Source: an uncultured Planctomycetia bacterium (GTDB lineage: Bacteria; Omnitrophota; Gorgyraeia; VGKH01; JBHPFN01). Taken from it: a stretch of DNA of 64,000 nucleotides. Both the position numbers and the translations under genes were made by a program. The notes under the pieces were generated by a model. That model saw nothing but the letters and a program-made list of their open reading frames with translations. It had not been told where the DNA came from and made no database searches. The stretch covers positions 186,558 to 250,557 of the forward strand of contig CAYOSQ010000003.1 of the NCBI GenBank assembly GCA_964406665.1. The letters are read 5' to 3'. This document shows, in pieces, positions 1 through 64,000 of the stretch (its first letter is position 1; each line of letters opens with the position of its first letter).

Positions 1-1
1 A

Positions 2-331
2 ATGCGTAATATGTACGCTAAAGTAGATGATATGTTTGAGGCAACCATTAGAGCATTAAGGTATAACGATAAGGAGATGTCAGATAAAGTTATGCTGTTT
101 GAGGGTGAAATTAATCTTATGCAAAAAACTTATCTGGCTAGCCATACTCAAAGGTTGTGTGATAAAAAATGTGAACCTTTCAGCGCTTTGGTTTTTGTTG
201 ATTACGTAAATAACCTGGAGAAGATCGCAGATCATTTAACCAACGTTGCCCAGGCAGCGCGTGACGAGTTTGCTTTAGAGAGAATTGTATCGGTTCATAA
301 CGACATTTTTAATAAACCAGAAAAAAAATAA
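2..331 (+). CDS. PhoU-like domain protein, C-terminal fragment (5' end outside window)
   Basis: The ORF is open to the window edge. The ...EKIADHLTNVAQAAR... segment resembles the PhoU-family helical motif (xRIGDHxTN) found in Na/Pi-cotransporter-associated domains. Confidence 0.45.
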   Translation: MRNMYAKVDDMFEATIRALRYNDKEMSDKVMLFEGEINLMQKTYLASHTQRLCDKKCEPFSALVFVDYVNNLEKIADHLTNVAQAARDEFALERIVSVHNDIFNKPEKK

Positions 332-370
332 ATTTAATTTTTGACTAGTTCCTTGTTTCTAGGTAGATTC

Positions 371-401
371 AGCGACCCCGTATTTTACGGGGTCGTTTTT
401 A
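371..401 (+). terminator. Rho-independent terminator after the fragment ORF
   Basis: Hairpin cgaccccgta/tacggggtcg with a tttt loop, followed by a T-run. Confidence 0.7.
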
Positions 402-536
402 TTGACAACACAGAGTGCATTCGAATACGCTCAGGGCTCAGTCTTTCGAAATAGCTCAGGACTGAGTATGTTTTATCAAGTATAAAACATACACAAAACT
501 CAAACATCACGTTTTCTTAAGGGGCATATGAATGTG

Positions 537-565
537 TTGACATAATAATATTTATTTGATATAGT
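537..565 (+). promoter_or_regulatory. Sigma70-like promoter of the rib operon
   Basis: ttgaca (537-542), a 17-nt spacer, then tatagt (560-565), just upstream of the FMN aptamer. Confidence 0.5.
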
Positions 566-569
566 TAAG

Positions 570-700
570 TTCACCTTCGGGAGAGGGGTGAAAATCCCCG
601 CTGGTAGTTAGAGCCTACGAGCTTGCCAAAGAAATAGTGGCGGGCAGACCAAGTGAAATCCTTGGGCCAATAGTTAAAGTCTAGATGGGAGAGGGTAAGC
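570..700 (+). promoter_or_regulatory. FMN riboswitch (RFN element) aptamer
   Basis: Matches conserved RFN blocks: cttcggGAGAGGGGTGAAAATCCCCG..., AGTGAAATCC, and ...AAAGTCTAGATGGGAGAGGG. It sits upstream of ribBA. Confidence 0.8.
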
Positions 701-721
701 AATACGTTTAATTTTGTTAAT

Positions 722-756
722 ATATCCCGAAGGTCACTTCGGGTTATTTTTTTAAA
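722..756 (+). terminator. FMN riboswitch expression-platform terminator
   Basis: Hairpin cccgaag-gtca-cttcggg followed by ttattttttt. Confidence 0.7.
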
Positions 757-891
757 TGAAGGCACAATTTAGTGAAGCAGAAGCAAGCTAAATCGTTTGC
801 CTGAATTTATCCCGCCGAAGTCCAACAATGAAAAAATGCGGACGCAGGCGGGAATGGAGAATACAACTGTTTTAAGTGGCGGCCGAAAAAT

Positions 892-917
892 CCCGCAACT
901 TCCCAAGAAGTTGCGGG
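892..917 (+). other. Perfect 11-bp stem-loop in the rib leader (no T-run)
   Basis: cccgcaacttc / gaagttgcggg with a 4-nt loop, 60 nt upstream of the ribBA start codon. Confidence 0.5.
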
Positions 918-978
918 GCTAAGTTGGATCAAACCTAAATAAAGCATAGTTAAATATTCGTATTTTTAAGGAGCTTCA

Positions 979-2214
979 ATGAACTTCAATGCAATTTCTG
1001 AAATAGTCCAGGATTTGAATCAAGGTAAGATGGTTATCGTTATTGATGATGAGGGCCGTGAGAACGAAGGCGATTTGTTAATGGCTGCCGGTTTTATTAA
1101 ACCGGAAGATATTAATTTTATGGCCAAGGAAGCGCGCGGGCTTATCTGTGTGCCTATTGAAGAAGAAAGAGCCAAGTCCTTAAATCTTAAATCAATGGCA
1201 GATGAGCATATTAAAGAGTCGGCAAAGACAGGTGATCCATATGGCACTGCCTGGATGATGTCGGTTGACGCTGCCAAAGGAATTACCACGGGTATTTCTG
1301 CATTTGATCGTGCACGTACTGTGGAAATATTGGCTAACCCTCAATCAAAACCAGAAGATTTAATCCGTCCGGGACATGTATTTCCGCTTAAGGCGGCCAA
1401 AGGTGGCGTTTTGGTGCGCGCCGGCCACACTGAAGCGGCAGTTGATCTATTGAGACTTTCAGATGTTTATCCTGTAGGTGTAATTTGTGAAATAATGAAT
1501 GAAGATGGTTCAATGGCCAGGACTCCTGAATTATTAGAGTTTGCCAAAAAACATAACCTTAAGATTTGTACGATAAAAGATTTAATTCAATATCGTCGCA
1601 AAGCAGAGAAGCTTGTTAAAGTAGTTACCGAGGCAAAATTACCCACAGAGTTTGGAGAATTTCGTTTGGTATTTTACGAGTCAGAAATAGATAAGCTTTC
1701 TCATATTGCTTTAGTTATGGGTGATGTTGGTTCTAGTGAACCTGTTTTGGTTAGGGTGCATTCGCAATGCTTGACCGGAGATGTCTTTGGTTCACAGCGC
1801 TGCGATTGTGGTTATCAGCTAAAGAAGGCTATGCAGATGATCGGGGAGAGGTCACGTGGAGTTATTCTTTATATGAATCAAGAAGGCAGGGGAATCGGTC
1901 TTAAAAATAAACTCTGTGCATATTATTTGCAGGATAATGGAATGGATACGGTTGAAGCAAACGAGGCTTTAGGATTTGCTCCTGATCTAAGGGATTATGG
2001 TATAGGTGCTCAAATTTTAGTGGATTTAGGGGTTAAGCAAATTAATCTTATGACAAATAATCCACGTAAGATTGTAGGGTTAGATGGTTATGGGCTTCAG
2101 GTGGTTGAAAGAGTTCCCATTGTGGGAGGTTCCACACCATCTAATAAACATTATTTAAAGACGAAAAAAGAAAAACTAGGACATTTATTAGAGGAGGGGG
2201 GAAGCAATGGTTAA
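979..2214 (+). CDS. ribBA: Bifunctional 3,4-dihydroxy-2-butanone-4-phosphate synthase / GTP cyclohydrolase II
   Basis: N-terminal RibB motifs ([15 protein letters not shown]) and C-terminal RibA motifs ([21 protein letters not shown]), downstream of the FMN riboswitch. Confidence 0.95.
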
Positions 2215-2677
2215 AGTTGTTGAAGGTCAGTTAATCGCAAAGGGTAAGAAGTTTTGTATTGTTAATTCGCGATTCAATGATTTTGTAAGTAAAGAACTTT
2301 TAAGCGGCTGCATTGATACATTGTCTAGACACGGAGTTAAAGATAATGAGATTCAAACCGTGCTGGTACCGGGATCTTTTGAGATTCCTACCGTAGCAAT
2401 GAAGCTAGCTAAAAGCAAGTCATTTGACGCGATAATCTGTTTAGGAGCGGTTATCCGTGGAGCAACGCCTCATTTTGATTTTATCGCATCTGAAGTTGCA
2501 AAAGGTGTAGCTCAGGTTTCACTTGAAACAGGTGTGCCGGTAATCTTCGGCGTGATTACAGCTGATACTATCGAACAGGCAGTTGAGAGAGCAGGAACAA
2601 AAGAAGGCAACAAGGGAAAAGATGCTGCAGTCAATGCTATCGAGATGGTTAATTTGCTGGATCAGTTAAAAAAATAA
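2207..2677 (+). CDS. ribH: 6,7-dimethyl-8-ribityllumazine synthase
   Basis: 156 aa with typical lumazine synthase motifs ([21 protein letters not shown]). Confidence 0.95.
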
Positions 2678-2708
2678 AAGTTTTAACAAAAATTAAGCGG
2701 ATAAAAAA

Positions 2709-3128
2709 ATGAGAAAACGTACAAAAGCACGTGAGTGTGCCTTGACAATTCTTTACCAGATAGAAATTACCCGGGAACCATTTAGAGAATTAATAAGAAA
2801 TCATTGGCAGACTCAGGAAGATGCGGATAAGTCTGTTAAAGATTTTACCATGAGGCTTGTTGAGGGAACCATTGCTAATCTTAAGCAGATAGATAAAACA
2901 ATCACCAGCTGTGCCACTAACTGGGAGCTTAAGAGGATGGCAGTTATCGATAGAAATATCTTAAGGATGGCAGCCTTTGAAATAATATTTTTAGATGATA
3001 TTCCGGTGAAAGTGGCAATCAATGAGGCAGTGGACTTAGCCAAGAAGTTCGGCGATGTTGATTCTGGAAGATTTGTAAACGGCATCGTTGATAAAATAAA
3101 AGATACCAGTTTGAAAGAGAAAAAATAA
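2709..3128 (+). CDS. nusB: Transcription antitermination factor NusB
   Basis: 139 aa with a NusB-like N-terminus (RECALTILYQ), in the conserved ribH-nusB arrangement. Confidence 0.85.
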   Translation: MRKRTKARECALTILYQIEITREPFRELIRNHWQTQEDADKSVKDFTMRLVEGTIANLKQIDKTITSCATNWELKRMAVIDRNILRMAAFEIIFLDDIPVKVAINEAVDLAKKFGDVDSGRFVNGIVDKIKDTSLKEKK

Positions 3129-3967
3129 TGGAATTTGCAGATCTACATATTCATACCAGTTTTTCTGATAGTTCTTCAGACCCTCTAGACGTTATAAAGC
3201 GTTCAAAAGAGGCAGGATTAGCTGCTATAAGTATTACCGATCATGATTCTATCGATGGGATAAAGCTGGCGGTTCAAGAGGGCCAGAAGCAATCGATTGA
3301 AGTTATCCCAGGAATTGAAATGACAAGTGAGATCGACGAAAAAGAGATTCATATTTTAGGATATTTTGTTGATATTAATAATGAAGATTTTTTGAGTAAG
3401 TTACAAGATTTGCAGCAAATTAGGGTCGAGAGAATATTTAAGATGGTGGAGAAGTTAAAAGAGCTAGGGGTTAATAATCTTGATGCCAAAGAAGTTATAG
3501 AGTTTGCCGGAAAAGGTGCAGTGGGTAGGTTGCATTTAGCAATTATGCTGCAGAAAAAAGGTTGGATCTATTCTCCCTCGGAGGCATTCTATAAATATAT
3601 TGGAGATAAATGCCCCGCATATGTAAGTAAATTTAATCTTTCTCCTGTAGAAGTAGTAAATATTATAAAAAAATCCGGAGGCATAGCGGTTTTGGCACAT
3701 CCGCATGTTTGCACAGATGCGACTGAGCTAATAGATTCTCTGGCAAAGGTAGGTTTAAGAGGTTTAGAGGTATATTATCCTAAATATACTGCTCAGACTA
3801 TAGGAAATTATAAAGCAATCGCTGAAAAGTACGGGCTTTTGCTTACCGGTGGTTCTGATGATCACGGTTTGCAAAAAGATGATACCTTAATTGGTAAAGT
3901 GAAGATCCCTTATGAATTGGTGGAAAAATTAAAGCAGGAAAAATGTCAAAACAACAACTCTTCATGA
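3128..3967 (+). CDS. PHP-domain metal-dependent phosphoesterase
   Basis: DLHIHTSFSD...ITDHD PHP-family motifs. Confidence 0.8.
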   Translation: MEFADLHIHTSFSDSSSDPLDVIKRSKEAGLAAISITDHDSIDGIKLAVQEGQKQSIEVIPGIEMTSEIDEKEIHILGYFVDINNEDFLSKLQDLQQIRVERIFKMVEKLKELGVNNLDAKEVIEFAGKGAVGRLHLAIMLQKKGWIYSPSEAFYKYIGDKCPAYVSKFNLSPVEVVNIIKKSGGIAVLAHPHVCTDATELIDSLAKVGLRGLEVYYPKYTAQTIGNYKAIAEKYGLLLTGGSDDHGLQKDDTLIGKVKIPYELVEKLKQEKCQNNNSS

Positions 3968-5013
3968 GAGAGGCTATTAATTTAGCGCTTAAGGCAAGAG
4001 GAAAAACTAGCCCCAACCCTTTAGTTGGGGCGGTATTAGTTAAGGGTAATAAAATTGTTGGCCGGGGTTATCATAAAAGAGCCGGGGCAGCTCATGCCGA
4101 GATTATGGCGATACGCAGTGCCAACGGTAAATCAAAAGGTGCTACTCTTTATGTCACTCTTGAGCCCTGTGGTCATTTTGGAAAAACCCCTCCTTGTGTA
4201 GATGCTGTTATTAAAAGCGGAGTAAAAAAAGTAGTTATTGCGACCAAAGATCTGAATCCTTTGAACAATGGTAAATCTATAGTAAAGCTTAGAAAAAACA
4301 GTATAAAGGTAGAAAGTGGATTATTAAAAAATGAAGCGCTTATGATAAACGAGGCGTTCAATAAATTTATTACAAAAAGAATTCCTTTCGTTACTGTAAA
4401 AGTAGCCCAGACCCTTGATGGGAAGATTGCCTTGGGTTCTGGCGAATCTCAGTGGATTACAAATAAAAGCTCGCGTGATTATTCTCACAGATTAAGAAAA
4501 TATTATGATGCTATTTTAGTAGGGGTGAACACGGTGCTGAAAGATAATCCTTTATTGAAGGCAAAAAATAAAGTAATAGTTGATTCTTTTTTGAGGACCT
4601 CTGTAAATTCTAGAATTTTTACTCGCTCAACCGGAACAGTTATAATTGCAACTACTGCTAAGGCTTCTAAGATAAGAATCGCTAAATTAAAAGCAAAAGG
4701 TGCAACTATTGTTGTCCTACCGGCGAAAAATGGAAGAGTTAATTTAAGGGCTTTGATGCGTATCTTAGCAAAAATGGAAATAACTAATATTTTTGCTGAA
4801 GGCGGAGGAAGTATTATTGGAAGTTTGCTTGATGAAGGCTTGGTTGATAAAACGATGTTTTTTATTTCACCTAAGGTTTTTGGTGGAAAGGGTTCAATAA
4901 GTTCTGTACAAGGAGAGGGAATAAAAAATATAGCTAGTTCTATTAAATTAAAAAATATTAGCATAAAAAGATTCAAAGAAGATATTTTGGTTGAGGGAAA
5001 TGTCAAACGATGA
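3943..5013 (+). CDS. ribD: Bifunctional diaminohydroxyphosphoribosylaminopyrimidine deaminase / 5-amino-6-(5-phosphoribosylamino)uracil reductase
   Basis: CDA zinc motifs (HAEIMAI, LEPCGHFGKTPPC) and a C-terminal reductase domain. Confidence 0.9.
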   Translation: MSKQQLFMREAINLALKARGKTSPNPLVGAVLVKGNKIVGRGYHKRAGAAHAEIMAIRSANGKSKGATLYVTLEPCGHFGKTPPCVDAVIKSGVKKVVIATKDLNPLNNGKSIVKLRKNSIKVESGLLKNEALMINEAFNKFITKRIPFVTVKVAQTLDGKIALGSGESQWITNKSSRDYSHRLRKYYDAILVGVNTVLKDNPLLKAKNKVIVDSFLRTSVNSRIFTRSTGTVIIATTAKASKIRIAKLKAKGATIVVLPAKNGRVNLRALMRILAKMEITNIFAEGGGSIIGSLLDEGLVDKTMFFISPKVFGGKGSISSVQGEGIKNIASSIKLKNISIKRFKEDILVEGNVKR

Positions 5014-5123
5014 CACTACTTATGGACAGCGAGCGAAGGTCGCTGGAACATAAGTTGTATTTCGGCCCTTCGCTTCGCTCAGGATTCCTCGAAGAGTCCC
5101 GAGAGAAATCGAGGGAAATTTGT

Positions 5124-5169
5124 CCCAGCACTTATTAAAAATTAAAAATATTAGCAAATAAGTGCTGGG
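5124..5169 (+). other. 13-bp perfect inverted repeat stem-loop in the ribD-ribE spacer
   Basis: cccagcacttatt, a 20-nt loop, then aataagtgctggg. No T-run follows. Confidence 0.6.
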
Positions 5170-5233
5170 TAAGTTCGTGAATTCAATTTACGTTCTTACG
5201 ACTTCGTCGCGTTCCGTAAAAGGACACTCACTA

Positions 5234-5824
5234 ATGTTTACAGGAATAATCGAACAATTAGGAAAAGTTAAATCAATAGAAAACTATAGCGGGATTCGCT
5301 GTCTAAGAATCGAGTCTGAAGACATTGCTTTAGATACAAAGATAGGAGACAGCATTGCTGTTAATGGTGTGTGTCTTACTGTAACAAAAATAGATGGAAA
5401 AATCCTAAGCTTTGAGGTTGTGTCCGAAACCTTAAACAATACTAATTTAAAAGACGTAAAAATTAATGATAAAGTAAACCTTGAGAGAAGCCTAAAGCTG
5501 CAAGATAAATTGGGGGGACATTTAGTAAGCGGCCACGTTGATTGTTTGGGGATTATCCGCAAGAAATTTTCCAGAAGTGGAACTGAAGTTTTCGAAATAG
5601 CTGTTCCGTCAGAGTTTTCCCGCAACATCGTGGATAAGGGTTCTGTGGCACTTGATGGGATAAGCTTGACAGTAGCTAAGGTTAGCGGTAATGTTTTATC
5701 AGTTAATGTCATTCCGCATACATTAAAAGAAACTACTTTGGGGTTAAAAAGCTGTTCTGTAAAATTGAACGTAGAATTTGATGTGATTGGCAAGTACGTT
5801 AAATCTTTTTTAAAAGATAAGTAG
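5234..5824 (+). CDS. ribE: Riboflavin synthase alpha subunit
   Basis: MFTGIIE start and duplicated lumazine-binding halves. The ORF-track start at 5162 lies inside the stem-loop, so I trimmed to the ATG at 5234. Confidence 0.9.
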   Translation: MFTGIIEQLGKVKSIENYSGIRCLRIESEDIALDTKIGDSIAVNGVCLTVTKIDGKILSFEVVSETLNNTNLKDVKINDKVNLERSLKLQDKLGGHLVSGHVDCLGIIRKKFSRSGTEVFEIAVPSEFSRNIVDKGSVALDGISLTVAKVSGNVLSVNVIPHTLKETTLGLKSCSVKLNVEFDVIGKYVKSFLKDK

Positions 5825-5931
5825 TATTGATTTCTTTGGATAATCTGAATAAAAGGAAATCAGCATTGCCTTTTTTAAAAAGGCTAACAAATTAACTTGA
5901 CAATATAACCGTAAGTCATTATCTTCAATAT

Positions 5932-7173
5932 ATGGAAGAAAAACGCATAGTAATTACTGGAGTTGGAGTCATTGCCTGTAACGGTATCGGCAAAGATGCT
6001 TATTGGAAAGCTTTGGAGGAAGGTAAAGACGGCTTTAGAGAAGTTAGCCTGTTTGATACCGAAGGAATAAGTGTTAAGACAGCAGGGGAGATTACTGATT
6101 TTGACCCTAAGCAGTTTATGGGAATAAAAGGCTTAAGAAGCCTTGACCGCAGTACAAAACTTATCTGTTCTGCAGCAAAGCTAGCAAAAGAAGATGCTAA
6201 GCTTACAATAACCGAAGATAATACTGATAATATAGGTGTTGCTTTAGGTACTACTTTAGGAAGTGTTTACAGTATAAGTGAGTTTGATAAGCAGGCTTTA
6301 CGAGAAGGCCCGCGATATGTTAATCCTGCATTATTTCCTAATACAGTTATAAATTCTCCTGCGAGTCAAGTTTCGATTTGGCATAATATCAAAGGTTTTA
6401 ATACTACTATCTCTACAGGATTTTCAGCTAGTTTGGATGCAATTAGTTATTCTATAGATTTTCTGAAAATGAATAGGGCAAAGATTATCTTTACCGGAGG
6501 AGTAGAGGAGCTTTGTATCCAGACTTTTTTAGGATTTTATAAGATTGGATTTCTTTCAGGTTCAAAAGATGGAGAATTTATTGGTTCCTGTCCATTTGAT
6601 AAAAGAAGGAATGGAATCGTCTTAAGCGAGGCAGGATGTTTGTTGACTTTTGAAGATTTAGATTCTGCAAAAGAGAGAAATGCAACAATTTATGCAGAAG
6701 TAGAAAATATTGCTTCATTCTTTGATCCTTTTAGAATGAATAAGTTTAATCCTAAAGGTACTGGTTTAAAAAAGGCAATGAAAAAAGTATTAGAAGACGT
6801 TAACTTAAAACCAAAAGATATAGATTATATTTGTGCTAATGCGAATTCTACAATTAAGGCTGATAAAATAGAGACAGAGGCTATTAAGGAAGTTTTCTCC
6901 AGCGCAGCAGATAAAATTCCGGTAAGTGCAATTAAATCAATGACAGGAGAGAGCTTTAGCGCATCGGGTTCTCTGCAGGTTGCTGCAGCAGTAGGGGCGA
7001 TTAATAAAGGTTTTATTCCGCCAACTATGAATTATAAAGAAAAAGATCCAGAGTGTGATTTAGATTATGTTCCCAATAAATCCCGCAAGCAAAAAGTTAA
7101 TCGAGTATTAATTAATTCTTTCGGCCCCAGCGGGAATAATACCTGTTTAATTTTGAAAGGATACAAGTCATGA
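5932..7173 (+). CDS. Beta-ketoacyl-ACP synthase (FabF/KAS II) homolog lacking the catalytic Cys-His-His triad
   Basis: Thiolase/KS fold with FabF-like blocks, but each triad position differs from FabF. STGFSAS stands for TACASG, CANANST for NAHGTST, and KSMTGES for KSMTGH. Confidence 0.7.
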   Translation: MEEKRIVITGVGVIACNGIGKDAYWKALEEGKDGFREVSLFDTEGISVKTAGEITDFDPKQFMGIKGLRSLDRSTKLICSAAKLAKEDAKLTITEDNTDNIGVALGTTLGSVYSISEFDKQALREGPRYVNPALFPNTVINSPASQVSIWHNIKGFNTTISTGFSASLDAISYSIDFLKMNRAKIIFTGGVEELCIQTFLGFYKIGFLSGSKDGEFIGSCPFDKRRNGIVLSEAGCLLTFEDLDSAKERNATIYAEVENIASFFDPFRMNKFNPKGTGLKKAMKKVLEDVNLKPKDIDYICANANSTIKADKIETEAIKEVFSSAADKIPVSAIKSMTGESFSASGSLQVAAAVGAINKGFIPPTMNYKEKDPECDLDYVPNKSRKQKVNRVLINSFGPSGNNTCLILKGYKS

Positions 7174-7916
7174 AATTAAAAGGTAAGGTCGCAATAGTAA
7201 CTGGAGCAACGAGGGGAATCGGTCGGGCTATCGCATTACTACTTGCTAAGGAAGGTGCAGATATTGCTTTTACGTATTTAAGCAGCAATGATTTAGCTTC
7301 AAGTCTTAAGAAAGAAATTGAGGATTTGGGTGTTAAGGTTTTTGCATCTAAAACCGATGTAAGCAATTTTAAGGCTTGTGGAGATTTTGTTACAAAGGTA
7401 AAAAAACAATTAGGCTCTTTGGATATTTTGGTTAACAATGCCGGCATCTTAAAAGATAAGGCTCTTATGATGATGGAAGAGTCTGACTTCAGAGATGTAA
7501 TTGATACCAATTTAACCGGTGTATTTAATATGTCACGTTCCTGTATTGTATCTTTTTTACGTGAAAAAAAAGGAGATATTGTAAATATTTCTTCGGTTAG
7601 CGGTATTGTAGGAATTCCGCGGCAGACCAATTATTCTGCCAGTAAAGGTGGAATAATTGGTTTCACAAAAGCTTTGGCTAAAGAAGTAGCAGCTTATAAT
7701 GTTCGGGTTAATGCTGTTGCTCCTGGTTTTATTCAAACAGATATGGTTGAAGGCCTGAAAGATGAGCACAAACAACAATTCACTGAGATGATACCATTTA
7801 AACGCTTCGGCACTGCCGAAGAAGTAGCCAGCACAGTTTTATTTCTTTTATCAGATAAATCTAAGTATATTACCGGTCAGATTATTCAAGTTGACGGCGG
7901 TCTGGCAATGAGGTAA
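7170..7916 (+). CDS. fabG: 3-oxoacyl-ACP reductase
   Basis: SDR family: TGATRGIGRAIA, NAG, YSASKGG. Confidence 0.9.
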   Translation: MKLKGKVAIVTGATRGIGRAIALLLAKEGADIAFTYLSSNDLASSLKKEIEDLGVKVFASKTDVSNFKACGDFVTKVKKQLGSLDILVNNAGILKDKALMMMEESDFRDVIDTNLTGVFNMSRSCIVSFLREKKGDIVNISSVSGIVGIPRQTNYSASKGGIIGFTKALAKEVAAYNVRVNAVAPGFIQTDMVEGLKDEHKQQFTEMIPFKRFGTAEEVASTVLFLLSDKSKYITGQIIQVDGGLAMR

Positions 7917-7942
7917 GATTATTAAAAGCAAAGGATATTATT

Positions 7943-8374
7943 ATGTTAGATATTGAACAAATTAAAACTATATTGCCTCACCGTTATCCCTTTCTCTTAA
8001 TTGACCGCGTAGTTGATTTTAGCGAAGGCCAGCAACTTACCGCGATTAAAAACGTAACAGCCAACGAACAGTTTTTTCAAGGGCATTTTCCCGATGAAAA
8101 AGTAATGCCAGGAGTATTAATAGTTGAGGCAATGGCCCAGGCAGGTGCTGTATTTTTTTATCTTGAAAAAAAACTTCAAGATAAGAAAAGTGTAGTTTAT
8201 TACTTAGGATCCGTTGATGCTAAATTTTTAAAACCTGTCTTTCCCGGAGATCAGCTAAAGATAGTTATAAAGCCAAAGAAACTACTTTCTAAGGCTGGTT
8301 TTTTTGCTGCCGAGGCCTTTGTTAAAGACGTCAGAGTAGCTAAGTCTGAAATTGGCTTTGGCGTTCAATATTAA
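7943..8374 (+). CDS. fabZ: 3-hydroxyacyl-ACP dehydratase
   Basis: HRYPFLLIDRV ... GHFPDEKVMPGVL hotdog motifs. Confidence 0.9.
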   Translation: MLDIEQIKTILPHRYPFLLIDRVVDFSEGQQLTAIKNVTANEQFFQGHFPDEKVMPGVLIVEAMAQAGAVFFYLEKKLQDKKSVVYYLGSVDAKFLKPVFPGDQLKIVIKPKKLLSKAGFFAAEAFVKDVRVAKSEIGFGVQY

Positions 8375-8475
8375 TGTATTCTATTTCCACATCTTTCCTT
8401 TAAATACAGCAGAATATCAAATTACGGATTTTTCTCTTATTTTGTGCTATACTTATTAAAATAAAGTAGTATAGC

Positions 8476-8512
8476 CTATGTTTTAGCAGGCTAGGAAACA
8501 TAGGTATTTTTT
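8476..8512 (+). terminator. Rho-independent terminator after fabZ
   Basis: cctatgttt-tagcaggctagg-aaacatagg hairpin followed by tattttttt. Confidence 0.7.
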
Positions 8513-8557
8513 TGCATTTTTTTATAGAATCGGTTATAAAAAAATATTGGTGCATAA

Positions 8558-11500
8558 ATGATTATTTTTATTGCTGTTTCAGGAGTTGTCGGCTTAGGGA
8601 TAGTTGCATATGTCTTAACTATGCCCCAGAAGCCGAAAAAAAAGATAAAGCGACAATTGCCGCAGTCGCAGGTTTCTGAAGACCAAAGGATTGTCGGTTT
8701 AGAAAATAAAATTAGCAGCCTGCAGCAAGAACTGGAAAAGGCTGGTTTTGAAAATGCCAGAGCAAAAAAAGAAGCAGAAGACGCTAAGCAAAAAGAAGCT
8801 GAATTAGAGAAAGAACTTGCCAGGCGAAAAGAGTGGGTAGAGAAGGGTCAGACAGATGTAGAAGCTGCGAAGGAAAGATTGCCTGAATTAGAGGCAACTG
8901 TAAAAGAGAAAGAAAAAAGGCTTGAGCAGGAGTTTTCTAAGAATGTTTTACAGGGTAAAGAGCTGCGTCACACCCAAGAAGAGCTTGAAGCTTCCCAGAA
9001 TGAAAACAAGAAAAAAGAAGACGAAATTACAAAACTTAAAAGAGAAATAGAAGGAAAGCATAATGAAATCAAAGGCAACATTGAAGAAATTAGATCTCAG
9101 CGTAATGCAGTAGATGAGTTAAAGAAGAAACAGGAGCAAAGCGAGTGGATTTCTAAAGATGAATATAATAAACTTAAAAAACGTTACGAAGAATTGCAAC
9201 GTCAAATTTTTACGGCCAAAAGGCAGATCGAATTAAAAGAAGAAAAAATCAATGAAGTTGATCTTGAGAGGATGAAGTATAAGAGTCGACTGTTCAGCTT
9301 AGAACGAGAGACTGGAAAAGTTTCTCAAGAGCAACAGGAGCAGGTTCAAGAGGAAGAGCAGAAGCAGCAAGAGCCTAAGGAAGCTGTAGCTGAAGCTGAA
9401 GAAAAACCACCTGCTGGTCAATCAGTTGAAGAAAAGCCAGCTGGAGAAAAAACCGCTGAAGAAGCAAAGGTTGAGGAAAAGTCTCAGGTAGAAGAAGCAA
9501 AACCGACCGAAGCAAAGCCGGCCGGAGAAAAAACCGCTGAAGAAAAACCAGCTGATGAGAAACCCGCCGAAGAAACCAAGCCAGCAGAAGATGAAAAGCT
9601 ATCTGCCGATCAATCAGCTGAAGAAAAACCAGCTGAAGAGGTACAGGCTGACGAAAAGCCTCAAGTTGAAGAGGTAAAGTCTGCGGAAGAAACTCAGCCA
9701 GAAGAGAAGGTTGAGGAAGCCCCGCCTGCACCTATAAAGAAGGCATCTGATGAAGAGATAGCTGAAATAAATAAAAAATTATCCCAGGTAAGAAATATCG
9801 GAATTATGGCCCATATTGATGCCGGTAAGACAACTTTGACTGAAAGAATATTATTTTACACCGGGATTACTCATAAGATTGGCGAGGTTCATGACGGTGA
9901 AGCCAAGATGGATTGGATGAAGCAAGAGCAGGAACGCGGTATCACAATTACCTCAGCTGCTACAACATGCTATTGGAAAGATTCCCGGATAAATTTGATC
10001 GATACTCCCGGACACGTTGATTTTACTGTTGAAGTTGAGCGCAGCCTGCGTGTTTTAGACGGAGCTGTAGCAGTATTTTGTGCAGTCGGAGGAGTGGAAG
10101 CCCAGTCAGAAACAGTCTGGAGACAATCGGAAAAATATATTGTTCCTAAACTAGCATTCATAAATAAAATGGATAGAATGGGAGCAGATTTTTACAAGGT
10201 ATATAAAGATATAGAGGAAAGATTACAGGCAAATCTTGTTCCTCTGCAGATTCCCATCGGTGCAGAAGATAAATTCCGCGGCATGATTGATTTGCTTGAG
10301 ATGAAGGCAATTATTTTTGATGATGATTCTCAGGGTAAAGAATTCAAGATTGAAGAAATCCCCGAAGATCTTAAGCAGAAGGCAGATGAATATCGTCATA
10401 TTTTAGTTGAGAAGGCCTGTGAGTGTGATGATGTTTTAATGAAGAAGCATCTTGAAACAAAGGATGATATTTCTAAAGAGGAGCTTATTGCTGCAATACG
10501 TAAAGGCACGGTTGCCACAAAAGTTATCCCGCTATTGTGTGGAACAGCACTTAAGAATAAGGGCGTTCAGCAAGTTCTTGACGCTGTGATTAATTTCTTG
10601 CCGTCTCCAGCAAATCTTCCACCGGTTGAAGGAACTGACCCAGATGATGCTGAAAAAAAGATTATGAGAAAACCGGATGCCGGCGAAGCTTTTTCTGCAT
10701 TAGCCTTTAAAGTTCAGTCTGACCCGCATATCGGAAAGCTCGTTTATGTAAGAGTTTATTCAGGAATACTATCTTCAGGTACATATATTTACAATGTCAC
10801 CAAAGGCAAAAAAGAACGCGTAGGAAGAATAGTGCGTATGCATGCAAATGAGAGAAGTAACTGTGATGAAATTCATGTTGGAGAGATCGCAGCTGTTGTT
10901 GGTTTAAACTATACAGCCACCGGGGATACTCTTTGCGATGCAGATGGTCAGGTTATTCTTGAATCAATCGAGTTTCCAGAGCCGGTTGTATCATCTTGTA
11001 TTACTCCGGTAAGCCGGAAAGATTCTGATAAATTAAGCAAGGCTTTGATTAAATTGGCTGAGGAAGATCCAACGTTTACTGTTAAGACAGATCGAGATAC
11101 TAAAGAGACTATTTTGTCCGGGATGGGTGAGTTACACTTAGAAATTATTGCAGATAGACTTAAAACCGAATTTAAGGTAGAGGCAGAAATAAGCAGGCCC
11201 GAAGTTGCCTACAGAGAAACTGTTACAGTTGAAGTTACTGAAGAATATAAACACGTTAAGCAGTCAGGTGGTAGAGGTCAATATGCTCATACTGTTATGG
11301 AGATTTCTCCTGCAGAATCAGGTGCTGGGTTAGTATTTAAGGATAGCATAAAAGGTGGAGTTATTCCTAGTGGCTATATTCCTTCTTGTGAAAAAGGAGT
11401 CTGCGCTATTATGGAAAGAGGTATTTTAGCCGGATATCCTGTTGTTGATATTAATATTAATTTAATCGATGGTTCACATCATGATGTTGACTCATCGGAT

Positions 11501-11866
11501 ATTGCATTTAAGATTTGTGCTGGAGAGTGTTTCCGTGGAGGGTTTAAGAAAGCTACTCCTGTTTTGCTTGAGCCGTTCATGAAGTTAGAAGCATTAGTTC
11601 CGGAAGAATACGTAAGCAGTATCGTAGGATATATCTGCTCTAAAAGAGGAAAGATTATGAACATGGACGCTAAAGGAAATCAGAAGATAATTCATGCTGA
11701 AGCTCCTTTGGCTGAGATGTTTGGATATGCTGCATCATTTCGTTCTTTAAGTAGTGGCCGGGCAACTTGCTCTATGGAGTTTGCCAGGTATTCTCAGGTT
11801 CCTGCAGAAATTGCCAATAAGGTAATAGAAGAAAGACAAAAAAAGAAGGAAGAAAAGTCAGAATAA
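8558..11866 (+). CDS. fusA: Elongation factor G with a ~400-aa N-terminal extension (TM helix, coiled coil, acidic EKPA-rich linker)
   Basis: One uninterrupted ORF. Residues 1-21 are hydrophobic, ~40-300 are heptad-like K/E-rich, and ~300-400 are a low-complexity [12 protein letters not shown] linker. A complete EF-G follows ([28 protein letters not shown], through the C-terminus). No in-frame ATG or RBS lies at the canonical EF-G start. Confidence 0.75.
9400..9730 (+). repeat. In-frame low-complexity repeats encoding the EKPA-rich linker
   Basis: ggagaaaaaaccgctgaagaa occurs at 9443 and 9524, an 81-bp period, inside purine-rich gaa/aaa/cca codon tracts. Confidence 0.5.
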
Positions 11867-11954
11867 AAGCGCTTCCTTTTTACTGTTTCCCTGCCTTGAA
11901 AAATCCCGTTATTGTGTTATATTTGTATAGGATATAAAAAATAAAAAGCGTTTT

Positions 11955-12045
11955 GACGATAATGGCAAACCTGGAGTAATCCAGGGGCGCAAAGCTATAG
12001 GGCCCCGAATATTTTCGGGGTAGCCAGACCGCCGAAACAGAACGC
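11955..12045 (+). promoter_or_regulatory. Candidate c-di-GMP-I (GEMM) riboswitch
   Basis: GGCAAACC, a GNRA-capped hairpin (tggaGTAAtcca), GGGCGCAAAGC, and a P2 hairpin (GGGCCCCgaatattttCGGGGtaGCC) follow the order and sequence of the Vc2-type GEMM aptamer. It sits in the 5' leader of a secreted-protein gene. Confidence 0.55.
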
Positions 12046-12118
12046 CTTTTTATTTGTATTTACATTCAAGCTAAAAACCCCACCAGCCACGGAAGGGGAT
12101 CAAAATAGAAGGTGTGAG

Positions 12119-13615
12119 ATGAAGAGAGTAATGTTCATAGTTGTTTTAATGCTGCTGGTTTCTCAAGCATTTGTAACTGCAGGAGAAATTCGCGAGGTTA
12201 CTGTTGGTGCGATAAGCTATCTTAGCTTAGAATACCCTGGTAGTTTTGCTGACCGCATTACTCTTCTACAAGAGAAGATTGATAGTGCGTTGACTAATTC
12301 TGAAGGATTTAATCTAGATTTGATCTTTGAGCCAGAGTATACGTTAGTACGCAGTCATTATTCTTCGAGTGATCCTTCTATTGTTGAGATTATTGAAAAT
12401 GGACCAGGAGATTATAGTGTTTCTTCTATTGGCACATTAGAAAGTGATCTTGTGGTAGATCATATTAATACTTGGTTGATAGAGCGTGCTCAAGAGCACC
12501 ACGTTAATTTCTTTACTAATGTTCATGAAAGAGTAGAGTATGAGCCTGGACAATATGCTCATGGTATAACTGGAATAATAATTAATCATCTGGGTAATAT
12601 TGCTGGGATTAAGCGCAAGATAGAGTTTCATCCTACAGAACAAATGCAGCAGATTGTCGGACCCACAATCAATAGTTTTACGCTTTTGAATCAAGAGGGG
12701 AAGTCTTTTGTTGTGTTGCCATTTATTTGTGCAGACCTCTGGACAACCGAGACACTTAATTGGTATGCGCAGATGCTTCATGATAATAATGCTAAGCCTG
12801 CAGATATTGTAATACATTCAGTAGCAATGGGTGATTGGTTGTATCATCAATTGTTTTTCGATATTCAAGATGGAACATTTGATCCGGATAATCCTCCAGT
12901 GGATATGTATGATTGGTTTTGGAATGAAACAGTAGAGCCAACTTTAATACAACACTATATGCAACAGGAAAAATTAATAAAGTCGATAAACAGTTATTAC
13001 TTCGCAACTGATCGGGTAGGTAATGATGAATTTGGTTCAAACACCGGAGCGTTCGAATTAATTTCTTTTCCTTTGGGACCTAATCCATTTTCTTTAGAAG
13101 ACTATTTATTTACAGATGATTATCTTATTGCCAAAGTGGATATATATTATCCTTCTGGCGGTGGAGGATGTTTCTTATCTGGTACGCCGATTCTTATGGC
13201 TGACGGAACTAAGAAATCAATTGAGAAGATAAAGATAGGAGATAGGGTCTTGGCTTTTGATGAGGAGTCGGGAGATTTAAAAGAAGATGTTGTAAAAGAG
13301 TTCTTTGTGCACACTACGCATGATTATCTTTTAATCAATAATTATTTAAGAGTCACTAAGAATCATCCTGTATTTTCAAACGGAGAGTGGGTTGAGATTG
13401 GAATCTTAAAAGTAGGAGATACCTTAACAGGTTCACAAGGCAAACCTATAAAGATATCATCAATTAGAGAAATTAATCATCCGGATATCGATATCCCGAT
13501 ATATAACTTAGAAGTCAATCCGTATCATACATATATTGCTGGTGGAATTATAGCACATAATAAACCACCCAAAAAGAAAGTGGCTGATTCTTTGGCAGAT
13601 CCTCCAGAAGAATAA
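12119..13615 (+). CDS. Secreted protein with a putative CN-hydrolase-like N-domain and a C-terminal Hint (bacterial intein-like) autoprocessing domain
   Basis: It starts with a signal peptide. The C-terminal ~140 aa begin GGGG-CFLSGTPILMADG and end IIAHN, the Hint/intein N- and C-splice blocks. The N-domain carries E, K and C in the nitrilase-superfamily order (FEPEY, KRKIEFH, ICADLW), a weak assignment. Confidence 0.7.
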   Translation: MKRVMFIVVLMLLVSQAFVTAGEIREVTVGAISYLSLEYPGSFADRITLLQEKIDSALTNSEGFNLDLIFEPEYTLVRSHYSSSDPSIVEIIENGPGDYSVSSIGTLESDLVVDHINTWLIERAQEHHVNFFTNVHERVEYEPGQYAHGITGIIINHLGNIAGIKRKIEFHPTEQMQQIVGPTINSFTLLNQEGKSFVVLPFICADLWTTETLNWYAQMLHDNNAKPADIVIHSVAMGDWLYHQLFFDIQDGTFDPDNPPVDMYDWFWNETVEPTLIQHYMQQEKLIKSINSYYFATDRVGNDEFGSNTGAFELISFPLGPNPFSLEDYLFTDDYLIAKVDIYYPSGGGGCFLSGTPILMADGTKKSIEKIKIGDRVLAFDEESGDLKEDVVKEFFVHTTHDYLLINNYLRVTKNHPVFSNGEWVEIGILKVGDTLTGSQGKPIKISSIREINHPDIDIPIYNLEVNPYHTYIAGGIIAHNKPPKKKVADSLADPPEE

Positions 13616-13626
13616 AGGTGAAAAAA

Positions 13627-13776
13627 ATGAATTATTCAATTACTGATAACAAAAAATCTAATTTTGATTCTGTGCTTCGTCTGGGACAGATAACAGGTGT
13701 TATCTGTGAGAAATCCCAAAAAAGGAATATTGGAAAGATAAAGAAGTTTATTGAACACAAAGTAAGACAACTTTAG
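13627..13776 (+). CDS. Possible small basic ORF (49 aa) before the terminator
   Basis: ATG directly after an aaggtg-poly(A) tract and read-through to TAG. It is shorter than the ORF-track cutoff, with no homology support. Confidence 0.2.
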   Translation: MNYSITDNKKSNFDSVLRLGQITGVICEKSQKRNIGKIKKFIEHKVRQL

Positions 13777-13808
13777 ACTGTGGCAAGAATTTAGTTTACG
13801 GTTTATCA

Positions 13809-13836
13809 GGCCCCCGCTAAAAGCGGGGCCTTTTGC
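13809..13836 (+). terminator. Rho-independent terminator
   Basis: ggcccccgc-taaaa-gcggggcc followed by ttttgcttt. Confidence 0.7.
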
Positions 13837-13993
13837 TTTATTGGGCAAAAGAAACATTAATCTTCACAAAAGCGAAATTATTGACGAAACCTACCTAAAA
13901 TGCTAAACTAATGTATTGTTAACTTCGAAAAATTCCCTATAGTTATTATTTTTAGTTAGTTAAGCCAAATATGGTTTTCTAATTTAAATATTA

Positions 13994-14071
13994 CGGGGCG
14001 TAGCGCAGTTTGGCTAGCGCGCTTCGTTCGGGACGAAGAGGTCGGCGGTTCAAGTCCGCCCGCCCCGACCA
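13994..14071 (+). tRNA. tRNA-Pro (anticodon CGG)
   Basis: Cloverleaf with cggggcg/cgccccg acceptor, anticodon stem cttcg/cgaag, loop ttCGGga, T-arm ggcggTTCAAGtccgcc, encoded CCA. Confidence 0.85.
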
Positions 14072-14084
14072 TATAAATTTCCAG

Positions 14085-14104
14085 TTATATAACATGTTAT
14101 ATAA
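14085..14104 (+). promoter_or_regulatory. 20-bp perfect palindrome (candidate operator) upstream of acyP
   Basis: ttatataacatgttatataa is its own reverse complement. Confidence 0.4.
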
Positions 14105-14122
14105 CAATTTATAGTTAAGACT

Positions 14123-14392
14123 ATGAAACGTATACACGTTTACTATTCCGGGAGAGTTCAAGGTGTAGGTTTTAGATTTATTGCCCAACGCATTGCTCAA
14201 AATATAGGAATAGCTGGTTGGGTTAAAAACTTGCCTGATGGAAGGGTTGAGCTTGTCGGTGAAGGTGAAGAAGTGCAGCTTAAGAAACTCACCTTAGAGA
14301 TAGATGAGTATTTAAAGGATTACATTAGCGATACTGAAGTTAATTGGATGGAAGCAACAGGAGAACATAAGGATTTTGGAGTAAGATTTTAA
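14123..14392 (+). CDS. acyP: Acylphosphatase
   Basis: 89 aa: VYYSGRVQGVGFRF ... GWVKNLPDGRVE. Confidence 0.9.
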   Translation: MKRIHVYYSGRVQGVGFRFIAQRIAQNIGIAGWVKNLPDGRVELVGEGEEVQLKKLTLEIDEYLKDYISDTEVNWMEATGEHKDFGVRF

Positions 14393-14443
14393 TTATTGTA
14401 TAACCTATGGAGCATGAGTTGACGTAAGTTATAAGTTGAAAAT

Positions 14444-14480
14444 GACCCCTGACATCAAAGATGTCAGGGGCTGTTCGAGC
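14444..14480 (+). terminator. Candidate terminator hairpin after acyP
   Basis: cccctgacatc-aaa-gatgtcagggg followed by a weak T-run (ctgttcg). Confidence 0.45.
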
Positions 14481-14524
14481 TTACAATTTGTGTTTACTTT
14501 CGTTCCACAAATTTAATACTCACT

Positions 14525-17256
<2,732 letters not shown>

Positions 17257-17272
17257 ATTAAGGAGGTTTTGT

Positions 17273-17797
17273 ATGTTTGTTAGATTTAATAAGATTATAA
17301 TTATGTTGCTAATTGTTTCTTTGTTTAACTTATCCGGCTGTGCTGCTTTAAAGAAAAAGTTTACCCGAAAGCCAAAGGATAGGGATGAGAAGAAAATTGA
17401 GGATGTTGTGTTGATCCCCGAAGAGTATCCTGTCTCCGATGTAGACCCCGAAGTTAAATATAAGGAGCATTATATTCTTTGGAAATCTTGGCAGGATGAG
17501 CTTATCATGAGTTTAAATCCTGACGGAAGTAAAAAAAGACAACTATTCTGTTTTAACGGAGTTATTTTCAACCTGGAGAAGATGCAATCATTGTTAAATA
17601 CAAAAAAAAGACAGGAGCTTCAGGAGTATATCGACACGATAAAAATAGTAATGGATAGAGTAGAATACGATAGATTAAGTTCTGTCAACATAGTCAGATA
17701 TCAGGATAAGATGAATAGAGTCAGAAGGAAGATTAAGTTAGAGTTTTCTTACAGAGACATAAGCGAATTTATAACCGGGACTAAAGATGATATTTGA
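17273..17797 (+). CDS. Lipoprotein, function unknown
   Basis: Signal peptide with a lipobox (LSGC). Confidence 0.6.
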   Translation: MFVRFNKIIIMLLIVSLFNLSGCAALKKKFTRKPKDRDEKKIEDVVLIPEEYPVSDVDPEVKYKEHYILWKSWQDELIMSLNPDGSKKRQLFCFNGVIFNLEKMQSLLNTKKRQELQEYIDTIKIVMDRVEYDRLSSVNIVRYQDKMNRVRRKIKLEFSYRDISEFITGTKDDI

Positions 17798-18389
17798 GAC
17801 AGTTGTAGTTGGACCAATGCAGGTAAATTGTTATATTGTTGCATCTAGCAAAACAAAGCGTGCTTTAGTGATTGATCCTGGTGCAGACTTTGAAAAAATC
17901 AGTAAGACTATAAAAGATAAGGGTCTTGTTGTTGATAAAGTCGTAATAACCCATGGACATTACGATCATATTGGTGCATTAAGACAGTTTAATCTGCCGA
18001 TTCATATTCATTCAAGTGATGCAGAATTCTTAAACGACCCCCAGAAGAATCTTTCATCGTTTTTCGGAATTAACGACGAGTTGGATTTAGACCTTCAGAT
18101 TTTAGAAGATGCGGATACGATAACAGTAGATGATTTGACTTTTGAGGTTATTCATACACCAGGACATACTCCAGGAGGGATATGTTTGCATATAGATGAT
18201 TTACTTTTTTCAGGAGATACCTTATTCGCTGGCGGGGTAGGTAGAACAGATTTACCTGATGCATCTGACGAACAACTTATGGAATCACTACAGAAGCTTT
18301 TTTTGCTCGAAGATGAAGTAAGGGTTTTTCCGGGCCATGGACCAAGTTCTACAATCGGAGTGGAGAAAAAGACCAATCCTTTTTTATAA
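17787..18389 (+). CDS. MBL-fold metallo-hydrolase
   Basis: ITHGHYDH and HTPGHTPG motifs. Confidence 0.85.
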   Translation: MIFETVVVGPMQVNCYIVASSKTKRALVIDPGADFEKISKTIKDKGLVVDKVVITHGHYDHIGALRQFNLPIHIHSSDAEFLNDPQKNLSSFFGINDELDLDLQILEDADTITVDDLTFEVIHTPGHTPGGICLHIDDLLFSGDTLFAGGVGRTDLPDASDEQLMESLQKLFLLEDEVRVFPGHGPSSTIGVEKKTNPFL

Positions 18390-18392
18390 GAT

Positions 18393-19277
18393 ATGAGAGA
18401 ACTAATTGAAGATTTTATGAATTACCTTTCGGTTGAGCGCGGACTGGCAAAGAACACGCTGGAGTCCTACAAAAGGGATCTGAAAAAGTACACCAAATAC
18501 TTAAAAAGAAAAAATATCACAGATCCTAATAATGTTACCCGTTTGGAGGTAAATAACTTTATGCTTTTCCAGAAGGATAAAGGGCTGTCGATGAGCTCTA
18601 TCAGTAGAAGCCTTGCTGCTGTTAAGGTGTTTCACAAATTCTTAGCCAGAGAAGGTTTTGCTAAAGAGGATAAAACTAGCCTTATCGATTCGCCAAAGCT
18701 TTGGAAGAAAATACCTGAGGTGCTTTCTCGTGACGAAGTAGAATTAATCATAAAAGCAGTTTATCCTAGAGACACTTTGACAATGCGCGATAAAGCTATT
18801 TTAGAGTTGATGTATGCATCCGGCATGCGCGTTTCTGAAGTAGTGGGAATAAAATTGAATGATTTGAATTTGGATATTGGTTTTGTACGTTGTATCGGAA
18901 AGGGTTCCAAGGAGAGAATTATCCCGGTAGGCAAAAGCGCAATTTTAGCCATTACCAGGTATTTAGAGAAGTCTCGAGGCAAGTTAAGCAAGCAACCCAA
19001 TAGCTTTGTTTTTTTAAACCGCTCAGGAAATAGAATCAGCCGTCAGAGCGTTTGGAAAATAATCAAGAAATATGCAAAGATGGCTAAAATAAGAAAAGAA
19101 ATAAAACCACATACGCTAAGGCATTCTTTTGCAACTCATCTGCTTGAAAGGGGAGCGGATTTGCGTTCGGTTCAAGAGATGTTAGGTCATTCTAATATTT
19201 CTACAACTCAGATATATACGCATGTAAATAGAGATAGATTAAAAGAAATACATGAGAAATTTCATCCCAGGCCATAA
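18393..19277 (+). CDS. xerD: Site-specific tyrosine recombinase XerC/XerD family
   Basis: ERGLAKNTLESYKRDL N-domain and C-terminal RHSFATHLL...Y catalytic residues. Confidence 0.8.
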   Translation: MRELIEDFMNYLSVERGLAKNTLESYKRDLKKYTKYLKRKNITDPNNVTRLEVNNFMLFQKDKGLSMSSISRSLAAVKVFHKFLAREGFAKEDKTSLIDSPKLWKKIPEVLSRDEVELIIKAVYPRDTLTMRDKAILELMYASGMRVSEVVGIKLNDLNLDIGFVRCIGKGSKERIIPVGKSAILAITRYLEKSRGKLSKQPNSFVFLNRSGNRISRQSVWKIIKKYAKMAKIRKEIKPHTLRHSFATHLLERGADLRSVQEMLGHSNISTTQIYTHVNRDRLKEIHEKFHPRP

Positions 19278-19278
19278 A

Positions 19279-20556
19279 ATGAAAGTAAAATTAATTAATA
19301 AACTTCCTAAAGAAAATGTAATCTTGTTGCGAAAAATCGGCAAGCTCGCGGATACTTTTGGTGTTGAGGCATATATTGTTGGTGGAGTTGTAAGAGATAT
19401 ATTCTTAGGTAGACATAATCTTGATATCGATATTCTTGTTGAAAAAGATGCAATCGGTTTTGCAAAGTTTGTCAGCGCAAAACTAAAAGCAAAGCTGGTA
19501 AAGTATCCTAAGTTTTTAACCGCGACTATAATTCTACCCAAAGGAAAAAAGATTGATTTTGCAACAGCAAGAAGAGAAGTGTATTTAATGCCGGGGGCAT
19601 TACCGCTGGTAACTCCAGGGGCAATTCAGGAAGATCTTGCCCGCAGGGATTTTACGATAAATGCCTTGGCGGTAAAAATTAACAACAACTCATTCGGGGA
19701 GTTGTTTGACTATTTTTCTTCGGTTAAGGATATAAAGAATAAAAATGTTCGAGTATTGCATGATTTAAGTTTTATAGATGACCCTACAAGAATATTTAGG
19801 GCAGTACGTTTTGCCAAAAGGTTTGATTTTCAAATTGAGAAACATACACAAGCGCTTATCAAAAATGCATTAAAGAAAAAAGCCTTCTTAAGTATTAAGC
19901 CACAAAGGATGTGGAATGAATTAAGGCTTATACTAAATGAACCAAAACCCAAAAAATATATTCTTGAGTTATCAAAATATGATTTAAATTTTATTAACCG
20001 TGGTTTAAAATTCAACAGGGAATCACAAAAGTTATTTGATGAAATTGACCTAATCCTTAATCAACATAAAAAGTATGAGGAAATATATGGGTCTGTTGAT
20101 TCTGCGATAATTTATTTTATTGCTTTGGTTAGTTATTTAAAAGAGGATACTTTAAAGAAAATAGCTTGGAAATTTTCTATTAACAACAGATATCGCAAAA
20201 GTTTATTCTTTTATAAAGGAATAGACCGTAAAAAAATACATAGAGAGCTTTTTGGCAAAAGAATTAAACCCAGTACGATTTTTAAAAATTTAAATAGATT
20301 TAATCTAGAAATTCTACTTCTGCTTAAAGCCGCATCGGTGGATAGAGCGGTAAGGAATAAAATTGATAGGTTTTTAAAAGAATATCAGTATGTAAAAACT
20401 AGCTTAACTGGAAATGATTTGAAGAAAGCTGGAGTTGCACCGGGAAAAAAATTTAAAGATGTGCTTGATCAGGTATTGTACGAGAAATTAGATGGTAAGT
20501 TAAAGTCTAGGCGCGAAGAATTAGTGTTGGTTGATAAAATCGCAAAAAAATTATGA
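19279..20556 (+). CDS. cca: CCA-adding tRNA nucleotidyltransferase / poly(A) polymerase family protein
   Basis: GGVVRD...DIDIL head-domain motifs. I trimmed the start to the ATG at 19279 to avoid overlapping xerD. Confidence 0.8.
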   Translation: MKVKLINKLPKENVILLRKIGKLADTFGVEAYIVGGVVRDIFLGRHNLDIDILVEKDAIGFAKFVSAKLKAKLVKYPKFLTATIILPKGKKIDFATARREVYLMPGALPLVTPGAIQEDLARRDFTINALAVKINNNSFGELFDYFSSVKDIKNKNVRVLHDLSFIDDPTRIFRAVRFAKRFDFQIEKHTQALIKNALKKKAFLSIKPQRMWNELRLILNEPKPKKYILELSKYDLNFINRGLKFNRESQKLFDEIDLILNQHKKYEEIYGSVDSAIIYFIALVSYLKEDTLKKIAWKFSINNRYRKSLFFYKGIDRKKIHRELFGKRIKPSTIFKNLNRFNLEILLLLKAASVDRAVRNKIDRFLKEYQYVKTSLTGNDLKKAGVAPGKKFKDVLDQVLYEKLDGKLKSRREELVLVDKIAKKL

Positions 20557-20834
20557 CCATCGGTTTGTTAAAGGTTGAAATCTTAATCCCAGCAAGTCAG
20601 TCATTAAAAGAGAAGCGCCAAGTTTTGCGTAGTCTTAAGGACCGCTTAAGAAATAATTTCAATATTTCTTTAGCTGAATTTGATGGCCATGACAAGTGGC
20701 AGAGGTCTTCGATTGCGATTGTGAAGGTAGATAAGCAGCGCTTACGGATTGATCAATCTTTCTCTCATATTGTTAGATTTATAGAAAATTTTAATCATGT
20801 TCAATTGAGTAACTACGAAATGGAGATGTTTTAG
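20553..20834 (+). CDS. DUF503 family protein
   Basis: 93 aa, LKVEILIPASQSLKEKRQVLRSL, in the conserved position upstream of rbfA. Confidence 0.7.
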   Translation: MTIGLLKVEILIPASQSLKEKRQVLRSLKDRLRNNFNISLAEFDGHDKWQRSSIAIVKVDKQRLRIDQSFSHIVRFIENFNHVQLSNYEMEMF

Positions 20835-20836
20835 TC

Positions 20837-21208
20837 ATGAGCCGCATAGATAAACTGAATGAAGCGTTTAAGAGACAAATTAGCAATATCATTTCTAATG
20901 AGTTGGAAGATCCCCGGTTAGAATTTGTTACTATTAACCGGGTTGAGGTTACAAAAGATCTAAGTTATGCTAGGGTGTATTTTAGCGTTTTTGGAAATAA
21001 GATTAAACAAGAGAAAGCTGAGGCTGGTTTACTTGGTGCAGCAAAATATATGAGAAGGCTTCTTGGTAAGTTGATGGACTTAAGGAAAATACCAGAGTTA
21101 ATTTTTTTAATGGATATCTCAACAGAATATAGTATACAAATTACAAAAGAACTTGAAAGGATTGAGAATGAGCGTAAAGAAAGTAGTTCAAGCGATAAAG
21201 AAGCATAA
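20837..21208 (+). CDS. rbfA: Ribosome-binding factor A
   Basis: RLEFVTINRVEVTKDLSYARVYFSV motif. Confidence 0.9.
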   Translation: MSRIDKLNEAFKRQISNIISNELEDPRLEFVTINRVEVTKDLSYARVYFSVFGNKIKQEKAEAGLLGAAKYMRRLLGKLMDLRKIPELIFLMDISTEYSIQITKELERIENERKESSSSDKEA

Positions 21209-22118
21209 AAGTTTTCTTATCAGTGCACATGTTGATTTAGAAGGAGATGCGCTTGGTTCCGAGATTGCACTTGCCTATCTTCTGAAAAAACTTAAAAAGA
21301 AAGCATTTATAGTCAATCAGGATGGCGTGCCAGAGTGTTACAAGTTTTTACCAGGTAGAAATATGATAGTAAAAGGAAGGAATATCCCGTTTTTTGATAC
21401 GGCTCTAATTGTAGACTGTTCTGATTTACGCCGCATCGGAAAAGTTAAAGGCTCTATCGCTGAGGATAAGTTTATTATTAATATTGATCACCACTTAAGC
21501 AATGAAAAGTTTGGCCATGTAAATTGGGTGGATGATAAAGCATCGTCTGCATCAGAGATGATTTATAGATTATATAAAGAGTTTAACTTGTCAGTTCCCA
21601 AAGATGCTGCCTTGGCTTTGTATGCAGGAATTTCTACTGATACCGGATTTTTCAAATATTCTAATACCAGGGCACTGACTCACAAAATTACTTCAGAATT
21701 ACTTAATCATGGTTTTGATAGTTACAAAGTATATAAAACTATTTATCAGAATATTCCTTTAGCTGATATGCGCTCGGTTGCTGATATAATCAGTGGTTTT
21801 AAAACAGATGGCGCAAATAAAATTGCCTGGGTAAGCATTAGTAAGAAAGCCGGAGAAGGAATTCTTAAAGGTGAGCTAACTGATATGATTTTTGGATTTT
21901 TGCGTTCTATAAAAGATATTGAAGTAGCTGTTATTTTTAGAGAGAAAGGCAAGGCAGTTACAAAAGTTAATTTACGTGCGCAGGGAAAGGTTAATGTGGG
22001 GAAACTTGCTGTCAGTTTCGGCGGAGGCGGACATAAAAACGCAAGTGGGTTTAGTCTTAATAAGAATATAATCACAGCAAGAAAGCTAGTGCTTTCAAAG
22101 ATAAAGAATCTTATTTAA
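21153..22118 (+). CDS. nrnA: DHH-family bifunctional oligoribonuclease / pAp phosphatase
   Basis: DHH (IDHH) and DHHA1 (GGGH) motifs. Confidence 0.8.
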   Translation: MKGLRMSVKKVVQAIKKHKSFLISAHVDLEGDALGSEIALAYLLKKLKKKAFIVNQDGVPECYKFLPGRNMIVKGRNIPFFDTALIVDCSDLRRIGKVKGSIAEDKFIINIDHHLSNEKFGHVNWVDDKASSASEMIYRLYKEFNLSVPKDAALALYAGISTDTGFFKYSNTRALTHKITSELLNHGFDSYKVYKTIYQNIPLADMRSVADIISGFKTDGANKIAWVSISKKAGEGILKGELTDMIFGFLRSIKDIEVAVIFREKGKAVTKVNLRAQGKVNVGKLAVSFGGGGHKNASGFSLNKNIITARKLVLSKIKNLI

Positions 22119-22124
22119 ATAAAT

Positions 22125-22790
22125 ATGCTAGAAGGTATCCTTGTAGTAGATAAGCCAGGTGGAATTACATCTCATGATGTGGTTGATGTTGCCCGGGAAA
22201 GGTTAGGTATCAGAAGGGTTGGCCATGCCGGCACGCTGGACCCTATTGCAACTGGAGTTTTGGTTTTGTTAATCGGGAAGGCGACAAAGCTTTTTTCTAG
22301 ATTTCAGGATTTTCCCAAGGAATATGAGGCAACTCTTACTTTAGGAAAAACTACTACAACAGGTGATATTGAGGGTAAGCTTGTTGAGGAATCTGAGTAT
22401 GAAAATATTTCTCAAGAGAAAGCCGAAGAAACATTCTCTAATTTTATGGGAAATAGAGAACAAATACCTCCGATGGTTTCAGCAATTAAACATAACGGCC
22501 GCAGATTATATAAGCTGGCCAGAGAAGGAGTAAGCGTTCCCAGGAAAGCGCGAAACATTACCATTTATGAATTAAAGATAGATAAATTCTATTTACCAAA
22601 TATTGATTTTTATACTAAGTGTTCCAAGGGAACTTATATACGTCAGCTGGGTGAGGATATTGCCTTAGAATTAAATTCCGGTGGGCATATCTCAAGAATA
22701 AGACGTGTCGGGATAGGTCCGTTTGGTATCGAAGATGCAGTAGATTTGGAAGGGATAAATGAAAGTCGCATTCGCAGCTGGAAAGATTAA
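22125..22790 (+). CDS. truB: tRNA pseudouridine(55) synthase
   Basis: VDKPGGITSHDVV ... GHAGTLDP. Confidence 0.9.
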   Translation: MLEGILVVDKPGGITSHDVVDVARERLGIRRVGHAGTLDPIATGVLVLLIGKATKLFSRFQDFPKEYEATLTLGKTTTTGDIEGKLVEESEYENISQEKAEETFSNFMGNREQIPPMVSAIKHNGRRLYKLAREGVSVPRKARNITIYELKIDKFYLPNIDFYTKCSKGTYIRQLGEDIALELNSGGHISRIRRVGIGPFGIEDAVDLEGINESRIRSWKD

Positions 22791-23697
22791 AAGCAAGACA
22801 AAAAAGCGCATTCTAACTTTAGGTATATTCGACGGAGTGCACAAGGGGCACATCCGTTTGATAAAAGATGTTGTTATGCGTGCACGTAACTGCAAAGGGA
22901 TTAGTGTTGCGCTTACTTTTTATCCGCATCCTTATCATATACTGAAGCCAAAGAAATATCTTCCGCTTTTAATTTCTCTTGAGCATCGCGTTGACTTGAT
23001 TCGCTCTTTAGGGGTGGATGTTTGTTTGGTTCAAGAGTTTACTGATAAGTTTTCTAATACTTCTGCAGTAGAGTTTGTTGAAAATTCCGTGATAAAAAAA
23101 GTAAGGCCAGATGAAATAATCGTGGGAAGTGATTTTAGTTTTGGAAAAAAAAGAGAAGGAAACATTGATTTGTTAAAGACACTAGCAGAAAAATATAATT
23201 TTAAACTTAAAGTAATTGAGCCGGTAAAAATCGGACATAAAGTTGTAAGTAGTACATTAATTAGAAAATTTATTCAGGATGGTAATTTGAAACAGGCTGC
23301 TTTATTTTTATCTCGTAAGGTAAGTGTTGTCGGTAAGGTTATCGAAGGTAAAAAGAGAGGAAGGATTTTAGGTTTCCCTACAGCAAATATTGATTGTGGT
23401 CCTGAAGTTGTTCCTCCGCGCGGTGTTTATTTAGTTAAGGTAATCATCAAGAGAAAAAAATATTTTGGAATTGCCAATATCGGATTTTGCCCATCTTTTA
23501 AAAATTCTTGCCCTAGAGTTTCAACAGAGGTTCATGTTTTTAATTTCAAAGGAAACATGTACGGGGCAATTGTTGAAATAGAATTTTTAAAAAAGATTAG
23601 AGATGAAAAAAGATTTTCTTCCCAAGAAGCCCTAGCCAGTCAAATTAGAAAAGATGAGAAAAAGGCGAAAGGCATCATAAAATATCTGCAGTTATAA
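22759..23697 (+). CDS. ribF: Bifunctional riboflavin kinase / FAD synthetase
   Basis: GIFDGVHKGH nucleotidyltransferase motif and a C-terminal riboflavin kinase domain. Confidence 0.9.
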   Translation: MKVAFAAGKIKSKTKKRILTLGIFDGVHKGHIRLIKDVVMRARNCKGISVALTFYPHPYHILKPKKYLPLLISLEHRVDLIRSLGVDVCLVQEFTDKFSNTSAVEFVENSVIKKVRPDEIIVGSDFSFGKKREGNIDLLKTLAEKYNFKLKVIEPVKIGHKVVSSTLIRKFIQDGNLKQAALFLSRKVSVVGKVIEGKKRGRILGFPTANIDCGPEVVPPRGVYLVKVIIKRKKYFGIANIGFCPSFKNSCPRVSTEVHVFNFKGNMYGAIVEIEFLKKIRDEKRFSSQEALASQIRKDEKKAKGIIKYLQL

Positions 23698-23798
23698 GAA
23701 TTTTTTCCGCATTCACATTAATTACATACCACATATAGCTTCGACACACTTTTTTAACACAATTTGTTGTGTTTCATAAAAATAGGGAAATTTTGCCC

Positions 23799-23827
23799 TT
23801 GACAAAGTGGTTCAATTTATGTATAGT
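23799..23827 (+). promoter_or_regulatory. Pmra promoter of the dcw cluster
   Basis: ttgaca (23799-23804), 17 nt, then tatagt (23822-23827). Confidence 0.6.
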
Positions 23828-23836
23828 AAACATACA

Positions 23837-23862
23837 AAGTGGCATAAAGTGGGGCGAAGTGG
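23837..23862 (+). promoter_or_regulatory. MraZ-box direct repeats
   Basis: AAGTGG at 23837, 23847 and 23857 on an exact 10-bp register, with a fourth copy at 23805. This matches the GTGG direct-repeat operator MraZ is known to bind. Confidence 0.55.
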
Positions 23863-23879
23863 TTTAGGATAAAAAAACT

Positions 23880-24314
23880 ATGTTTTACGGTGAATATAAA
23901 CATACGATTGACCGAAAAGGGCGGATTGTCCTTCCTTCCAAATTTCGTGAATCGGCTAAAGTCGGATTCGTGGAAAAATTCTATATTACCCGCGGTTTAG
24001 ATAAATGTCTTTTTATGTTTGCTGAAGACGAATGGCGAACACAGGAACAGAAATTTAAAACAATGTCTTTTACCAAACAGGAATCTAGAAAGTTTAACCG
24101 TCTTTATTTTTCTGGTGCAGTTGAAATTATTCCTGATGGTCAGGGAAGAATATTACTACCGGTATATTTAAAAGATTTTGCCGATATAAAGAGAGACGTC
24201 GTCATCATCGGAGTCTCTAACCGAATTGAAATTTGGAGTAAAAAGTTATGGGAAGATTTTTATGCTTCCTCAAAAGATTCTTTTGAGGACATAGCGGAGA
24301 AACTAATTGAATAG
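23880..24314 (+). CDS. mraZ: Transcriptional regulator MraZ
   Basis: Duplicated MraZ domains (DRKGRIVLP), first gene of the dcw cluster. Confidence 0.9.
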   Translation: MFYGEYKHTIDRKGRIVLPSKFRESAKVGFVEKFYITRGLDKCLFMFAEDEWRTQEQKFKTMSFTKQESRKFNRLYFSGAVEIIPDGQGRILLPVYLKDFADIKRDVVIIGVSNRIEIWSKKLWEDFYASSKDSFEDIAEKLIE

Positions 24315-25206
24315 TATGGCTATAATGCACAAACCAGTAATGATACAAGAGACAATGGAGAACCTAAATCTTAGGCCAGGTCAGACTGTGCTCGATTGTA
24401 CTTTAGGTACCGGCGGACATGCAGAAGAAATTTTAAAGTGTATCACTCCGGGAGGTAAACTAATCGCAATTGATAGGGATAAAGATTCTATTGATTTAGC
24501 AGCTGAGAGATTAGGCCGGTTTGAAGGTTCTTTTGAACTTATCTGTGACGACTTTAGAAATATCGACAGCATAATGAGAACTGCGGAAATTGAAAAAGTT
24601 GACGCCATATTTTTTGACTTAGGGATTTCTAGTTATCAACTTGAAAACCCTGAGAGAGGATTTAGTTTTATGAGAGAAGGTCCTTTGGATATGCGCATGG
24701 ATAGGAGTAGTTATATTTCAGCTTATGATCTTATCAATTCTCTTTCTGAGACAGAGCTCTCAGGAATTTTGAGAACTTTCGGTCAGGAACGTTGGCATAA
24801 CCGTATCGCTAGAGTTCTTATAAGAGAGAGAAGCATAAGGCCGATAGCTACTACCAGAGAGCTTTCAGAAGTTGTTATGAAGGCTGTTCCACATGGCAGG
24901 GGTTATTCAAAAATTCATCCTGCAACAAGAACATTTATGGCTTTTCGTATCGCAGTAAATCGTGAACTGGAGGCATTAGATTCAGCGCTGAATAAAAGCA
25001 TTGGTTATCTTAAGAAAGGTGGCCGGATTGTAGCTATAGCATTTCATTCTTTGGAAGATAGGATTGTAAAAGTGAAATTCCGAACATGCTCTAAAGAAAA
25101 CCAATTGATCCTTTTAACAAAAAAGCCTTTAAGGGCAACACCAGAAGAAATGCACGATAATGCTCGCTCTCGTAGCGCCAGGCTAAGGGCGGCTGAAAGG
25201 ATATAG
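24307..25206 (+). CDS. rsmH: 16S rRNA (cytosine1402-N4)-methyltransferase
   Basis: DCTLGTGGH and DLGISS motifs. Confidence 0.9.
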   Translation: MNSMAIMHKPVMIQETMENLNLRPGQTVLDCTLGTGGHAEEILKCITPGGKLIAIDRDKDSIDLAAERLGRFEGSFELICDDFRNIDSIMRTAEIEKVDAIFFDLGISSYQLENPERGFSFMREGPLDMRMDRSSYISAYDLINSLSETELSGILRTFGQERWHNRIARVLIRERSIRPIATTRELSEVVMKAVPHGRGYSKIHPATRTFMAFRIAVNRELEALDSALNKSIGYLKKGGRIVAIAFHSLEDRIVKVKFRTCSKENQLILLTKKPLRATPEEMHDNARSRSARLRAAERI

Positions 25207-25596
25207 ATGCGACTATCGAGATTTTTGAATTTGTTGTTGATTGTAACTGTAATGGCGTTGGTTTTTGTGCAGTTGCAGGTTGAGATAGTCAAGCTTGCCT
25301 ATGCTTGCAAAGACGAAGAAACTTCTATGAATAAGTTGCTTGATGATAAGGAAATATTGATGTATAATATCCATAAGTTAGAGTCAGCGGACAACATAGG
25401 GCAGATTCTTCTTTGCAAAGATTCAGATTTGAATTTTATCGAAAAGAGCCAACTGGCCGAGCTAAGGTTACCTGTGGGCTCAGGAAATAATTTCACTTAT
25501 CCGTCTGGAGGATTGAAGGCCAAGAGGCAGAACTTCGTTGCCAGACTTTTTAGCCTAAAATCACAGGCAGAAGCTACCGAAAGACTAAACAAATAA
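25207..25596 (+). CDS. ftsL: Cell division protein FtsL-like
   Basis: Single TM helix plus coiled coil, in the position between rsmH and ftsI. Confidence 0.6.
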   Translation: MRLSRFLNLLLIVTVMALVFVQLQVEIVKLAYACKDEETSMNKLLDDKEILMYNIHKLESADNIGQILLCKDSDLNFIEKSQLAELRLPVGSGNNFTYPSGGLKAKRQNFVARLFSLKSQAEATERLNK

Positions 25597-25602
25597 AATA
25601 TT

Positions 25603-27285
25603 GTGTATATCAGAAAGTATAAATTCCGCCTCCAGGCGGTTTTTGTCCTCGTTTTATTCTCTCTAATCTTCCTTTTTGCAAAACTCATACTCATTCAAAT
25701 TTTCAAAGCTGATTATTTAGCTGGAATTGCCAAAAAACAGCACAATTTACTTCTAGAATTAAAACCTGATAGAGGCAATATCTATGATCGTAACATGCAC
25801 CCGCTATCATTAAATGTTCCATCACAATCTATGTATGTTGTTCCAGGCGAAGTAAAGAACAAAGAATCAGTAATTAAACAGTTTTCTAAACTACTGGGAT
25901 TAGATAAAGATTTCTTGCACGATAGATTAAATAGGAAGAAGTCTTTTATCTGGTTGGCAAGGAAATTGTCTCAGGATAAATATTTAGCGGTAAAAAGCCT
26001 GGGTATTAAAGGTATCGGCTTTAGAGAAGAGAGCAGCCGTTATTACCCTAATGGGCATCTAACTTCGCATGTAATAGGCTTTACCGGCATAGATCATTTT
26101 GGACTCGAAGGGCTTGAAAGACATTTTGATAAATATCTTAAAGGTGAATCTGGATGGTGTTTTATTATACGAGACGCTAAGCAGCAAGGATTGTTGTTGG
26201 AAAACGAACTGTTTCCTCCTAAAGATGGATATGATTTAGTTTTAACTATTGATGAGAATATCCAGTATATTGTAGAAAGAGAGCTTAATTGGGGTATAGA
26301 AAAATTTAAAGCCAAAGGAGCAACGTTAGTAATGCTTGATCCTAAAACAGGAGAAATTTTAGCAATGGCTAACAGGCCTACCTACGATCCAAATAAGCTA
26401 ACAAGTTCACCAAAGGATTACAGACGTAATAGAGCAGTAACAGATTTCTTTGAACCAGGTTCTGTGTTTAAGATTGTAACTGCATCTGCTGCCTTAGAAG
26501 AAGGAGCCGTAACAGAAGAAGACGAATTTTTCTGCGAGAATGGTGAATACCGAGTTGCAAATCATATTTTACATGATCATAGACCACATGGAACTTTAAC
26601 TTTCAGAGAAGTTATTGAGCAATCCAGCAATATCGGAGTTTGCAAAGTCGCACAGCTTATCGGTCCTAACTCAATTTATAAATACATTAAGCTTTTTGGC
26701 TTTGGTGCTTTAACTGGCGTTGATTTGCCCGGTGAGGTAATCGGCATAACAAAGAAACCTTCTGTTTGGTCTAAGACTTCTATATCTGCAATTCCTATGG
26801 GGCAAGAAGTTACTGTAACAGCCCTGCAGCTTGTTAGGGCGATTTCTATAATAGCTAATGATGGAATAAGCATGAAGCCTTATGTTGTTAAAAAGATCAT
26901 GGACAAAAAAGGTGAACTTATAAAAGAGTTTTCTCCTGTTGAGACAGGAAGAGCTATTTCTTCAGATACTGCAAAGCGCATGCAAGATATTTTAACCGGT
27001 GTTGTGGAAAGAGGAACGGGACGTTGGGGTAAGCTAAAAGGTATTAATATTGCCGGTAAAACAGGAACTGCTCAAAAAGTTGTAGATGGGATGTATTCTC
27101 ATAGCAAGTTTATGGCAACTTTTATTGGATTTGTTTATGATGAAGAAGGACCAATTATCGCTATGTCAGTTGTGTTTGATGAGCCCAGGACTACGCATTT
27201 TGGCGGTACTGTTTCTGCTCCTGTATTTAAACGGATTGCTAAAGATACATTACGTTATTTAGAAAACAAAGAAAGAAGTAGATAG
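25603..27285 (+). CDS. ftsI: Peptidoglycan D,D-transpeptidase (PBP3)
   Basis: SVFK, SSN and KTGT transpeptidase motifs. Confidence 0.9.
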   Translation: MYIRKYKFRLQAVFVLVLFSLIFLFAKLILIQIFKADYLAGIAKKQHNLLLELKPDRGNIYDRNMHPLSLNVPSQSMYVVPGEVKNKESVIKQFSKLLGLDKDFLHDRLNRKKSFIWLARKLSQDKYLAVKSLGIKGIGFREESSRYYPNGHLTSHVIGFTGIDHFGLEGLERHFDKYLKGESGWCFIIRDAKQQGLLLENELFPPKDGYDLVLTIDENIQYIVERELNWGIEKFKAKGATLVMLDPKTGEILAMANRPTYDPNKLTSSPKDYRRNRAVTDFFEPGSVFKIVTASAALEEGAVTEEDEFFCENGEYRVANHILHDHRPHGTLTFREVIEQSSNIGVCKVAQLIGPNSIYKYIKLFGFGALTGVDLPGEVIGITKKPSVWSKTSISAIPMGQEVTVTALQLVRAISIIANDGISMKPYVVKKIMDKKGELIKEFSPVETGRAISSDTAKRMQDILTGVVERGTGRWGKLKGINIAGKTGTAQKVVDGMYSHSKFMATFIGFVYDEEGPIIAMSVVFDEPRTTHFGGTVSAPVFKRIAKDTLRYLENKERSR

Positions 27286-27291
27286 TTAACA

Positions 27292-28776
27292 ATGAAATTA
27301 AGAGAGTTAATACCCATATTGGTTATCAAAGAAAAAAAGAAATTTCTGGATTTGAATATTTCCGGAGTAACTTGTGATTCTAGGTTTGTTAAGAAAAATT
27401 TTATATTTGTGGCAATTAGAGGAACAGATGCCAACGGAGAGAAATTTATTGATCAGGCAATTAAAAATGGTGCGAAAGTTATAATTTTAAGAAGTAAATC
27501 GAATAAAATCAAAGCAGCAGTTTGTTTCGGTGTATTATTTATTGAAGTTAAAAGTCCACGCAAAACACTTTCTGAACTTTCTGCAAAAATATGTGCAAAT
27601 CCATCTAGTAAAATCAAGGTTATCGGTATAACCGGTACAAACGGTAAGACCACAGTATCTTTTCTAATAGAGTCAATATTGAAGCGTGCTGGTTTTTCAA
27701 CTGGTCTTTTGGGCACAATAAAATACAAATCCGGAAAAAAAGTACAAAAATCTTCTAATACTACTCCGGGGCCAGAATGCGTGCAATCTCTTTTGGCAAA
27801 GATGGTAAGAGAAAAAACAGATTATTGCATTATGGAAGTATCATCTCATGCGCTTGATCAAGACAGAGTGGCAGATGTGGATTTTAGATCAGCAATATTT
27901 ACAAATCTTACCAGAGATCATTTAGATTACCATAAAACTTTTAGTAAATATCTGTTAGCAAAATCAAAATTATTCAAGTGTCTTAGAAAATCATCAAAGG
28001 CATTTATTAATTTAGATAGTCCTTCTGCAGGAAAAATAGTAAAAGGCACACCAGCCAAAATTACTACCTATGGCTTAACTGAGAATTGCGACATAAAGGC
28101 AAAAGATGTTGAACTTAGCTTCTGGGGCATTATCTGTAACATAAGTACACACCAGGGAAGTTTTCCTATAAAGACGAAATTAATCGGTGTGCATAATTTA
28201 TATAACATTTTGGCAGCAGTAAGTTTCTGTTTGAAGGAAGGTATAGATTCTGACATAATAAAGGATACTTTGGTTAACTTTCGGGGAGTTCCGGGTAGGC
28301 TTGAACCGGTTGAATGCGGCCAGCCGTTTAAGGTATTTATTGATTACGCCCATACTGATGATGCATTAAAGAATGTGTTGGAAAGTCTAGCAATAATTGA
28401 TAAAAGAAAAATTATTGTTGTGTTTGGTTGTGGTGGAGATCGAGATAAAACTAAGCGACCTAAAATGGGCAAAGTCGCAAGCGAACTTGCTGATGAATTT
28501 ATCTTAACTAACGATAATCCGCGTAGCGAGGTTCCCAGGAAAATTGTAAAAGATATTGAAAAGGGGATTCCTAAAAAGTTTAAAAATTATTGTGTAATTT
28601 TAGATAGGGCTAAAGCGATAAAAAAAGCAATGCTTAGGGCCAAGAAAAGTGATGTAGTTTTAATAGCCGGTAAAGGTCATGAAAATTATCAGGTTATGAA
28701 GGATGGAAAGTTTTTGTTCAGTGATAAAAAAGAAACAAAACGCATACTTAAATGTTTAAAACAGAAGAAATCTTAA
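27292..28776 (+). CDS. murE: UDP-MurNAc-L-Ala-D-Glu--2,6-diaminopimelate ligase
   Basis: GITGTNGKTT; the DNPRSE motif indicates meso-DAP specificity. Confidence 0.9.
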   Translation: MKLRELIPILVIKEKKKFLDLNISGVTCDSRFVKKNFIFVAIRGTDANGEKFIDQAIKNGAKVIILRSKSNKIKAAVCFGVLFIEVKSPRKTLSELSAKICANPSSKIKVIGITGTNGKTTVSFLIESILKRAGFSTGLLGTIKYKSGKKVQKSSNTTPGPECVQSLLAKMVREKTDYCIMEVSSHALDQDRVADVDFRSAIFTNLTRDHLDYHKTFSKYLLAKSKLFKCLRKSSKAFINLDSPSAGKIVKGTPAKITTYGLTENCDIKAKDVELSFWGIICNISTHQGSFPIKTKLIGVHNLYNILAAVSFCLKEGIDSDIIKDTLVNFRGVPGRLEPVECGQPFKVFIDYAHTDDALKNVLESLAIIDKRKIIVVFGCGGDRDKTKRPKMGKVASELADEFILTNDNPRSEVPRKIVKDIEKGIPKKFKNYCVILDRAKAIKKAMLRAKKSDVVLIAGKGHENYQVMKDGKFLFSDKKETKRILKCLKQKKS

Positions 28777-30137
28777 AAGCAACTAGCGGAAAAATTATCA
28801 GCGGGAATGCTAATATCAGTATAAAAGGTATTTCTACGGATACAAGAACCATAAAGCCTGGTGAAATTTTCTTGGTGTTAAGCGGAAAAAACTTTGACGG
28901 GCATAATTTTATTAAAGCTGCGTTAATGAAAGGTGCTTGTGGTGTAATGGTAGAAAAAAATCCTAAGTTTAAATTGCCCGATAGATTTTTGTTGATTAAG
29001 GTAAAAAGTACGCTTGATGCTTTAGGGGCAATTGCAAACCTTCACCGTAAGCGTTTTAACATAAAAATAATTGCAATTACCGGAAGCAACGGAAAAACTA
29101 CAGCTAAGGATATGGCGGCACATTTGCTCTCTAGAAAATATAAGGTTTTGAAAACTGAAGGAACTAAAAATAATCAGATAGGAGTTCCCCAGACTTTATT
29201 GAAATTAAATAAGAGTTTTGATGTTGCTGTTTTAGAATTAGGCACAAACCGTTACGGCGAAATAGAAGCACTTTCTAAAATTGTTATGCCGGATATCGGC
29301 ATAATCACGAATATAGCCCTATCTCATATTAAATGCTTGAAAAATTTAGCCGGTGTGTATAGAGAGAAGATTTCTTTGTGTAAAGGCTTAAAGAAAAAAG
29401 GATGTTTAATTTTCAATGCTGATGATAAATACTTAAGAAATATCAAAAAACTAAAAAGGATAAACAAGAAACTCCCTTTTACAATAAATGAGAAAAGCAA
29501 ATTCAAAGCAAGCAGAATTAAAAAAGAAAAAAGCAGTCTCAGTTTTTTACTTAATGGAAAAATTCGTCTTAAGATAAATTCTTTGGCAGAGCATAATATT
29601 TATAATGCACTTGCTGTAGTGGCATCTGTTCGAGAATTGGGAGTATCTTATAAAGAGATTAAATTAATTCTAAATGAATTCCGCTTTCCTCAGGGAAGGG
29701 TTTCATCAACTAATTTAAAGAAAGTAAGTATTGTTGATGACACGTATAACTCAAATCCGCTGTCTTTAAAAAGCTCTATAGATTTACTCTGTCAATATAA
29801 TGGCAGAAGAAAAATATTAGTCTGTGCAGATATGTTAGAGTTAGGTGTTCAGTCTCGAACGCTTCATTCTGCAATTGGTAAAAAAATCGCAAATTCTAAT
29901 ATTGATATTTTGTTTACCCTGGGAAATTTGTCTAAAGAAATTCATCGTGCAGCGAAGAAGAGATCAAGAGGTTATGAGCAGATCAATCATTGCCGCAGCC
30001 ACAGTGATGTAGTCGATAAGCTGGTTAAAATATTGAAATCTAATGATGTTATACTGGTAAAGGGTTCTCGGTCAATGAAAATGGAAAAAGTTATTGAAGG
30101 GCTTAAGCAAAAACTTAAGAAAAATAAGGCGAGGTAA
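28752..30137 (+). CDS. murF: UDP-MurNAc-tripeptide--D-alanyl-D-alanine ligase
   Basis: Mur ligase motifs (ITGSNGKTT), positioned after murE. Confidence 0.9.
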   Translation: MFKTEEILKATSGKIISGNANISIKGISTDTRTIKPGEIFLVLSGKNFDGHNFIKAALMKGACGVMVEKNPKFKLPDRFLLIKVKSTLDALGAIANLHRKRFNIKIIAITGSNGKTTAKDMAAHLLSRKYKVLKTEGTKNNQIGVPQTLLKLNKSFDVAVLELGTNRYGEIEALSKIVMPDIGIITNIALSHIKCLKNLAGVYREKISLCKGLKKKGCLIFNADDKYLRNIKKLKRINKKLPFTINEKSKFKASRIKKEKSSLSFLLNGKIRLKINSLAEHNIYNALAVVASVRELGVSYKEIKLILNEFRFPQGRVSSTNLKKVSIVDDTYNSNPLSLKSSIDLLCQYNGRRKILVCADMLELGVQSRTLHSAIGKKIANSNIDILFTLGNLSKEIHRAAKKRSRGYEQINHCRSHSDVVDKLVKILKSNDVILVKGSRSMKMEKVIEGLKQKLKKNKAR

Positions 30138-30139
30138 GA

Positions 30140-31228
30140 ATGTTATATTATTTGTTATATCCTTTAAGAGACTTGTTTATTGGTTTTAATGTTTTCCGCT
30201 ATATTACTTTCCGTTCTGCAATGGCGGTAGTAACTACTTTTTTGTTAAGCGTTATCATCGGACCGTTTATTATTAAGAAATTAACTGCTTTTGGTATATG
30301 CCAGCAAGTGAGAAAAGACAAGGATAATATTTCTTATCCTGAACATCAGCATAAACAAGGTACTCCTACAATGGGTGGGATTATAATACTTTTAAGTATT
30401 TTTGTCGCTGTTTTGCTTTGGGCTGATATCAAGAATATTTATATACAGCTTACGCTTTTTACCAGTGTTTGGTTAGGTTTGCTGGGATTTATTGATGATT
30501 ATATTATGATTAAAAATAAACGCTCTAAGGGATTAACTGCCCGGGCAAAATTGTTCTGGCAGGCGGCCTTAGGTGTTATTATCGGTACGATTCTGTATTT
30601 GAATCCAGAATTTAGCACTACACTTGACGTTCCTTTCTTTAAAAATATTATTTTTGATCTTGGTATATTATTTATTCTTTATACTGTTATAGTTTTACTC
30701 AGTACTTCAAATGCTGTAAATTTAACTGACGGATTGGACGGCTTAGCCATCGGTTGTGTGATTGCGGTTGCGGTTAGTTTTAGCATATTAAGCTATATAA
30801 CCGGACACGTTAAATTAAGCGAATATTTATTAGTTCCCTATATTGCTGATGTCGGTGAGTTAGCTGTTTTTTGTTCAGCGATTATTGGTGCTGGATTAGG
30901 ATTTCTTTGGTTTAACTGTCATCCTGCAGAGGTATTTATGGGTGATGTAGGTTCTTTATCTTTAGGCGGAATGTTGGGGGTAATCGCGATTTTTATCAAT
31001 AAAGGTCTTTTGCTAATTATTGTAGGAGGAATTTTTGTCGCTGAGGCATTTTCTGTAATACTTCAGGTAGGTTCGTTTAAGCTTAGAAAAAAAAGAATTT
31101 TTAAAATGTCACCTTTGCATCATCATTTTGAAAAAATGGGCTGGGATGAATCTAAGGTTATTATTCGGTTTTGGATTGTGGCTTTGATACTTGCTTTGAT
31201 AACATTAGCTACTTTAAAGATTCGTTAA
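30140..31228 (+). CDS. mraY: Phospho-N-acetylmuramoyl-pentapeptide transferase
   Basis: Polytopic membrane protein with NAVNLTDGLDGLA and HHHFE motifs. Confidence 0.95.
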   Translation: MLYYLLYPLRDLFIGFNVFRYITFRSAMAVVTTFLLSVIIGPFIIKKLTAFGICQQVRKDKDNISYPEHQHKQGTPTMGGIIILLSIFVAVLLWADIKNIYIQLTLFTSVWLGLLGFIDDYIMIKNKRSKGLTARAKLFWQAALGVIIGTILYLNPEFSTTLDVPFFKNIIFDLGILFILYTVIVLLSTSNAVNLTDGLDGLAIGCVIAVAVSFSILSYITGHVKLSEYLLVPYIADVGELAVFCSAIIGAGLGFLWFNCHPAEVFMGDVGSLSLGGMLGVIAIFINKGLLLIIVGGIFVAEAFSVILQVGSFKLRKKRIFKMSPLHHHFEKMGWDESKVIIRFWIVALILALITLATLKIR

Positions 31229-31231
31229 ATT

Positions 31232-32494
31232 ATGGATTTAAAAAATAAAAAAGTTACAATTTTTGGTTTGGGAAAAAGTGGATTAGATTTAGTTTTGCTG
31301 CTTGATGGTTTGGGAGCAAAAGTTTATATTACTGACGAGAAAGACAGCCTTCAGGCACGAGAGAATGCAGAAAAGATTCAAGGAAAGGCTAAAGTCGAAA
31401 TAGGAAAACATAGCGAGGCATTTATTGAGGGAAGTGATTTAGTGGTGCTAAGTCCCGGAGTGCGACAGGATTTACCAATTCTTTTAAAAATTAAAGAAAA
31501 AGGAATTATGGTTATTGGAGAGATCGAATTAGCTGCTTCTCTTTGCAAGGGAACTATTGTTGCTATAACCGGAACTAACGGAAAAAGCACTGTTACTACT
31601 TTGGCATCTGAAGTGCTTAAACTTTCAGGAAAAAATGTATTTCTCTGCGGTAATATCGGCATACCATTCAGTCGCTGCATACCTAAAATTCAGAAGGATG
31701 ATATTGCTTGTCTAGAGGTGAGTTCCTTTCAGCTTGAAACCACTAAGAATTTTAAACCAAAGGTCGCAGCATTTTTAAACTTTAGTAGAAATCATCTAAA
31801 TCGGCACAAAGACATGGATGAATATTTTCAGGCTAAAAAAATGATATTTGCTAATCAGGACAAAACTGATTGGGCTGTATTGAATGAGCGCGATGAAATT
31901 GTCAAGAATATTGCTGGAGAAATAAAGTCCCAGGTTGTGTATTTTAACAAGTCTAACGAAGATCCTGGTAAATTTTCTAATCCTAATTATTCTGCAGTCA
32001 GAGCAATAGCTTCGATCTTTGGAATAAGCAGTGATGAGTGCAATAAAGTTTTCAATAATTTTAAGGGATTAGAGCACCGTATGGAATTTGTCAGTACAGT
32101 TAAAGGAATTGATTTTATTAATGATTCTAAGGCTACAACAGTTGTTGCTGCTCTTTGGGCGCTTAGAAGTGTTAGTAAGCCGGTTGTGATGATTGTCGGT
32201 GGTCGAGATAAGGGAGGGGATTTTACAGTTATTAAAGATTTGGCAGTTGAGAAAGTTAAAGAATTGATTGTCATTGGTGAGGCAAAAGAAAAAATAAAAT
32301 CAGCTTTAAAAGATTTTCTTAATATAAAAGAATCTCAGAGTTTTCAAGAAGCGGTAAAGCTAGCTTTTGCCGACGCTAAAGAAAATGAATGTGTTTTGCT
32401 TTCTCCTATGTGTGCTAGTTTTGATATGTTTTCAAGTTTTGAAGAAAGAGGGAAAGTATTTAAGGAATTAGTAAGCGAGTTAGCCTATGCGTAA
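31232..32494 (+). CDS. murD: UDP-N-acetylmuramoylalanine--D-glutamate ligase
   Basis: ITGTNGKST Mur ligase motif, in dcw gene order. Confidence 0.9.
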   Translation: MDLKNKKVTIFGLGKSGLDLVLLLDGLGAKVYITDEKDSLQARENAEKIQGKAKVEIGKHSEAFIEGSDLVVLSPGVRQDLPILLKIKEKGIMVIGEIELAASLCKGTIVAITGTNGKSTVTTLASEVLKLSGKNVFLCGNIGIPFSRCIPKIQKDDIACLEVSSFQLETTKNFKPKVAAFLNFSRNHLNRHKDMDEYFQAKKMIFANQDKTDWAVLNERDEIVKNIAGEIKSQVVYFNKSNEDPGKFSNPNYSAVRAIASIFGISSDECNKVFNNFKGLEHRMEFVSTVKGIDFINDSKATTVVAALWALRSVSKPVVMIVGGRDKGGDFTVIKDLAVEKVKELIVIGEAKEKIKSALKDFLNIKESQSFQEAVKLAFADAKENECVLLSPMCASFDMFSSFEERGKVFKELVSELAYA

Positions 32495-33575
32495 CACAAG
32501 AATATTTCTGGTTATGACAACTGCCGTATTGATTTGCATCGGCATTGTTATGATATATAGTTCTAGTAGTATTTTTTCCTGGAAAAACTTAAGCGAAAGT
32601 ACTTATTTTCTTAAAAGACACGTAATCTATATTATAGTAGGCTTGCTATCTAGTTTAGCAGTCATGGCAATTGACTATCGTGTATTACAAAAATACTCAA
32701 GGGTAATTCTAGGAGTTGCCTTGTTGCTTCTGCTTTTGGTTTTGATACCGGGGATAGGTAGAGAGATTGGCGGAGCAAGAAGGTGGTTTAGATTTTTCGG
32801 CTTTAGCTTTCAGCCTTCAGAAATTGTCAAAATAGCATTTATAATTTATTTTGCAGACTTTCTCTCCCGTAAACAAAACCAGGTTAAGAATCTATTTCAC
32901 GGATTTGTTCCTGCTATGATAGTTATGGGAGTTATTGCTTTGGCGATATTATTGCAGCCGGATTTAGGTACTTCAATTGTTATTGTTGTTATAGGTTTTA
33001 CTATGTTTTTCTTAGCTGGTGGAAAAATAAAACATCTAGCAATTACTATTTTGTGTGCGCTGCCTGGTTTTTACTTTTTGATTTGGAATTCTTCCTATAG
33101 AAGAGCGCGTATAATTTCATTCTGGAATCCCTGGGCAGATCCTCAGGGAAGTGGTTTTCAACTTATCCAATCTCAGCTGGCCTTAGGCTCTGGAGGAATT
33201 TTTGGTGTCGGCTTAGGCCAGAGTAAACAGAAACTGTTTTATTTGCCCGCCGCTCATACAGATTTTATCTTTTCTATAATCGGAGAAGAAGGTGGGCTTA
33301 TTGGAACTTTATCAATGGTGATTATTTTTGCTCTTTTTTTGTGGCAGGTAGCTAGAATAGTTCGTCGGGCACCTGATAATTTTGGATATTTTACAAGCTG
33401 TGGAATATTTGTTATGTTAGCCTTTGAATCGATAGTTAATATGGGAGTTGCTACAGGAAGTTTACCCACCAAGGGATTACCTCTTCCGTTTATAAGTTAC
33501 GGGGGTTCAGCTTTGGTGATTGCAATGATGAGCGTTGCTTTATTGTTGAATATTTCAAGAACTAGGGAAATATGA
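32487..33575 (+). CDS. ftsW: Peptidoglycan glycosyltransferase FtsW (SEDS family)
   Basis: Ten-TM SEDS protein with the conserved AHTDFIFS block. Confidence 0.9.
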   Translation: MRNTRIFLVMTTAVLICIGIVMIYSSSSIFSWKNLSESTYFLKRHVIYIIVGLLSSLAVMAIDYRVLQKYSRVILGVALLLLLLVLIPGIGREIGGARRWFRFFGFSFQPSEIVKIAFIIYFADFLSRKQNQVKNLFHGFVPAMIVMGVIALAILLQPDLGTSIVIVVIGFTMFFLAGGKIKHLAITILCALPGFYFLIWNSSYRRARIISFWNPWADPQGSGFQLIQSQLALGSGGIFGVGLGQSKQKLFYLPAAHTDFIFSIIGEEGGLIGTLSMVIIFALFLWQVARIVRRAPDNFGYFTSCGIFVMLAFESIVNMGVATGSLPTKGLPLPFISYGGSALVIAMMSVALLLNISRTREI

Positions 33576-34657
33576 AAGTATTAATTGCATGTGGTGGTAC
33601 AGGTGGGCATGTTTTTCCCGCTATTGCTTTAGCCCAAGAGCTACAAAAGAAAGAAATTGAAATCCTTTTCTTGGGGACTAAGCGTAAAATGGATTCTTAT
33701 GTTTCCCAGAAAGGATTTAAATCAGTAAGTCTTGATATTACTGCGATTTCTTTTAGTTCAATAAAAAAATTATTAAGATCACTCTTAAAGCTTATAAAAG
33801 CAACATTAGATTCTTTTTCTTTATTGTTTAAGTTTAAACCTGATGTAGCAGTTGGTTTTGGCGGATATGTTTCTGGTCCAGTTATGTTTGCTGCTTATAT
33901 TATGCGTATACCTACGGTTATTCATGAGCAAAATGTAAAGCTCGGTAAGGCAAATTATATCTTATCTAAATTAGTTGATAATGTTGCTATAACTTTTGAG
34001 CAAAGCAGATGTTATGGAGCTCCCAAGAAATCCGTATTAACCGGCTGTCCCATAAGGAAGGAACTTCTACAAGTTGATGAAAGCAAAGCGTTAGATTATT
34101 TTGGTTTTAAGAAAGATGCCTTTACAGTATTTATTATGGGAGGAAGTCAGGGAAGTCACAAAATAAATAAAGAGTCTCTCAAGGCTTTTTCGAAATTTAA
34201 AGCAAAAAGCAATTTACAGGTTATTCACATATCCGGAAGTAGTGATTTTGAAATTGTTAAAGAAGAATATAAAAAAATAGGAATTAATGCTGAAACTTTC
34301 GAATTTTTTGATAAAATAGAATATGCTTATAGAGTTTCCGATCTTTTAATTGCTCGTGCGGGTGCATCAACGATATCTGAAGCAGTGGCATTCAATTTAC
34401 CTGCAGTTATTATTCCTTATCCATTTGCAGGAGGGCATCAGCTGTTGAATGCAAAATTCCTTTCTGATAAAGGTGCCGCAGTTTTGATTAAAGACAGTGA
34501 TTTATCAGAGAAATCTTTACTAAAGTATTTAGAAGAATTTTATTCAGATAGAGATAGCTTGCGGGAGTTAGAAAAAAGTTTAAAAAAGATTTCAGTGCTA
34601 GAAGCTGATAGGCTTTTATCTAAATTGATTTTAGAAGCGGGAGAAGTTAATGATTAG
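33572..34657 (+). CDS. murG: UDP-GlcNAc:undecaprenyl-PP-MurNAc-pentapeptide GlcNAc transferase
   Basis: GGTGGHVFPA N-terminus, GT28 family. Confidence 0.9.
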   Translation: MKVLIACGGTGGHVFPAIALAQELQKKEIEILFLGTKRKMDSYVSQKGFKSVSLDITAISFSSIKKLLRSLLKLIKATLDSFSLLFKFKPDVAVGFGGYVSGPVMFAAYIMRIPTVIHEQNVKLGKANYILSKLVDNVAITFEQSRCYGAPKKSVLTGCPIRKELLQVDESKALDYFGFKKDAFTVFIMGGSQGSHKINKESLKAFSKFKAKSNLQVIHISGSSDFEIVKEEYKKIGINAETFEFFDKIEYAYRVSDLLIARAGASTISEAVAFNLPAVIIPYPFAGGHQLLNAKFLSDKGAAVLIKDSDLSEKSLLKYLEEFYSDRDSLRELEKSLKKISVLEADRLLSKLILEAGEVND

Positions 34658-35432
34658 AAAAATATTCTTAGCAATCTTGGTTGTTTGTTTAGTGGCACCA
34701 GTTGTATTCTCTAAAGATAAAGAATGGGAAGTTAAAAAGAGCACGCATTTTATCGTCTATTATAAAGAAGCTCCCAAAGAATTTATCGAGAATATCATAG
34801 AGTCCGCAGAAGACTATTATCATTCTATTAGTAGTGAATTGGGTTTAAGAAGAAAGGATTACTGGCTCTGGGATGATAGAGCGAAAATATATATCCATAG
34901 CAATAAGGATGAGTACGTAAAAGCTTCCGGCCAGCCACATTGGTCAAGTGGCTCGGCACTTTATGAACTAAAGACCATTCATACATATCCTCTTGCTTCT
35001 GGTTTTTTTGATACATTGTTGCCTCATGAGTTGGGACATATAATTTTCAGAGAGTTTATTGGTTTTAGAAGAGATATCCCTATTTGGTTAGATGAGGGAA
35101 TTGCTATGTATCAGGAAAAAGCTAGGCGCTGGGGTTCAAATGATGTGGTTAAGAAAGCAATAAAAGATGGTAGTTTCATACCGCTTGATGAACTTTCAAA
35201 AATGAGATTGTGGTCTGGCTTAGGAGACGAGACGATTACTTTGTTTTATGCAGAGTCAACCAGTGTTGTTTATTTCCTTCTTCAAGAATATGGCAGGCAT
35301 AGTTTTATCAAATTTTGCAGAGAATTAAGAGACGGCAAAGAGCTGGAAGAGGCTTTTGATGATGCATATGTCCGTTTTGATACTTTTGAAGAACTTAATA
35401 CAGCTTGGGTAAGATATTTAGAAAATGAATAA
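34650..35432 (+). CDS. Secreted peptidase-MA-like (HExxH...E) protein
   Basis: Signal peptide, then HELGH with a downstream WLDEGIAMY block (gluzincin-type third ligand). Its placement between murG and murC is unusual. Confidence 0.55.
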   Translation: MIRKIFLAILVVCLVAPVVFSKDKEWEVKKSTHFIVYYKEAPKEFIENIIESAEDYYHSISSELGLRRKDYWLWDDRAKIYIHSNKDEYVKASGQPHWSSGSALYELKTIHTYPLASGFFDTLLPHELGHIIFREFIGFRRDIPIWLDEGIAMYQEKARRWGSNDVVKKAIKDGSFIPLDELSKMRLWSGLGDETITLFYAESTSVVYFLLQEYGRHSFIKFCRELRDGKELEEAFDDAYVRFDTFEELNTAWVRYLENE

Positions 35433-36804
35433 ATCAATACATTTTATCGGCATCGGTGGCATTGGTATGAGCGGTATTGCTCAGATTATGATAAGGCAGG
35501 GTTATCGTGTTAGTGGTTCAGATGTAAAGGATGGCCCTAATTGTGAGCGCTTAAAAGCTTTAGGAGTAGAGGTTTCTATAGGTCATAGCCAAGATAATAT
35601 TAAAGACGATGTTGATTTAGTAGTTTATTCTTCTGCAATAAAACAGGATAATAGCGAGTTATTTGCTGCAGCTGAAAAACACATCCCTATTCTTAAGCGT
35701 GCTCAGGTATTAGCAGATTTGATGAAAGACAAGATAGGCATTTCTGTTGCCGGAGCCCACGGAAAAACCACAACTACCTCATTAGCTTCTTTTGTGCTTA
35801 ATCATGCGGGGTTACTCCCGACGGTTGTTGCCGGTGGCATAGTAATTAATTTTAATGATAATGCTATGCTTGGTGATAGTAATTATTTTGTTGCAGAGAT
35901 GGATGAAAGCGACGGGTCATTTTTATATTTTAAGCCCACTTATGCCACAGTTACAAATATTGATTATGAACATGTTGATTATTATCATAGTTGGGAAAAC
36001 ATTGTAGATGCATATAGAAGATTTATTAATCTTGTTAAGCCCGATGGTTGTTTATTTGCCTGTCTAGACAACGAGCATGTTGAGAGCTTAATAAAATCTT
36101 ACAGCGGAAAATGTATTACGTTCGGTTTATCTGACAGGTGTGATATATATGCTGAAAAAATAGAATCGAAAAACTTCGTTTCGACCTTTTATTGTATATA
36201 CAAAGGAAAAACTTTAGGAAAAATAGAATTAAAAGTTCCAGGCAAGCACAATATTTCTAATGCTCTTTCTGTTATTGCCTTAGCATTAGAACTGAAAATT
36301 GATTTTAAGGTTATTCAAAAAGCTCTAGCTTTGTATAAAGGGGTACAGAGAAGATTCCAAATTAAACCATGTGAAAATAATATAACTATTGTTGATGATT
36401 ATGGACATCACCCCACAGAAATAGAAGCTACTTTAGAGGCTTTGAATTCTAATAATACAAAAAACTCAATCGTAATATTTCAGCCACATCGCTATACTAG
36501 AACTAAATTTCTTATGGATGAATTTGTAAGAAGTTTAAGCAAGGCCGAAAATCTTATAATCACAGATATTTATCCTGCAAGCGAAAAACCTATCGAAGGT
36601 GTAAGTGCGATGAATATGTGCGAGAGATTAAAAAACCTAAATTGCAACAATGTGCAGTTTATTCCTAAAGAAAGAATAGTTGAGCACGTAACGAAAATCG
36701 CAAAGCAGGGAGATTTTATTTTGACTTTAGGCGCAGGAGATATTGGAAGGATTTCTGATGAGTTATTATCAAGCATTAAAGAAAATAATAAAGGGAAAAA
36801 TTAA
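35425..36804 (+). CDS. murC: UDP-N-acetylmuramate--L-alanine ligase
   Basis: GIGGIGMSGIA and GAHGKTTTTS motifs. Confidence 0.95.
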   Translation: MNKSIHFIGIGGIGMSGIAQIMIRQGYRVSGSDVKDGPNCERLKALGVEVSIGHSQDNIKDDVDLVVYSSAIKQDNSELFAAAEKHIPILKRAQVLADLMKDKIGISVAGAHGKTTTTSLASFVLNHAGLLPTVVAGGIVINFNDNAMLGDSNYFVAEMDESDGSFLYFKPTYATVTNIDYEHVDYYHSWENIVDAYRRFINLVKPDGCLFACLDNEHVESLIKSYSGKCITFGLSDRCDIYAEKIESKNFVSTFYCIYKGKTLGKIELKVPGKHNISNALSVIALALELKIDFKVIQKALALYKGVQRRFQIKPCENNITIVDDYGHHPTEIEATLEALNSNNTKNSIVIFQPHRYTRTKFLMDEFVRSLSKAENLIITDIYPASEKPIEGVSAMNMCERLKNLNCNNVQFIPKERIVEHVTKIAKQGDFILTLGAGDIGRISDELLSSIKENNKGKN

Positions 36805-37708
36805 GCAAAAAGAGTCTTTGGCACATCACACTACTCTTAGAATAGGTGGTCCGGCAGCTGCATGGGTGGAACCAAAGGATCTTGAGGATTTGAAGGCTGT
36901 TGTTAAATTTGCCTATGATAAAAAGATTTCTTTGTTTTGTATTGGAGCAGGAAGTAATCTCCTTGTAGGCGATAAAGGTATAGACGGGATAATTGTAAAA
37001 CTAAATTCACCGTTTTTTAAGACAGTAGAGAAAATAAACAAAAATCATATTGTTGCATCAGGTGGAGCTCATCTTAAGGATTTAATAAGTTTCGCACACG
37101 GAAATTACCTTACTGGATGTGAATTTTTAATCGGTATTCCTGGTTCAATCGGTGGCGCATTAGCAATGAATGCAGGAATAAATATTTATTATAAAAGAAG
37201 ACGCAGGAAACATTACATTTCCGATATTGTAAAAGAAGTTACAGTAATGGATTTTCGAGGTCGGATAAGAACGTTGAAGAATAAGAATATCAGTTTTGGT
37301 TATAGAGCATCAAGTCTATCACATTTTATTGTGATTAGTGCGAAGTTTCTTTTGCATCAGGCAACAAAAATTGATATCAGGCGTGAAGAGAAACGATATT
37401 TAAACGCAAGAAAATCAACCAGCAATTTAAGATACCCAAATGCCGGTTGTGTGTTTAGAAATCCTGAACTAAATTCAGCATTTAAGTTAAGAGATTATTC
37501 ATTTTCTGCCGGATGGTTTATTGATCAGTGTGATTTAAAAGGCAAACGCATAAATGATGCTGCTATTTCCAATAAACATGCAAACTATATAGTTAACCGT
37601 GGTAAAGCTAAAGCTAAAGACGTGCTCTCGCTTATACAGTTGGTTCAGTGTACTGTAAAAAATAGGTTTAATATAGATTTAGTTTCGGAGATTAAAATTA
37701 TATGTTAA
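36758..37708 (+). CDS. murB: UDP-N-acetylenolpyruvoylglucosamine reductase
   Basis: HTTLRIGGPA FAD-binding motif. The ORF track starts at 36743; the ATG at 36758 overlaps murC less. Confidence 0.85.
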   Translation: MSYYQALKKIIKGKIKQKESLAHHTTLRIGGPAAAWVEPKDLEDLKAVVKFAYDKKISLFCIGAGSNLLVGDKGIDGIIVKLNSPFFKTVEKINKNHIVASGGAHLKDLISFAHGNYLTGCEFLIGIPGSIGGALAMNAGINIYYKRRRRKHYISDIVKEVTVMDFRGRIRTLKNKNISFGYRASSLSHFIVISAKFLLHQATKIDIRREEKRYLNARKSTSNLRYPNAGCVFRNPELNSAFKLRDYSFSAGWFIDQCDLKGKRINDAAISNKHANYIVNRGKAKAKDVLSLIQLVQCTVKNRFNIDLVSEIKIIC

Positions 37709-38664
37709 ACATGGAAAAAAATTGCAATTCAAAGTTTGGAAAAATTGGCGTTCTTATGGGAGGGGTTTCTTCTGAGAGAGATATATCGCTAAAGTCAGGC
37801 AAGGCAATTTATGATGCCTTAGGTAAAAACGGATGTAATGTTATGCCTCTTGATTTGACCACAGAAACAAAGCAACAGGTAAAGTCTTTCCTGAAGGCCT
37901 CTAAAATCTCAATTGCTTTTATTGCTTTGCACGGACGTTTTGGGGAAGATGGAGCCATTCAGGAAATTTTAAATGAAATGAGCATACCTTATACTGGTTC
38001 TGGTGTTCTTGCCAGCAGATCTGCAATTGATAAAATTGTTTCGCATAAGATTTTTGAGCGCTATAATGTTCCGTCACCGCGCTATAGTGTAATCTCCAGG
38101 GATAAAAGCTCAGATCTAAATTTGCAGATAAAGAGCCTAGATTCATCCGCCGTTGTTGTTAAGCCGGCTAGTCAGGGTTCAAGTATTGGTGTTACTATAG
38201 TAAAGAGTAGAGATAATCTTCAGCATGCGGTTGATTATGCTTTTGATTATGAAGATAGAATAATTATTGAAGAATATATCCCTGGTAGAGAAATGACCGT
38301 TGGGATTTTTGAGGATAAGCCTTTGCCGATCATTGAAATTATACCTAAAAAGAGTTTCTTTGATTTTCAGGCAAAGTACGAAAAAGGAATGACAGAATAT
38401 ACAAAAGACGTTAATTTACCTGAAAATGTATACAAAAAAGTTCAGGAAGTAGCTTTAAACGCACACTTAGCGCTAGGCTGTAAAGATTTCTCCCGAGTAG
38501 ATTTGATGTTAAAGGAAGATGATTCTTATGTTTTAGAGGTCAATACTATCCCTGGGTTTACCGCAACAAGTTTGCTGCCAAAGGCAGCAAGTGCGGTGGA
38601 TGTTGATTTTCCACGTCTGTGTATTCGTTTACTGGAGTTAGCTCATGGCAAAAAAGAAGAATAA
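37702..38664 (+). CDS. ddl: D-alanine--D-alanine ligase
   Basis: ATP-grasp domain with a Ddl N-terminal domain. Confidence 0.9.
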   Translation: MLNMEKNCNSKFGKIGVLMGGVSSERDISLKSGKAIYDALGKNGCNVMPLDLTTETKQQVKSFLKASKISIAFIALHGRFGEDGAIQEILNEMSIPYTGSGVLASRSAIDKIVSHKIFERYNVPSPRYSVISRDKSSDLNLQIKSLDSSAVVVKPASQGSSIGVTIVKSRDNLQHAVDYAFDYEDRIIIEEYIPGREMTVGIFEDKPLPIIEIIPKKSFFDFQAKYEKGMTEYTKDVNLPENVYKKVQEVALNAHLALGCKDFSRVDLMLKEDDSYVLEVNTIPGFTATSLLPKAASAVDVDFPRLCIRLLELAHGKKEE

Positions 38665-39409
38665 AAAGAATAAAAAATCAAAGAAAATAAATGTTTTTCC
38701 TATCGCTTTAGGGATTATCGTTGCAGCAATTTTATGTTTTGTTTCTTTTAAGTTTTTTATTTTTATTAAAGGAATGGATAATTTTAAAGTTGAGAATATT
38801 TCTTGTCTCACAGAAGACTATCCTGCACTTGTAAATAAAATAAAAAGTATAAAGGGCAGGAATATTTTTTCCTTAGATTTAGATTATCTTGAGAGAAGGC
38901 TTATCAATAGCTTCCCGGGCATATATCAAGTGAGACTGCTTCGTGAGTTTCCTGATGAAGTAATAATCGATTATAAAAAACGAATTCCACTGGCAAAGCT
39001 ATATTATGGAAACAAGTATTATTTTATTGATAAAGAAGCTGTTGTTTTGCCGTATCGAGAAAATTTTTCTCAAGGCAATCTTTCAATCATTAGAGGAATA
39101 AAAATTAAGCCTGATAAATTGAAGACGGGTAGGGCAATAAGTGGTAAAAATTTCAGATTAGCACTTTATTTGGTAAGTGAACTTAATTCAGTTAACGAAT
39201 TTTTCGATTTTATTCCCCTTACCATAGATATTTCCAATAACAATAATATAGTATTTTATCTCGATAAAGTAGAAATACGTATCGGTCTAGAAAATCAGAA
39301 AGAAAGATTAGGGATCCTAAGGATACTTCTTAGACAGCCAGATATTGATTTGGGTAATATTAAATATATTGATTTGCGGTTTAAAGAACCGATTGTAGGA
39401 AAAAAATGA
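38645..39409 (+). CDS. ftsQ: Cell division protein FtsQ/DivIB
   Basis: N-terminal TM plus POTRA-like region, in the dcw position before ftsA. Confidence 0.7.
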   Translation: MAKKKNKKNKKSKKINVFPIALGIIVAAILCFVSFKFFIFIKGMDNFKVENISCLTEDYPALVNKIKSIKGRNIFSLDLDYLERRLINSFPGIYQVRLLREFPDEVIIDYKKRIPLAKLYYGNKYYFIDKEAVVLPYRENFSQGNLSIIRGIKIKPDKLKTGRAISGKNFRLALYLVSELNSVNEFFDFIPLTIDISNNNNIVFYLDKVEIRIGLENQKERLGILRILLRQPDIDLGNIKYIDLRFKEPIVGKK

Positions 39410-40623
39410 GAAATAAAACAATTTTCGCAGTTGATATCGGAGATACTTCCATAGTCGCTGTTTTAGCTGAAGTCGATAGGAAAGGCAAAGTTCTTTCTAT
39501 CGATTTTTCTGACGGAAAAAGCAGGGGGATTAGTCAGGGAGTAATAAGCGATATCCAAATGTTGGCTGATTCTCTGCATAAAGTTATTGAGAGTCTAAAA
39601 AGTAAAACAAAGAAAGACGTTCATGAAGCATATATTAATGTTTCTAATTGTAGTTGTCAGATAAAACACAGCCATGCTGTTATGCCTTTAACTGAAAGAG
39701 GCAGCAAAATTATCACCCAGGATGATATAAAAAATATTAATAACCAGGCTCGTCTTCTGGGATTGAATATTGACGAGGAGGTAATTTATTGTACTCCTTT
39801 AGAGTATAGAGTTGACGGCCACGGTCCGCGCAAAAATCCTTTAGGCCTATATGGTAGGAAACTTGAAGTTTCGCTTTTGATGGTCATTATAAAAATGGGC
39901 TATAAAGAAAATTTAATTAAAATGCTTAACCACACAGGGATTGAAGCTAGAGATCTGGTGTTTTCGTCTTTGGCTACAAGTCTTTCTGTGTTAGAAGAAG
40001 ACCAGAAGCAGCAGGGCTGTGTTTTGTTGGATATCGGCGCGACCACAACAAGCTTTTTAGTTTTCAAAGATGGTGGTTTGGTTGAAGTTGATGTAATCCC
40101 ATTTGGTGGTAGGGCTATTACAGAAAGCATTGCCGCAAAAGCTAAAATTCCAAATGACCTTGCTGAAGATTTGAAGAAGTCTTACGCTCTGGCATTTTGT
40201 GAAGATATTGATGAGAATGATGAAATTCTGATAAAGAAAAGCTCTGCATATCTTCCTATAAAAAGAAAACTTATCTGTGAGGCGGCTCAGTCAGAGTTGG
40301 CAAAATTTATATCACTTCTTCTGGAAAAAATTGAAAAGGTAAGAACAGTTGCAACCGGAGGTGTTGTTATTACCGGTGGTGCTGCTCAAATGGATGGTTT
40401 GGCAGAGTTAATCGAGAATAAATTACATATGCCTACGAAAGTAGGTAAAATAAAAGGGATATTTTTATCTTCTACAAAAGCCTCGCTTTATTCTACCGCA
40501 ATAGGTCTTGTTTCTTATGCGGTAGATAAGCAAATATTGCGCAAGGGCGTTGCTGATTTAGGTAAAGGATATTTAAAATCGCTTATGCTAAAGGTAAAAA
40601 ATCTGTATCAGGATTATTTTTAA
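39406..40623 (+). CDS. ftsA: Cell division protein FtsA
   Basis: Actin-like ATPase (AVDIGDTSIV..., LDIGATTT). Confidence 0.9.
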   Translation: MRNKTIFAVDIGDTSIVAVLAEVDRKGKVLSIDFSDGKSRGISQGVISDIQMLADSLHKVIESLKSKTKKDVHEAYINVSNCSCQIKHSHAVMPLTERGSKIITQDDIKNINNQARLLGLNIDEEVIYCTPLEYRVDGHGPRKNPLGLYGRKLEVSLLMVIIKMGYKENLIKMLNHTGIEARDLVFSSLATSLSVLEEDQKQQGCVLLDIGATTTSFLVFKDGGLVEVDVIPFGGRAITESIAAKAKIPNDLAEDLKKSYALAFCEDIDENDEILIKKSSAYLPIKRKLICEAAQSELAKFISLLLEKIEKVRTVATGGVVITGGAAQMDGLAELIENKLHMPTKVGKIKGIFLSSTKASLYSTAIGLVSYAVDKQILRKGVADLGKGYLKSLMLKVKNLYQDYF

Positions 40624-40692
40624 TTAAGAATGGTGAAAAACCTTGACATTTGTTCTATTATGATTTAGATTTAGATTGAAAGGGAGGAAGAT

Positions 40693-41016
40693 ATGGTCAA
40701 AACAAAAAGAACTAAAAGTGTAAAGCGAGCAAAAAAATCAACTAGGTCATCTAGTGCTAAAAGGATGATGCAATTCTTGCTGGATGCTCCCCAAGCCAGC
40801 AGAGTAAGTGTTGCTGGAAGTTTTAACAACTGGGATACTCAATCATTGTCAGCCAAGAGAGACAAAAAAGGTACGTGGAAAGTTCGCTTATCTCTTCCTA
40901 AGGGAAGGCATGAGTATCGTTTTATTGTTGATGATCAGTGGTGGAGTGATCCTCGCAGCAGCGAATGCGTATCAAATGAATTTGGTAGTATTAATAATGT
41001 GCTGGAAGTAAAATAA
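40693..41016 (+). CDS. Small CBM48/AMPK-beta-like glycogen-binding domain protein
   Basis: VAGSFNNWD...HEYRFIVDDQWW is a classic CBM48 signature. It sits in the slot where ftsZ would be expected. Confidence 0.7.
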   Translation: MVKTKRTKSVKRAKKSTRSSSAKRMMQFLLDAPQASRVSVAGSFNNWDTQSLSAKRDKKGTWKVRLSLPKGRHEYRFIVDDQWWSDPRSSECVSNEFGSINNVLEVK

Positions 41017-41045
41017 TTTTTTGTGCTAAAAAAGCTTAGATAGAA

Positions 41046-41072
41046 AGGGATAGAAACAACTATCCCTTTTTG
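41046..41072 (+). terminator. Rho-independent terminator
   Basis: gggatag-aaacaa-ctatccc followed by ttttt. Confidence 0.75.
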
Positions 41073-41083
41073 TACAAAAATAT

Positions 41084-41803
41084 ATGAAATATATCTATGG
41101 CCCGGTAAAGTCAAGAAGGTTGGGTGCCTCCCTTGGGATAAGCCTAACACCTTATAAAGTTTGTAGTTTCGACTGTATTTATTGTCAATTGGGACGCACA
41201 ACTAAAAAAACCCAACAAAGATCACAGTACATAAACATTGCTGAAGTTTTAAAAGAGCTTCAAGCTTTCCTCGGAATTCAAGAATCTAATGATGAAAAGA
41301 TAGATTATATCACCCTCGCTGGTTTCGGCGAGCCTACACTTAATAGCAATATCGAAGAATTAATCCTATCAATTAAAAGACTTACCTCAATACCTATTGT
41401 TATACTAACAAATAGTTCTCTGTTGTCTTTAGCAGAAGTACGCAAGGCTTTATTGAATGCCGATATTGTTATGCCGACTCTTTGTTCAGTAGAGGAAGAC
41501 GATTTCGAACTGATTAATCGTCCTGTAAGAGATTTAAAGATAAAAGATATTGTCAAAGGGCTTATAGAATTTCGTAAAATATTTAATGGTAAGATTTGGC
41601 TTGAGATAATGGTTATTAAAGGTGTAAACGATAGCGTTGTTAAGATGAAAAAAATCGAAGAGATTATTAGTCAAATAAAACCAGATAAAGTATTTTTAAA
41701 TTCTCCTGTGCGTCCACCATCAGAGGAGTTTATTGAGCCGGCTGATAAAAGAACGCTTATCAGGATGCGCGAATCTCTAGGAGATAATGTTGAGATTATA
41801 TAA
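41084..41803 (+). CDS. Radical SAM protein (CxxxCxxC; COG0731-like)
   Basis: GPVKSRRLGASLGISLTPYKVCSFDCIYC cluster, with GFGEPTL. Confidence 0.75.
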   Translation: MKYIYGPVKSRRLGASLGISLTPYKVCSFDCIYCQLGRTTKKTQQRSQYINIAEVLKELQAFLGIQESNDEKIDYITLAGFGEPTLNSNIEELILSIKRLTSIPIVILTNSSLLSLAEVRKALLNADIVMPTLCSVEEDDFELINRPVRDLKIKDIVKGLIEFRKIFNGKIWLEIMVIKGVNDSVVKMKKIEEIISQIKPDKVFLNSPVRPPSEEFIEPADKRTLIRMRESLGDNVEII

Positions 41804-41809
41804 TTTTAT

Positions 41810-42343
41810 ATGAAGCAGAAGGAGAAAATGGAGGAAATAAAAAAAATAATTGATATTAATCTGCCTAAGAGAGATTTGATATGGACGGGCATTTGTGTTG
41901 AAAGGAATAAGAATGTTTCCATTCTTATTAATTACGATGAGAAAAAGAAGGAATTTAATGGATACACGGTGTTTAAGTCTAAAGAAATTAAACGCTACAG
42001 GTATTGGGGAAAGAATGAATGCAGGGGTGTAAAAATAAGAACATCTTTTCGATTCATGGATAAAATCAAATCAAAAAATAGTAAAACATTCTATTCATCC
42101 TTAAAGGAAGCAAGTCAATTTGGGTTAATTGCTTTTTTTGTTGAGAATAAAACTAATAGTTATTTCGTGGGTCAGTTGACTTCAGTTAATAATGAATTTG
42201 CAAATTTTAGATTAATTGACAGAAAAGCAAGATGGGCAAGATATAAGAAAATAAAACTCAAAAATATTAACTTTTTCTCATTTGGTACAGTTTATGAAAG
42301 AACGCTTTTTAAAAAGGTAGATAGGAAAAGAGGAATAAAATGA
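41810..42343 (+). CDS. Hypothetical basic protein
   Basis: ORF with consistent codon usage and no recognisable motifs. Confidence 0.5.
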   Translation: MKQKEKMEEIKKIIDINLPKRDLIWTGICVERNKNVSILINYDEKKKEFNGYTVFKSKEIKRYRYWGKNECRGVKIRTSFRFMDKIKSKNSKTFYSSLKEASQFGLIAFFVENKTNSYFVGQLTSVNNEFANFRLIDRKARWARYKKIKLKNINFFSFGTVYERTLFKKVDRKRGIK

Positions 42344-43593
42344 ATAAACCAAATAATAAAAAAAGCTTTGCCCTGATTACTGCTTTAGGTTTATGTATTC
42401 TCTTCGGTGCTATCATTACCGGAGTATTTATGTCTTCGGTAAGAGAAATCTCTTCTACCAAAAGACAGATTGGTACCACCCAAGCACTCTGGCTAGCAGA
42501 ATCAGCTGCCAGAGAAAAGATCCAAGAGATAAAAACATACTTTGATACTGGTGAGTTTCCTAAACATTTCCCCGTAGACCCTGATAAGGATATAGGTAAA
42601 GAGTATGATTGGGGTTTTGAGTCTGGAGAAGGTGAAACCCATACCGTCCCATCAGGACACGATCCTGATTCAGGGGGTGATCCTGATTCGGGCAATGTCG
42701 GTGGTCGGTCAAAAGTCTCGCCTCCCTGGAGGGGAAATATTGAAAGCATTGTTTATGCCATGGATAATTCCATGGATATTCCAACTATAGCTGCCAGCGC
42801 TCAACTAATCAGCGTCAACACTTACGGCTCTGGAGCAGGGAAACCTCCTATCCCAGGAGACTACATTTATCTTTTAACTGCATCTGCAACAGTTCCTATA
42901 TTAGGAGGCTCAACATTAAAGACAGTACAATGCTCAGTAAAATACAGCTATGTTGCCCCTATGAACATTGAAGTTGGTGATGCAACTGTGGGAGAAGATG
43001 GGGTATTGCAACCTGGGTTTAGTAATATTATTTATTATTCAGATTTGAATCTGCCTACAGGTAAATATGATATAAGCTATTCTGCTAATTACGATAAGAT
43101 TGAAGGTCCGGGGGGCGGTACAGCAGAAATTCATCAGAGCCTTCAACATGAAAATGTATATATTTCTTTAGGAAAAACTGAGGTATTACTTAAAGAATGG
43201 GTGGATGATGGCGAGGGTTTTGATGAATCTGGAAGATTTCCCTGCAAGGCCAACGACGGTGAAGCCTGTTACGGAGAATTTAATATTCCTTGGGATTTGC
43301 AGACAGGGTTTACTGAGCAGTTTACTCATATTGCTGATAATGGGATTAATCAAGAACCACAATATTATTTTCAAGTAGATTCAGAGCCTTTTTTAGGAGA
43401 ACTGTTTTTTCTATCTCCCGCCGGACTTCCGGTTTCTTATGATGAAGTTAATAATGATTGTGATCTTGATGAAGAATCTACATGCAGTAAGATGTGTGAC
43501 AAAATTGATGAAGGTTGCGGGAGAAATGGTGCTGGAGGATGGTTTGTACGACTTGCGGACATATGGAATTTAGGTATAGTTTTAGGGAGCTGA
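42340..43593 (+). CDS. PilX-N-like (type IV pilus minor pilin-like) secreted protein
   Basis: The N-terminus SFALITALGLCILFGAIITGVFMSS..QALWLAESAAREKI resembles the PilX N-terminal domain. The rest is unknown and cysteine-containing. Confidence 0.4.
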   Translation: MNKPNNKKSFALITALGLCILFGAIITGVFMSSVREISSTKRQIGTTQALWLAESAAREKIQEIKTYFDTGEFPKHFPVDPDKDIGKEYDWGFESGEGETHTVPSGHDPDSGGDPDSGNVGGRSKVSPPWRGNIESIVYAMDNSMDIPTIAASAQLISVNTYGSGAGKPPIPGDYIYLLTASATVPILGGSTLKTVQCSVKYSYVAPMNIEVGDATVGEDGVLQPGFSNIIYYSDLNLPTGKYDISYSANYDKIEGPGGGTAEIHQSLQHENVYISLGKTEVLLKEWVDDGEGFDESGRFPCKANDGEACYGEFNIPWDLQTGFTEQFTHIADNGINQEPQYYFQVDSEPFLGELFFLSPAGLPVSYDEVNNDCDLDEESTCSKMCDKIDEGCGRNGAGGWFVRLADIWNLGIVLGS

Positions 43594-43991
43594 TTAAAGG
43601 TAAGCATCCTGATCGTGATGATTGGCTTGTAAGCAGGAACAGGCGTCTTGACTTAGATCTTTTAGGTCAAATGCCACCCCGAGGAGGATGGTCTTACCGA
43701 GCCCAGGATGAACTTTCCAAGATTATAGCTCAAGCATCAATTGATGAGATTTCTAAAGTCGTGGGATTCCCGGATTGGCTAGGGTTTTTAGGACTGGGAT
43801 TTTGTTATTGCGAACACGTAGAAAGATCTAATCGCCGATTAACACTAGCGTTAGTGCCGCAACTCATCATTCTTGTTGACCAGAATTCAGACGCTTATTC
43901 TAAGCTGAATGATATTTTAAACAGTGATAAGTTAATTCTGCACTGGGGAGACCTAGAATTGGTCGAGAAGGGGATAGAACAAAATAAGTAA
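43564..43991 (+). CDS. Hypothetical protein
   Basis: ORF; I trimmed its start to the first ATG that minimises overlap with the upstream gene. Confidence 0.4.
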
Positions 43992-44020
43992 TAAGGAACA
44001 CTTCAAGCAAGGAGAACTGA

Positions 44021-45073
44021 GTGGAAAACGACAACTTATATAAAATGCTATTAAAGAATATAGAAGCATGCGATGAAGCTTGTAAGAAGCCTAAAGATCA
44101 AATGCTGTTAGGCGAAGGGAGTTTAAATGCAGATGTTATGTTTGTTGGCATAGCCCCTAATATGTCTTTTGATGGTAAGGTAAATAGGAGCGTCTTCGGA
44201 GAATATAGTCGAGCAGGAGAAAAAGTAAGACCAACAATGGCGGCACTGGTTGAGAAATATAGCAAAATAAATAATAGTCAGGAAATACTATTTTGGTTAA
44301 CTAATATAATAAAATGCGGCTGCGGAAAAGACGCGTTTGCTAGCAATATGAAAAGATGCGATAAGTTCTTGAGAGAAGAGATAGGTATAATTAAGCCGAA
44401 AGTCATAGTTTTATTTGGGCGTAAAATTATAAAACATTTCCTAGGTGAAGTGATGGTGCATGGTAAAATTTCAAGCTTAGATAATCAATACGCATGCGTA
44501 CATTCATATCATCCCGCAGCTAGGGGTGGTTTGTTTGAGAATGGGACAGATAAGTTAATGGATGCAGTTGTTGAAGCGATGGGGGAAGGAATTCATAGGA
44601 GAGATGGTTTAAAGGACGAATTAGTTAACAAGAGCAATGAAAAGATACAAGGGGTTATTGATGCGAGACAGCGAAGATCTCATAAGAAGAAAAGCAGAGT
44701 AATTATAACTTCAGCTGAAATGCTTCTTTTGAGCGCTGGTAGTCATAATGCAAGAAGCTTATTTAATAATTTCTCAAATAGAATTAAATCAAAATTTCCT
44801 TTGGTTTATAATGAACCGCATACAGATTCTTTTATTTTCTATATTAATTACGAGGGTAGACAGAAAAGACTATTTGATGTTCATGTAAGCAATACAGGTT
44901 TGAGGGTGCATTTGATGAATAGGAAGAAAGAAATTCAAGATCCTTTTAAAATATGCACTCTTAAAATGAGGAAGAGTGGTGCGACACGCATGGAAGTGAA
45001 AATTGAGAGAGTCGATGATATTGATAGACTTCTGTTTGTTGTTGAACAAATATATAAAATTAATACAACATAA
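44021..45073 (+). CDS. Uracil-DNA glycosylase superfamily (family 4/5-like, Fe-S) protein with a C-terminal extension
   Basis: LGEGSLNADVMFVGIAPN (motif A-like), SYHPAARGG (motif B-like) and Cys residues placed as in 4Fe-4S UDGs, plus ~170 extra C-terminal aa. GTG start with an aaggag RBS. Confidence 0.55.
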   Translation: MENDNLYKMLLKNIEACDEACKKPKDQMLLGEGSLNADVMFVGIAPNMSFDGKVNRSVFGEYSRAGEKVRPTMAALVEKYSKINNSQEILFWLTNIIKCGCGKDAFASNMKRCDKFLREEIGIIKPKVIVLFGRKIIKHFLGEVMVHGKISSLDNQYACVHSYHPAARGGLFENGTDKLMDAVVEAMGEGIHRRDGLKDELVNKSNEKIQGVIDARQRRSHKKKSRVIITSAEMLLLSAGSHNARSLFNNFSNRIKSKFPLVYNEPHTDSFIFYINYEGRQKRLFDVHVSNTGLRVHLMNRKKEIQDPFKICTLKMRKSGATRMEVKIERVDDIDRLLFVVEQIYKINTT

Positions 45074-45129
45074 TAAAGATGAGCTTTGTGATTTTTTGAG
45101 AAATAAAAGTCTGAGAGGTAGTATAAAAA

Positions 45130-46707
45130 ATGGACGACAGTTTTAAAAATTATGACTCTTTAGAGCAAATAATAGAGGACAGGCAAGACCTTTTTGTCCC
45201 TCAGCGGAAGAAATATCTCACCAAGTCTAAATATATAAACGCTCTTCAATGTCACAAGTATTTGTGGATGAGGTGCAATAGGCCTGAGGATATTCCGGAG
45301 CCAAGTAAAAGCTTACAACACATATTTAGCGTTGGTAAAGAAGTTGGTCGGTTGGCTCAGCAAAGGTTTCCCGGAGGCATAAATATTTCAGAGGAAGATT
45401 TTTTTGAAAATTTAAAGACAACAGAGGCGCTATTGAAGCAGCCTGACCGTAAGCCGCTTTATGAGGCGGGAATCTCATCAGGACGTCTTTATGCACGGGC
45501 AGATGTTCTTTGTCCAGTTGACAATGAAGCATGGGATCTAATCGAAGTGAAATGCTCAACCTGCTCAAAAGAGATCAAAGATGTCTATTATCATGATATT
45601 GCCTTTCAGAAATATTGCTATGAAAAGTCCGGGTTAAAGATTCGTAAATGTCTTCTATTGCATATCAGCAAAGAATATATTCGTGATGGAGAGATTGACG
45701 TTAATGATTTTTTTACATTGCAAGATTTAACCGAGCCTGTAGGGAATTTGCAAGAAGGAATCGATGAAAATGTCGAGGGATTTTTGAAGATAATTGACAT
45801 GGCAGCACTTCCAAATTGTTCTATTCATGAAGGTTGCCGTAAGCCTTATGAATGTCCCCTTATAGAGGAGTGCTGGAAGTTTTTACCTCCTTTTAATATT
45901 TTTCAATTATATGGCATGCGATGGAAGAGTCGTTTTGATTTCTTCGATAAAGGATTAAGAGACATAAAAGACGCTCCTAAGGATGACAAAAAAATAAAAG
46001 AAAAACATTTAATGCAAATAGAAAGCGTTGAGACTGGGGAGCCTCATATCGAGTCTCTGGGAATTTCTGATTTCTTAAAAGATTTACAATATCCAATTTA
46101 TTATATGGATTTTGAGACAATGTTTGAAGCAATTCCTCCGTTTAATGGGACGAAGCCGTATCAGCAAATACCTTTCCAGTTTTCAGTTCATGTTCAAGAC
46201 AATCCGGGAGGAGATTTAAAGCATTTCTCGTTTTTATGGAAAGAGTCAAGTGACCCGAGAGAGAGTTTTATTCGAGAATTAAAGGATTGTTTAGGAGGTC
46301 AAGGAAGCATCGTCGCGTATTATTATAGTTTTGAGAAGAGTCGCTTAACGGAATTAGCAGAATTGTTTCCAAAGTATAAGGATTGGGTTGATTCTATATT
46401 GAATAGAATGATTGATCTTCTTGGGCCGTTTAAGAATTTTCATTATTATCACGCTTCTCAGAAGGGCAGCGCCTCTATAAAAAAAGTTTTGCCTGCAATT
46501 ACCGGCAAGGGATATGAAGGAATGGAAATTTCAGGTGGAGGCGAGGCAAGTTTGGAGTATGCGAGAGTGACTAATGGAGATGCCTCAGAAGATGAAAAAA
46601 ACGCAGTATATAGCGCTTTAGAAAAATATTGTACTTTAGATACTGAGGGGATGGCGTGGATTGTAGAGAAGTTGAGGAAACTAAGCAAAGAAACAAGTGG
46701 AGGCTGA
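45130..46707 (+). CDS. DUF2779-like protein: Cas4/RecB-like PD-(D/E)xK nuclease N-domain plus C-terminal domain
   Basis: D...DLIEVKCS...Y PD-(D/E)xK-like core with flanking cysteines, and a C-terminal YYMDFETMFEAIPPF...QIPFQFSVH block typical of DUF2779. Confidence 0.5.
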   Translation: MDDSFKNYDSLEQIIEDRQDLFVPQRKKYLTKSKYINALQCHKYLWMRCNRPEDIPEPSKSLQHIFSVGKEVGRLAQQRFPGGINISEEDFFENLKTTEALLKQPDRKPLYEAGISSGRLYARADVLCPVDNEAWDLIEVKCSTCSKEIKDVYYHDIAFQKYCYEKSGLKIRKCLLLHISKEYIRDGEIDVNDFFTLQDLTEPVGNLQEGIDENVEGFLKIIDMAALPNCSIHEGCRKPYECPLIEECWKFLPPFNIFQLYGMRWKSRFDFFDKGLRDIKDAPKDDKKIKEKHLMQIESVETGEPHIESLGISDFLKDLQYPIYYMDFETMFEAIPPFNGTKPYQQIPFQFSVHVQDNPGGDLKHFSFLWKESSDPRESFIRELKDCLGGQGSIVAYYYSFEKSRLTELAELFPKYKDWVDSILNRMIDLLGPFKNFHYYHASQKGSASIKKVLPAITGKGYEGMEISGGGEASLEYARVTNGDASEDEKNAVYSALEKYCTLDTEGMAWIVEKLRKLSKETSGG

Positions 46708-46725
46708 TATGAATCGGAGGTTGAA

Positions 46726-47943
46726 ATGTTAACAGCATTGGTTGTTGTCGTTGTTGTAATTAATATCGTGATATTAATTATATTGCTCACGCGTAATTCG
46801 GATACGAATCTTATTAAGTTTGAAGGCAGCATCAGAGATGAAGTGTCAAAAAATCGCGAAGAAATGTCTAAAACACTAAAAGACTTCAGCGATTCATCTC
46901 TAAAGCAGTTTTTAGGTTTAACGCAAATAAACGAGCAGAAGCTTGAGAATGTGCGTAAGACAATTGAAGAAAGGCTTAAGTCTTTACAGGATGACAATTC
47001 TCAGAAGCTCGAAAAGATGAGAGAAACAGTCGATGAAAAATTACACAATACTCTAGAGAAGCGATTGGGTGAGTCGTTTAAATTGGTCAGCGATCGACTT
47101 GAATCGGTTCAACAGGGCCTTGGAGAAATGCAGGCATTGGCAACAGGGGTAGGCGATCTTAAAAAAGTATTAAGCAATGTTAAAACAAGAGGAACATTGG
47201 GTGAGATTCAGCTAGAAACATTATTGGATCAAATACTGACTCCGGATCAGTATGCGAAAAACGTCGCTACCAAGAGTGGAAGTCGGGAAAATGTTGAGTT
47301 TGCCATAAAGTTACCAGGCAAAGAGGATAAGATTCTCTGGTTGCCAATAGATGCAAAGTTTCCCAAAGAGGATTACGAGCGCTTAGTAGATGCTCAAGAA
47401 CAGGCCAATCCCGATCTTGTAGAAGAATTAGGAAAGGCACTTGAGCAACGCATTAAGTCTGAGGCAAAAGATATCCAAAACAAATATATCGATCCACCAA
47501 ACACAACCGATTTTGGGATTTTGTTTCTAGCAACCGAAGGGTTGTATGCTGAGGCACTCCGAAGGCCAGGCCTATTTGAATCATTACAGAGAGAACACAG
47601 AGTTATACTCACCGGACCGACAACAATAGCAGCGTTATTGAATAGTTTGCAGATGGGATTTAGAACTCTTGCGATAGAGAAGCGCGCAAGTGAGGTCTGG
47701 AACTTATTGGGAGCGATTAAGACGGAATTCGCTAAGTTTGGAGATCTTCTAGTAAAAACACACAAGCAATTAGCAGCTGCCAGCAATACAATAGAAGGTG
47801 CAACAAGGAAAACAAGAACGATTGAAAGAAAATTAAGAGATGTTCAGGAGCTTCCAGTTAAGGAGTCAGCTAAATTATTAGGCAAAGTTGAAGATTTCGA
47901 TATGGAAATTGATACAGAAAATAATTCAGAAGAGCAAGAGTGA
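46726..47943 (+). CDS. rmuC: DNA recombination protein RmuC
   Basis: N-terminal TM, coiled coil, and a C-terminal RmuC nuclease-like domain (TRGTLGEIQLETLL...WLPIDAKFP). Confidence 0.85.
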   Translation: MLTALVVVVVVINIVILIILLTRNSDTNLIKFEGSIRDEVSKNREEMSKTLKDFSDSSLKQFLGLTQINEQKLENVRKTIEERLKSLQDDNSQKLEKMRETVDEKLHNTLEKRLGESFKLVSDRLESVQQGLGEMQALATGVGDLKKVLSNVKTRGTLGEIQLETLLDQILTPDQYAKNVATKSGSRENVEFAIKLPGKEDKILWLPIDAKFPKEDYERLVDAQEQANPDLVEELGKALEQRIKSEAKDIQNKYIDPPNTTDFGILFLATEGLYAEALRRPGLFESLQREHRVILTGPTTIAALLNSLQMGFRTLAIEKRASEVWNLLGAIKTEFAKFGDLLVKTHKQLAAASNTIEGATRKTRTIERKLRDVQELPVKESAKLLGKVEDFDMEIDTENNSEEQE

Positions 47944-48067
47944 GGATTAAAGAAGATTGTCATTTTTGTACTTATAGAGATACGGTTAGGGATATTGTGT
48001 AAAATATGAAGCACATGACAAATGTTTTATAGTTGAAAATAAGACAATATAAAGGTATGCTAATGAG

Positions 48068-48237
48068 GTAGCTAGATGGCTTTTAGCTTAGAACATCACG
48101 GTGTTTCACCGTGGACGCGATAAAGGCTAGACTACCCTTTTCGGATCTCATAGTCGCGTATTTGTGTGGTACCCAAACACGCGAATATGACATCCGGGCA
48201 CTTTGAAAGATTAGTAAGGAAAAAGCCATCTAGCTAC
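48068..48237 (+). ncRNA. Retron msr-msd non-coding RNA flanked by a1/a2 inverted repeats
   Basis: A 17-bp perfect inverted repeat, gtagctagatggctttt (48068-48084) and aaaagccatctagctac (48221-48237), brackets a structured region. That region has an msr-type hairpin (cacggtg-tttc-caccgtg) and a long imperfect msd stem, and it lies immediately upstream of a retron-type RT on the same strand. Confidence 0.7.
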
Positions 48238-48257
48238 ACTCGTATTAAGGGATTTTT

Positions 48258-49766
48258 ATGTCATTAGACAAACTAAAGAAAATAGAAGAATTGATTTCTT
48301 CTAAGGAACATAAAGATAGATTAAAATCTATATCCTTGATAAAAGAATTGTCAGTTGATGAAGTAAAGACATTGTTAATTAAGTATGCAACTTTTTGGGA
48401 TAAACAATTCAAAAGAGAATTTTCTAAAGAGGCACTTGATCAGTTCGGAAAAGAAATTATCGAGTCCATAGTTAATTTAGTAAAGAACGAAAATCTTCCC
48501 ATAAAATTCACGATAAATCTTCTGAGTAAATTCGATGATCCTTTCGTTATTGATTTCATTGCAACGTACCTTTCGCATTTTCGAACAGATATTAGGCTTG
48601 AATCTCAGAGGATCATCTTGGAATACAGTAGCGAATATGCAGTTTTTGTGCAATGGTGCAATGATTTAAAGGATTTCAAATTATTGCAAAATCTACTGGA
48701 TAAAATTCCAGTTGAAAATATCGCTAAATATATAGATCGTTTAAACGATTGGGACCGTAATGCTTTTTTAGGTAAGCCTGCCACTAAAGAATATTTAGCG
48801 CATAGAAAACTTACCAATCTATTTGCAGTCATCGATGATTCTACTGAAGGTAGGCTTTTGGTGAGAAAAACAGAATCGTCAAAAATATATTTAGAGAGTA
48901 TTTCAGAGCGACTTCAAGCACCAAAAGGACTTATAGGATGGGTGGTTAGAAATTGGGATGCTGTTGATTCTCTCTATGCGACCTTTACAATTCCAAAAAA
49001 AAGTGGAGGCCAGCGCTCGATATCTTCTCCACCAGATAAACTTAAGTATGTGCAGGAGCTAATTTATAAAAATGTGTTGTCTAAAGCTTTGCTCCATCCA
49101 TGTTGCCACGGCTTTATATCGGGACGATCCATAATAACCAACGCCGAATATCATACAAATAAGGATGTGGTAGTCAATGTGGATATAAAAGATTTCTTTC
49201 CATCCATATCAGCTTCGAGGGTTTATGGAGTATTTCAATCTCTCGGATTTAACAAGCATGAGGCAAGACTGCTAACACGTATTGCAACACGGAATAATTG
49301 TTTACCACAAGGAGCCCCAACAAGTCCTATAATAGCAAACATAACATGTAAAAGACTTGATAGTAGGCTTTCTGGGTTAGTTAAAAAAATGGATGGTAAA
49401 TATAGTCGATACGCAGATGATCTTACCTTTAGTGGCGATGAAAAAATATTAAAAGTGATTCCTCGTATTTATAAAATTATAGGCGCCGAAGGATTTCTTG
49501 TCGCAATAGAAAAAACTAGAGTTACACGAAAAGGAAATCGTCAGGAAGTAACAGGCTTAACGGTAAACAAGAAAATCTCGATACAACGAAAAAGGCGCAA
49601 GAATCTAAGGGCTATTATTCATCATTTCAAAACAAGTAAAAGTATTCATTGGAACGGGAAAGATTTATCTGTTCAAAGCCTAAAAGGGCACATTGCCTTT
49701 TTAAAGTCAGTACATCCTGAGACCGCGAGTAGCTATAATGATGTAATTAAGAAAAGTAAAAAGTGA
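48258..49766 (+). CDS. Retron-type reverse transcriptase with a ~240-aa N-terminal extension of unknown function
   Basis: RT motifs are present: SGGQRSISSPP, HGFISGRS, VNVDIKDFFPSI, LPQGAPTSPIIAN, YSRYADDLTF. The retron-specific NRQEVTGLTVN (VTG) motif is also present. The RT domain begins near residue 245, preceded by an alpha-helical-looking domain. Confidence 0.8.
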   Translation: MSLDKLKKIEELISSKEHKDRLKSISLIKELSVDEVKTLLIKYATFWDKQFKREFSKEALDQFGKEIIESIVNLVKNENLPIKFTINLLSKFDDPFVIDFIATYLSHFRTDIRLESQRIILEYSSEYAVFVQWCNDLKDFKLLQNLLDKIPVENIAKYIDRLNDWDRNAFLGKPATKEYLAHRKLTNLFAVIDDSTEGRLLVRKTESSKIYLESISERLQAPKGLIGWVVRNWDAVDSLYATFTIPKKSGGQRSISSPPDKLKYVQELIYKNVLSKALLHPCCHGFISGRSIITNAEYHTNKDVVVNVDIKDFFPSISASRVYGVFQSLGFNKHEARLLTRIATRNNCLPQGAPTSPIIANITCKRLDSRLSGLVKKMDGKYSRYADDLTFSGDEKILKVIPRIYKIIGAEGFLVAIEKTRVTRKGNRQEVTGLTVNKKISIQRKRRKNLRAIIHHFKTSKSIHWNGKDLSVQSLKGHIAFLKSVHPETASSYNDVIKKSKK

Positions 49767-50013
49767 AAAGGTGCTTGTTAAAAAAGACAGCCAGGTTTTT
49801 ATCTTTAAATGCAATAACGGACACGGCGAGAAAGCAGAGATAGAAGAAATTTTTGAGAAAATGCTTCAAAATTTTCAATTCACGGAGGAAGGTTTGAATT
49901 AGGGCTTGCGACTGGCGACAGCCAGGAGCAGCACCGAAAGGCAGCTTAGCTTTAATGGATTGTTATTGCAGGCAGTCCTGGAGCAAAGCGAAAGGGATTG
50001 AGGTGAGGGGGCG

Positions 50014-50568
50014 ATGATTTATTTACCATTACTGGTTGGCATCGGCATCATTATTGCTAAGGTGATTTATCGCATGAGGAAAAAGAAGGCGATTGCTCCG
50101 AGATGGCTCAATAGGTTTTTGACTATTTGTGCAACAGTCTGTTTGATTTCTTCACTCATTCCAATACTTTTCACTGCATGGTTTTTTAGTTCTATGTCAA
50201 TGTCTGCAAGTAAAGTTTTTCAAAGATATATTGCTGACCCTATTCCCACCACTGTACGCATTGTCTATGGTAAGGGTGTTTCATGGCAAGGATATTCAGC
50301 CCAAGTAGTTTTTACTACTGATAAAAAGACTTTTAGCGAACTTTTTTCGGATTACCAAATCTTGCCTTTTGAGTGTGACTATCCTACTGTCAATCGCTGT
50401 TGCGATACTGAGATATATTATGACAATAAACTTTTCAAAGAGGATTTAAGCAAAGTGTCTGGACTTCAATGTTTTTATAAAGAGGGAGATGTTAAGCGAG
50501 GACAAAATTCTGTAGTTTATTGGGACAAGGATAATAACAAAATATTCTTTAGAAGTAGTGGTGGATAA
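50014..50568 (+). CDS. Two-TM membrane protein (candidate retron effector)
   Basis: Two N-terminal hydrophobic helices, then a ~120-aa soluble Cys-containing domain, directly downstream of the retron RT. Confidence 0.5.
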   Translation: MIYLPLLVGIGIIIAKVIYRMRKKKAIAPRWLNRFLTICATVCLISSLIPILFTAWFFSSMSMSASKVFQRYIADPIPTTVRIVYGKGVSWQGYSAQVVFTTDKKTFSELFSDYQILPFECDYPTVNRCCDTEIYYDNKLFKEDLSKVSGLQCFYKEGDVKRGQNSVVYWDKDNNKIFFRSSGG

Positions 50569-50651
50569 TGAGTGTATTTAAACGAAATAATATTTATAAA
50601 AAATAAACTAGAGATTGAGCATAGCAGCTTCTTTGATATAATATAAACATC

Positions 50652-50725
50652 TGCGCCCATAGCTCAATTGGATAGAGCACCAGTCTTCGGAACTGGGTGT
50701 TGCAGGTTCGAGTCCTGCTGGGCGC
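50652..50725 (+). tRNA. tRNA-Arg (anticodon UCG)
   Basis: Cloverleaf with gcgccca/tgggcgc acceptor, anticodon stem ccagt/actgg, loop ctTCGga, T-arm gcaggTTCGAGtcctgc. Confidence 0.8.
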
Positions 50726-50738
50726 GTAGATTATTAAA

Positions 50739-51672
50739 GATGAAAAAGACTTTTCTTATAATATTCTTATTATTTTTTGCGACGACGTGTTTTGCTCAAG
50801 AAAGAGTAGTCGCCGCAAGAATGCAATATAACAACCTGCCAATTAACCTCATAATTACTCCTGAGAAGAGAGTTTTTGTTTTAGGGGAACCAGTAATGGT
50901 AAAAACCGAACTCAAAAATAATTCTGATAAAGAAGTAATGATCGTTATTCCTGCAGATGGCTCTGAGGCTAAAATGAGATATCCGCATTTTTATTTTGAA
51001 TTCACAGGTAAAGATGCAAAGGCTGTTAAGAACAAAGCCAGGTGCGGAGTTGTGGACCCTCTTGTGCTAGATTCTTTTGCAGTTGTTCCCTCCGGGGAAG
51101 GAATTGCATTAAGTTCAATGTGGTCAGAAGGAGATATTAGCAAATTTATGGATATCCCTACAGGAGAATATAGAGTTCATTGTTTTTACTCAACAGATAC
51201 AGAAGATGAAAAATCTTGGCATGGTAGGTATTCTGATGAAGAATGGAAAAAACGTGATAAGAATGAATTCTGGGCGAAACGGGATGAAGAGATGAGGAAG
51301 ATAAATCAACTGCTTAAAAAAGTACCCAGAATGAATCTAAAATCTAATTCTGTCAGGATAAAGATTGTCGATAAGTTAGAGTCTTTCAGTGATAAATATT
51401 ACCAGATAAAAGAAGCAATGAGTAGAGTTGATGTTGGGAAATTTCTAGGTGAGCCAGCGCGAAAAAAAATTGCAGTTTTACCAAGGGGACCATTTTACGG
51501 TCCACAAGAAGGCCTGGTTAAAATTCTAAAGCCTGGAAGTGAATATGAAGAGTGGGAGTACGAATCTGATAATATTATTTATTTTATTTGGTTTGGATCT
51601 GTTGGAGATGTTAATTCAGCAAACTGGAAAGTAATCGACGTGGGAGAATATCCTAAGGGCGCTGTATTTTAA
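50739..51672 (+). CDS. Secreted hypothetical protein
   Basis: Signal peptide (MKKTFLIIFLLFFATTCFAQ). I moved the start out of the tRNA to the ATG at 50739. Confidence 0.6.
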
Positions 51673-51690
51673 ATCATACATAAGGGTAAA

Positions 51691-52392
51691 TTGATAATGA
51701 AAAAGATATTTTTGATTTTAGTAGTTTTATTGATGTTTTCTGTCAGCAACTCTTTAGCTCAAGATGCAATAAAGCCACACAGGATAAAGAATTTCTTTCC
51801 AAAAGGAGAAGCTCTTCTTGATGGATATTTAGTCGATTATTCCCAATGGAAGCGTTATTCGGCCTTTAATAAAGCCTTATTTATCAAAGAGTATATTATG
51901 GAGTTAGAAGATGAATTTAACGTTGTTATAAAATTCAGACGCTGGGGATTGGGTCCTTTTGATAAATATATTGATGAAAAGATAAAGAAGGAAGAAGATA
52001 AGATTATTGTTTATAATTTTATTAGAGAGTTTCTTAAAGAGCAGTGTGCTTTTCCTTCAACGGAAAGTGGTTGCGATGATTTATACAAATACGATACTAA
52101 TGATGTTCCGGAAGTATTCTTTTTTCCGATTAGCCTGTCTCGCTGGGATGGTACAAAAATAGATGTTATGTCGTGGGGTAAGCTTGATTCACTTTTGAAA
52201 GAGAAGTTTATGCTGGAGTATTCTAAGGTACTTGAGATAAAATATGATACTACAATTAAGTTTGATAAATATGTTTATCTTGCTATTTTGGATGGCATGG
52301 CAAAAGAACCAGATGCAATGTGGATGACCGATTTATTCGAGCGTGCATTAAAAGAAGATGATATAATCAAAGAAAAAGGAGAGAAAGAATAG
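51691..52392 (+). CDS. Secreted hypothetical protein
   Basis: Signal peptide; no recognisable motifs. Confidence 0.55.
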   Translation: MIMKKIFLILVVLLMFSVSNSLAQDAIKPHRIKNFFPKGEALLDGYLVDYSQWKRYSAFNKALFIKEYIMELEDEFNVVIKFRRWGLGPFDKYIDEKIKKEEDKIIVYNFIREFLKEQCAFPSTESGCDDLYKYDTNDVPEVFFFPISLSRWDGTKIDVMSWGKLDSLLKEKFMLEYSKVLEIKYDTTIKFDKYVYLAILDGMAKEPDAMWMTDLFERALKEDDIIKEKGEKE

Positions 52393-52393
52393 A

Positions 52394-52882
52394 ATGGAGA
52401 ATATTACAGCGCTTAGAAAGATAAATAAATATTCATTTAGACTTTTGGTAATTGTTCTTTTTGCTTGTTTAAGTTTTATTGGTTGTTCTTCAAAAGCAAA
52501 GAATGTCTACAATATAGATCTTGACAATGATAGAAGAGAAGAAGTTGTAAAGGTCAAAGGTTTAAAGGTTGTGGTTTCCAGAAAAAACGGTAAGGTAATC
52601 GGGAAGATTGACCTTTTGGACTATTCTGAAAAGATAGAATTTGTTGATTTAAACAAGGACGGTAAGAAGCAGATAGTTCTTTGGGCACAGGGAGACGAAG
52701 GTTTTTCTCAAGGGATAGTTATTTATGGTTTGATCAATAACAAGCTTTTGGAGATATTCAGACTTGATGTAGATTCTCAGATCGAAGTTGATTTTGTTTC
52801 TACACCCCCTGTAATCATTGGAGGTAGTACTAGGTGGATATGGGATGGCTCTAGATTCAAGGGTTCCTTAGAAAATTTTTAA
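52394..52882 (+). CDS. Lipoprotein with an FG-GAP/VCBS-like DxNxDG motif
   Basis: Lipobox (FIGCSS) and DLNKDGKKQ. Confidence 0.5.
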   Translation: MENITALRKINKYSFRLLVIVLFACLSFIGCSSKAKNVYNIDLDNDRREEVVKVKGLKVVVSRKNGKVIGKIDLLDYSEKIEFVDLNKDGKKQIVLWAQGDEGFSQGIVIYGLINNKLLEIFRLDVDSQIEVDFVSTPPVIIGGSTRWIWDGSRFKGSLENF

Positions 52883-52922
52883 AATTTTATGAAGAATAAT
52901 TTATTTCAAGGAGGTTGTTAAG

Positions 52923-53348
52923 ATGAGAGCAATAGCACTACTAATTGTTTTTTTAATGTTTTGTGTAAACGTGTATGCTGAGGATTCATCTGGTTTGTTG
53001 ATTATTAAAAATCCCAATCTTTCTGCTGCAGTTGTAAGCAGTAAAGTTGATATGGGAAAGATGGATTATGCGTACAATAATCCTACAACAGTTGATAAGA
53101 GCGGTAATTTTTATTTTTGTAGTTCAGAGAATAATCGATTAGATTCTTTATGGAAAGTAAGCAGGGTCAATTCTAAAACCGGGAACATTGATGAAATCTG
53201 CAGGCTTGATTTAAGCTCTAATAAGTATAGGTTTATCCGCTCAATTAACTATGTAGATTCCGGGAAACTCTATATTTGGTTGGCAACAGAAAGAGCACGT
53301 TCAGGAGAATGGCAGGGGGCATTAGTAGAAATTTCCGGACTTCAATAA
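52923..53348 (+). CDS. Secreted hypothetical protein
   Basis: Signal peptide. Confidence 0.5.
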   Translation: MRAIALLIVFLMFCVNVYAEDSSGLLIIKNPNLSAAVVSSKVDMGKMDYAYNNPTTVDKSGNFYFCSSENNRLDSLWKVSRVNSKTGNIDEICRLDLSSNKYRFIRSINYVDSGKLYIWLATERARSGEWQGALVEISGLQ

Positions 53349-53460
53349 GCTCATATTTTTGCAATTTAATTCTTATAACTATAATTGCCATAGGTTTTTA
53401 CTGCAATTTAATCTTGCCTAAAAGGTTTTAAATGGTATAATAATTTTCGATAAATCAGTG

Positions 53461-53535
53461 GGCCGTTAGCTCAATGGTAGAGCAGGAGCCTCTTAAGCTC
53501 AAGGTTGAAGGTTCAAATCCTTCACGGCTCACCAA
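53461..53535 (+). tRNA. tRNA-Lys (anticodon CUU)
   Basis: Cloverleaf with anticodon loop ctCTTaa, T-arm gaaggTTCAAAtccttc, encoded CCA. Confidence 0.8.
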
Positions 53536-53563
53536 ATCCACTTATTTTTAAATCAAAATCCGC

Positions 53564-53980
53564 ATGAAAAGGTTCGAAATCATAGAACACACCGCTGATA
53601 TTGGCATAAAGATATTCGGCAGTGATTTAAAAGAACTGTTCTGCAATGCTGCTGCAGGGATGTTCGATATTATAGCCGATTCAAAAGAAGTCAACCGAAA
53701 GAAGCATATTAACGTTGAGGTTAAAGCTGATAATATTGAAGAGCTTTTGGTAAACTGGTTAACTGAGCTCTTGTTCCATTTCAATGCTAATTTTATTATT
53801 CTTAAAGAATTTTCTATAACTGAAATATCACAAAATAATATTAAAGCTGTAGTCTCAGGTGAAAAAATCGATAAAAACAAGCATAGTATAAATACAGAGA
53901 TAAAGGCAGTAACTTATCATGAGCTTAAAGTAGAAAAAAAGGATTTTGGCTGGAACGTACAGGTTATCTTCGACGTGTAG
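53564..53980 (+). CDS. Archease
   Basis: MKRFEIIEHTADIGIKIFG... archease N-terminal signature, upstream of rtcB. Confidence 0.85.
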   Translation: MKRFEIIEHTADIGIKIFGSDLKELFCNAAAGMFDIIADSKEVNRKKHINVEVKADNIEELLVNWLTELLFHFNANFIILKEFSITEISQNNIKAVVSGEKIDKNKHSINTEIKAVTYHELKVEKKDFGWNVQVIFDV

Positions 53981-53990
53981 GAGGAATTTT

Positions 53991-54203
53991 ATGGCAAGTT
54001 GGGTTACGGTTCACACAACAAATGATGAAGCTGAGGTTAATTTAGTCAAAGGAATATTAGAGGAATATGGAATAAATTGTATTATCGAAAGCTCAAAACA
54101 TAGCCCTTGGATAACAGCACCATTGTTTAATCAGTTTGAGTTAAAAGTTTTGAAAGAGAAACTTGAAGAAGCTAAAGAAATAATTAAAACCGCAGGAGAT
54201 TAA
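53991..54203 (+). CDS. Small conserved protein (DUF2007-like)
   Basis: WVTVHTTNDEAEVNLVKGILEEYGI motif. Its start follows a ggagg RBS after the archease stop. Confidence 0.5.
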   Translation: MASWVTVHTTNDEAEVNLVKGILEEYGINCIIESSKHSPWITAPLFNQFELKVLKEKLEEAKEIIKTAGD

Positions 54204-55661
54204 ATGGCAGAGGTTTGGCAGGGTACGCTAAACAAGATTGATGATTTTCGATATGAGATCCCTAGGTCTTATAAGCAAGGAATGCGTGTCAGGGGTTTGA
54301 TATATGCGGATGATAAGTTGATAAAAAACATCCGTCATGATAAGGCAGCTGAACAAGTTGCAAATGTAGCTTTTTTACCCGGGATTGTCGGTAGCTCTTT
54401 AGCAATGCCGGATATTCACTGGGGCTATGGTTTTTCGATTGGTGGAGTTGCTGCAACTGACCCTGAAAACGGTGGTGTAGTTTCTCCGGCGGGTGTGGGT
54501 TATGATATTAATTGCGGCGTGCGGCTGCTTAGAACTAATTTAGAGTATGATGATATAAAAGATAAAATTGAAGATCTGACCTATGCGTTGTTTAACAATA
54601 TTCCTTCAGGCGTAGGTTCAAAGGGAGATATTCGCTTATCTTATAATGATGAAAAGAAGATTTTAGTAAATGGTGCTAAATGGGCTGTTGAAAATGGATA
54701 TGGTGCTGCAGAGGATTTAGAGGCTACAGAAGAATTTGGCGCAATAAAGGGCGCAGATCCTTTAAGTGTATCGGAGAGAGCGATTAAAAGAGGCAAGGCT
54801 CAGTCTGGAACACTTGGTTCAGGAAATCATTTTTTAGAAGTACAAGTAATCGATAAAATATTTGATGAAGAAAGTGCAGAAGTTTTTAATCTTCGGGTTG
54901 GTCAAATAACAGCAATGATTCATTCTGGATCCCGTGGTTTAGGTTATCAGGTTTGTGATGATTTTGTAAAAAGTATGATAAAATGTATTAGTAAATACAA
55001 AATCAATGTTCCTGACAGGCAACTTGTCGGTGCACCGGTTAATTCGCCGGAGGCAGAAGCTTATATTTCTGCGATGAGATGTGCGGCTAATTATGCTTGG
55101 GCAAACCGGCAGTGTTTGATGCATTTAACAAGAGAAGTATTCCAGAAGATGTTCGGCAGAAGCTGGCGCGATATGGATATGCATCTGATTTATGATGTTG
55201 CTCATAATATCGCAAAATTTGAAAAACACAAAGTAAAAGGTAAAGAAAAGGTTTTATGTGTTCATAGAAAAGGCGCGACGCGTGCTTTCCCACCTGGACA
55301 TCCGGAGTTACCGCAAAAGTATCAAAAGACTGGTCAGCCGGTAATTATTCCGGGGGATATGGGGAGGAATTCTTATCTTCTTACAGGGACAGAAAAGGCC
55401 GCAGAAACTTTTTACTCTACTTGTCATGGTGCTGGAAGATTAAAGTCGCGCACTGCTGCAACTAAAGAGTTTGATGCGCAATGGCTTGTTAATGATTTAA
55501 AATCTAAGGGAATCTTTGTAAAGGCCTCAGGACGTGGTACTATATCAGAAGAAGCTCCGGGAGCCTACAAGGATGTAAACGATGTGGTTGATGTTGTACA
55601 TAATGCGGGAATTTCCCACAAGGTTTGCCGTATGCGGCCTTTGGGAGTAATAAAGGGGTGA
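54204..55661 (+). CDS. rtcB: RNA-splicing ligase RtcB
   Basis: 485 aa with conserved RtcB blocks (GYDINCGVR, HSGSRGLG, CHGAGR). Confidence 0.95.
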   Translation: MAEVWQGTLNKIDDFRYEIPRSYKQGMRVRGLIYADDKLIKNIRHDKAAEQVANVAFLPGIVGSSLAMPDIHWGYGFSIGGVAATDPENGGVVSPAGVGYDINCGVRLLRTNLEYDDIKDKIEDLTYALFNNIPSGVGSKGDIRLSYNDEKKILVNGAKWAVENGYGAAEDLEATEEFGAIKGADPLSVSERAIKRGKAQSGTLGSGNHFLEVQVIDKIFDEESAEVFNLRVGQITAMIHSGSRGLGYQVCDDFVKSMIKCISKYKINVPDRQLVGAPVNSPEAEAYISAMRCAANYAWANRQCLMHLTREVFQKMFGRSWRDMDMHLIYDVAHNIAKFEKHKVKGKEKVLCVHRKGATRAFPPGHPELPQKYQKTGQPVIIPGDMGRNSYLLTGTEKAAETFYSTCHGAGRLKSRTAATKEFDAQWLVNDLKSKGIFVKASGRGTISEEAPGAYKDVNDVVDVVHNAGISHKVCRMRPLGVIKG

Positions 55662-55666
55662 TAGAG

Positions 55667-56185
55667 ATGAAGAAGTTAATTATCATTTTGATTATTGGAT
55701 TATTGTCGTTTGCATCGAATGTTTTCGCACTTGAACCAAATGAACCAGGCGAGCTAGAAGCTTACATAGTTGTCAGTGATACACCTGATTTTATCGATGA
55801 GTGGATGTCAACTCCGTTTGAAAAAGACATACATATGAAACGCATCAAAGAAGTAAGATACGAACAGATGTTTCATATTGCTGTATTGGTAACTGGTTTT
55901 GTTGTTAATAGAAATAGCAGGACAGATATAACTGCTGATTTTATATTAGAGAATCCCAACAGAACTATTCAGTTTAATGAAAAAGATATGTTTACGCATG
56001 GAAGGAAAATGCACAACTTAACAGGGTTTCTTATGCTTGATCCTGCAATAGATTTAGCATTTGAAGAAACCGATAAGCCAGGTAAATATACTATAAAAGT
56101 AAAGGTTACAGATAGAGAATTAGAAAAAACAGTGAAAGAAAAATATATTGTAGTTTTAACTGAAGAACCAAACATTGAAGAATAG
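55667..56185 (+). CDS. Secreted hypothetical protein
   Basis: Signal peptide (MKKLIIILIIGLLSFASNVFA) with an aagggg RBS. I trimmed the start from the ORF-track value. Confidence 0.55.
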   Translation: MKKLIIILIIGLLSFASNVFALEPNEPGELEAYIVVSDTPDFIDEWMSTPFEKDIHMKRIKEVRYEQMFHIAVLVTGFVVNRNSRTDITADFILENPNRTIQFNEKDMFTHGRKMHNLTGFLMLDPAIDLAFEETDKPGKYTIKVKVTDRELEKTVKEKYIVVLTEEPNIEE

Positions 56186-56197
56186 AAAAGGTGAGAA

Positions 56198-57466
56198 ATG
56201 TTAGATCTTAAATTTATTCGCGAGAATACTGATTTAGTAAAAAAATCAATAAAAGACAGAGCAGCTAAAGTTGATTTAGATGAGATTGTCAAACTTGATG
56301 CAGCTAGGCGCAAGGTATTAACTTCACTTGACGGATTACGCTCTGAAAAAAATAAAGCCAATGATGAAATTTCTGTTTTGTTGAAAGAAAAAAAGGATCC
56401 CAAAAAGAAAATTGCAGCGATGAAAAAAATCTCTACTGAAATTGGAAAGTTAGAGAAAGAATTAAAAAAACTTGAACCAAAACTATATGATCTTATTTTA
56501 ACCGTACCCAACATTCCTCACGAGTCGCTTCCCGTGGGAGCAGTTGAAAAAAACAAAGTTATTCGTAGCTGGAGGGAGCCGAAGAAGCCTGATTTTTCTG
56601 TAAAAACACATGATGAACTTGCTGAGAAACTTGACATCATTGATTTTAAACGAGCTACAAAAATTACGGGCTCAAATTTTATTTTGTATAAAGGTTGGGG
56701 TGCACGTTTAGAAAGGGCATTATTAAATTTTATGTTGGATTTTCATACTGAGAAACACGGTTATACCGAGGTGTTTCCACCTTTTTTAGTAAATCGAGCC
56801 TCTATGACAGGTACCGGGCAGCTTCCCAAGTTGGAAGAAGATATGTATAGGCTTAAAGATGATGATTTGTTTTTGATTCCTACTGCAGAGGTTCCTGTCA
56901 CGAATATCTATAGAGATGATATATTAAATGAAGATGATTTACCGATTAATTATACGGCATATACAGCCTGTTTTAGGAGAGAAGCAGGTTCTTATGGTAA
57001 GGATACCAAGGGTCTTATGCGCGTGCATCAGTTTAATAAAGTTGAATTGGTTAAATTTGTGAAGCCCGAAGACTCTTTTAATGAATTAGAAAAACTTTTA
57101 GGAAATGCTGAAGATGTCTTGCAAGCTCTTGGTTTGCCTTATAGAGTTGTTATGCTGGCAACCGAAGATCTCAGCTTTGCAGCAAGCAAATGTTATGACA
57201 TTGAGGCTTATGCATCTGGAATTGATAAGTGGCTTGAAGTTTCAAGCTGTAGTAATTTCTGTGATTTTCAGGCAAGACGGGCAAATATTAGATTCAGAAA
57301 CAGCACGACTAAAAAACTTGCCTTTATCCATACGTTAAATGGTTCTGGAGTCGCCTTAGCTCGCACCATGATTGCAATTTTAGAAAATTATCAACAAAAA
57401 GACGGTACTGTAATAGTTCCCGATGTATTAAGACGGTATATGGACGGGAAGGAAATCATTGAGTGA
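56198..57466 (+). CDS. serS: Seryl-tRNA synthetase
   Basis: N-terminal coiled-coil arm plus class II aaRS core; 422 aa. Confidence 0.95.
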
Positions 57467-58064
57467 TCATATAAAAAATTTAGTTATTTTTATTTGTACG
57501 TATTTTTTACTACCTGTATCAGTAGGAATTTCGGTAAGTTTTTATTCTCAGCTGGGTGCGGCAGGAATTGATGTAAGAAATATTTTTTTCGCAGGTTTAT
57601 TTAGCTTCCTAGTTCTGTATCTGTTTGTTTGGGAGCCGCATTTTTTACACGATAAAGGACAAAGTTTTATCGGCAGGTTATGTAGTTTTTCTCCTTCGTT
57701 TGCTAATAGCGCATCTTTTTTTGTCTCAGCATACACTGCATTGTTTTTAATTATTTTTGTGATTTTCTCTTTAATCATAAGAACACATAAATATGATAGT
57801 GTTTTTATTTTTATTATAGGATTGAGCATTGGATTATATCTTGTTTTTACAGCGAAAAACTTAAAGAGCCAGCTAGAAGATTTTGTGAGTTCTAGATATT
57901 TCTTTACATTGGAAGTTGCTTATATGATTAACTTAACTATTGTTGCTTTTGTATTTAATTACCTTTTTAAAAGCTTTTCTTTTGTTAAGTTTTTTCAACT
58001 TTCTTTGAAAATTGCTGGCGATATTTATTATGTAGTCTTTGGGCAATTATTTTTTGTTTCATAA
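57459..58064 (+). CDS. Polytopic membrane protein, function unknown
   Basis: Multiple hydrophobic helices. Confidence 0.5.
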
Positions 58065-58136
58065 ATATTGAACTCAGATTGCACAAAGTTTTTTCCAATG
58101 GTATAATAAAACTCACTACGTTTATTTAGTTTTTTT

Positions 58137-58223
58137 GGAGGCGTGGCTGAGTGGTTGAAAGCGGCAGTCTTGAAAACTGTTGTGGGCGTAAGTCCACCAG
58201 GGGTTCGAATCCTCTCGCCTCCG
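58137..58223 (+). tRNA. tRNA-Ser (anticodon UGA)
   Basis: Class II tRNA with a long variable arm, anticodon loop ctTGAaa, Ser-type D-loop (gagtggttgaa). Confidence 0.8.
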
Positions 58224-58252
58224 AAAGAAATAGATAGAGTTAAAATCTATCT

Positions 58253-58338
58253 GGAGAGGTGCGAGAGTGGTTGAATCGGCCGGTCTCGAAAATCGGTAGG
58301 TCATTTTGGCCTCCTGGGTTCAAATCCCAGCCTCTCCG
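58253..58338 (+). tRNA. tRNA-Ser (anticodon CGA)
   Basis: Class II tRNA, anticodon loop ctCGAaa, long variable arm. Confidence 0.75.
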
Positions 58339-58390
58339 GTAAGCTATGTGAGAAAATTAAATATTATAATTAAAACATATTAATAGGGAG

Positions 58391-58672
58391 GTGGTCATAG
58401 TGTTTATTGATGGAACAATTATTCTAGTTTTAAAGATAGTAATGCGCATGTTGATAGCATTAGCTTTTGCCTGCAGCCTTTTTTTATTGGTTACTCCCGA
58501 AGGTTATTTGAAACTTAGTAGGATTCTAGAGAAAGAATATGGCCTTAGAAAAAAGATTATTCCTTCCATAGAAAAAGAAGAAGGAGTTATTGATAATTTC
58601 TTATTACGCTTTAGAATGGTTATCGGCGCCATTTTCCTTTTTGTTTCAATAGTCCTACTGTCCCAGTTTTAA
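58391..58672 (+). CDS. Small membrane protein
   Basis: Hydrophobic. GTG start at 58391, or at 58400 with better RBS spacing. Confidence 0.4.
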   Translation: MVIVFIDGTIILVLKIVMRMLIALAFACSLFLLVTPEGYLKLSRILEKEYGLRKKIIPSIEKEEGVIDNFLLRFRMVIGAIFLFVSIVLLSQF

Positions 58673-58705
58673 TTTTAACAGAATTACTAGTTTTAAATTC
58701 TTTTG

Positions 58706-58793
58706 GGAGAGGTGCTGGAGCTGGTCTAACAGGCATGTTTGGAGAACATGTGAACCCGTAAGGGTTCCGGGAGTTCGAATCTCCCCCTCTCCG
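58706..58793 (+). tRNA. tRNA-Ser (anticodon GGA)
   Basis: Class II tRNA, anticodon stem catgt/acatg, loop ttGGAga, long variable arm. Confidence 0.7.
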
Positions 58794-58852
58794 CTGACTA
58801 CCTAAAAAAAGATAAAAAACTTAATACTAACTCAAGGAGAAAAGAGGATTTA

Positions 58853-60217
58853 ATGGATAACAGAGAGCTGCTCAAGATTGAATTGGAAGTGGTGGATAAA
58901 CTAAGAGGAAAAATCAGCTTGCTTCAGAAAGATGATGAAAAAGAACGGATAGTTCTTGAGGTTCTCTCTGAAATATGTGGATTATTGGAAAAAGAAACAT
59001 TGCTGGGTGAAGTAAAAACTTTAAAGACCGAAGAAGAACGTAAACATTTTACGAAGAACTTCTTTTCTTATGGAGTTATTGAAGAGCTATTGTGTGATCC
59101 TAATGTAGAAGATATCATTATTAATGCTTTGAACCCTATTTTTGTTCATCACTCTGAAAAAGGTTTAATAAAAACGCACTGCCAGTTTAACTCTGAAAGA
59201 GAACTTGATTTATTTCTTCACAAATTGATAGTTTTTTCAGGAAGAAAAGAATTAAAAAGAGTTAATAATCTTGAGCTGCCTAATATTCAAGGGCGTGTGA
59301 ATATAGTGCTTTCTCCTTTGGGACCTCAGATTACAATAACCAAGGCAAAATATGAGCCACTTAGCATTATTGATTTAATCGAAAAAGAATCAATGACTTA
59401 TGATCTCGCTGCACAGCTTTGGTTGTATCTGGAGGGTCTTCAGGTAAGGCCAGCCAACGTTATTATTTCTGGTGGGCCTGGTTCTGGGAAAACAACTTTA
59501 CTTAATGCTTTATTTAGTTTTGTTCCCTCCAGTGAAAGAATGGTAATCATAGAGGATACGCTGGAATTAAATACTCAGTTTGAAGAAAGCTGTTCCCGTT
59601 TAGAGAGTGATGAATATATGGATCTAGCCGAACTTGTAAAAAATAGCTTAAGGATGCGTCCTGATAGAATAATTATTGGTGAGGTTCGAGGTGAGGAAGC
59701 AAAGGATTTAATGACCGCAGTTAACGTAGGAAAATATTGCATGGGTACAATACATGCAAGCACAGCTAGGGAAGCAATTATCCGTATGCAGAACCAGCCG
59801 ATGAATGTTCCGGAGATTTTAGTTGGCCTTGTTGATGCTTTTATTATAATGAAGAAATTTTCTTCAAAAGATAAAGTTTATCGTGTTGTTGAAGAGCTTG
59901 TAGAAACTGGTGGAATTGAACAAAAAACTGTTTTACTTTCACAAGTGTGGAAATACAATTATGAGAGAAACAAGATAGAGAAGGTTTCTCCTAGTACAAT
60001 TTATCGAGATAGGCTCTCAAAAGCATCAGGGATGTTACCTAAAGAAATTATCGAAGAAACTCATATTCGCTCTAGAGTTTTAAAGACTTTAAAGGAAAAA
60101 AATCTAACTACTATGAAAGAAGTTACAACTTTCTGCAGAGCTTATAGCGAAGATTGCGATTCTGCGTTAGCTGGTTTGAATCTTCGCAAGAAAGATCTTG
60201 TTGTATTGGACGATTAA
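58853..60217 (+). CDS. Type II/IV secretion-system ATPase (CpaF/TadA/VirB11 family)
   Basis: Walker A GGPGSGKTT, plus RPDRIIIGEVRGEEA and GTIHAS blocks. Confidence 0.85.
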   Translation: MDNRELLKIELEVVDKLRGKISLLQKDDEKERIVLEVLSEICGLLEKETLLGEVKTLKTEEERKHFTKNFFSYGVIEELLCDPNVEDIIINALNPIFVHHSEKGLIKTHCQFNSERELDLFLHKLIVFSGRKELKRVNNLELPNIQGRVNIVLSPLGPQITITKAKYEPLSIIDLIEKESMTYDLAAQLWLYLEGLQVRPANVIISGGPGSGKTTLLNALFSFVPSSERMVIIEDTLELNTQFEESCSRLESDEYMDLAELVKNSLRMRPDRIIIGEVRGEEAKDLMTAVNVGKYCMGTIHASTAREAIIRMQNQPMNVPEILVGLVDAFIIMKKFSSKDKVYRVVEELVETGGIEQKTVLLSQVWKYNYERNKIEKVSPSTIYRDRLSKASGMLPKEIIEETHIRSRVLKTLKEKNLTTMKEVTTFCRAYSEDCDSALAGLNLRKKDLVVLDD

Positions 60218-60247
60218 TTTTCTGAAAATTAAAATTTAAAAAAGTTA

Positions 60248-60373
60248 GCGCCTGCCCCAAAAAAATGGGAATGGCGCAAAAGAAATGATGCGCCTGCCCC
60301 AAAAAAATGGGACTGGCGCAAAAGAAATGATGCGCCTGCCCAAAAAAAATGGGACTGGCGCAAAAGAAATGAT
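60248..60373 (+). repeat. 3 x 42-bp direct tandem repeats abutting tRNA-Arg
   Basis: Units at 60248-60289, 60290-60331 and 60332-60373: GCGCCTGCCCCAAAAAAATGGGA(A/C)TGGCGCAAAAGAAATGAT. Each begins with the tRNA 5' 7-mer gcgcctg and contains a GCGCC...GGCGC hairpin. Confidence 0.85.
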
Positions 60374-60447
60374 GCGCCTGTGGCCCAATTGGATAGGGCA
60401 ACTGCCTACGGAGCAGTAGGTTGGAGGTTCGAATCCTCCCAGGCGCA
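60374..60447 (+). tRNA. tRNA-Arg (anticodon ACG)
   Basis: Cloverleaf with anticodon stem actgc/gcagt, loop ctACGga, T-arm ggaggTTCGAAtcctcc. Confidence 0.8.
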
Positions 60448-60465
60448 CTTAAGAAGCAGGAGAAG

Positions 60466-60942
60466 ATGCAAAGAGAAAAAGAATATTTTATGCAGGAGGC
60501 ACTTAAAGAAGCAGTTGTAGCATTTGAAAATGATGAAGTTCCCGTTGGAGCAGTTGTTGAATTCAAAGGAAAAATTATCGCAAAAGCACATAATCAAGTT
60601 GAGCTTCTAAAAGACCCCACCGCACATGCAGAAATGATAGCTATTACTCAAGCTGCTAATTTTTTAAAATGCAAATGGTTGAACGACTGTTCGGTCTATG
60701 TTACAATTGAGCCTTGTAGCATGTGTGCCGGGGCGTTAATTTTAGCCAGGATTAAAAATTTGTATTATGGTGGAAATGATCCGAAAGCCGGGGCATGTGG
60801 ATCAGTGACTTCTGTTGCAAATGAAAAGCAGTTAAACCATCATATTAATATTGAAAAAGGTATTTTATCAGCAGAGAGTGGTTTGTTACTTAAGGAATTT
60901 TTCAAGAAAAAACGTAAACTACAATCGGTAAAGAATAATTAA
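60466..60942 (+). CDS. tadA: tRNA-specific adenosine deaminase
   Basis: HAEMIAI ... PCSMCAGAL zinc-deaminase motifs. The start moves to the ATG at 60466 (aggag RBS) because the ORF-track start lies inside the tRNA. Confidence 0.9.
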   Translation: MQREKEYFMQEALKEAVVAFENDEVPVGAVVEFKGKIIAKAHNQVELLKDPTAHAEMIAITQAANFLKCKWLNDCSVYVTIEPCSMCAGALILARIKNLYYGGNDPKAGACGSVTSVANEKQLNHHINIEKGILSAESGLLLKEFFKKKRKLQSVKNN

Positions 60943-60972
60943 GTTGTTTCTTTGAAAATATTAAAGTTTATC

Positions 60973-61061
60973 GGAGAGGTGGCTGAGCGGTTGAAAGCAG
61001 TTGCCTGCTAAGCAATTGGGCTGCGCAAGCGGCCCCTCGGGTTCGAATCCCGACCTCTCCG
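60973..61061 (+). tRNA. tRNA-Ser (anticodon GCU)
   Basis: Class II tRNA, anticodon loop ctGCTaa, long variable arm, T-arm cgggTTCGAAtcccg. Confidence 0.8.
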
Positions 61062-61108
61062 CATATTTGAAAAAAATTATAACCAATAAAAGAAAGGGGA
61101 AACAAAAT

Positions 61109-61741
61109 ATGAAGAAGTTAATTGGCTTTGCAGTAATCATTTCGATATTCTTTTTTACCCCCAGCAGTGTTTTTTGTCAGTGGCAAGAACCAGGATTTAA
61201 CTTCCAGCAATATACAAGATTTGATACTAACGATGAAGAAGATAACTTATTGCGAAATCGCTTAGAGGCTAATCTTATCTATTCTTTAAAAGAAAACTTT
61301 AATTTTGTTGTAAGCCCATTTATAGAGTTGGATCACAATTTTGACCGTAACGAATTTGAAAGAATGGAGTTCGGCGCTGAATTCGGCTCGAACTTTGCAG
61401 AGCATTTTTATCTTGGATTAGGCTTTCAATATGCAATGCTTTCATACAATTGGCCGGCATATTCATGGTATCCTGAGACGGATGATACTTCAGAGATGGA
61501 ACCGCGTTTTTTATTCCAATATCCTCTTATAACAATTGATGAAAAAGAATTAACCGGTTTTATTCTTGATGAATATACTTATGATTTTCGGTTTGGAAAA
61601 GGCGTGAGAAACGAAGTTTGTATCGGTTTAAAATATCCCATATGGGAAAATTTAACTGGTAGTCTTGGTTGGAGACATGTCGATAGAATTCATGACTATG
61701 ACTCTGATACTATTGAAATAGGAGGAATTTTTAATTTCTAA
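61109..61741 (+). CDS. Secreted hypothetical protein (possibly outer-membrane beta-rich)
   Basis: Signal peptide. The start moves to the ATG at 61109 because the ORF-track start lies inside the tRNA. Alternating aromatic/hydrophilic pattern, ending in F. Confidence 0.5.
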   Translation: MKKLIGFAVIISIFFFTPSSVFCQWQEPGFNFQQYTRFDTNDEEDNLLRNRLEANLIYSLKENFNFVVSPFIELDHNFDRNEFERMEFGAEFGSNFAEHFYLGLGFQYAMLSYNWPAYSWYPETDDTSEMEPRFLFQYPLITIDEKELTGFILDEYTYDFRFGKGVRNEVCIGLKYPIWENLTGSLGWRHVDRIHDYDSDTIEIGGIFNF

Positions 61742-61743
61742 AA

Positions 61744-63420
61744 ATGTCTTATTTAGTATTAGCCAGAAAATGGCGGCCAAATAACTTTGATGAGGTTATA
61801 GGTCAAATAAGTACTACAACAACATTAAAGAATGCAGTAAAGCAAGGAAAGTTGGCTCAGGCATATCTTTTTGCCGGTCCCCGTGGCATAGGAAAGACAT
61901 CTTGTGCAAGAATCCTAGCAAAATCTTTAAATTGTAAAAAAGGTCCTGCGCCATCTCCTTGTAATTCTTGTCCGTCTTGCGAGGATATATCCAAGGGAAG
62001 AAGTTTTGATGTAATAGAGATAGACGGTGCATCCAATAGAGGTATTGATGAAATAAGGTCTTTGAGAGAGAATGTTAAGTTTTCCCCGAGTAGCGGAAAA
62101 TTCAAAATTTATATAATTGACGAAGTTCATATGTTAACTACTGAGGCATTCAATGCTCTGCTTAAAACGTTGGAAGAGCCACCTGAGCATGTAAAATTTA
62201 TTTTTGCTACGACCCAGCCAGATAAACTTCCCTCGACAATAGTTTCCCGTTGTCAGCGGTTTGATTTTAGGCCTATTTCAGTAATAGATATTATCAAAAA
62301 ATTAGAGATTATTGTTAAGCATGATAAATTTAAGGTTGATAAAGAAGCATTATTTGCTATTGCCCGTGCAGCATCTGGTAGTATGCGGGATGCCGAATCT
62401 ATACTTGATCAGTTAGGCGCATATTCTCAAAATAAGATTGCAGTTAGCGATGTATCCGATATGCTTGGTTTGGTTATGCAGAATTCGTTATTTGAAATAG
62501 CCGAATCTATTGCTAAAAAAGATGCAAAAAACGCCATAGAGCTCGCTGATAAGATTATTGGACAAGGAAAAGACCCATATCAGTTCATAATTAGCCTTAT
62601 GGAGCATTTTCGTAATCTGATGATTGCTAAAGTTGGTGGAACTGTATTGGGAAATATGTTAGATTTACCGTCGGAAATGCAAGAGAGAATAATCAATCAA
62701 AGCAATGCTTTTACTTTAAATGAAATCTTAAATACAATTGATAAATTAATTGAAGCAAAAGATTTATCTAGGAGGATTGATTTTTTACGTCTGCCGCTTG
62801 AATTGACGTTGGCAAAATTGACTTTAAGCGAGGAGGAATCATCTCTGGAATCTCAAAAACCTTCTGAAACTTTGAGACTGCCGGTAAAGAATAATTTTAA
62901 TGAACAAGTTGAAAAAAATCCCGTTAGTAAACCAGCTGTTCAGAATCCTATAAAGGCAAAGACTAGTCTTAATTCAACAAAAGGAAGCGTGGGTTTTGAT
63001 GCCCAAGAGCCTACAGAGGAAAAGCCAGCTGAAGAAATTAAGGGTGAAGAAAAAATAGAACCACAGCAGGTTGATCTTGAACAAATCAAGCATTCTTGGC
63101 ATAGATTAATTAAACAACTTAGCACCATAAAGATGTCTGTATCAATGTTTCTTCAGGAGGGTGAGTTAACAAAGATTGATAAAAATATTTTAACTATAAC
63201 ATTTCCTCAGAGTGCCAAATTTCATAAGGAGTCTTTAGAGGAAATGGCAACTCGTTCTATGATCGAGGAACATATCAGAGATATTTTTGATCAGGATATA
63301 AGGTTAGATTTCGAACTTGCTGATAAAAAACCAGAAGAAGAATCTGTGGAAGATAACACCATGGTTAAGTCTGCGTTAGATACTTTTCGCGGAAGAATGA
63401 TTGGAAAATTTTATAAATAA
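61744..63420 (+). CDS. dnaX: DNA polymerase III subunits gamma/tau
   Basis: AAA+ clamp-loader motifs (GPRGIGKTS, DEVHML), zinc Cys cluster, SRC motif. Confidence 0.95.
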   Translation: MSYLVLARKWRPNNFDEVIGQISTTTTLKNAVKQGKLAQAYLFAGPRGIGKTSCARILAKSLNCKKGPAPSPCNSCPSCEDISKGRSFDVIEIDGASNRGIDEIRSLRENVKFSPSSGKFKIYIIDEVHMLTTEAFNALLKTLEEPPEHVKFIFATTQPDKLPSTIVSRCQRFDFRPISVIDIIKKLEIIVKHDKFKVDKEALFAIARAASGSMRDAESILDQLGAYSQNKIAVSDVSDMLGLVMQNSLFEIAESIAKKDAKNAIELADKIIGQGKDPYQFIISLMEHFRNLMIAKVGGTVLGNMLDLPSEMQERIINQSNAFTLNEILNTIDKLIEAKDLSRRIDFLRLPLELTLAKLTLSEEESSLESQKPSETLRLPVKNNFNEQVEKNPVSKPAVQNPIKAKTSLNSTKGSVGFDAQEPTEEKPAEEIKGEEKIEPQQVDLEQIKHSWHRLIKQLSTIKMSVSMFLQEGELTKIDKNILTITFPQSAKFHKESLEEMATRSMIEEHIRDIFDQDIRLDFELADKKPEEESVEDNTMVKSALDTFRGRMIGKFYK

Positions 63421-63436
63421 TTCTTAAGGAGGAAAA

Positions 63437-64000
63437 GTGAGAAATTATACAAATTCATTGGAGAGCTTAATCCGCAAGCTCACCAAACTCCCGGGGATAG
63501 GTAGAAGGAGTGCGGAGAGAATAGTGAATTATGTTTTAAGCGCACCGGGGCAGGAAGTAAAATCATTGACTGATGCAATTATTTTAGCAAAGCATAAAGT
63601 AAAACTTTGCCAAGTTTGCAGTAATTTAACTGAAGATGATGTTTGTTCAGTCTGCCAAGATCCTCAAAGAAAAAAGGATATGGTTTGTGTGGTAGAAGAG
63701 CCCAAAGACGTAATTTCTATAGAAAAGACAGGAACATTTGATGGCTGCTATCATGTGCTCATGGGTTCCATTGCTCCTTTGGAGGGAAAAGGTCCTGAAG
63801 ATTTGAGAATTAAAGAACTATTGACAAGAATAGAGGAACAAGGTATAAAAGAAATCATTATTGCCACTGATTCTGATACAGAAGGCGAAGCAACAGCTCT
63901 TTATTTAACTAAGATGATTAGGCCTTTAGGGATTAAGGTAATGAGGATCGGTTTAGGTATTCCTGTTGGAAGCAACTTGGATTATATCGACACTACAACG
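63437..64000 (+). CDS. recR: Recombination protein RecR (3' end outside window)
   Basis: HhH (LPGIGRRSAERI), C4 zinc finger (CQVCSNLTEDDVCSVC), Toprim. GTG start after a ggagg RBS. Confidence 0.85.
   Translation, partial: MRNYTNSLESLIRKLTKLPGIGRRSAERIVNYVLSAPGQEVKSLTDAIILAKHKVKLCQVCSNLTEDDVCSVCQDPQRKKDMVCVVEEPKDVISIEKTGTFDGCYHVLMGSIAPLEGKGPEDLRIKELLTRIEEQGIKEIIIATDSDTEGEATALYLTKMIRPLGIKVMRIGLGIPVGSNLDYIDTTT

Follow-up and report, generated by a model that had tools for sequence, protein, structure and literature searches.

EF-G is usually regarded as a cytosolic factor that diffuses freely, and its gene is typically found in the str operon, a position that is characteristic of EF-G without defining it. 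Additional copies include spdEFG1/2 of Spirochaetes, Planctomycetes and Deltaproteobacteria, which were reportedly treated by Margus et al. in 2011. RNase Y combines an N-terminal transmembrane (TM) helix and a coiled-coil/disordered region with catalytic domains (PF12072, RNase_Y_N), and the SRP receptor FtsY, a GTPase of the SRP family involved in targeting ribosome-nascent chain complexes, carries an acidic N-terminal A domain. On the ribosome, the flexible acidic linkers of the bL12/P-stalk 'factor pool' serve to concentrate translational GTPases locally (PMC7768734).

We analyzed a window of 64,000 nt, the whole stretch of DNA under study (contig CAYOSQ010000003.1 of assembly GCA_964406665.1, positions 186,558 to 250,557 of the forward strand). 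One gene in this window (8558..11866; forward strand, as are all features given below) was found to encode a membrane-anchored EF-G paralog of 1102 residues, running from an ATG start to a stop codon. As a sequence-only reading of this DNA had proposed, a complete EF-G is fused in frame to a membrane anchor, a coiled coil and an acidic linker, and this anatomy is well supported. To our knowledge, no EF-G paralog with a membrane anchor has been described; the searchable literature yielded no description of an EF-G fused to such an anchor, and the fusion is apparently undescribed so far. A preprint considered as prior art (bioRxiv 10.64898/2026.06.07.730766) was set aside, as its terms 'EF-G' and 'membrane-anchored' refer to hypervariable-region EF-G genes and to giant proteins.

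Anatomy of the fused gene and its product

The C-terminal part of the protein appears to be a canonical, catalytically intact five-domain EF-G. Pfam identified the G domain including G' (residues 410-683, 9785..10606; PF00009, GTP_EFTU, 2.7e-64), domain II (712-794, 10691..10939; EF-G_D2, PF22042 and PF03144), domain III (806-879, 10973..11194; EFG_III, PF14492, 1.8e-31), domain IV (881-999, 11198..11554; EFG_IV, PF03764, 5e-41) and domain V (1002-1088, 11561..11821; EFG_C, PF00679, 2.7e-26). The NCBIfam EF-G equivalog model TIGR00484 gave 1025.5 bits, above its cutoff of 659.4, and residues 407-1094 covered positions 6-690 of its 691. The G motifs (G1 AHIDAGKT, G3 DTPGH, G4 NKMD and G5 GTALKNKG) and the catalytic His of DTPGH were invariant in 98 fused homologs. 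The decoding-centre loops of domain IV, KQSGGRGQY (901-909) and GSHHDVDSS (972-980), were intact, and Q902, G904, G905, G907, Q908, Y909, H911, D971, G972, S973, H975, D978, S979 and S980 did not vary among 98 sequences. In a Foldseek comparison, the predicted core superposed on solved EF-G crystal structures with a target TM-score of up to 0.95.

The hydrophobic helix noticed earlier was confirmed as an N-terminal TM helix at residues 2-21 (8561..8620), called from hydropathy (Kyte-Doolittle 19-residue mean of 2.62) and from AlphaFold, which placed a helix at these residues with a pLDDT of ~85. All 52 complete metagenomic ORFs began with such a helix. It is predicted to be an N-out/C-in signal anchor, and it is followed by a K/R-rich juxtamembrane patch (residues 22-40, 8621..8677); across the family, residues 23-45 had a median net charge of +3. 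By the positive-inside rule, a basic patch C-terminal of the helix would make everything beyond it cytoplasmic. A cleavable signal peptide and a periplasmic orientation were considered and rejected, in view of the missing basic n-region, the full 20-residue hydrophobic stretch and the basic cluster on its C-terminal side.

The next domain (residues 41-251, 8678..9310) was delimited by its conservation profile, AlphaFold and heptad periodicity. It consists of a helix at 41-194, a kink at S195-E196-W197 and a second helix at 200-251 in the AlphaFold model, and its 3.5-residue periodicity had a power of 25.5 against 5.0 for the 99th percentile of shuffled sequences, with an unbroken register. The K/E-rich coiled coil seen in the sequence-only reading was thus borne out, with a length of about 210 residues instead of ~250, and it is better described as a conserved domain than as generic filler: three motifs recur among fused homologs, EEL.RR.EW(93)V.K, KEKEL..EF.KNV and SEW(197)[IV].K.E[YF]NKL, in which W93 is invariant and W197, among others, is at least 90% conserved, and a free-standing protein form of the domain exists. 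Pfam gave no match in residues 1-409; for this domain and its stand-alone relatives, Pfam and NCBIfam gave nothing beyond coiled-coil noise below threshold, for instance to SMC and ATG16.

A Pro-rich, acidic and disordered linker (residues 252-397, 9311..9748) connects the coiled coil to the core, as judged from pLDDT, composition and tandem repeats. Its pLDDT was 25-34 (~28), its median net charge across the family was -14, and family-wide Pro content was 10.8% in the linker compared with 0.6% in the helical part. The repeats recognized earlier are degenerate in-frame 15-nt (pentapeptide) units, present in 15.6 copies at 9394-9639; the whole linker is longer than first estimated, about 146 residues where ~100 had been proposed. 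The junction (residues 398-411, 9749..9790) comprises a short helix and the ancestral EF-G N-terminal peptide, from which the Met has been lost. The junction peptide reads ..I.L.KV directly before RNIGI, and the corresponding sequence of short paralogs is M[ASPT]R.I.L.KVRNIGI. In the window gene, no ATG, GTG or TTG was found in frame across the 30 codons preceding R412, in agreement with the earlier statement that the EF-G N-terminus is joined without a start codon or ribosome-binding site (RBS), and the first in-frame ATG past the junction is indeed the Met of GIMAH. In 24 of 37 fused genes, the window's included, the 30 codons next to the G domain offered no in-frame start, and a Shine-Dalgarno (SD)-like motif near the G domain was present in a single one. 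At one related locus (L007), the long ORF begins with an ATG that overlaps the upstream gene's stop codon. Among the 37 genes, neither an internal start nor an RBS is conserved, and the counter-case named by the earlier reading, a start just upstream of RNIGI, does not apply.

The window gene is solitary, flanked by fabZ and a Hint-domain gene, and lies outside a str operon (rpsL-rpsG-fusA-tuf); no other translational GTPase was found in the 64-kb window. Further fused members occupied three other, unrelated contexts, and the neighbourhoods of fused genes were variable and without a link to Sec, SRP or YidC. By eye, weak signals were noted in the upstream intergenic region (8475..8557): a hairpin CCTATGTT...AACATAGG with a T-run that closes the fab operon, a TTGCAT-17 nt-TATAAA at 8512-8540, and a TGGTG located 5 nt ahead of the ATG. 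We treat these signals as a lead only because they were absent from the output of the promoter/terminator consensus scan, whose 9 promoter-like sites, with 8.3 expected, included none at the junction.

Conservation of the fusion and its annotation

The absence of the fusion from relatives had been set beforehand as a refutation test. The same layout was present in 117 of the 120 best-scoring protein clusters at 90% identity, a recurrence far above chance. The G1 motif was reached in frame at 51 of 80 metagenome loci; these loci were found with patterns from a six-sequence subgroup (A3) and are biased toward one sub-lineage, the family-wide N-domain alignment (A2) being too divergent to give search patterns. 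The identical 1102-residue protein occurred on seven contigs of JGI, ENA and NCBI assemblies, and fused proteins of 1043 and 1051 residues were encoded in an Omnitrophota single-cell genome (L010) and on the 1.52-Mb chromosome CP070797.1, respectively. The single-cell genome was the informative hit of a scan of genome contigs with the full-length alignment; the scan relied on universal G-domain peptides, and the matches listed were mostly from unrelated bacteria. A stop or frameshift separating the two parts, which the earlier reading had also raised, was not seen; the frame was continuous in the independent assemblies, the single-cell genome and the chromosome. At one locus (P0104), an upstream 1107-residue ORF was considered as a split-off N-module and proved unrelated.

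The identity among fused cores ranged from 62 to 100%. The dN/dS values, approximate because dS is near saturation, were 0.035 for the core, about 0.11 for the N-module and about 0.25 for the linker, which points to purifying selection on all three parts. The deposited GenBank annotation gave products of 698 or 797 residues where the ORFs encode 1040 or 1051. In particular, the annotated 698-residue version begins at an Ile codon inside a continuous ORF ('MSLSKVRNIGI' compared with '...PRISLSKVRNIGI'). The fusion is invisible in those records because annotation trims the genes to EF-G length.

Paralogy and origin

In two genomes, neither of them the window's, a normal 698-residue EF-G and a fused EF-G share one contig, in the gene order short EF-G - SpoU - PG-binding - fused EF-G. 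The sequence-only reading had considered an EF-G2 or ribosome-protection paralog; the notion of an extra copy held, and both named families failed, as the EF-G2 models NF009377 (489.1 against 890) and NF058620 (Bacteroidota EF-G2; 505.6 against 1000) and the Tet(M)/Tet(O)-type ribosome protection model NF012153 (395.2 against 775) were not reached. Trees of cores and N-modules were built by neighbour joining without bootstrap support. In the core tree, fused and short Omnitrophota cores formed sister clades to the exclusion of 10 outgroups, and the fused core evolved at ~1.3 times the rate of the short paralog. The fused gene thus appears to be a second EF-G copy that arose by duplication of a canonical-type gene inside Omnitrophota. 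An S12-S7-EF-G-EF-Tu operon is present in Gorgyraeia (bioRxiv 10.64898/2026.06.07.730766), which suggests a possible third, str-linked copy.

Stand-alone N-module proteins of ~300 residues were found in the same syntenic slot as fused genes (RarA-[X]-PPIase-UvrD), and in the tree they were nested at no fewer than four places within the fused clade. This topology points to at least four independent losses of the EF-G part. Such losses were probably possible because the cells also have a normal, soluble EF-G, and their repetition implies that some lineages can do without the tethered form. A domain profile of the N-module retrieved 363 representatives at E <= 1e-3, mostly of 210-460 residues, and 59 at E <= 1e-30. 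The family is defined by a TM helix, a basic patch, a heptad domain of ~200 residues and three motifs (..RR.EW.., ..EF.KNV.. and ..SEW[IV].K.E[YF]N.L..), all of which residues 2-251 of the window protein contain. The N-module therefore appears to be an autonomous, uncharacterised and unnamed family of Omnitrophota TM/coiled-coil proteins. A distant stand-alone family of 225 residues had a histidine kinase, an Hpt protein, a TPR protein and an aminotransferase as neighbours; this neighbourhood held no translation genes and gave no functional clue.

The data indicate that an EF-G gene of Omnitrophota duplicated and that one copy was then, most probably, captured by read-through from an upstream gene for an autonomous membrane-anchored coiled-coil protein, a module that persists on its own.

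Proposed function and comparison with known systems

The function is inferred from the anatomy. Our best explanation as a whole, which we put forward tentatively and at somewhat less than even confidence, is a standing pool of EF-G at the membrane side on a dimeric stalk. Two chains would form a parallel coiled coil of about 23-30 nm in length, and this stalk would carry the EF-G heads on flexible acidic leashes that repel RNA. The translocase pool beside the membrane would supply ribosomes engaged in co-translational insertion or secretion, and the tether would reach most of the cytoplasm in cells about 0.2 µm across. A partner probably binds the stalk's Trp motifs and fixes the place of the pool. 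Omnitrophota cells measure about 0.2 µm (PMC10066038), and very long membrane-associated proteins are numerous in the phylum (bioRxiv 10.64898/2026.06.07.730766). A bolder and rather doubtful extension is that Omnitrophota organise elongation in space, with a membrane-planted dimeric stalk, EF-G heads serving docked ribosomes, and Trp motifs binding the translocon, the ribosome or another membrane landmark. If this were true, such an elongation-factor station would sustain long co-translational export runs of giant surface proteins in ultra-small cells, no translocase tethered to a membrane would have preceded it, bacterial translation control would gain a new layer, and the free-standing N-module would be a docking scaffold even without EF-G.

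Other readings of the same anatomy were weighed against the membrane-side pool. The tether might instead withhold a spare EF-G or keep it inactive, so that proteolysis of the linker frees EF-G on demand, for example upon host attachment. The long, exposed and poorly conserved linker (dN/dS of 0.25) would be an easy protease target, soluble EF-G already meets basal needs, and E. coli LepA/EF4 is reportedly kept at the membrane until stress releases it. The ribosome content of Velamenicoccus archaeovorus reportedly rises on host attachment (PMC10066038). We nevertheless consider such a reserve unlikely: a tether of 30-80 nm would barely sequester anything in a 0.2-µm cell, the conservation profile revealed no conserved cleavage motif in the linker, and the junction peptide, although conserved, contains no obvious protease site. 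It is also conceivable, and in our judgement improbable, that the N-module scaffold is the main actor and that EF-G is mainly a GTP-dependent ribosome-binding handle, recruiting or parking ribosomes at a specific membrane site such as a host-contact or secretion zone instead of working as a turnover translocase. In favour of this, the N-module stands on its own, predates the fusion and is found more widely, its conserved surface motifs suggest a binding partner, and the fused core evolves ~1.3 times faster than the short paralog. A passive handle, however, would be expected to lose constraint on its GTPase or domain IV, whereas the invariant catalytic His, G motifs and domain IV tip loops and the low dN/dS of the core favour a working translocase.

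The same constraint bears on a neutral or decaying fusion, in which a redundant fusA duplicate joined to its upstream neighbour drifts toward loss. The repeated losses of the EF-G moiety and the soluble EF-G alongside are compatible with decay, but the fusion has been kept across a deep and diverse clade with its layout and junction conserved, and the core is under very strong and the extension under clear purifying selection, which makes this reading very unlikely. We regard as close to negligible the idea that the gene is a chimeric assembly or a frameshift product, or that translation begins internally and yields an EF-G of normal length. The 698- and 797-residue annotations would suit a mis-called start; against them stand the Ile codon at the annotated start, the scarcity of canonical starts and SD-like motifs before the G domain, the ATG overlap at L007, the unbroken ORF in so many independent sources, and purifying selection on 400 upstream codons with a conserved TM helix and motifs. 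The artefact reading is already refuted by the conservation of the fusion.

A constrained canonical EF-G hard-wired to the membrane across a phylum challenges the picture of a freely diffusing factor, and as a natural experiment it bears on the question of whether translation at membranes is limited by how much factor is supplied locally. The analysis also defines a new uncharacterised family of membrane coiled-coil proteins, for which the EF-G fusion, read as a 'Rosetta stone', suggests a role connected with ribosomes; it also brings to light a systematic annotation error in deposited GenBank records, and surveys that use fusA as a single-copy marker in Omnitrophota should take the paralogy into account.

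Compared with canonical EF-G (FusA, TIGR00484), the window protein has the same five domains, G motifs, catalytic His, domain IV loops and predicted fold, and differs in its 400-residue N-terminal extension, the missing start codon, the location outside str and, as seen in two other genomes, the coexistence of the fused gene with a short EF-G. Like the second EF-G copies (EF-G2 of NF009377/NF058620 and spdEFG1/2), it is an additional EF-G gene beside another, which suggests sub-functionalisation; unlike EF-G2, it scores below the model cutoffs and would derive from the canonical type by duplication within Omnitrophota. The likeness to the bL12/P-stalk is an analogy only, as that stalk recruits free factors to the ribosome, whereas the fused EF-G is itself leashed and fixed to the membrane. 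FtsY is likewise a translation-associated GTPase brought to the membrane by an acidic N-terminal extension; in the fused EF-G, the cargo is a translocase, the anchor is a true TM helix with a coiled coil, and no homology to FtsY was detected. RNase Y, whose gene (with PF12072) lies a few genes from the fused gene at related loci, is also a cytoplasmic RNA-machinery enzyme held by a single N-terminal helix and a dimerising coiled coil. This likeness is architectural only: RNase_Y_N had no match in residues 1-400 even at E <= 1, and the fused EF-G, without sequence relationship to RNase Y, has a longer stalk, an added acidic leash and a translational GTPase as cargo in place of a nuclease.

The fused gene and its N-terminal extension

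The EF-G gene with an N-terminal extension occupied positions 8558..11866 of the + strand, where an ATG start opened an ORF of 1102 aa. Pfam assigned residues 410-1088 to five EF-G domains and gave no match to residues 1-409; the extension region had no family in either Pfam or NCBIfam. The protein scored 1025.5 bits against TIGR00484, the NCBIfam EF-G equivalog (cutoff 659.4), and is a canonical EF-G family member by every available sequence and fold test. It is strongly supported that the EF-G part retains all sequence features required for GTP hydrolysis and translocation. In-frame ATG, GTG and TTG codons were absent from the 30 codons preceding the G domain, and no other translational GTPase was found within the 64-kb window. 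The sequence-only reading had described a complete EF-G with an in-frame extension and no start codon at the junction; given the TIGR00484 score, the Pfam layout and the start-less junction, this description was right apart from minor changes in segment lengths (helical part, 41-251; linker, 252-397). Its alternative of an EF-G2 or ribosome-protection paralog held as far as paralogy is concerned, but membership in the EF-G2 or Tet(M) families was rejected, as the protein fell far under the cutoffs of the corresponding NCBIfam models.

The extension began with a transmembrane (TM)-type helix at residues 2-21, assigned from hydropathy and AlphaFold (Kyte-Doolittle 2.62; pLDDT ~85), as the sequence-only reading had anticipated. 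A K/R-rich stretch (residues 22-40) was followed in the AlphaFold model by a single continuous helix (41-194), a kink at S195-E196-W197 (195-199), a second helix (200-251), a disordered acidic Pro-rich segment (252-397; pLDDT ~28) and a short helix entering the first G-domain strand (398-408). Family-wide hydrophobicity revealed one unbroken a/d heptad register in helix 41-194, with a power of 25.5 at period 3.5 versus 5.0 for the 99th-percentile shuffle value; helix 200-251 gave 9.3 versus a shuffle value of 4.5, and the linker showed no such periodicity. The heptad periodicity of both helices bore out the K/E-rich coiled coil proposed earlier. The linker itself was made of degenerate in-frame 15-nt repeats (9394-9639). 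Overall, a predicted organization of TM anchor, canonical coiled coil and disordered acidic leash is strongly supported. Nor is the helical part generic: among 98 sequences W93 was invariant, K118, E121, F126, K128, V130, S195, W197, K200 and L206 were at least 90% conserved, and the motifs EEL.RR.EWV.K, KEKEL..EF.KNV and SEW[IV].K.E[YF]NKL were found. No charged residue preceded the TM helix. Because a basic cluster follows it, the positive-inside rule of membrane-protein topology predicts an N-terminus outside and an EF-G in the cytoplasm.

Just downstream, at 12119-13615, lay a gene for a 498-aa protein that has a signal-like hydrophobic segment at its N-terminus and a Hint/PT-HINT (intein-like) domain at its C-terminus; in one sibling assembly (L003) this gene was frameshifted or split. 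A complete dcw cluster spanned 23880-40623 in the order mraZ-rsmH-(129-aa ORF)-ftsI-murE-murF-mraY-murD-ftsW-murG-peptidase_MA-murC-murB-ddl-ftsQ-ftsA, in which the 129-aa ORF is possibly ftsL and a peptidase_MA gene was inserted between murG and murC. The ORF 3' of ftsA was not ftsZ, being a radical SAM protein at 41084, and none of the 40 ORFs scanned at positions 22,125-63,420 matched tubulin/FtsZ. At 48258-53348, a 502-aa reverse transcriptase ORF (RVT_1) preceded five consecutive ORFs (50014-53348) without a Pfam match; this locus could be a retron, DGR, group II intron or defence-type element. The genes at 53564-55661 paired an archease with an RtcB RNA ligase. All substantial ORFs (window 1-64000) were on the + strand and GC skew was positive in every 2-kb bin of the 64 kb (GC content, 34-40%), which fits a single long leading-strand replichore segment.

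Recurrence of the fusion and its short paralog

Independent JGI, ENA and NCBI assemblies supplied seven contigs encoding the identical protein. The sequence-only reading had suggested looking for the same architecture in relatives, and 117 of the 120 best 90%-identity clusters contained it, with proteins of 985-1172 aa and the parts in common order. In these clusters the median extension length was 341 aa; the tail had a median net charge of -14 and a Pro content of 10.8% versus 0.6% in the helical part. A JGI metagenome scan using a sub-family N-domain alignment, and thus biased to one sub-lineage, yielded 80 loci, at 51 of which the N-domain ORF continued, with no change of frame, as far as the EF-G G1 motif. 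A TM helix opened each of the 52 complete ORFs. Fused versions were also found in the Omnitrophota single-cell genome SAG AM-311-N09 (1043 aa) and on the 1.52-Mb chromosome CP070797.1 (1051 aa), and family members carried source names such as 'Candidatus Omnitrophica/Omnitrophota bacterium'. Nei-Gojobori dN/dS ratios of close pairs, which are approximate because dS is high and near saturation, were 0.035 (EF-G core), 0.11 (TM helix plus domain) and 0.25 (linker). Very strong purifying selection on the core is strongly supported.

In 24 of 37 complete fused genes, the 30 codons before the G domain offered no canonical start in frame; in the remainder the commonest 'start' was a conserved Leu codon at -4, and a Shine-Dalgarno-like motif occurred in only one of the 37. 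At locus L007, the long ORF began with an ATG that overlapped the stop codon of the gene before it. A full-length fusion is the strongly supported predicted product. Deposited GenBank annotation trimmed some fused genes to EF-G length, as seen for P0124 and P0126 against P0064. MFA4987980.1 and MDD5500565.1 are 698 aa long and begin 'MSLSKVRNIGI'; since the uninterrupted frame has '...PRISLSKVRNIGI' there, the annotated start sits on an Ile codon. On CP070797.1 (L178 11692-14847), the annotated 797-aa protein started within the linker and left a false 1-kb 'intergenic' gap that hid the N-module (TM helix and coiled-coil domain).

The sole genuinely short close relative, P0104, has an ATG of its own along with an AGGAG ribosome-binding site, and its N-terminus reads MARAIDLNRVRNIGI. 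A search seeded with it recovered a large family of ~698-aa EF-Gs labelled Omnitrophota, which scored 1095-1108 bits against TIGR00484; in 114 of 119, exactly ten residues, M[ASPT]R.I.L.KV, preceded RNIGI. The fused junction, ..P.P.I.L.KVRNIGI, retained this ancestral N-terminal peptide minus Met, the trace left when an upstream ORF read through into a duplicated fusA. In neighbour-joining trees, built without support values, fused cores (34 of 35) and short cores formed sister clades that jointly excluded ten outgroup EF-Gs, with fused cores ~1.3 times farther from the common node. Median identities were 72% (fused-fused), 77% (short-short), 68% (fused-short) and 57-59% (to outgroups). Short P0151 and fused P0003 were separated by 1.6 kb on a single 34.8-kb contig, where the gene order short EF-G, SpoU methylase, peptidoglycan-binding protein, fused EF-G matched that of CP070797.1 (L170 10001-16940 and L178 8001-14847). 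This conserved arrangement in two divergent Omnitrophota genomes suggests a local duplication. We conclude with strong support that the fused gene is an EF-G paralog and that a soluble EF-G coexists with it in these two genomes. Both paralogs were solitary genes in every context seen. An S12-S7-EF-G-EF-Tu operon is reported in the class Gorgyraeia (bioRxiv 10.64898/2026.06.07.730766), so a third, str-operon copy may exist. One fused protein with a typical N-module, P0035 (NCBI contig, 4,465 bp), had a core that nested in the short-paralog clade (76% identity to P0104), which could reflect gene conversion between paralogs or a chimera assembled across the conserved G domain.

The N-module as a family

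Approximately 18 of the 80 metagenome loci coded for only the TM helix, conserved domain and acidic tail (226-398 aa) before a stop codon, with no EF-G nearby within up to 10 kb. Eight of these occupied the exact syntenic slot held by the fused gene in sister genomes, namely X in IF3-L20-TrkA-TrkA-TrkH-x-PheS-PheT-RarA-[X]-PPIase-UvrD-DUF5981-NifU-...-RNase Y-YmdB. In an N-module tree rooted with distant relatives, stand-alone forms nested at no fewer than four (at least four) separate places inside the fused clade, and we infer that the EF-G moiety was lost repeatedly and the module kept. The N-module forms an autonomous protein family. A domain profile retrieved 363 representatives from a library of 1.84 billion proteins (59 of them at E <= 1e-30); lengths were mostly 210-460 aa, the domain lying at residues ~45-250. 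Among these representatives was a more distant ~225-aa family that shares the TM helix and signature motifs but lacks the acidic tail, and whose conserved neighbourhood was PAS/HisKA hybrid histidine kinase, Hpt, unknown, TPR protein, module, aminotransferase. The W-containing motifs were retained at its loci (L175 7001-7693, L176 7001-7678 and L177 1113-1781).

At locus L162 (Ga0172375_10001784), a stand-alone N-module of 272 aa had surroundings syntenic with fused locus L153; further downstream, a second ORF of 350 aa clustered with the same BLAST family. This ORF may be an N-module paralog, as no EF-G core match was found in L162. In two larger proteins, P0304 and P0318, an N-terminal TM helix was combined with the first half of the coiled-coil domain in repeated copies; their C-termini look like T2SSE_N/MshEN-type domains, with a PilZ-like end in P0318, and they may be weak coiled-coil matches and not true relatives.

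Possible roles and known systems

With both N-termini in one membrane, the chains would pair in parallel. The stalk would measure ~23 nm (helix 41-194 at ~0.15 nm/residue), plus ~8 nm if helix 200-251 continues it, and the 146-residue leash would add ~10 nm on average and up to ~50 nm when fully stretched; from these lengths, the EF-G heads would hover ~25-45 nm off the membrane. Its acidity should keep the leash clear of rRNA and anionic lipids. Cells of most Omnitrophota are ultra-small, at ~0.2 µm (PMC10066038), and in a 0.2-µm cell the tether would still reach most of the cytoplasm.

We prefer the reading that a standing EF-G pool would serve ribosomes active at the membrane, which is plausibly useful in a phylum making extremely long membrane-associated proteins (bioRxiv 10.64898/2026.06.07.730766). 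The tether might instead allow regulated release of EF-G from a membrane store, or EF-G might be a ribosome-recruiting handle for a function centred on the N-module. The conserved Trp motifs argue for a putative specific partner of this module. Neutral decay of the fusion and an artefact are both disfavoured, since the selection and conservation data stand against them.

A full-text literature search found no description of a membrane-anchored EF-G, and within the limits of the searched literature neither the fusion nor the N-module family appears to have been described. A known enzyme is seen here in a conserved, membrane-tethered new format, joined to a new protein module. No homology of the fused EF-G to RNase Y or FtsY was detected; the likeness is one of design, with RNase Y in membrane anchoring by a TM helix and coiled coil, and with FtsY in its acidic A domain.

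Follow-up and report, generated by a model that had tools for sequence, protein, structure and literature searches.

A c-di-GMP-I riboswitch leader precedes a predicted exported nitrilase-like protein with a bacterial intein-like Hint domain in Candidatus Omnitrophota

The described c-di-GMP-I riboswitches, among them Vc2 and Vc1 of Vibrio cholerae and Bc1 and Bc2 of Bacillus thuringiensis, have a two-hairpin aptamer that is closed by the P1 helix and contains a junction made of GGCAAAC and CGCAAAGC; in Vc2, the residues that contact the ligand are G20, A47, and C92 (PMC4744006). They are found in the 5' leaders of genes for exported or surface proteins, the classic "environment, membrane, motility" context. 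The locus analyzed here, which lies in a 64-kb stretch of DNA (64,000 nucleotides, referred to below as the window) and whose source genome is that of a Candidatus Omnitrophota member, shares this architecture, the junction with equivalents of the three Vc2 residues, and the genetic context. It differs from typical members of RF01051 in that, although P2 has a GUAA loop, the 11-nt tetraloop receptor of P3 is deleted. It also differs from the known c-di-GMP-I riboswitches: it lacks a separate hairpin for termination or sequestration, its P1 is longer by approximately 17 bp and extends into a U tract, and it occurs in the phylum Omnitrophota, where it precedes a new kind of target gene.

The protein encoded downstream of this leader ends in a Hint domain that has several features in common with the A-type bacterial intein-like (BIL) domains (Amitai et al. 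2003; Dassa et al. 2004; 2LWY, from Clostridium thermocellum): it is an endonuclease-free mini-Hint of approximately 130 residues, its motifs are Cys1, the block B TxxH, and a C-terminal His-Asn followed by a nonnucleophilic +1 residue, and it is situated in a variable region of a nonconserved secreted bacterial protein. Unlike A-type BIL domains, however, it lies near the C terminus, with only an unconserved tail of 11 to 19 residues after it in its clade, and that clade is a tight Omnitrophota group found on enzymes, propellers, and pseudopilins, with a c-di-GMP riboswitch at approximately 40% of the assessable loci. As in the Hog-Hint domains of Hedgehog proteins, an exported N-terminal cargo is followed by the Hint domain, and a Gly-Cys thioester and cargo release would be expected; unlike those domains, the present one is bacterial, has no sterol recognition region, retains the terminal His-Asn, and falls under the PF01079 cutoff. 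The PT-HINT domain of polymorphic toxins (PF07591) is its best Pfam model and likewise occurs in exported multidomain proteins, but no toxin follows the Hint domain here, there is no immunity gene, and the cargo is N-terminal. The predicted fold of that cargo matches the nitrilase superfamily (N-carbamoylputrescine amidohydrolase, Nit3, and aliphatic amidase), and the PE-Glu and RK-Lys motifs and a Cys placed where a strand turns into a helix are similarly spaced. It is only 12 to 17% identical to solved nitrilases and is exported rather than cytoplasmic, and, unlike known nitrilases, it has only a very small family, the members of which bear PKD, Ig, dockerin, or T9SS modules.

The GEMM-I aptamer, the A-type BIL Hint domain, and the nitrilase fold are therefore all of known kinds, but their combination is new. 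In the searchable literature, we found no description of an exported nitrilase superfamily enzyme fused to a self-processing Hint domain, of c-di-GMP riboswitches recurrently linked to exported proteins with a conserved Hint domain in Omnitrophota, or of a leader in which the helix that closes the aptamer appears to serve as the terminator stem. Our preferred reading of the locus, which we hold with a probability of roughly 60%, is that a c-di-GMP-I riboswitch acting as an OFF switch controls an exported nitrilase-like enzyme that is processed by an A-type BIL Hint domain.

The aptamer and its transcription unit

The RF01051 (c-di-GMP-I) covariance model matched positions 11954 to 12036 of the forward strand with 57.0 bits against a gathering score of 35 (Infernal/Rfam), and the E value of 1.7e-8 across the whole 64-kb window is far beyond chance. 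In the sequence, the match consists of the junction motif GGCAAACC (11964 to 11971), the P2 hairpin CCUGGA-GUAA-UCCAGG (11970 to 11985), a second junction motif, GGGCGCAAAGC (11985 to 11995), and the second hairpin of the aptamer (12000 to 12025), all on the forward strand, and the alignment contains both hairpins, P2 and P3, together with the motifs GGCAAAC and CGCAAAGC. An earlier note on this DNA had described a GEMM (c-di-GMP-I)-like leader with these motifs, a GNRA hairpin, and a P2 hairpin in the Vc2 order, and had named an Infernal search with RF01051 as the check; both the order of the elements and the family assignment are borne out. When the Vc2 numbering was mapped onto the window by our own reading of the RF01051 alignment, the putative ligand contacts G11964 (G20), A11991 (A47), and C12032 (C92) all fell at consensus positions. 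The P3 tetraloop receptor (columns CUAAgg...cuAuG) is deleted in the same alignment, with the P2 loop still GUAA. Some GEMM RNAs do not have a tetraloop receptor, and its absence does not bar membership.

The GGC variant of this class, RF03167, was considered and rejected: its score of 54.7 bits is below the gathering score of 59, and the one core position that separates the two families (CGC[A/G]AAGC) is the canonical A in CGCAAAGC, whereas the RF03167 consensus reads CGCGAAgC. Based on its sequence and the covariance model match, the leader is confirmed as carrying a canonical class I c-di-GMP aptamer, and it would be expected to bind c-di-GMP.

A promoter-like site, TTGAAA and TATATT separated by a 16-nt spacer and with a TG extension (11896 to 11923, forward strand), matches 10 of 12 consensus positions; the scan scored consensus match only, and such sites are rarer in this region than in shuffled sequences. 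Judging by that match, transcription is expected to start near position 11930. The aptamer lies on the 5' side of an open reading frame (ORF) on the same strand (12119 to 13615), from which it is separated by 82 nt. The predicted Shine-Dalgarno region, AGAAGGUGU (12107 to 12115), lies 4 nt 5' of the ATG codon, and the 498-residue product, which is identical to the metagenomic protein P0001, comprises a signal peptide, a nitrilase-like domain, a GGGG linker, a Hint domain, and a tail. Downstream on the same strand is a small ORF of 49 codons (13627 to 13776; 52 codons if counted from the GTG at 13618) that had no Pfam match; it is probably cotranscribed with the Hint gene but may not belong to the system. 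A terminator-like hairpin, CCCCGCT-AAA-AGCGGGG, followed by CCTTTTGCTT (13812 to 13838, forward strand), is the probable 3' boundary of the transcription unit. A regular expression search of the 64-kb window for GGDEF, EAL, HD-GYP, and PilZ motifs found none, a result that is uninformative because the window is a genome fragment. As for the taxon, the top named matches of LigA all belong to Omnitrophota.

Expression platform and direction of control

In minimum free energy (MFE) folds, the 5' strand of P1 and its extension (AAAUAAAAAGCGUUUUGACG, 11939 to 11958, forward strand) pair with the 3' strand and its extension (CGAAACAGAACGCC, 12033 to 12055), which continue into U5AU3 and represent a candidate terminator element. 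The z-score of the leader fold is -3.27, and the extended P1 stem on its own has a predicted energy of -8.3 kcal/mol for the G/C part and -13.8 kcal/mol with the A/U extension. It can be envisioned that c-di-GMP binds the three-helix junction and thereby stabilizes P1, which would be prolonged by an 8-bp G/C-containing helix and a 10-bp A-U extension, with the 3' strand passing directly into UUUUUAUUU; ligand binding would complete a structure resembling an intrinsic terminator, and the gene would be off at high c-di-GMP levels.

We favor such an OFF switch because of this extended P1 stem that runs into the U tract and because terminators are present in all six related leaders. In each of the six, a classical terminator hairpin with a U run lies 3' of the aptamer, and in four of them the 5' strand of the terminator is complementary to a segment of the aptamer to a degree that exceeds most shuffled sequences (2, 5, 14, and 14 of 300). 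Complementarity of this sort is the usual design of an OFF switch. Overall, the antiterminator complementarity is modest, and the leaders of loci L024 and L104 have none.

Some properties of the window leader itself count against the OFF reading. It has no separate terminator hairpin, and a stem that closes an 80-nt structured insert would be an unusual terminator. Moreover, the segment ACGCCUUUU (12042 to 12050), which lies within the 3' strand, is complementary to the Shine-Dalgarno region too, and its pairing with positions 12107 to 12115, which appears as an alternative in the folds, suggests the opposite, ON logic. Furthermore, ViennaRNA predicts the P1 extension in the absence of ligand as well, which would leave only a kinetic mode of switching.

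The same parts could thus form a translational ON switch. Without ligand, ACGCCUUUU would pair with AGAAGGUGU and block initiation; with c-di-GMP, P1 and its extension would form, the 5' strand AAAAAGCGU would capture the anti-Shine-Dalgarno segment, and the ribosome-binding site would be open. The order of anti-anti-Shine-Dalgarno, anti-Shine-Dalgarno, and Shine-Dalgarno elements is a classical layout, and a 9-bp helix between the latter two emerges once the 5' strand is omitted from the fold, but two of the pairs in that helix are G-U, the loop that it closes is approximately 56 nt long, and the fold of the downstream part only is no better than those of shuffled sequences (z = -0.56). An inducing role would agree with the general tendency of c-di-GMP, which mostly induces adhesins, pili, and matrix proteins, as with Vc1-gbpA and Bc2-cap. 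However, the MFE fold of the full leader favors the P1 extension by approximately 10 kcal/mol even without ligand, and it is terminators, not Shine-Dalgarno sequestration, that are found in the six related leaders. We regard the ON switch as rather unlikely and retain the OFF switch. Sequestration of the Shine-Dalgarno region by a CCCC...GGGG hairpin (12080 to 12100) was also considered and was rejected, since the hairpin is complementary to that region over merely 4 to 5 nt.

The exported protein and its predicted processing

The N terminus of the protein, MKRVMFIVVLMLLVSQAFVTA followed by GE, reads as a Sec-type signal peptide of residues 1 to 21 (12119 to 12181), with MKR, a hydrophobic core, and a VTA-G junction, and it appears in the AlphaFold2 (AF2) model as a low-confidence helix (residues 2 to 13). 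Residues 22 to 346 (12182 to 13156) form a divergent nitrilase superfamily (CN_hydrolase-like) domain, as indicated by a family profile and the AF2 model, with E73 (12335 to 12337), K167 (12617 to 12619), and C204 (12728 to 12730) as the putative catalytic residues. Searches with the single N-domain sequence returned nothing from the PDB and a best Pfam E value of only 0.12, so a family profile was required. The family is tiny, with 22 relatives among 1.84 billion representatives, and the columns of D67, E73, K167, and C204 are invariant across the 23-sequence alignment. When compared with the PDB, the family profile matched Nit3 (1f89) at 9.3e-8 and also aliphatic amidases, and the Glu (PEY) and Lys (RK) motifs line up with those of Nit3. 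The HMMER alignments to solved nitrilases in the PDB all end before C204, and in the AF2 model this residue is located at a strand-to-helix turn.

The model of the nitrilase-like domain has a pLDDT of 87.3 and a pTM of 0.90, and the top 50 Foldseek matches in the PDB were all nitrilase-fold enzymes (best E value, 5.5e-11; probability, 1.0; TM score, approximately 0.5); these predictions support the assignment of the N-terminal domain as an alpha-beta-beta-alpha sandwich of the nitrilase superfamily. The signal peptide and the nitrilase-like placement of the E, K, and C motifs had both been anticipated in the earlier note, and the N-terminal sequence, the invariant columns, the family profile, and the AF2 and Foldseek results agree with them. 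The Pfam search that it had suggested gave a divided answer: the protein itself is below the CN_hydrolase (PF00795) cutoff (12.2 versus 23.2 bits), whereas relatives P0030, P0034, P0035, P0036, P0037, and P0040 exceed it (24.5 to 35.1 bits), and 18 of the 23 family members match at an E value of ≤0.01. The additional parts of these relatives include TAT signals and dockerin, PKD, Ig, and Por_Secre_tail modules, and the closest homologues of the domain, P0028 and P0029, are without a Hint domain.

A GGGG linker (residues 347 to 350; 13157 to 13168) precedes the Hint domain, as had been noted earlier, and places G350 at the -1 position of the predicted scissile bond. The Hint domain, delimited by Pfam, a PDB profile, and the clade alignment, covers 131 residues, 351 to 481 (13169 to 13561); it opens with CFLSGTPILMADG at C351 and closes with IIAHN at N481, and its key residues are C351, T413-K-N-H416, and H480-N481, with Lys482 at +1. 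The best Pfam model is PT-HINT (E value, 9.2e-19; 68.5 bits versus a cutoff of 27.7), Hom_end_hint is also above its cutoff (33.7 versus 32.1 bits), and the closest PDB relative is the BIL domain 2LWY (E value, 3.8e-15), with inteins also among the relatives. In the full-length AF2 model, two domains are predicted with confidence, and the linker and the tail are disordered: the Hint region is all beta with a pLDDT of 89 to 97, and residues 345 to 348 and 487 to 498 have a pLDDT below 50. The C-terminal tail, KPPKKKVADSLADPPEE, comprises 17 residues (482 to 498; 13562 to 13612) and begins with the nonnucleophilic +1 Lys. All 11 clade members compared share C1, TxxH, and the terminal HN, and their +1 residue is always K or R; the sequence of the tails is not conserved.

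The presence of C351, T413-x-x-H416, and H480-N481 together with a Lys at +1 makes this domain look, at the sequence level, like an A-type BIL domain, the definition of which includes a conserved C-terminal His-Asn (PMC7765530), and not like an intein or a Hedgehog Hint domain. The proposal of a complete Hint/BIL module thus stands, but its supposed position at the extreme C terminus does not, because 17 residues come after it. Likewise, the suggested analogy with A-type BIL domains holds, whereas that with Hedgehog proteins extends to the chemistry only, and of the Pfam Hint models, PT-HINT and Hom_end_hint are above their cutoffs and PF01079 is below (28.3 versus 29.7 bits).

Other classes were rejected. 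A canonical intein is contradicted by the +1 K or R throughout the clade, the mutually unrelated hosts, and an Intein_splicing score of 29.9 bits against 35.8; a Hog-Hint domain is contradicted by the PF01079 score and the 17-residue disordered tail that is all that follows; and a polymorphic toxin is contradicted by that same tail, which holds no toxin domain, and by the downstream 49-codon ORF, which has no family match.

By analogy with BIL domains, we propose that after export Cys351, helped by Thr413 and His416, would attack the Gly350 carbonyl in an N-to-S acyl shift, producing a thioester whose hydrolysis would release the enzyme domain. Cyclization of Asn481, helped by His480, would cut off the tail, and BIL-type ligation of low efficiency may also occur; canonical intein splicing is not expected because the +1 residue is Lys. 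Given that a 17-residue tail is present and that the His-Asn is kept, autocleavage at the C terminus or BIL-type splicing would be as likely as simple N-terminal release. The strict retention of His-Asn even where tails are tiny suggests that the C-terminal reaction matters, and release of the N-terminal domain does not by itself explain it.

If the Hint domain spliced, it would excise itself and ligate the enzyme to the Lys-rich tail, giving N-domain-GGGG-KPPKKKVADSLADPPEE. The invariant His-Asn with K or R at +1 and the similarity to 2LWY would fit such a reaction, and BIL domains reportedly splice and autocleave without a C'-flanking nucleophile (Dassa et al. 2004, reference 69 of PMC7765530). 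In addition, the clade includes Hint domains in the middle of prepilin-like proteins, where a C-terminal segment of approximately 70 to 90 residues follows and rejoining would be sensible. The C-terminal-type tails, however, are short and unconserved, and the ligated product would have no evident purpose. Furthermore, A-type BIL domains are described as cleaving at the C terminus and as unable to ligate their flanks (PMC7765530). No Hint-less pseudopilin homologue was found that shows the flanks to be one fold: a search with Hint-deleted P0010 returned only Hint-containing relatives, so the splicing competence of the clade cannot be deduced from it. We consider splicing in the window protein unlikely and prefer cleavage.

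It is also conceivable that the Gly350 thioester is resolved, as in Hedgehog proteins, by a nucleophile of the envelope (a lipid, a glycan, or a peptidoglycan amine), which would anchor the enzyme covalently and make the Hint domain a general anchoring module for c-di-GMP-regulated exoproteins of Omnitrophota. The Hint domain occupies the position at which homologues of the N-terminal domain have anchoring or sorting modules (dockerin, PKD/Ig, or Por_Secre_tail), the same Hint domain is found on many unrelated exported enzymes without other anchors, and Hog-Hint domains are known to carry out such chemistry (PMC7765530). Nevertheless, no adduct recognition region follows the Hint domain, where there is just the disordered tail, the PF01079 score is below the cutoff, and the conserved His-Asn would be superfluous for such chemistry. 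We know of no precedent for Hedgehog-like transfer in bacteria, and we judge it very unlikely here. Release of the enzyme by BIL-type cleavage remains the preferred outcome.

Riboswitch and Hint domain in related loci

The partners of the Hint clade are nitrilase-like, GH2-like, beta-helix, FG-GAP, subtilase, and prepilin-like proteins. A GEMM-I aptamer lies 5' of the Hint gene at 6 of the 14 assessable loci (approximately 40%), and GEMM-I-class aptamers directly upstream of Hint genes or operons were found at L007, L024, L025, L029, and L032. No GEMM-I-class aptamer was found at 18 Hint loci of other phyla, and 10 clade loci without a match still had none at an E value of ≤0.1. Among relatives of the N-terminal domain, no aptamer accompanied P0028 (L002), P0033 (L105), P0035 (L106), or P0032 (L107), and L002 and L105 had none at an E value of ≤0.1 either. 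In the MAFFT alignment of six aptamers, P3 is misaligned.

The best explanation of these data is that the locus is part of a lineage-specific set of exported proteins controlled by c-di-GMP riboswitches, many of which have the same Hint domain; a subtilase, an FG-GAP propeller protein, and pseudopilins are among the members of this set. One could argue instead that the Hint domain is a mobile cassette, selfish or neutral, or what remains of the PT-HINT of a polymorphic toxin after toxin loss, and that its co-occurrence with the riboswitch is incidental. The Hint domains are 50 to 64% identical across proteins with otherwise unrelated domains, tandem copies exist, PT-HINT is the best Pfam model, and the closest homologues of the N-terminal domain, P0028 and P0029, function without a Hint domain. 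However, every catalytic residue is invariant, short tails recur in more than 20 clade members, as a rule and not by accident, and there is no toxin-immunity pair, the 49-codon downstream ORF being without a family match. Moreover, the riboswitch precedes Hint genes at 6 of 14 assessable loci, and elsewhere in those loci it was found only at L006. We regard an incidental cassette as the least probable of the readings considered, and a lineage-specific, riboswitch-controlled set is preferred.

If confirmed, these results would provide a first view of c-di-GMP targets in Omnitrophota, a poorly known phylum. They would also describe a compact natural system whose proteins are made in amounts governed by a second messenger and then undergo self-processing outside the cytoplasm. 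In addition, they would yield a set of BIL domains with nonnucleophilic +1 residues that may be useful in protein engineering. A more far-reaching and quite improbable extension is that the near-C-terminal Hint domain of Omnitrophota is the general postexport module of a c-di-GMP riboswitch regulon, using its Gly-Cys thioester to attach exported enzymes, proteases, and pseudopilins covalently to a nucleophile of the envelope or of a prey surface; if true, bacteria would have their own counterpart of Hedgehog lipidation, or a form of sortase-independent anchoring, in which the amount of cargo is set by c-di-GMP. Finally, at one locus, L104, a GEMM-I-class aptamer is located upstream of a homologue of the N-terminal domain that is itself without a Hint domain.

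The leader aptamer and its candidate switch

The region has the sequence features that the earlier note describes. Scanned in full with Rfam, the window yielded nine RNA elements, and the GEMM-I leader claimed in the note was recovered: RF01051, the c-di-GMP-I class, matched positions 11954-12036 (+ strand) at 57.0 bits (E 1.7e-8) against a gathering score of 35. The GGC-variant identity was rejected, because in a permissive rescan RF03167 scored 54.7 bits, under its gathering score of 59, and because the window carries A, like RF01051, at the junction position separating the two consensus sequences (CGC[A/G]AAGC). The ligand contacts of Vc2, the reference aptamer, are G20, A47, and C92 (PMC4744006); by our own mapping, their equivalents would be G11964, A11991, and C12032, with C11988 and G12023 as the probable interhelical C-G pair. 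The P2 loop is GUAA, and in the RF01051 alignment the 11-nt tetraloop receptor is deleted from P3. The aptamer thus adds a new member to the known c-di-GMP-I class.

All six related leaders, from five Hint loci (L007, L024, L025, L029, and L032) and the locus of a Hint-less homologue (L104), have a classical hairpin and U-run terminator 3' of the aptamer. In four of the six, the 5' strand of the terminator is complementary to an aptamer segment beyond what most shuffles give (2, 5, 14, and 14 of 300); the 3' strands showed no such complementarity above shuffles. In the standard OFF-switch design, aptamer folding on the ligand frees the terminator, and we infer that the complementarity in the related leaders represents this design.

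The window leader (fold z = -3.27) has no separate terminator hairpin. In its predicted fold, P1 continues outward with C11957-G11958 paired with C12033-G12034; past an internal loop, GCGUUUUG pairs with CAGAACGC, a 10-bp A-U extension follows, and the 3' strand of the extended P1 ends in UUUUUAUUU. The P1 of L029 is likewise directly followed by U6. We favor an OFF switch in which P1, stabilized by c-di-GMP, would complete the terminator and turn the gene off. The P1-extension helix is predicted to be stable without ligand; therefore, the switching decision would have to be kinetic. Alternatively, in a translational ON switch, the P1 3' strand ACGCCUUUU would pair with the Shine-Dalgarno region (AAGGUG, + strand, 4 nt 5' of the ATG of the Hint-protein gene), a pairing that the predicted folds allow; however, the downstream fold behind such a switch does not outperform shuffled sequence (z = -0.56).

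A putatively secreted protein with nitrilase-like and Hint domains

The gene at 12119-13615 (+ strand) encodes a 498-aa protein; a metagenomic protein from an 11.8-kb ENA contig, where the gene neighbors are also the same, has the identical sequence. Read from the sequence, the N-terminus (positive residues, a hydrophobic core, and then VTA/G) looks like a Sec signal peptide. A small ORF of 49-52 aa (13618-13776, + strand), which has no family match, begins 3-12 nt past the Hint gene stop and may be cotranscribed with that gene; a terminator-like hairpin (13812-13838, + strand) lies 3' of it, followed by a tRNA (13994-14068).

The C-terminal Hint module proposed earlier was found by Pfam at residues 351-481, where PT-HINT (E 9.2e-19) and Hom_end_hint both exceeded their cut-offs; it is not at the extreme C-terminus, as had been stated, but is followed by a 17-aa tail. 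In the full-length AF2 model, the Hint has a pLDDT of 89-97, and values fall below 50 at residues 345-348 (GGGG linker region) and 487-498 (tail end). The nearest solved chain is 2LWY, a bacterial intein-like (BIL) domain from Clostridium thermocellum (E 3.8e-15); the next PDB matches are the Hint of a large toxin-like protein and mini-inteins. Among 11 aligned clade Hints, C1 (C351), block-B T413 and H416, and the terminal H480-N481 are invariant, and the +1 residue is Lys or Arg throughout. By the published definition (PMC7765530), A-type BIL domains share a conserved His-Asn at the C-terminus, lie in variable regions of nonconserved bacterial proteins, and undergo N- or C-terminal autocleavage. 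Judged by its sequence, the Hint matches this definition, with autocleavage putative, and its presence in a secreted protein is likewise a known situation for the A type. Other identities were rejected: a canonical intein needs a +1 nucleophile, and the residue here is Lys482; a Hog-Hint is contradicted by the lack of an adduct-recognition region and a PF01079 score of 28.3 bits, under the cut-off of 29.7; and no toxin domain follows the Hint, as it would in a polymorphic toxin.

The Pfam match to CN_hydrolase at residues 118-218 has an E value of only 0.12 and, at 12.2 bits, falls short of the cut-off (23.2), and the N-domain as a single sequence had no match in the PDB. An exhaustive phmmer search yielded only 22 relatives among 1.84 billion representatives. 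CN_hydrolase matched 18 of the 23 family sequences at E <= 0.01, and six of eight relatives checked individually exceeded the Pfam cut-off. Against the PDB, the family profile matched yeast Nit3 (9.3e-8), aliphatic amidases, and other nitrilase-superfamily structures, and it aligned the PE-Glu and RK-Lys motifs with solved superfamily members. Five alignment columns are invariant (D67, E73, G159, K167, and C204). The AF2 model built from the family alignment (pLDDT 87.3, pTM 0.90) places C204 in a strand-to-helix turn, 37 residues past the Lys, and its best 50 Foldseek PDB matches are all nitrilase-fold enzymes (best E 5.5e-11, probability 1.0). Because of these Pfam and profile matches and the predicted fold, together with the invariance of E73, K167, and C204, the earlier suggestion of a nitrilase-like triad is supported: the N-domain is probably a very divergent member of the nitrilase superfamily with a Glu-Lys-Cys triad, the Cys of which lies outside the residue-level alignments to solved nitrilases.

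Modules that accompany the N-domain in its relatives are PKD, Ig, dockerin, cadherin-like, TAT-signal, and Por_Secre_tail; on the evidence of this domain company, the family is extracytoplasmic. Neither of the closest relatives, P0028 (52% identity) and P0029 (41%), has a Hint.

Sec export would precede self-processing of the protein. Cys351 would then form a thioester at Gly350, Asn481 would cyclize, cutting before Lys482, and the thioester would be resolved by water or another nucleophile; this would be expected to set free the nitrilase-like enzyme, with GGGG at its end. Simple release does not explain why His-Asn is invariant even where the tails are tiny and unconserved. BIL-type ligation of the enzyme to the tail is an alternative, and a third, speculative route would be transfer of the N-domain to a nucleophile of the envelope. 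The post-Hint tail (13562-13612, KPPKKKVADS...) and the extreme C-terminus of P0028 (...CQKKKVKPTPSQ...) have KKKV in a Lys/Pro-rich context in common, a match too short to judge; if the likeness were real, splicing would remake a P0028-like end.

Riboswitches in the Hint clade

The best named matches to the window LigA are all from Candidatus Omnitrophota (59-65% identity). A whole-protein search found 27 proteins sharing only the Hint, and those that are named are mostly from Omnitrophota. Their other domains include GH2-like, beta-helix, FG-GAP, and Ig domains, some are prepilin-like with a mid-protein Hint, and some carry a tandem pair of Hints.

Hint-clade loci were drawn from genomes and metagenomes and then scanned with Rfam. 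Besides the window, five loci have a GEMM-I-class aptamer directly 5' of the Hint gene or operon: upstream of a pseudopilin with a Hint (L007), a subtilase (I9 propeptide) with a Hint (L024), an FG-GAP propeller with Ig and Hint domains (L025), an operon with two Hint-pseudopilins (L029), and a pilin-like protein with a Hint (L032). With the window included, the aptamer is present in 6 of 14 assessable loci (>=300 nt upstream available), among them all three assessable pseudopilin loci. No aptamer at E <= 0.1 was found in 10 loci (the 8 assessable aptamer-less loci plus L002 and L105), and none was found in the GH2-like loci; 18 loci of other phyla, whose Hints are distant, gave no Rfam match whatever over their 116 kb. 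As a separate instance, a GEMM-I-class aptamer lies 235 nt upstream of P0029, the Hint-less N-domain homologue. Within the clade loci, every aptamer precedes the selected gene except for a pair of GGC variants in L006, a GC-rich locus. Thus, the riboswitch characterizes a lineage-specific group of exported proteins, of which many have a Hint-clade domain.

L006 is from a GC-rich MAG labelled Planctomycetales. Its aptamers (2733-2812 and 3462-3540; RF03167, 63.6 and 63.5 bits), about 730 nt apart, are each followed by a small ORF and have no link to the L006 Hint gene.

The prepilin-like Hint proteins of Omnitrophota (L007, 3464-4696; L029, 154-1272 and 3443-4666; L032, 3548-4363; proteins P0007, P0008, P0010, P0014, P0015, and P0017) have an N-terminal GFTLIE-type motif and a mid-protein Hint, which follows a Gly- or Cys-rich stretch and precedes a conserved C-terminal segment of ~70-90 aa ending ...YLRN. 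A Hint-deleted query matched only Hint-containing relatives, with no Hint-less pseudopilin homologues. P0002, P0003, and P0004 are prepilin-like with two Hints in direct tandem; at the joint (...HNKP/CLLAGTPILM..., or HNKG/C in P0004), Cys1 of the second Hint comes after positions +1 to +3 of the first.

Novelty and neighboring genes

The combination of an exported nitrilase-like enzyme with a Hint, a riboswitch-Hint regulon in Omnitrophota, and a P1 that doubles as a terminator stem all appear to be new; full-text literature searches yielded no publication in which these terms occur together.

The product of the gene upstream (8558-11866, + strand) is an EF-G-like GTPase in which every EF-G domain is present. 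Its N-terminal extension of ~420 aa comprises a hydrophobic helix, a coiled-coil-like stretch rich in K/E, and low-complexity sequence rich in P/E/K/A; if membrane anchored, such an EF-G paralogue would be unusual. An FMN riboswitch (569-700, + strand; RF00050, 88.8 bits against 66.2) precedes a + strand gene block; one gene of this block (5162-5824) is a Lum_binding (riboflavin synthase-like) gene. Gene-strand bias is very strong, with nearly all long ORFs of the 64-kb window on the + strand.

Follow-up and report, generated by a model that had tools for sequence, protein, structure and literature searches.

The window analysed here is a 64-kb stretch of a Candidatus Omnitrophota contig, in which the genes studied are consecutive and all lie on the + strand. 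The preliminary description had listed, at 44021–50725, genes for a UDG-like protein that carries an additional C-terminal domain, a DUF2779 protein, and RmuC, then a retron made up of an ncRNA and an N-terminally extended reverse transcriptase (RT), a two-transmembrane (2-TM) protein, and tRNA-Arg(UCG). Every item is present at its coordinates and in that order. The layout is as follows. The gene for the UDG-like protein (350 aa; 44021–45073; PF03167) is followed after 56 nt by the DUF2779 gene (45130–46707; PF11074), and that gene is followed after 18 nt by rmuC (46726–47943; PF02646). Next come a promoter-like site, TTGAAA-17-TATGCT (48033–48061, +, a consensus match only), the retron ncRNA (msr-msd; 48063–48243), and the RT gene (48258–49766). 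A 247-nt spacer (49767–50013) separates the RT from the gene for the 2-TM protein (184 aa; 50014–50568), which was recognized by hydropathy. The tRNA-Arg(UCG) gene, anticodon tcg, occupies 50652–50727, with a promoter-like site at 50615–50642. Downstream of the tRNA, secreted genes had been reported, and in each of the four ORFs found there, extending to 53348, the N-terminus has a hydrophobic segment like that of a signal peptide or a lipoprotein; a Pfam search of these four ORFs gave zero matches. The ORF given as starting at 50668 overlaps the tRNA-Arg gene; its translation probably begins at the ATG at 50740 instead.

The UDG-like protein matches PF03167 over residues 31–171 (E 2e-13). By sequence, its nearest solved structures are family-4 UDG and UdgX, and the fold of its AF2 model (mean pLDDT 78.7) matches 1l9g, 1ui0, 4zby, and UdgX with TM scores of 0.6–0.7 (Foldseek). 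The protein has cysteines C17, C21, C99, and C113; C17, C99, and C113 are conserved across its clade, and C21 is present. The earlier designation of the protein as an Fe-S UDG is thus sound as regards four family-4-type cysteines in a UDG fold, and the Fe-S cluster itself is what those cysteines would imply. In motif A, GIAPN replaces GEAPG, and the alignment shows G[ILW]APN clade-wide; the family-4 motif GE(A/G)PG is not present in the protein. Scores fall below the family-4 thresholds, at 45.6 versus 125.3 bits for TIGR00758 and 51.3 versus 250 for NF040953. The clade is also rare: a search of 1.84 billion representatives gave only 18 clusters at E ≤ 1e-10. The C-terminal domain (residues 190–350, about 160 aa) is α/β, and all 150 matches listed stop short of it. 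It resembles DUF5655 weakly (17.5–19.7 bits, cut-off 24) and matches the PADLOC defence candidate PDC-S18 with an E value of 1.7e-8. The protein is accordingly classed, by sequence, as a member of a rare "GxAPN" clade, and the few clusters, the changed motif A, and the sub-threshold scores set it apart from a standard repair UDG. That is, it has the UDG fold and the cysteine pattern in common with family-4 UDG and UdgX but differs from them in its GIAPN motif, its sub-cut-off scores, and its unique C-terminal domain. The defence glycosylases Brig1 and Brig2 resemble it in being divergent UDG-fold proteins found beside defence genes.

In the DUF2779 protein, the whole PF11074 model is matched (E 4e-45, 153.5 bits). 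The N-terminal part, as read from the sequence, contains a 'DLIEVK' motif, Cys41, and Cys236-x5-Cys242-x5-Cys248, and the C-terminal PF11074 domain carries 'YYMDFET'. The N-terminus is predicted to be a Cas4-like PD-(D/E)xK nuclease and the C-terminus an RNase-H-like 3′-5′ exonuclease, a domain reading that follows PMC3985635 and PMC13621843. The neighbours of DUF2779 relatives include GmrSD, methylase, integrase, PLD, and Schlafen-AlbA_2 genes, a set that differs from a control obtained by the same method, and plasmid-borne relatives adjoin WYL- and OLD-type genes. In the window, co-transcription of the DUF2779 gene with rmuC is suggested by the 18-nt gap between them.

RmuC matches PF02646 over its full length (260.6 bits, E 2e-77) and has one N-terminal TM helix, followed by a coiled coil and a PD-(D/E)xK nuclease domain. 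Its homologues across Omnitrophota and other phyla are 55–88% identical, and the best matches, at 60–88%, are all from Omnitrophota. The rmuC gene is a conserved, vertically inherited core chromosomal gene. Of the genes upstream of the retron, the DUF2779 and UDG-like genes look accessory or defence-like, as had been proposed for the group, whereas rmuC does not fit that profile. An RT-associated RmuC (UG2 cluster 433) was considered and ruled out by the scores, 41 bits for RTasRmuC versus 260 for PF02646. At more distant Omnitrophota-type loci, the context HhH-GPD / rmuC / PgeF / CutA is conserved in 12 of 21.

Among close relatives the surroundings are a different matter. The preliminary description had asked whether the segment from 44 to 50.6 kb is variable. 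In the five distinct nearest rmuC relatives, none of the same genus and with RmuC at 79–88% identity, they are wholly different: rmuC alone is shared with the 64-kb window, and neither the UDG-like nor the DUF2779 gene lies beside it in any of the five. Its neighbours there include AbiU, PDC-M26A, an OLD/AriA/GajA-like gene, and a type III methylase. Alignment of the window with the nearest relative (L167) runs about 35 nt past the rmuC stop codon and then diverges; beyond this junction the window has the retron, and L167 has an OLD-family nuclease gene. The presence of defence-type genes flanking rmuC, in the window and in its relatives, recalls the defence hotspots and islands bounded by core genes. 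The window differs from these in having no mobile-element genes, and, since no conserved outer flank was recovered, core genes that delimit a hotspot here are at most conjectural. The complete loss of synteny, seen with RmuC at 79–88% identity, could be due to overall fluidity of the genomes rather than to a hotspot.

The retron is real and autonomous, a self-contained cassette. The a1/a2 stem of its ncRNA, of 23–28 nt, is formed by 48063–48090 and 48215–48243 and ends 15 nt upstream of the RT start; the promoter-like site lies a few bases 5′ of it. The msr hairpin is at 48097–48113 and the msd hairpin at 48141–48197, and an invariant TAG is at 48089–48091, which makes G48091 the candidate branching G. 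Folding gives an MFE of −75 kcal/mol and a z-score of −7.7. The architecture recurs upstream of four related RTs, in which the msr hairpin is conserved with compensatory changes. The RT scores 326 bits with PADLOC RT_XIII, the next model being 40 bits lower, and 258.6 with the NCBIfam retron St85 model (cut-off 235). In the alignment of relatives, the motifs NAxxH (TNAEYH), YADD, and VTG vary little or not at all. The best PDB matches to its AF2 model (mean pLDDT 86.9) are the RTs of retrons Eco2, Ec86, Eco7, and Ec78. Assignment to UG2/DRT2 was ruled out: this is a retron RT, and its Drt2 score is only 37.6. Residues 1–193 form an all-α, HEAT-like repeat domain fused to the RT domain; HEAT_2 matches in the relatives are faint, and no known effector was recognized in this helical domain.

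RT_XIII is the best PADLOC model for the window RT and for five relatives, at 297–332 bits. By profile score, the RT would be a member of a type-XIII-like subfamily in which a HEAT-like domain is fused at the N-terminus. The type XIII retrons (Mx162, Mx65, Sa163, Ne144; Mestre et al. 2020, PMC7736814) share with it the RT_XIII profile, helical repeats of the HEAT/ARM type, and an ncRNA with an a1/a2 stem upstream of the RT. There are also differences. In type XIII, the HEAT/ARM repeats are encoded by a separate gene, which was not found near the window retron, whereas here the helical repeat is fused to the RT N-terminus. Type XIII also includes a gene for a winged-helix/SWIM protein (cluster 114); no Pfam match to the winged-helix/SWIM Zn-finger was found in the neighbouring ORFs or among the genes tabulated for the five relatives, and the relatives carry a PF01555 DNA methyltransferase instead. 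This orphan N6/N4 methyltransferase lies directly downstream of the RT, at a spacing of about 0–60 nt, in all of the five closest full-length RT relatives, the five loci on which the association is based. No PF01555-type partner is encoded in the 64-kb window, and the 247 nt that separate the 2-TM gene from the RT contain no methyltransferase remnant and no terminator-like site, only a single 46-codon ORF. It follows that the window retron is most likely partner-less within the 64 kb or reliant on a partner encoded elsewhere.

The 2-TM protein might be thought to fill the vacancy. It has hydrophobic segments at residues 1–19 and 35–53 and a soluble C-terminal domain of about 125 aa. The type IV retron Ec48 likewise has, downstream of its RT, a gene for a small protein whose N-terminal part holds two TM segments, and one may picture the retron and the 2-TM gene as a two-gene abortive-infection system of this kind, the 2-TM protein having replaced the methyltransferase as effector. 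The gene is the next same-strand ORF after the RT, with no terminator-like site between them, clade-3 RTs have known 2-TM effectors, and retron cassettes are modular and exchange their effectors (PMC7736814). We nevertheless think this arrangement quite unlikely. The window RT groups with type XIII and not with the clade associated with 2-TM effectors, and the 247-nt spacer compares poorly with that of the relatives' methyltransferase. The protein has no match in Pfam, NCBIfam, or PADLOC. Its one non-self homologue among 5.8 billion protein clusters (38% identity) adjoins QueH and SpoIID, and the 0.5–0.8 kb of upstream sequence that was available contains no RT; the gene is not present at the five related RT loci. 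That the 2-TM protein belongs to the retron unit is therefore doubtful; it could be a recruited effector, a role that is conceivable because type IV retrons have 2-TM effectors, but the 2-TM gene and the tRNA are probably mere neighbours. A larger cooperating system, in which the retron would guard the UDG-like protein, DUF2779, and/or RmuC or act together with them, had also been proposed, and RmuC would be a possible nuclease effector. The genes do adjoin on one strand. RmuC-domain proteins can act as defence effectors (PMC10270631), for example ShdA in Shield, and a TM-RmuC cluster is associated with some UG2 RTs (PMC9226505); both share the order TM, coiled coil, RmuC nuclease with the window RmuC, which lies beside a defence RT. 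In the PADLOC run, which returned RT_XIII for the RT and PDC-S18 for the C-terminus of the UDG-like protein, RmuC gave a weak RTasRmuC match (41 bits, E 1.8e-11). Shield, in which partners ShdB-E are optional, is however reported only in Pseudomonas, and the window RmuC is read as canonical rather than of the ShdA clade because it is conserved across phyla, where no RT accompanies it; its score to the canonical Pfam family is far above that to RTasRmuC. None of the three genes is carried by any of the five related retron loci. Conversely, a tblastn search of 80 genome rmuC loci, six metagenome contigs with rmuC relatives, and 72 DUF2779 loci brought up no RT. The retron has a promoter-like site of its own as well. 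The proposal of cooperation or guarding thus finds no support, and we hold it to be very improbable.

Two further explanations treat the block as more of a piece than we do. If the UDG-like, DUF2779, and RmuC proteins formed a plain DNA-repair and recombination cluster, the retron would be the sole accessory insert, lodged between rmuC and the tRNA. Codon usage is host-like, repair genes adjoin rmuC in other Omnitrophota (HhH-GPD in 6 ORFs, AddAB in 2, DinB in 1), and JCVI-syn3.0 has a DUF2779 homologue that is quasi-essential (PMC13621843). The close spacing of the three genes (56 and 18 nt) fits an operon and is compatible with some functional link among them. We consider a housekeeping cluster unlikely all the same, given the atypical UDG-like protein, the GmrSD, methylase, integrase, PLD, Schlafen-AlbA_2, and plasmid-borne WYL- and OLD-type company kept by DUF2779 relatives, and the lack of both genes beside rmuC in all five nearest relatives. 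The opposite extreme, insertion of a mobile genomic island at tRNA-Arg(UCG), deserves hardly any credence. A tRNA gene does close the block, and the block does hold a defence element. Integrases that target tRNAs insert elements at the tRNA 3′ end, whereas the block sits at lower coordinates, that is, 5′ of the + strand tRNA-Arg. The 18 ORFs lying between 39.4 and 55.7 kb gave no Pfam match to an integrase, recombinase, or transposase. The 22-nt 3′ end of tRNA-Arg occurs once in the 64 kb, even with up to 3 mismatches allowed, and no bounding direct repeats were found in 43.0–51.5 kb. The GC content of the block genes is 0.35–0.40 versus a window mean of 0.36, the codon-usage z-scores of five genes range from −1.64 to +0.67, like the host, and the block contains the vertically inherited rmuC. 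Of the defence or DNA-repair island envisaged at the outset, what remains is a genuine defence-type element, the retron, in variable surroundings; the block does not look like one acquired unit and bears no island signatures.

We suggest instead, as the account that is on balance probable, a patchwork peculiar to this lineage: accessory genes, each independent of the others, surround the core gene rmuC, and a type-XIII-like retron lacks the partner that it usually has. Upstream of rmuC lie the genes for a 'GxAPN' UDG-fold/DUF5655-like fusion and the DUF2779 Cas4-like nuclease/exonuclease, two DNA enzymes that would act independently. The retron cassette begins about 35 nt beyond the conserved 3′ flank of rmuC and has its own promoter-like site. 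By analogy with retron biology, the RT would reverse-transcribe the msd hairpin to yield msDNA, primed by a G beside the a1/a2 stem, and would do so either without the methyltransferase partner of its relatives or with a partner encoded elsewhere. In this Omnitrophota subclade, the core rmuC gene may occupy a fluid part of the genome, where varied accessory genes have gathered on both sides of it.

The window is matched exactly by metagenome contigs in JGI, Ga0118720_1000203 among them, and in ENA. Every feature named in the preliminary description is present, and all lie on the + strand, as follows. A UDG-superfamily protein (44021–45073; PF03167, E 2e-13) is succeeded by a DUF2779 protein (45130–46707; PF11074, E 4e-45), RmuC (46726–47943; PF02646, E 2e-77), a structured retron ncRNA (48063–48243; folding z -7.7), a 502-aa reverse transcriptase, RT (48258–49766; PADLOC RT_XIII, 326 bits; NCBIfam retron St85, 258.6 bits), a 184-aa protein with two hydrophobic segments at its N-terminus (the 2-TM protein), and tRNA-Arg(UCG) at 50652–50727. 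Four ORFs with signal-like N-termini and without family match lie 3′ of the tRNA. The longest ORF of the first of these secreted proteins (50668–50740 region) begins within tRNA-Arg; the ATG at 50740 is likely its true start, giving the signal peptide MKKTFLIIFLLFFATTCFAQ. The gene list was thus confirmed, and the interpretation placed on it, a tRNA-bounded defence or DNA-repair island built around the retron, was borne out only in part. The most fitting reading of the block is a set of independent modules about a core rmuC; one module is a type-XIII-like, HEAT-fused retron without the methyltransferase that accompanies its relatives.

The RT has the NAxxH, YADD and VTG motifs. Its predicted structure (mean pLDDT 86.9) consists of an all-alpha repeat domain, residues 1–193, followed by the RT domain. 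The best PDB matches of the predicted RT domain are the retron RTs Eco2, Ec86, Eco7 and Ec78; the N-terminal domain has no significant match in PDB or Pfam. Full-length relatives are a handful among 5.8 billion clusters, at 31–42% identity, and a plasmid search for them found none. The N-terminal domains of these relatives and of the window RT have a HEAT-like “HWDRxLR” motif in common. A viral-contig scan with the RT alignment returned generic retron RTs, matched over essentially the RT domain only and of no use for partner statistics. A promoter-like site lies immediately upstream of the ncRNA, the plan of which is the same in the four related loci with DNA available: an a1/a2 stem spanning 124–139 nt around a long inner hairpin, plus a conserved msr hairpin that displays compensatory changes among the related loci. 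No Rfam retron family matches the window, where Rfam finds tRNAs and two riboswitches only. The riboswitches are an FMN riboswitch (569–700) and a c-di-GMP-I riboswitch (11954–12036), both above the gathering thresholds. RT_XIII, the PADLOC model for type XIII retron RTs, is the best PADLOC match of the window RT and all five relatives, but the defining gene of type XIII, which encodes a SWIM/winged-helix protein (PMC7736814), is found neither beside the window RT nor in the relatives. The window RT is type-XIII-like and carries a fused HEAT-like domain at its N-terminus.

In all five relatives with readable contigs, the gene after the RT encodes a PF01555 N6/N4 DNA methyltransferase (loci L159:5807–8348, L160:4581–7381, L161:5823–8322, L162:5812–8264 and that of P0002), a count that does not include P0006, P0009, P0011, P0031, P0033 and P0036, RT relatives with short contigs. 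These RT-methyltransferase loci sit in defence islands, and their neighbours are BREX, restriction-modification, helicase-nuclease or integrase genes. Methyltransferases are unmentioned in the 2020 retron classification (PMC7736814) and in the 2026 SPIRE survey of retrons. No methyltransferase is present in the 64-kb window, nor is a remnant of one found after the RT or in the spacer between the RT and 2-TM genes. The spacer holds a 46-codon ORF (VKRCLLKKDSQVFIFKCNNGHGEKAEIEEIFEKMLQNFQFTEEGLN; 49770–49910), which does not resemble the related retrons' methyltransferases, and then a more G+C-rich segment; structured RNA in the spacer is weak (z -2.7). An orphan DNA methyltransferase as the regular partner of the HEAT-like-fused RT subfamily, missing from the window copy, is a lead rather than a surprise. 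The 2-TM protein is unlikely to act as the retron's effector, because 247 nt separate its gene from the RT and the 0.5–0.8 kb available upstream of its homologue holds no RT. That homologue, the single non-self one (38% identity), adjoins QueH and SpoIID. The C-terminal domain of the 2-TM protein has no significant match in PDB or Pfam.

The preliminary description proposed that the UDG-like, DUF2779 and RmuC proteins cooperate with the retron or are guarded by it. This idea is disfavoured, as no co-occurrence was found in either direction. Relatives of the three proteins are absent from the five related retron loci, with tblastn confirmation for the four with DNA, and tblastn places an RT in none of 80 genome rmuC loci, six metagenome contigs of close rmuC relatives and 72 DUF2779 loci. 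A metagenome scan anchored on DUF2779 found no UDG or RT near it; in the metagenome scan RmuC lies 5–9 kb from DUF2779 in one marine lineage only. Among the 80 genome loci, DUF2779 adjoins rmuC in a single case, L057, which is compatible with chance. RmuC-domain proteins are known in defence, both in Shield (PMC10270631) and in UG2 cluster 433 (PMC9226505). Despite these roles, the window RmuC is, judged by its sequence, canonical, scoring 260 bits with Pfam RmuC and 41 bits with the model for RT-associated RmuC.

Integration of an island at the tRNA is likewise disfavoured: the classical signatures (an integrase, a tRNA repeat, a 3′ position and atypical composition) were all tested, and none is present. 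The block sits 5′ of tRNA-Arg(UCG), and tRNA-targeting integrases insert at the tRNA 3′ end. The 18 ORFs between 39.4 and 55.7 kb include no integrase or transposase. The tRNA-Arg 3′ end is single-copy in the 64 kb with three mismatches allowed, so that no repeat of it marks the left boundary, and no direct repeats bounding the block were found. The five block genes are host-like, their GC and synonymous codon usage matching those of the window's other 54 genes (z -1.64 to +0.67) without any composition anomaly. The sole atypical composition in this test belongs to an ORF just outside the block, 43515–43991, the codon usage of which is the most atypical of the window (z -3.0, GC 0.43). Immediately left of the block, it encodes 158 aa with a CxxC motif and no family match, and overlaps the ORF before it by 79 nt. 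The tRNA-Arg(UCG) is an ordinary neighbour. A tRNA-bounded island with DNA enzymes cooperating with the retron, if real, would have pointed to a new retron-guarded repair pathway, which the evidence does not support.

Several features flank the block. At 39406–41016, a cell-division/cell-wall cluster closes with ftsA, and the genes after it are not ftsZ but those for a CBM48-domain protein and a radical-SAM protein. The radical-SAM protein (41084–41803) has weak matches to PADLOC prokaryotic viperins (42 bits), probably reflecting generic radical-SAM similarity. Directly after the four secreted-protein genes comes an RNA-repair/ligation cassette, 53460–55661, in which tRNA-Lys(CUU) precedes the genes for archease, a DUF2007 protein and RtcB. 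At 60248–60380 a 42-nt unit is present three times in tandem, the copies 96–98% identical, up to and over the start of tRNA-Arg(ACG) at 60374.

RmuC itself is conserved and follows taxonomy, with identities of 60–88% in Omnitrophota and 55–65% in other phyla; the closest relatives of the window protein are in Candidatus Omnitrophota MAGs. Synteny across the 80 RmuC-anchored genome loci involves relatives too distant to inform on the block. In 12 of 21 distant Omnitrophota-type loci (among them L010, L014, L016, L019, L022, L027 and L030), rmuC is followed by PgeF (Cu-oxidase_4), in most of the 12 with CutA after it and in several with an HhH-GPD (EndoIII-like) glycosylase upstream of rmuC. AddAB or DinB is sometimes near rmuC in the distant loci; L037 and L046 have AddA/AddB-like genes after it. 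The subclade to which the window belongs lacks this HhH-GPD/rmuC/PgeF/CutA context. Of the whole 64-kb window, the five distinct nearest relatives (RmuC identity: L167-type 87.7%, L169 85%, L172 83%, L173 81%, L007 79%) share rmuC alone. Apart from rmuC, the region is variable in these relatives. Defence genes adjoin rmuC in two of the five. Upstream of rmuC, L167 has PDC-M26A/nSTAND3, DUF2357-PDDEXK_7 and AbiU, and L173 has a helicase-nuclease and a type III methylase; directly downstream in L167 is an OLD/AriA/GajA-like ATPase-TOPRIM gene. The alignment of the window with L167 runs about 35 nt past the rmuC stop codon and then splits, into the retron in the window and the OLD-like gene in L167. 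Because the nearest relatives share only rmuC, and defence genes lie beside it in L167 and L173, the DNA on either side of rmuC is fluid and rich in defence genes within this subclade; a bounded hotspot is unproven, since no conserved outer flank was recovered. Alternation of defence genes at rmuC-adjacent positions in one Omnitrophota subclade is a lead for comparative and experimental work, not a surprise. L167 also carries, in 4892–13158, nine copies in 8.3 kb of a 53-nt element, GGGGACG.TTCTATTTTTAAGTAATTAAGTATTGTGTCCC, an imperfect inverted repeat. One copy follows nearly each gene of the run, AbiU, rmuC and the OLD-like gene included, a layout that resembles a cassette array; no copy occurs in the window.

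The UDG-like protein has a family-4/UdgX-like fold by sequence and predicted structure. Its clade is rare, with 18 clusters matching at E<=1e-10 out of 1.84 billion representatives; in the UDG domain (window 44021–44620) a conserved “G[ILW]APN” replaces the family-4 catalytic “GEAPG”, and the Fe-S cysteines are kept. Among the matches listed, the closest relatives are mostly stand-alone proteins of about 185–206 aa, and none of the 150 reaches into the extra C-terminal domain. This domain, of about 160 aa, has a weak DUF5655 match and a match to the PADLOC defence-candidate model PDC-S18, with nothing significant beyond the former in PDB and Pfam. DUF2779 proteins are Cas4-like PD-(D/E)xK nucleases fused to an RNase-H-like 3′-5′ exonuclease (PMC3985635, PMC13621843). 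A D...ExK motif and a four-cysteine pattern are present in the window protein, the N-terminal half of which lacks a significant match in PDB or Pfam. Among 77 ORFs on the flanks of 28 DUF2779 relatives are GmrSD (4), DNA methylases (3), integrases (2), nucleotidyltransferases, PLD, Schlafen-AlbA_2 and DUF559; in a control by the same method, on 73 ORFs around distant rmuC loci, none of these families was among the 25 commonest. DUF2779 genes on plasmids adjoin genes of the WYL, PD-(D/E)xK and OLD types. Brig1 and Brig2 are known examples of antiviral enzymes with a divergent UDG fold. A plain repair role for both genes is possible. Because of the defence-like DUF2779 neighbours, the rarity of the UDG clade and the antiviral UDG-fold precedents, however, the two look accessory rather than core. 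The rare “GxAPN” UDG-fold clade and the DUF2779 nucleases, in defence-like surroundings, are candidate antiviral enzymes, again a lead rather than a surprise.

A joint reading, which we offer as a doubtful one, would make the RT a retron lineage undescribed in the 2020 classification and the 2026 SPIRE survey, type-XIII-like and HEAT-like-fused, with an orphan N6/N4 DNA methyltransferase as its usual partner. The partner's slot would here be vacated or taken by the 2-TM protein, and the cassette would occupy an rmuC-adjacent exchange point for defence genes (the retron here, an OLD nuclease in the nearest relative), with the UDG-fold and DUF2779 genes as further stand-alone antiviral enzymes.

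Follow-up and report, generated by a model that had tools for sequence, protein, structure and literature searches.

A likely retron of a rare, seemingly unclassified clade with HEAT repeats fused to the N-terminus of its reverse transcriptase

The 64 000-nucleotide stretch of DNA analysed here (the window) was found to carry a locus that we consider likely to be a genuine retron of a distinct, rare and seemingly unclassified clade, in which the reverse transcriptase (RT) carries an N-terminal HEAT-repeat domain (HEAT-RT); by the same judgement the window copy is solo and the next gene, ORF184, is not its partner. The identification of the locus as a retron, made beforehand in a sequence-only reading of the same DNA, was upheld by an RT of retron lineage, by a noncoding RNA (ncRNA) bracketed by an a1/a2 inverted repeat and by the retention of this ncRNA in homologous loci. 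The elements of the ncRNA and of the region preceding it are as follows.

48033..48061, forward strand: candidate sigma-70-like promoter, TTGAAA-17-TATGCT (consensus scan, pattern match only)
48068..48237, forward strand: retron ncRNA (msr-msd), bounded by the a1/a2 inverted repeat
48068..48090, forward strand: 5' arm of the a1/a2 stem, 17 bp perfect, with two mismatches and a conserved CTTA
48091..48091, forward strand: candidate branching (priming) guanosine in a conserved TTAG(A), directly 3' of the stem
48096..48114, forward strand: conserved msr hairpin, UCACGGUG-UUU-CACCGUGG, with an 8-bp stem
48142..48196, forward strand: predicted msd stem-loop, the template of the msDNA hairpin, with 26-nt arms that are 85% complementary
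48214..48237, forward strand: opposing G (48214) and 3' arm of the a1/a2 stem, in a conserved GGTAAG context

The inverted repeat that had drawn attention to the locus (48068-48084 and 48221-48237) is perfectly complementary over its 17 bp and can be extended to 23 nt (48068-48090 and 48215-48237) at 91%. The ~170 nt of structured RNA claimed to lie between its arms were likewise borne out: the region 48060-48245 folds with a minimum free energy of -75 kcal/mol (z = -7.68), a value equalled by none of 200 shuffled sequences. The fold contains the short hairpin at 48096-48114, the long hairpin at 48142-48196 and the candidate G48091 at the end of the stem, and by analogy with retron biology this guanosine may be the branching residue. 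The promoter candidate ends 7 nt upstream of the a1 arm, in a region that is rich in promoter patterns (17 found versus 9.6 expected).

An ncRNA of the same architecture precedes the RT at the corresponding position in 8/8 homologous loci, each with an inverted repeat of 10-20 nt whose arms lie 125-142 nt apart and which ends 10-37 nt before the RT start. The distal a1/a2 arms show 26% identity between loci, yet they are complementary over 10-22 bp within each locus, so that pairing is kept despite the divergence of the arms. A long hairpin equivalent to the msd stem-loop occurs in all of the homologous ncRNAs. Alignment of nine ncRNAs identified TTAG(A), the msr hairpin and GGTAAG as the conserved core; the positions of G48091 and G48214 are invariant (9/9), and the 8-bp stem of the msr hairpin is kept in all nine loci with compensatory changes at two pairs. 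The corresponding motif was found in none of 80 non-HEAT retron loci, and the HEAT-RT clade has an ncRNA of its own. The covariance-model search that had been proposed as a check, run with Rfam on 47000-51500 at E <= 10, gave no retron match on the ncRNA, the output being a tRNA and chance matches. Scanning of metagenome contigs with the pattern TTAGAN{3,8}GGYGNTTCRCYRYGG proved to be too degenerate: nearly all of the 120 stretches retrieved were chance matches, only L124 and L192 being real. None of 12 stretches recovered from viral contigs with the ncRNA motif was followed by a HEAT-RT.

The RT gene and the parts of its product were delimited as follows.

48258-49766, forward strand: RT gene, an intact ORF of 502 aa, stop codon included
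48258..48830, forward strand: HEAT-repeat (alphaRep/PBS-lyase-type) domain of the RT protein, aa 1-191 (family profile and AF2 model)
48831..48878, forward strand: linker between the HEAT domain and the RT, aa 192-207, of low confidence (pLDDT <50 in both AF2 models)
48879..49766, forward strand: retron reverse-transcriptase domain, aa 208-502, with YADD, LPQGAPTSP and the VTG motif; the span ends with the stop codon

The ORF starts 20 nt past the end of the inverted repeat, as had been reported. Both motifs on which the earlier assignment of the RT was based were located: the retron VTG region NRQEVTGLTVN at aa 427-437 (49536-49568) and the retron-like motif 4, LPQGAPTSPIIAN, at aa 349-361; the YADD catalytic site occupies aa 385-388. 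The window RT scored 258.6 bits against the NCBIfam model retron_St85_RT (curated cutoff 235), and the best 25 of its 57 PADLOC matches were all retron RT models. On sequence grounds the RT is thus a member of the retron lineage. The closest solved structure is the RT of Retron-Eco1 (Ec86), with aa 237-487 of the window RT aligned at E = 6e-48. The two share this RT core and the general msr-msd logic; in contrast to the window RT, that of Ec86 (320 aa) is devoid of an N-terminal domain and is accompanied by an effector of the NDT type. The RT domain had been placed from about residue 245 onwards, which agrees with the Pfam RVT_1 match (aa 245-435) but not with the NCBIfam retron model, the alignment of which begins at aa 215. 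Together with the disordered linker predicted by AlphaFold (aa 192-207), this start sets the N-terminal extension at ~190-210 aa. A pTM of 0.50 means that the relative orientation of the HEAT and RT domains is not predicted. A supposed ORF of 45 aa that overlaps the end of the RT gene was dropped, as it contained stop codons.

The N-terminal part of the protein had been described as a helical domain of ~240 aa with no recognizable motif. A real, all-α domain was confirmed by an AF2 model (pLDDT 89.5); its length was revised as above, and it was recognized as a HEAT/alphaRep solenoid by means of a family profile. Searched against the PDB, this profile retrieved alphaRep proteins (E = 1e-21), and alphaRep/HEAT proteins were also the top Foldseek matches of the AF2 model. 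Pfam HEAT_2 was matched by 14/16 members of the N-terminal domain family and PADLOC HEAT-ARM_XIII by 10/16 (best E = 2e-5). The N-terminal 240 aa and 144 aa of the window protein itself gave no direct match in Pfam or PADLOC and the domain is 15-23% identical to the family members, so its identification as HEAT rests on the family profile and alignment together with the AF2 model. HEAT-repeat profiles cross-match any HEAT protein, and the HEAT-ARM_XIII match therefore indicates the same kind of repeat and not necessarily common descent. Residues R21, W47 and D48 are invariant in the family. The domain is fused to the RT in ~40 of the 52 best homologue clusters, so that it is no frameshift artefact and the N-terminal extension is real. 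The proposal of a new effector or sensor module has to be corrected in that the fold is a known one, a HEAT solenoid of the kind found in the accessory module of type XIII retrons. Since that module is a separate HEAT/ARM protein in type XIII, a docking scaffold is, by analogy, more likely than an enzymatic effector.

The current classification of retrons recognizes 13 types, which are distinguished by RT clade, ncRNA and effector. The best PADLOC model for the window RT was RT_XIII (326 bits), with a margin of only 40 bits over RT_III-A, and the alignment spans profile positions 143-423 only, leaving positions 1-142 unmatched; for bona fide type XIII RTs the scores are 508-640 bits and the alignments take in almost all of the profile. 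Type XIII retrons (Mx162, Mx65, Sa163 and Ne144) combine an RT of clade 10 with WH-SWIM and WGR/HEAT-ARM proteins, and the RT and the HEAT/ARM module co-evolve (Mestre et al. 2020, PMC7736814). The window locus resembles them in that a retron RT, N-terminally extended in both cases, occurs together with a HEAT/ARM repeat module, and in that an ncRNA whose a1/a2 stem and msd hairpin are both long lies upstream of the RT. The view of an RT with an N-terminal domain as atypical has to be narrowed accordingly: an extension alone is not unusual, because the bona fide type XIII RTs examined match RT_XIII from the first positions, with the ~140 profile positions ahead of the RT core included. What differs is that the HEAT repeats (~190 aa) are fused to the N-terminus of the window RT, whereas in type XIII they form a separate protein of ~1000 aa. 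No separate WGR/HEAT-ARM accessory gene was found in the window, and a SWIM/winged-helix (DEDE) protein is absent from the window flanks, from the 57 other ORFs and from nine homologous loci. The ncRNA arms of HEAT-RT loci are 124-142 nt apart, compared with 193-245 nt in the examined type XIII loci, from which the conserved ncRNA motif of the HEAT-RT clade is missing.

A neighbour-joining tree of RT domains placed the HEAT-RTs in a coherent clade apart from type XIII. Their nearest non-fused RT relatives belong to complete type XIII systems (WGR/HEAT-ARM_XIII, SWIM_XIII and RT_XIII); the comparison set consisted of the RT-domain matches listed in a search of genome contigs. In that profile search, carried out with the full-length alignment, the matches listed were to the RT domain only and none had HEAT.

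The HEAT-RT relatives also differ from type XIII in their partner. Among nine relatives with readable neighbourhoods, on which this adjacency rests, all nine carry an N6/N4 DNA methyltransferase directly after the HEAT-RT, at -4 to 62 nt from the RT stop in the eight relatives with DNA. A DUF1848 protein follows in three loci, and the DUF1848 proteins beside HEAT-RTs match PADLOC RTasDUF1848 at ~1e-27. The relatives include a locus of Fundidesulfovibrio soli (L086) and L090, a locus with DUF1848. The HEAT-RT plus N6/N4 methyltransferase family is defined here by three features: the fusion of HEAT repeats to the RT, the ncRNA motif specific to the clade and a methyltransferase gene that follows directly. 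Pairwise identities of the RTs and methyltransferases from eight loci showed no correlation (r = -0.03), so that co-evolution of the two is not supported. The partner is not obligatory, since P0044 (locus L228), an RT of the same clade, has neither HEAT nor methyltransferase while the ncRNA motif is kept.

In the window the methyltransferase is absent. A tblastn search of the whole 64 kb with the partner methyltransferases and DUF1848 gave no homologue and no remnant, and none of the 57 other window ORFs was recognized by PADLOC as SWIM, HEAT-ARM or type II MTase. The lack of a canonical separate effector had been noted before and was confirmed for the flanking genes, where neither Pfam nor PADLOC detected an effector of the NDT, ATPase/HNH or HTH kind; nor did Pfam, PADLOC and tblastn reveal an enzymatic effector among flanking genes or window ORFs. 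Having the HEAT-RT and the ncRNA motif and no methyltransferase, the window copy is an incomplete or partner-less member of the family, a 'solo' HEAT-RT plus ncRNA cassette. A partner in trans is possible, since the window represents 64 kb of a 252-kb contig.

It is unlikely that the cassette is the decaying remnant of a HEAT-RT plus methyltransferase retron that has lost its methyltransferase and with it its function. Such decay would be in keeping with a gene present in 9/9 relatives and missing here, with an exact RT sequence present in only one 90%-identity cluster and with a position that, in contrast to that of its relatives, is among housekeeping genes instead of in a defence island. 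Against it, the 502-aa ORF is intact and has all catalytic and invariant HEAT residues, and in the ncRNA neither the 17 bp of perfect pairing in the a1/a2 stem nor the conserved msr motif shows any damage. The want of any methyltransferase pseudogene fragment implies that the loss would have been clean or old, with the rest undecayed, and P0044 provides a partner-less member of the clade elsewhere that retains the ncRNA motif.

For the retron that we regard as likely, the following scheme is proposed. A promoter just upstream of 48068 would give a transcript in which the ncRNA is followed by the RT gene. The ncRNA would be closed by its a1/a2 stem (48068-48090 and 48215-48237), and its conserved msr hairpin (48096-48114) would be recognized by the RT. 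Synthesis would be primed from the 2'-OH of G48091 and the msd copied leftwards from ~48214, yielding a branched msDNA of ~70-85 nt that includes the 48142-48196 hairpin. The HEAT domain may act as a docking surface for protein or nucleic acid, as the fused counterpart of the type XIII HEAT/ARM accessory protein; in the relatives it would most plausibly couple the RT-msDNA complex to the downstream methyltransferase and sometimes to DUF1848. In the solo cassette of the window the partner might be encoded elsewhere, or the effector might have been lost. Any function in defence is conjectural.

More tentatively, and at somewhat less than even chances in our estimation, the clade may represent an undescribed retron type in which the HEAT/ARM module of type XIII has been absorbed by the RT and a beta-class N6/N4 DNA methyltransferase serves as the dedicated partner, either alone or together with a DUF1848 Fe-S protein. 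To our knowledge, none of the 13 retron types uses a DNA methyltransferase, and in the literature searched no retron with a HEAT fusion, a methyltransferase effector or a HEAT-RT/methyltransferase/DUF1848 gene set was found. If this reading is true, DNA methylation would be the means by which a retron acts or is read out, and the window copy would show that a core of HEAT-RT and ncRNA can persist on a chromosome without the methyltransferase; this would imply that a partner acts in trans or that the RT-msDNA-HEAT complex has a function by itself. The features of the clade (a fused HEAT domain, a conserved ncRNA of its own, a tightly linked methyltransferase and, in some loci, DUF1848) would, if confirmed, add a mechanistically different class of retron effector.

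The undescribed-type reading would also imply convergence with the methylase-RT-alphaRep-DUF1848 systems of UG25. UG25, UG35 and UG36 are systems of the UG/Abi RT family, and UG25 comprises an N-terminal methylase, an RT and a C-terminal alphaRep, plus DUF1848 (Mestre et al. 2022, PMC9226505). The wider HEAT-RT family shares with these systems the components RT, alphaRep domain and DNA methyltransferase and, with UG25, also DUF1848; the window copy lacks the last two. The window RT differs from those of all three systems in being of the retron lineage, with an msr-msd ncRNA, and not UG/Abi; the repeat domain of HEAT-RTs is N-terminal, whereas theirs is C-terminal, and the methyltransferase of HEAT-RT relatives is encoded by a separate gene, whereas theirs is an N-terminal fusion. 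A confirmed clade would thus link retrons and UG25, two unrelated RT lineages, by a common accessory toolkit. The HEAT-RT fusion moreover gives direct genetic support to the HEAT/ARM-RT contact in type XIII, which had been deduced from co-evolution (Mestre et al. 2020, PMC7736814). The partner-less window copy offers a natural test of the RT-HEAT-msDNA core acting alone, and retron-based DNA production is a field in which the compact ncRNA (~170 nt), with its well-defined and conserved msr hairpin, may prove interesting.

Two features were located downstream of the RT gene.

50014..50568, forward strand: ORF184, coding for 184 aa with two hydrophobic helices near the N-terminus; probably no component of the retron
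50652..50727, forward strand: tRNA-Arg(TCG), flanking element (Rfam match)

Retron-Eco6 (Ec48) is a type IV retron consisting of an RT and a 2TM effector. The window shows a similar order, the gene after the retron RT encoding a small protein for which two transmembrane helices are predicted, and the sequence-only reading had taken ORF184 for an Ec48-like partner. The next gene does encode a 2TM protein, with hydrophobic segments at aa 1-21 and 31-61; its ORF follows that of the RT on the same strand, and nothing else in the vicinity looks like an effector. It is nevertheless quite improbable that ORF184 is a membrane effector held in check by RT-msDNA. It is separated from the RT stop by 247 nt and has no match in Pfam, PADLOC or NCBIfam, and the window RT is not type IV-like, RT_IV being outside the best 25 of its 57 PADLOC matches, and has a HEAT domain where Ec48 has none. 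A single distant homologue of ORF184 (P0130) was found among the 5.8 billion proteins searched; its gene is flanked by ruvB and queH and is accompanied by neither an RT nor an ncRNA, which leaves the idea of an Ec48-like partner unsupported. The nine HEAT-RT relatives all pair with a methyltransferase and not with a 2TM protein, and ORF184 fits the local gene set, as the genes at 50740-53348 cannot be annotated either and have apparent signal peptides. ORF184 is probably unrelated to the retron.

Least probable of all is a role as retron effector for the upstream RmuC nuclease-family gene (46726-47943), which directly precedes the ncRNA on the same strand, with 124 nt between it and the a1 arm, and weakly matches the PADLOC model 'RT-associated RmuC' (1.8e-11), but which matches the housekeeping Pfam RmuC far better, end to end at 2e-77, is preceded by two other DNA-repair-type genes and is next to the RT in 0/9 homologous loci.

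The tRNA-Arg(TCG) beyond ORF184 is, by inference only, a possible integration landmark. The genes past it (50740-53348) are likewise without annotation, and N-terminal signal peptides are apparent in their products.

The window carries a genuine retron of a rare clade in which the reverse transcriptase is fused to an N-terminal HEAT-repeat domain (HEAT-RT); the clade is related to but distinct from type XIII retrons.

Features of the retron locus and its neighbours (window positions)
44021–47943, uracil-DNA glycosylase (UDG)–DUF5655 fusion, DUF2779 and RmuC genes
Ending 7 nt upstream of the inverted repeat, promoter-like TTGAAA-17-TATGCT (pattern match only)
48096–48114, short hairpin inside a1/a2
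48142–48196, hairpin with 26-nt arms inside a1/a2
48258–49766, + strand, RT ORF, 502 aa, starting 20 nt after the inverted repeat
aa 349–361 of the RT, motif LPQGAPTSPIIAN
aa 385–388 of the RT, motif YADD
aa 427–437 of the RT, motif NRQEVTGLTVN
50014–50568, ORF184, with two hydrophobic segments
50652–53348, tRNA-Arg(TCG), then four ORFs of 310, 233, 162 and 141 aa without a Pfam match
53564–55661, archease and RtcB RNA ligase, then seryl-tRNA synthetase (SerRS)

On its sequence the RT is a retron RT, as the sequence-only reading had it. It scored 258.6 bits against NCBIfam retron_St85_RT (curated cutoff 235), and the best 25 of its 57 PADLOC matches were to retron RT models only, led by RT_XIII (326 bits, spanning only profile positions 143–423 of 469) and RT_III-A (286 bits). 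The nearest solved structure was the Ec86 RT (E = 6e-48, aa 237–487). The proposed a1/a2 repeat, the outer arms of the ncRNA, is also real: 48068–48084 and 48221–48237 are perfectly complementary, and pairing reaches 23 nt at 91% (48068–48090 / 48215–48237). The RNA at 48060–48245 folded with an MFE of −75 kcal/mol against a shuffle mean of −43 ± 4.2 (z = −7.7), a value equalled by none of 200 shuffles; no Rfam model matched it.

Absence of the repeat from homologous loci, which had been named as a ground for rejecting the retron, was not found. In all eight homologous loci with DNA (L084–L090 and L092) an inverted repeat of 10–20 nt with arms 125–142 nt apart enclosed a long internal hairpin and ended 10–37 nt before the RT start. 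The nine RNAs, folded independently (MFE), gave one common architecture despite GC contents of 33 to 68%. Alignment revealed that the 5′ arm has a conserved (C/T)TAG(A/T) motif at its inner end, that the msr region has a conserved 8-bp hairpin (GGYGNTTCRCYRYGG) with compensatory changes in two pairs, and that GGTAAG is conserved on the 3′ side. The G of TTAG (48091) is invariant and is opposed by G48214, and the pair matches the retron hallmark of 'two opposing G'. The distal arms share only 26% identity between loci, with 10–22 bp paired within each locus. The motif was absent from 80 other retron loci searched, type XIII loci among them; judged from these comparisons, the ncRNA is a conserved family specific to the HEAT-RT clade.

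The region preceding the RT had been described as lacking any recognisable motif; it is real and conserved, but it is recognisable, and is securely assigned as a HEAT-repeat solenoid from the family profile and AlphaFold2. A search of 5.8 billion proteins returned homologues aligning along the whole length, for example P0002 (42% identity), P0004, P0005 and P0030 (from Fundidesulfovibrio soli), and R21, W47 and D48 were invariant within an 'HWDRxLR' motif in a 16-sequence alignment. A direct HMM search with the window's own N-terminal domain gave no match; the profile of the region matched designed alphaRep/HEAT proteins in the PDB (E = 1e-21), Pfam HEAT_2 matched 14 of the 16 family members, and PADLOC HEAT-ARM_XIII, the accessory protein of type XIII retrons, matched ten (best E = 2e-5). 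As HEAT profiles cross-match any HEAT protein, common descent with this accessory protein is put forward as a suggestion. The AlphaFold2 model of the domain was confident and all-alpha (pLDDT 89.5), with alphaRep/HEAT proteins as top Foldseek matches in the PDB. The full-length model comprised the solenoid (aa 1–191), a disordered linker (aa 192–207) and the RT, its pTM of 0.50 giving no prediction of their mutual orientation. Since the HEAT domain precedes the RT in ∼40 of the 52 best homologue clusters, a frameshift merger in the window is excluded. One homologue (P0018, L087 6001–8505, 834 aa) has an additional C-terminal cobalamin-binding module (B12-binding_2 plus B12-binding), an odd addition for a retron RT. 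We infer with good support a mechanism up to synthesis of msDNA, the retron's product; the HEAT domain might serve in docking, and the window retron might function in defence.

A neighbour-joining tree built on RT cores grouped the HEAT-RTs in one clade, with a few short sequences interspersed (one, P0003, is a 5′-truncated gene on a 2.1-kb contig), apart from the clade of bona fide type XIII RTs. Among the matches listed from reference genomes, the best RTs without the fusion (Chitinophaga, Corallococcus, Foetidibacter and Hyalangium) belong to complete type XIII systems, with a WGR/HEAT-ARM_XIII protein (∼1000 aa), a SWIM_XIII protein (∼550 aa) and an RT_XIII scoring 508–640 bits across nearly the whole profile. 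These three components define type XIII (Mestre et al., 2020; PMC7736814); the same study noted co-evolution of the type XIII RT with the HEAT/ARM protein. The window locus likewise pairs a retron RT with HEAT repeats, but it lacks three defining features of type XIII: a SWIM protein, a separate HEAT/ARM protein, and a match of the RT to the first 142 positions of the RT_XIII profile. Arms are 193–245 nt apart in the type XIII loci examined compared with 125–142 nt in the HEAT-RT relatives.

Nine homologous neighbourhoods were readable (loci L084–L092 and the P0002 contig), eight with DNA. In all nine an N6_N4_Mtase (PF01555, 276–297 aa) directly follows the HEAT-RT, at −4 to 62 nt in the eight loci with DNA, and in three a DUF1848 gene comes next. 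The methyltransferases share 45–62% identity and resemble type II and CcrM-like enzymes; RT–methyltransferase co-evolution, sought in eight loci, was not shown (pairwise identities, r = −0.03). The DUF1848 proteins match the PADLOC 'RT-associated DUF1848' model, which was made for UG25. UG25 is a UG/Abi RT that carries fused methylase and alphaRep domains (PMC9226505); its set of RT, alphaRep/HEAT, methyltransferase and DUF1848 is mirrored in the HEAT-RT loci, although the RTs are unrelated. The relatives' loci lie in defence islands, with BREX, type I restriction-modification, AAA_15 and Schlafen-like genes adjacent. A literature search for a retron with a methyltransferase or DUF1848 partner found none, and neither is mentioned by Mestre et al. 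(2020; PMC7736814). The broader HEAT-RT plus methyltransferase (± DUF1848) family appears undescribed and is the most interesting lead.

The window copy is a solo RT and ncRNA cassette without this usual partner: tblastn found no methyltransferase or DUF1848 homologue in the window, and none of 57 other + strand ORFs in it matched SWIM, HEAT-ARM or type II methyltransferase. Another RT of the clade, P0044 (335 aa; L228 4863–6008), lacks both the HEAT domain and a downstream methyltransferase, so partner-less members exist beyond the window; upstream it retains the msr motif specific to the clade (TTAGATTTTCATGGTGTTTCGCCATGG). It adjoins a type I restriction-modification system. Elsewhere in the window one of the 57 ORFs matches PADLOC mad2 of the MADS system (9.5e-17), its orthology to the HEAT-RT-linked methyltransferase being excluded by tblastn, and two match dCTPase (PADLOC).

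ORF184, a 184-aa protein suggested as an Ec48-like partner, probably belongs to the local gene set of the tRNA and the ORFs after it, not to the retron. It had no family match (Pfam, NCBIfam, PADLOC), and among the 5.8 billion proteins its one match beyond the members of its 90%-identity cluster (38% identity) is encoded between ruvB and queH, where neither an RT nor an ncRNA occurs. The 247-nt spacer from the RT is GC-rich and moderately structured (z = −2.8); between the RT stop and ORF184, 49895–50015 forms two hairpins (MFE −40.7 kcal/mol) without an Rfam match. Several of the four ORFs after the tRNA have apparent N-terminal signal peptides, and 50652–53348 may be a small accessory island.

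The retron lies amid housekeeping genes, FtsA also being present in the window, and all ORFs of at least 200 aa across the 64 kb are on the + strand. Directly upstream are three genes of DNA-repair type. RmuC weakly matches PADLOC 'RT-associated RmuC' and matches the housekeeping Pfam RmuC family end to end (2e-77); it is unlikely to be a retron effector, also because no relative has RmuC adjoining the RT. The glycosylase of the DUF5655 fusion belongs to family 4, and its C-terminus matches the PADLOC candidate PDC-S18 (1.7e-8).
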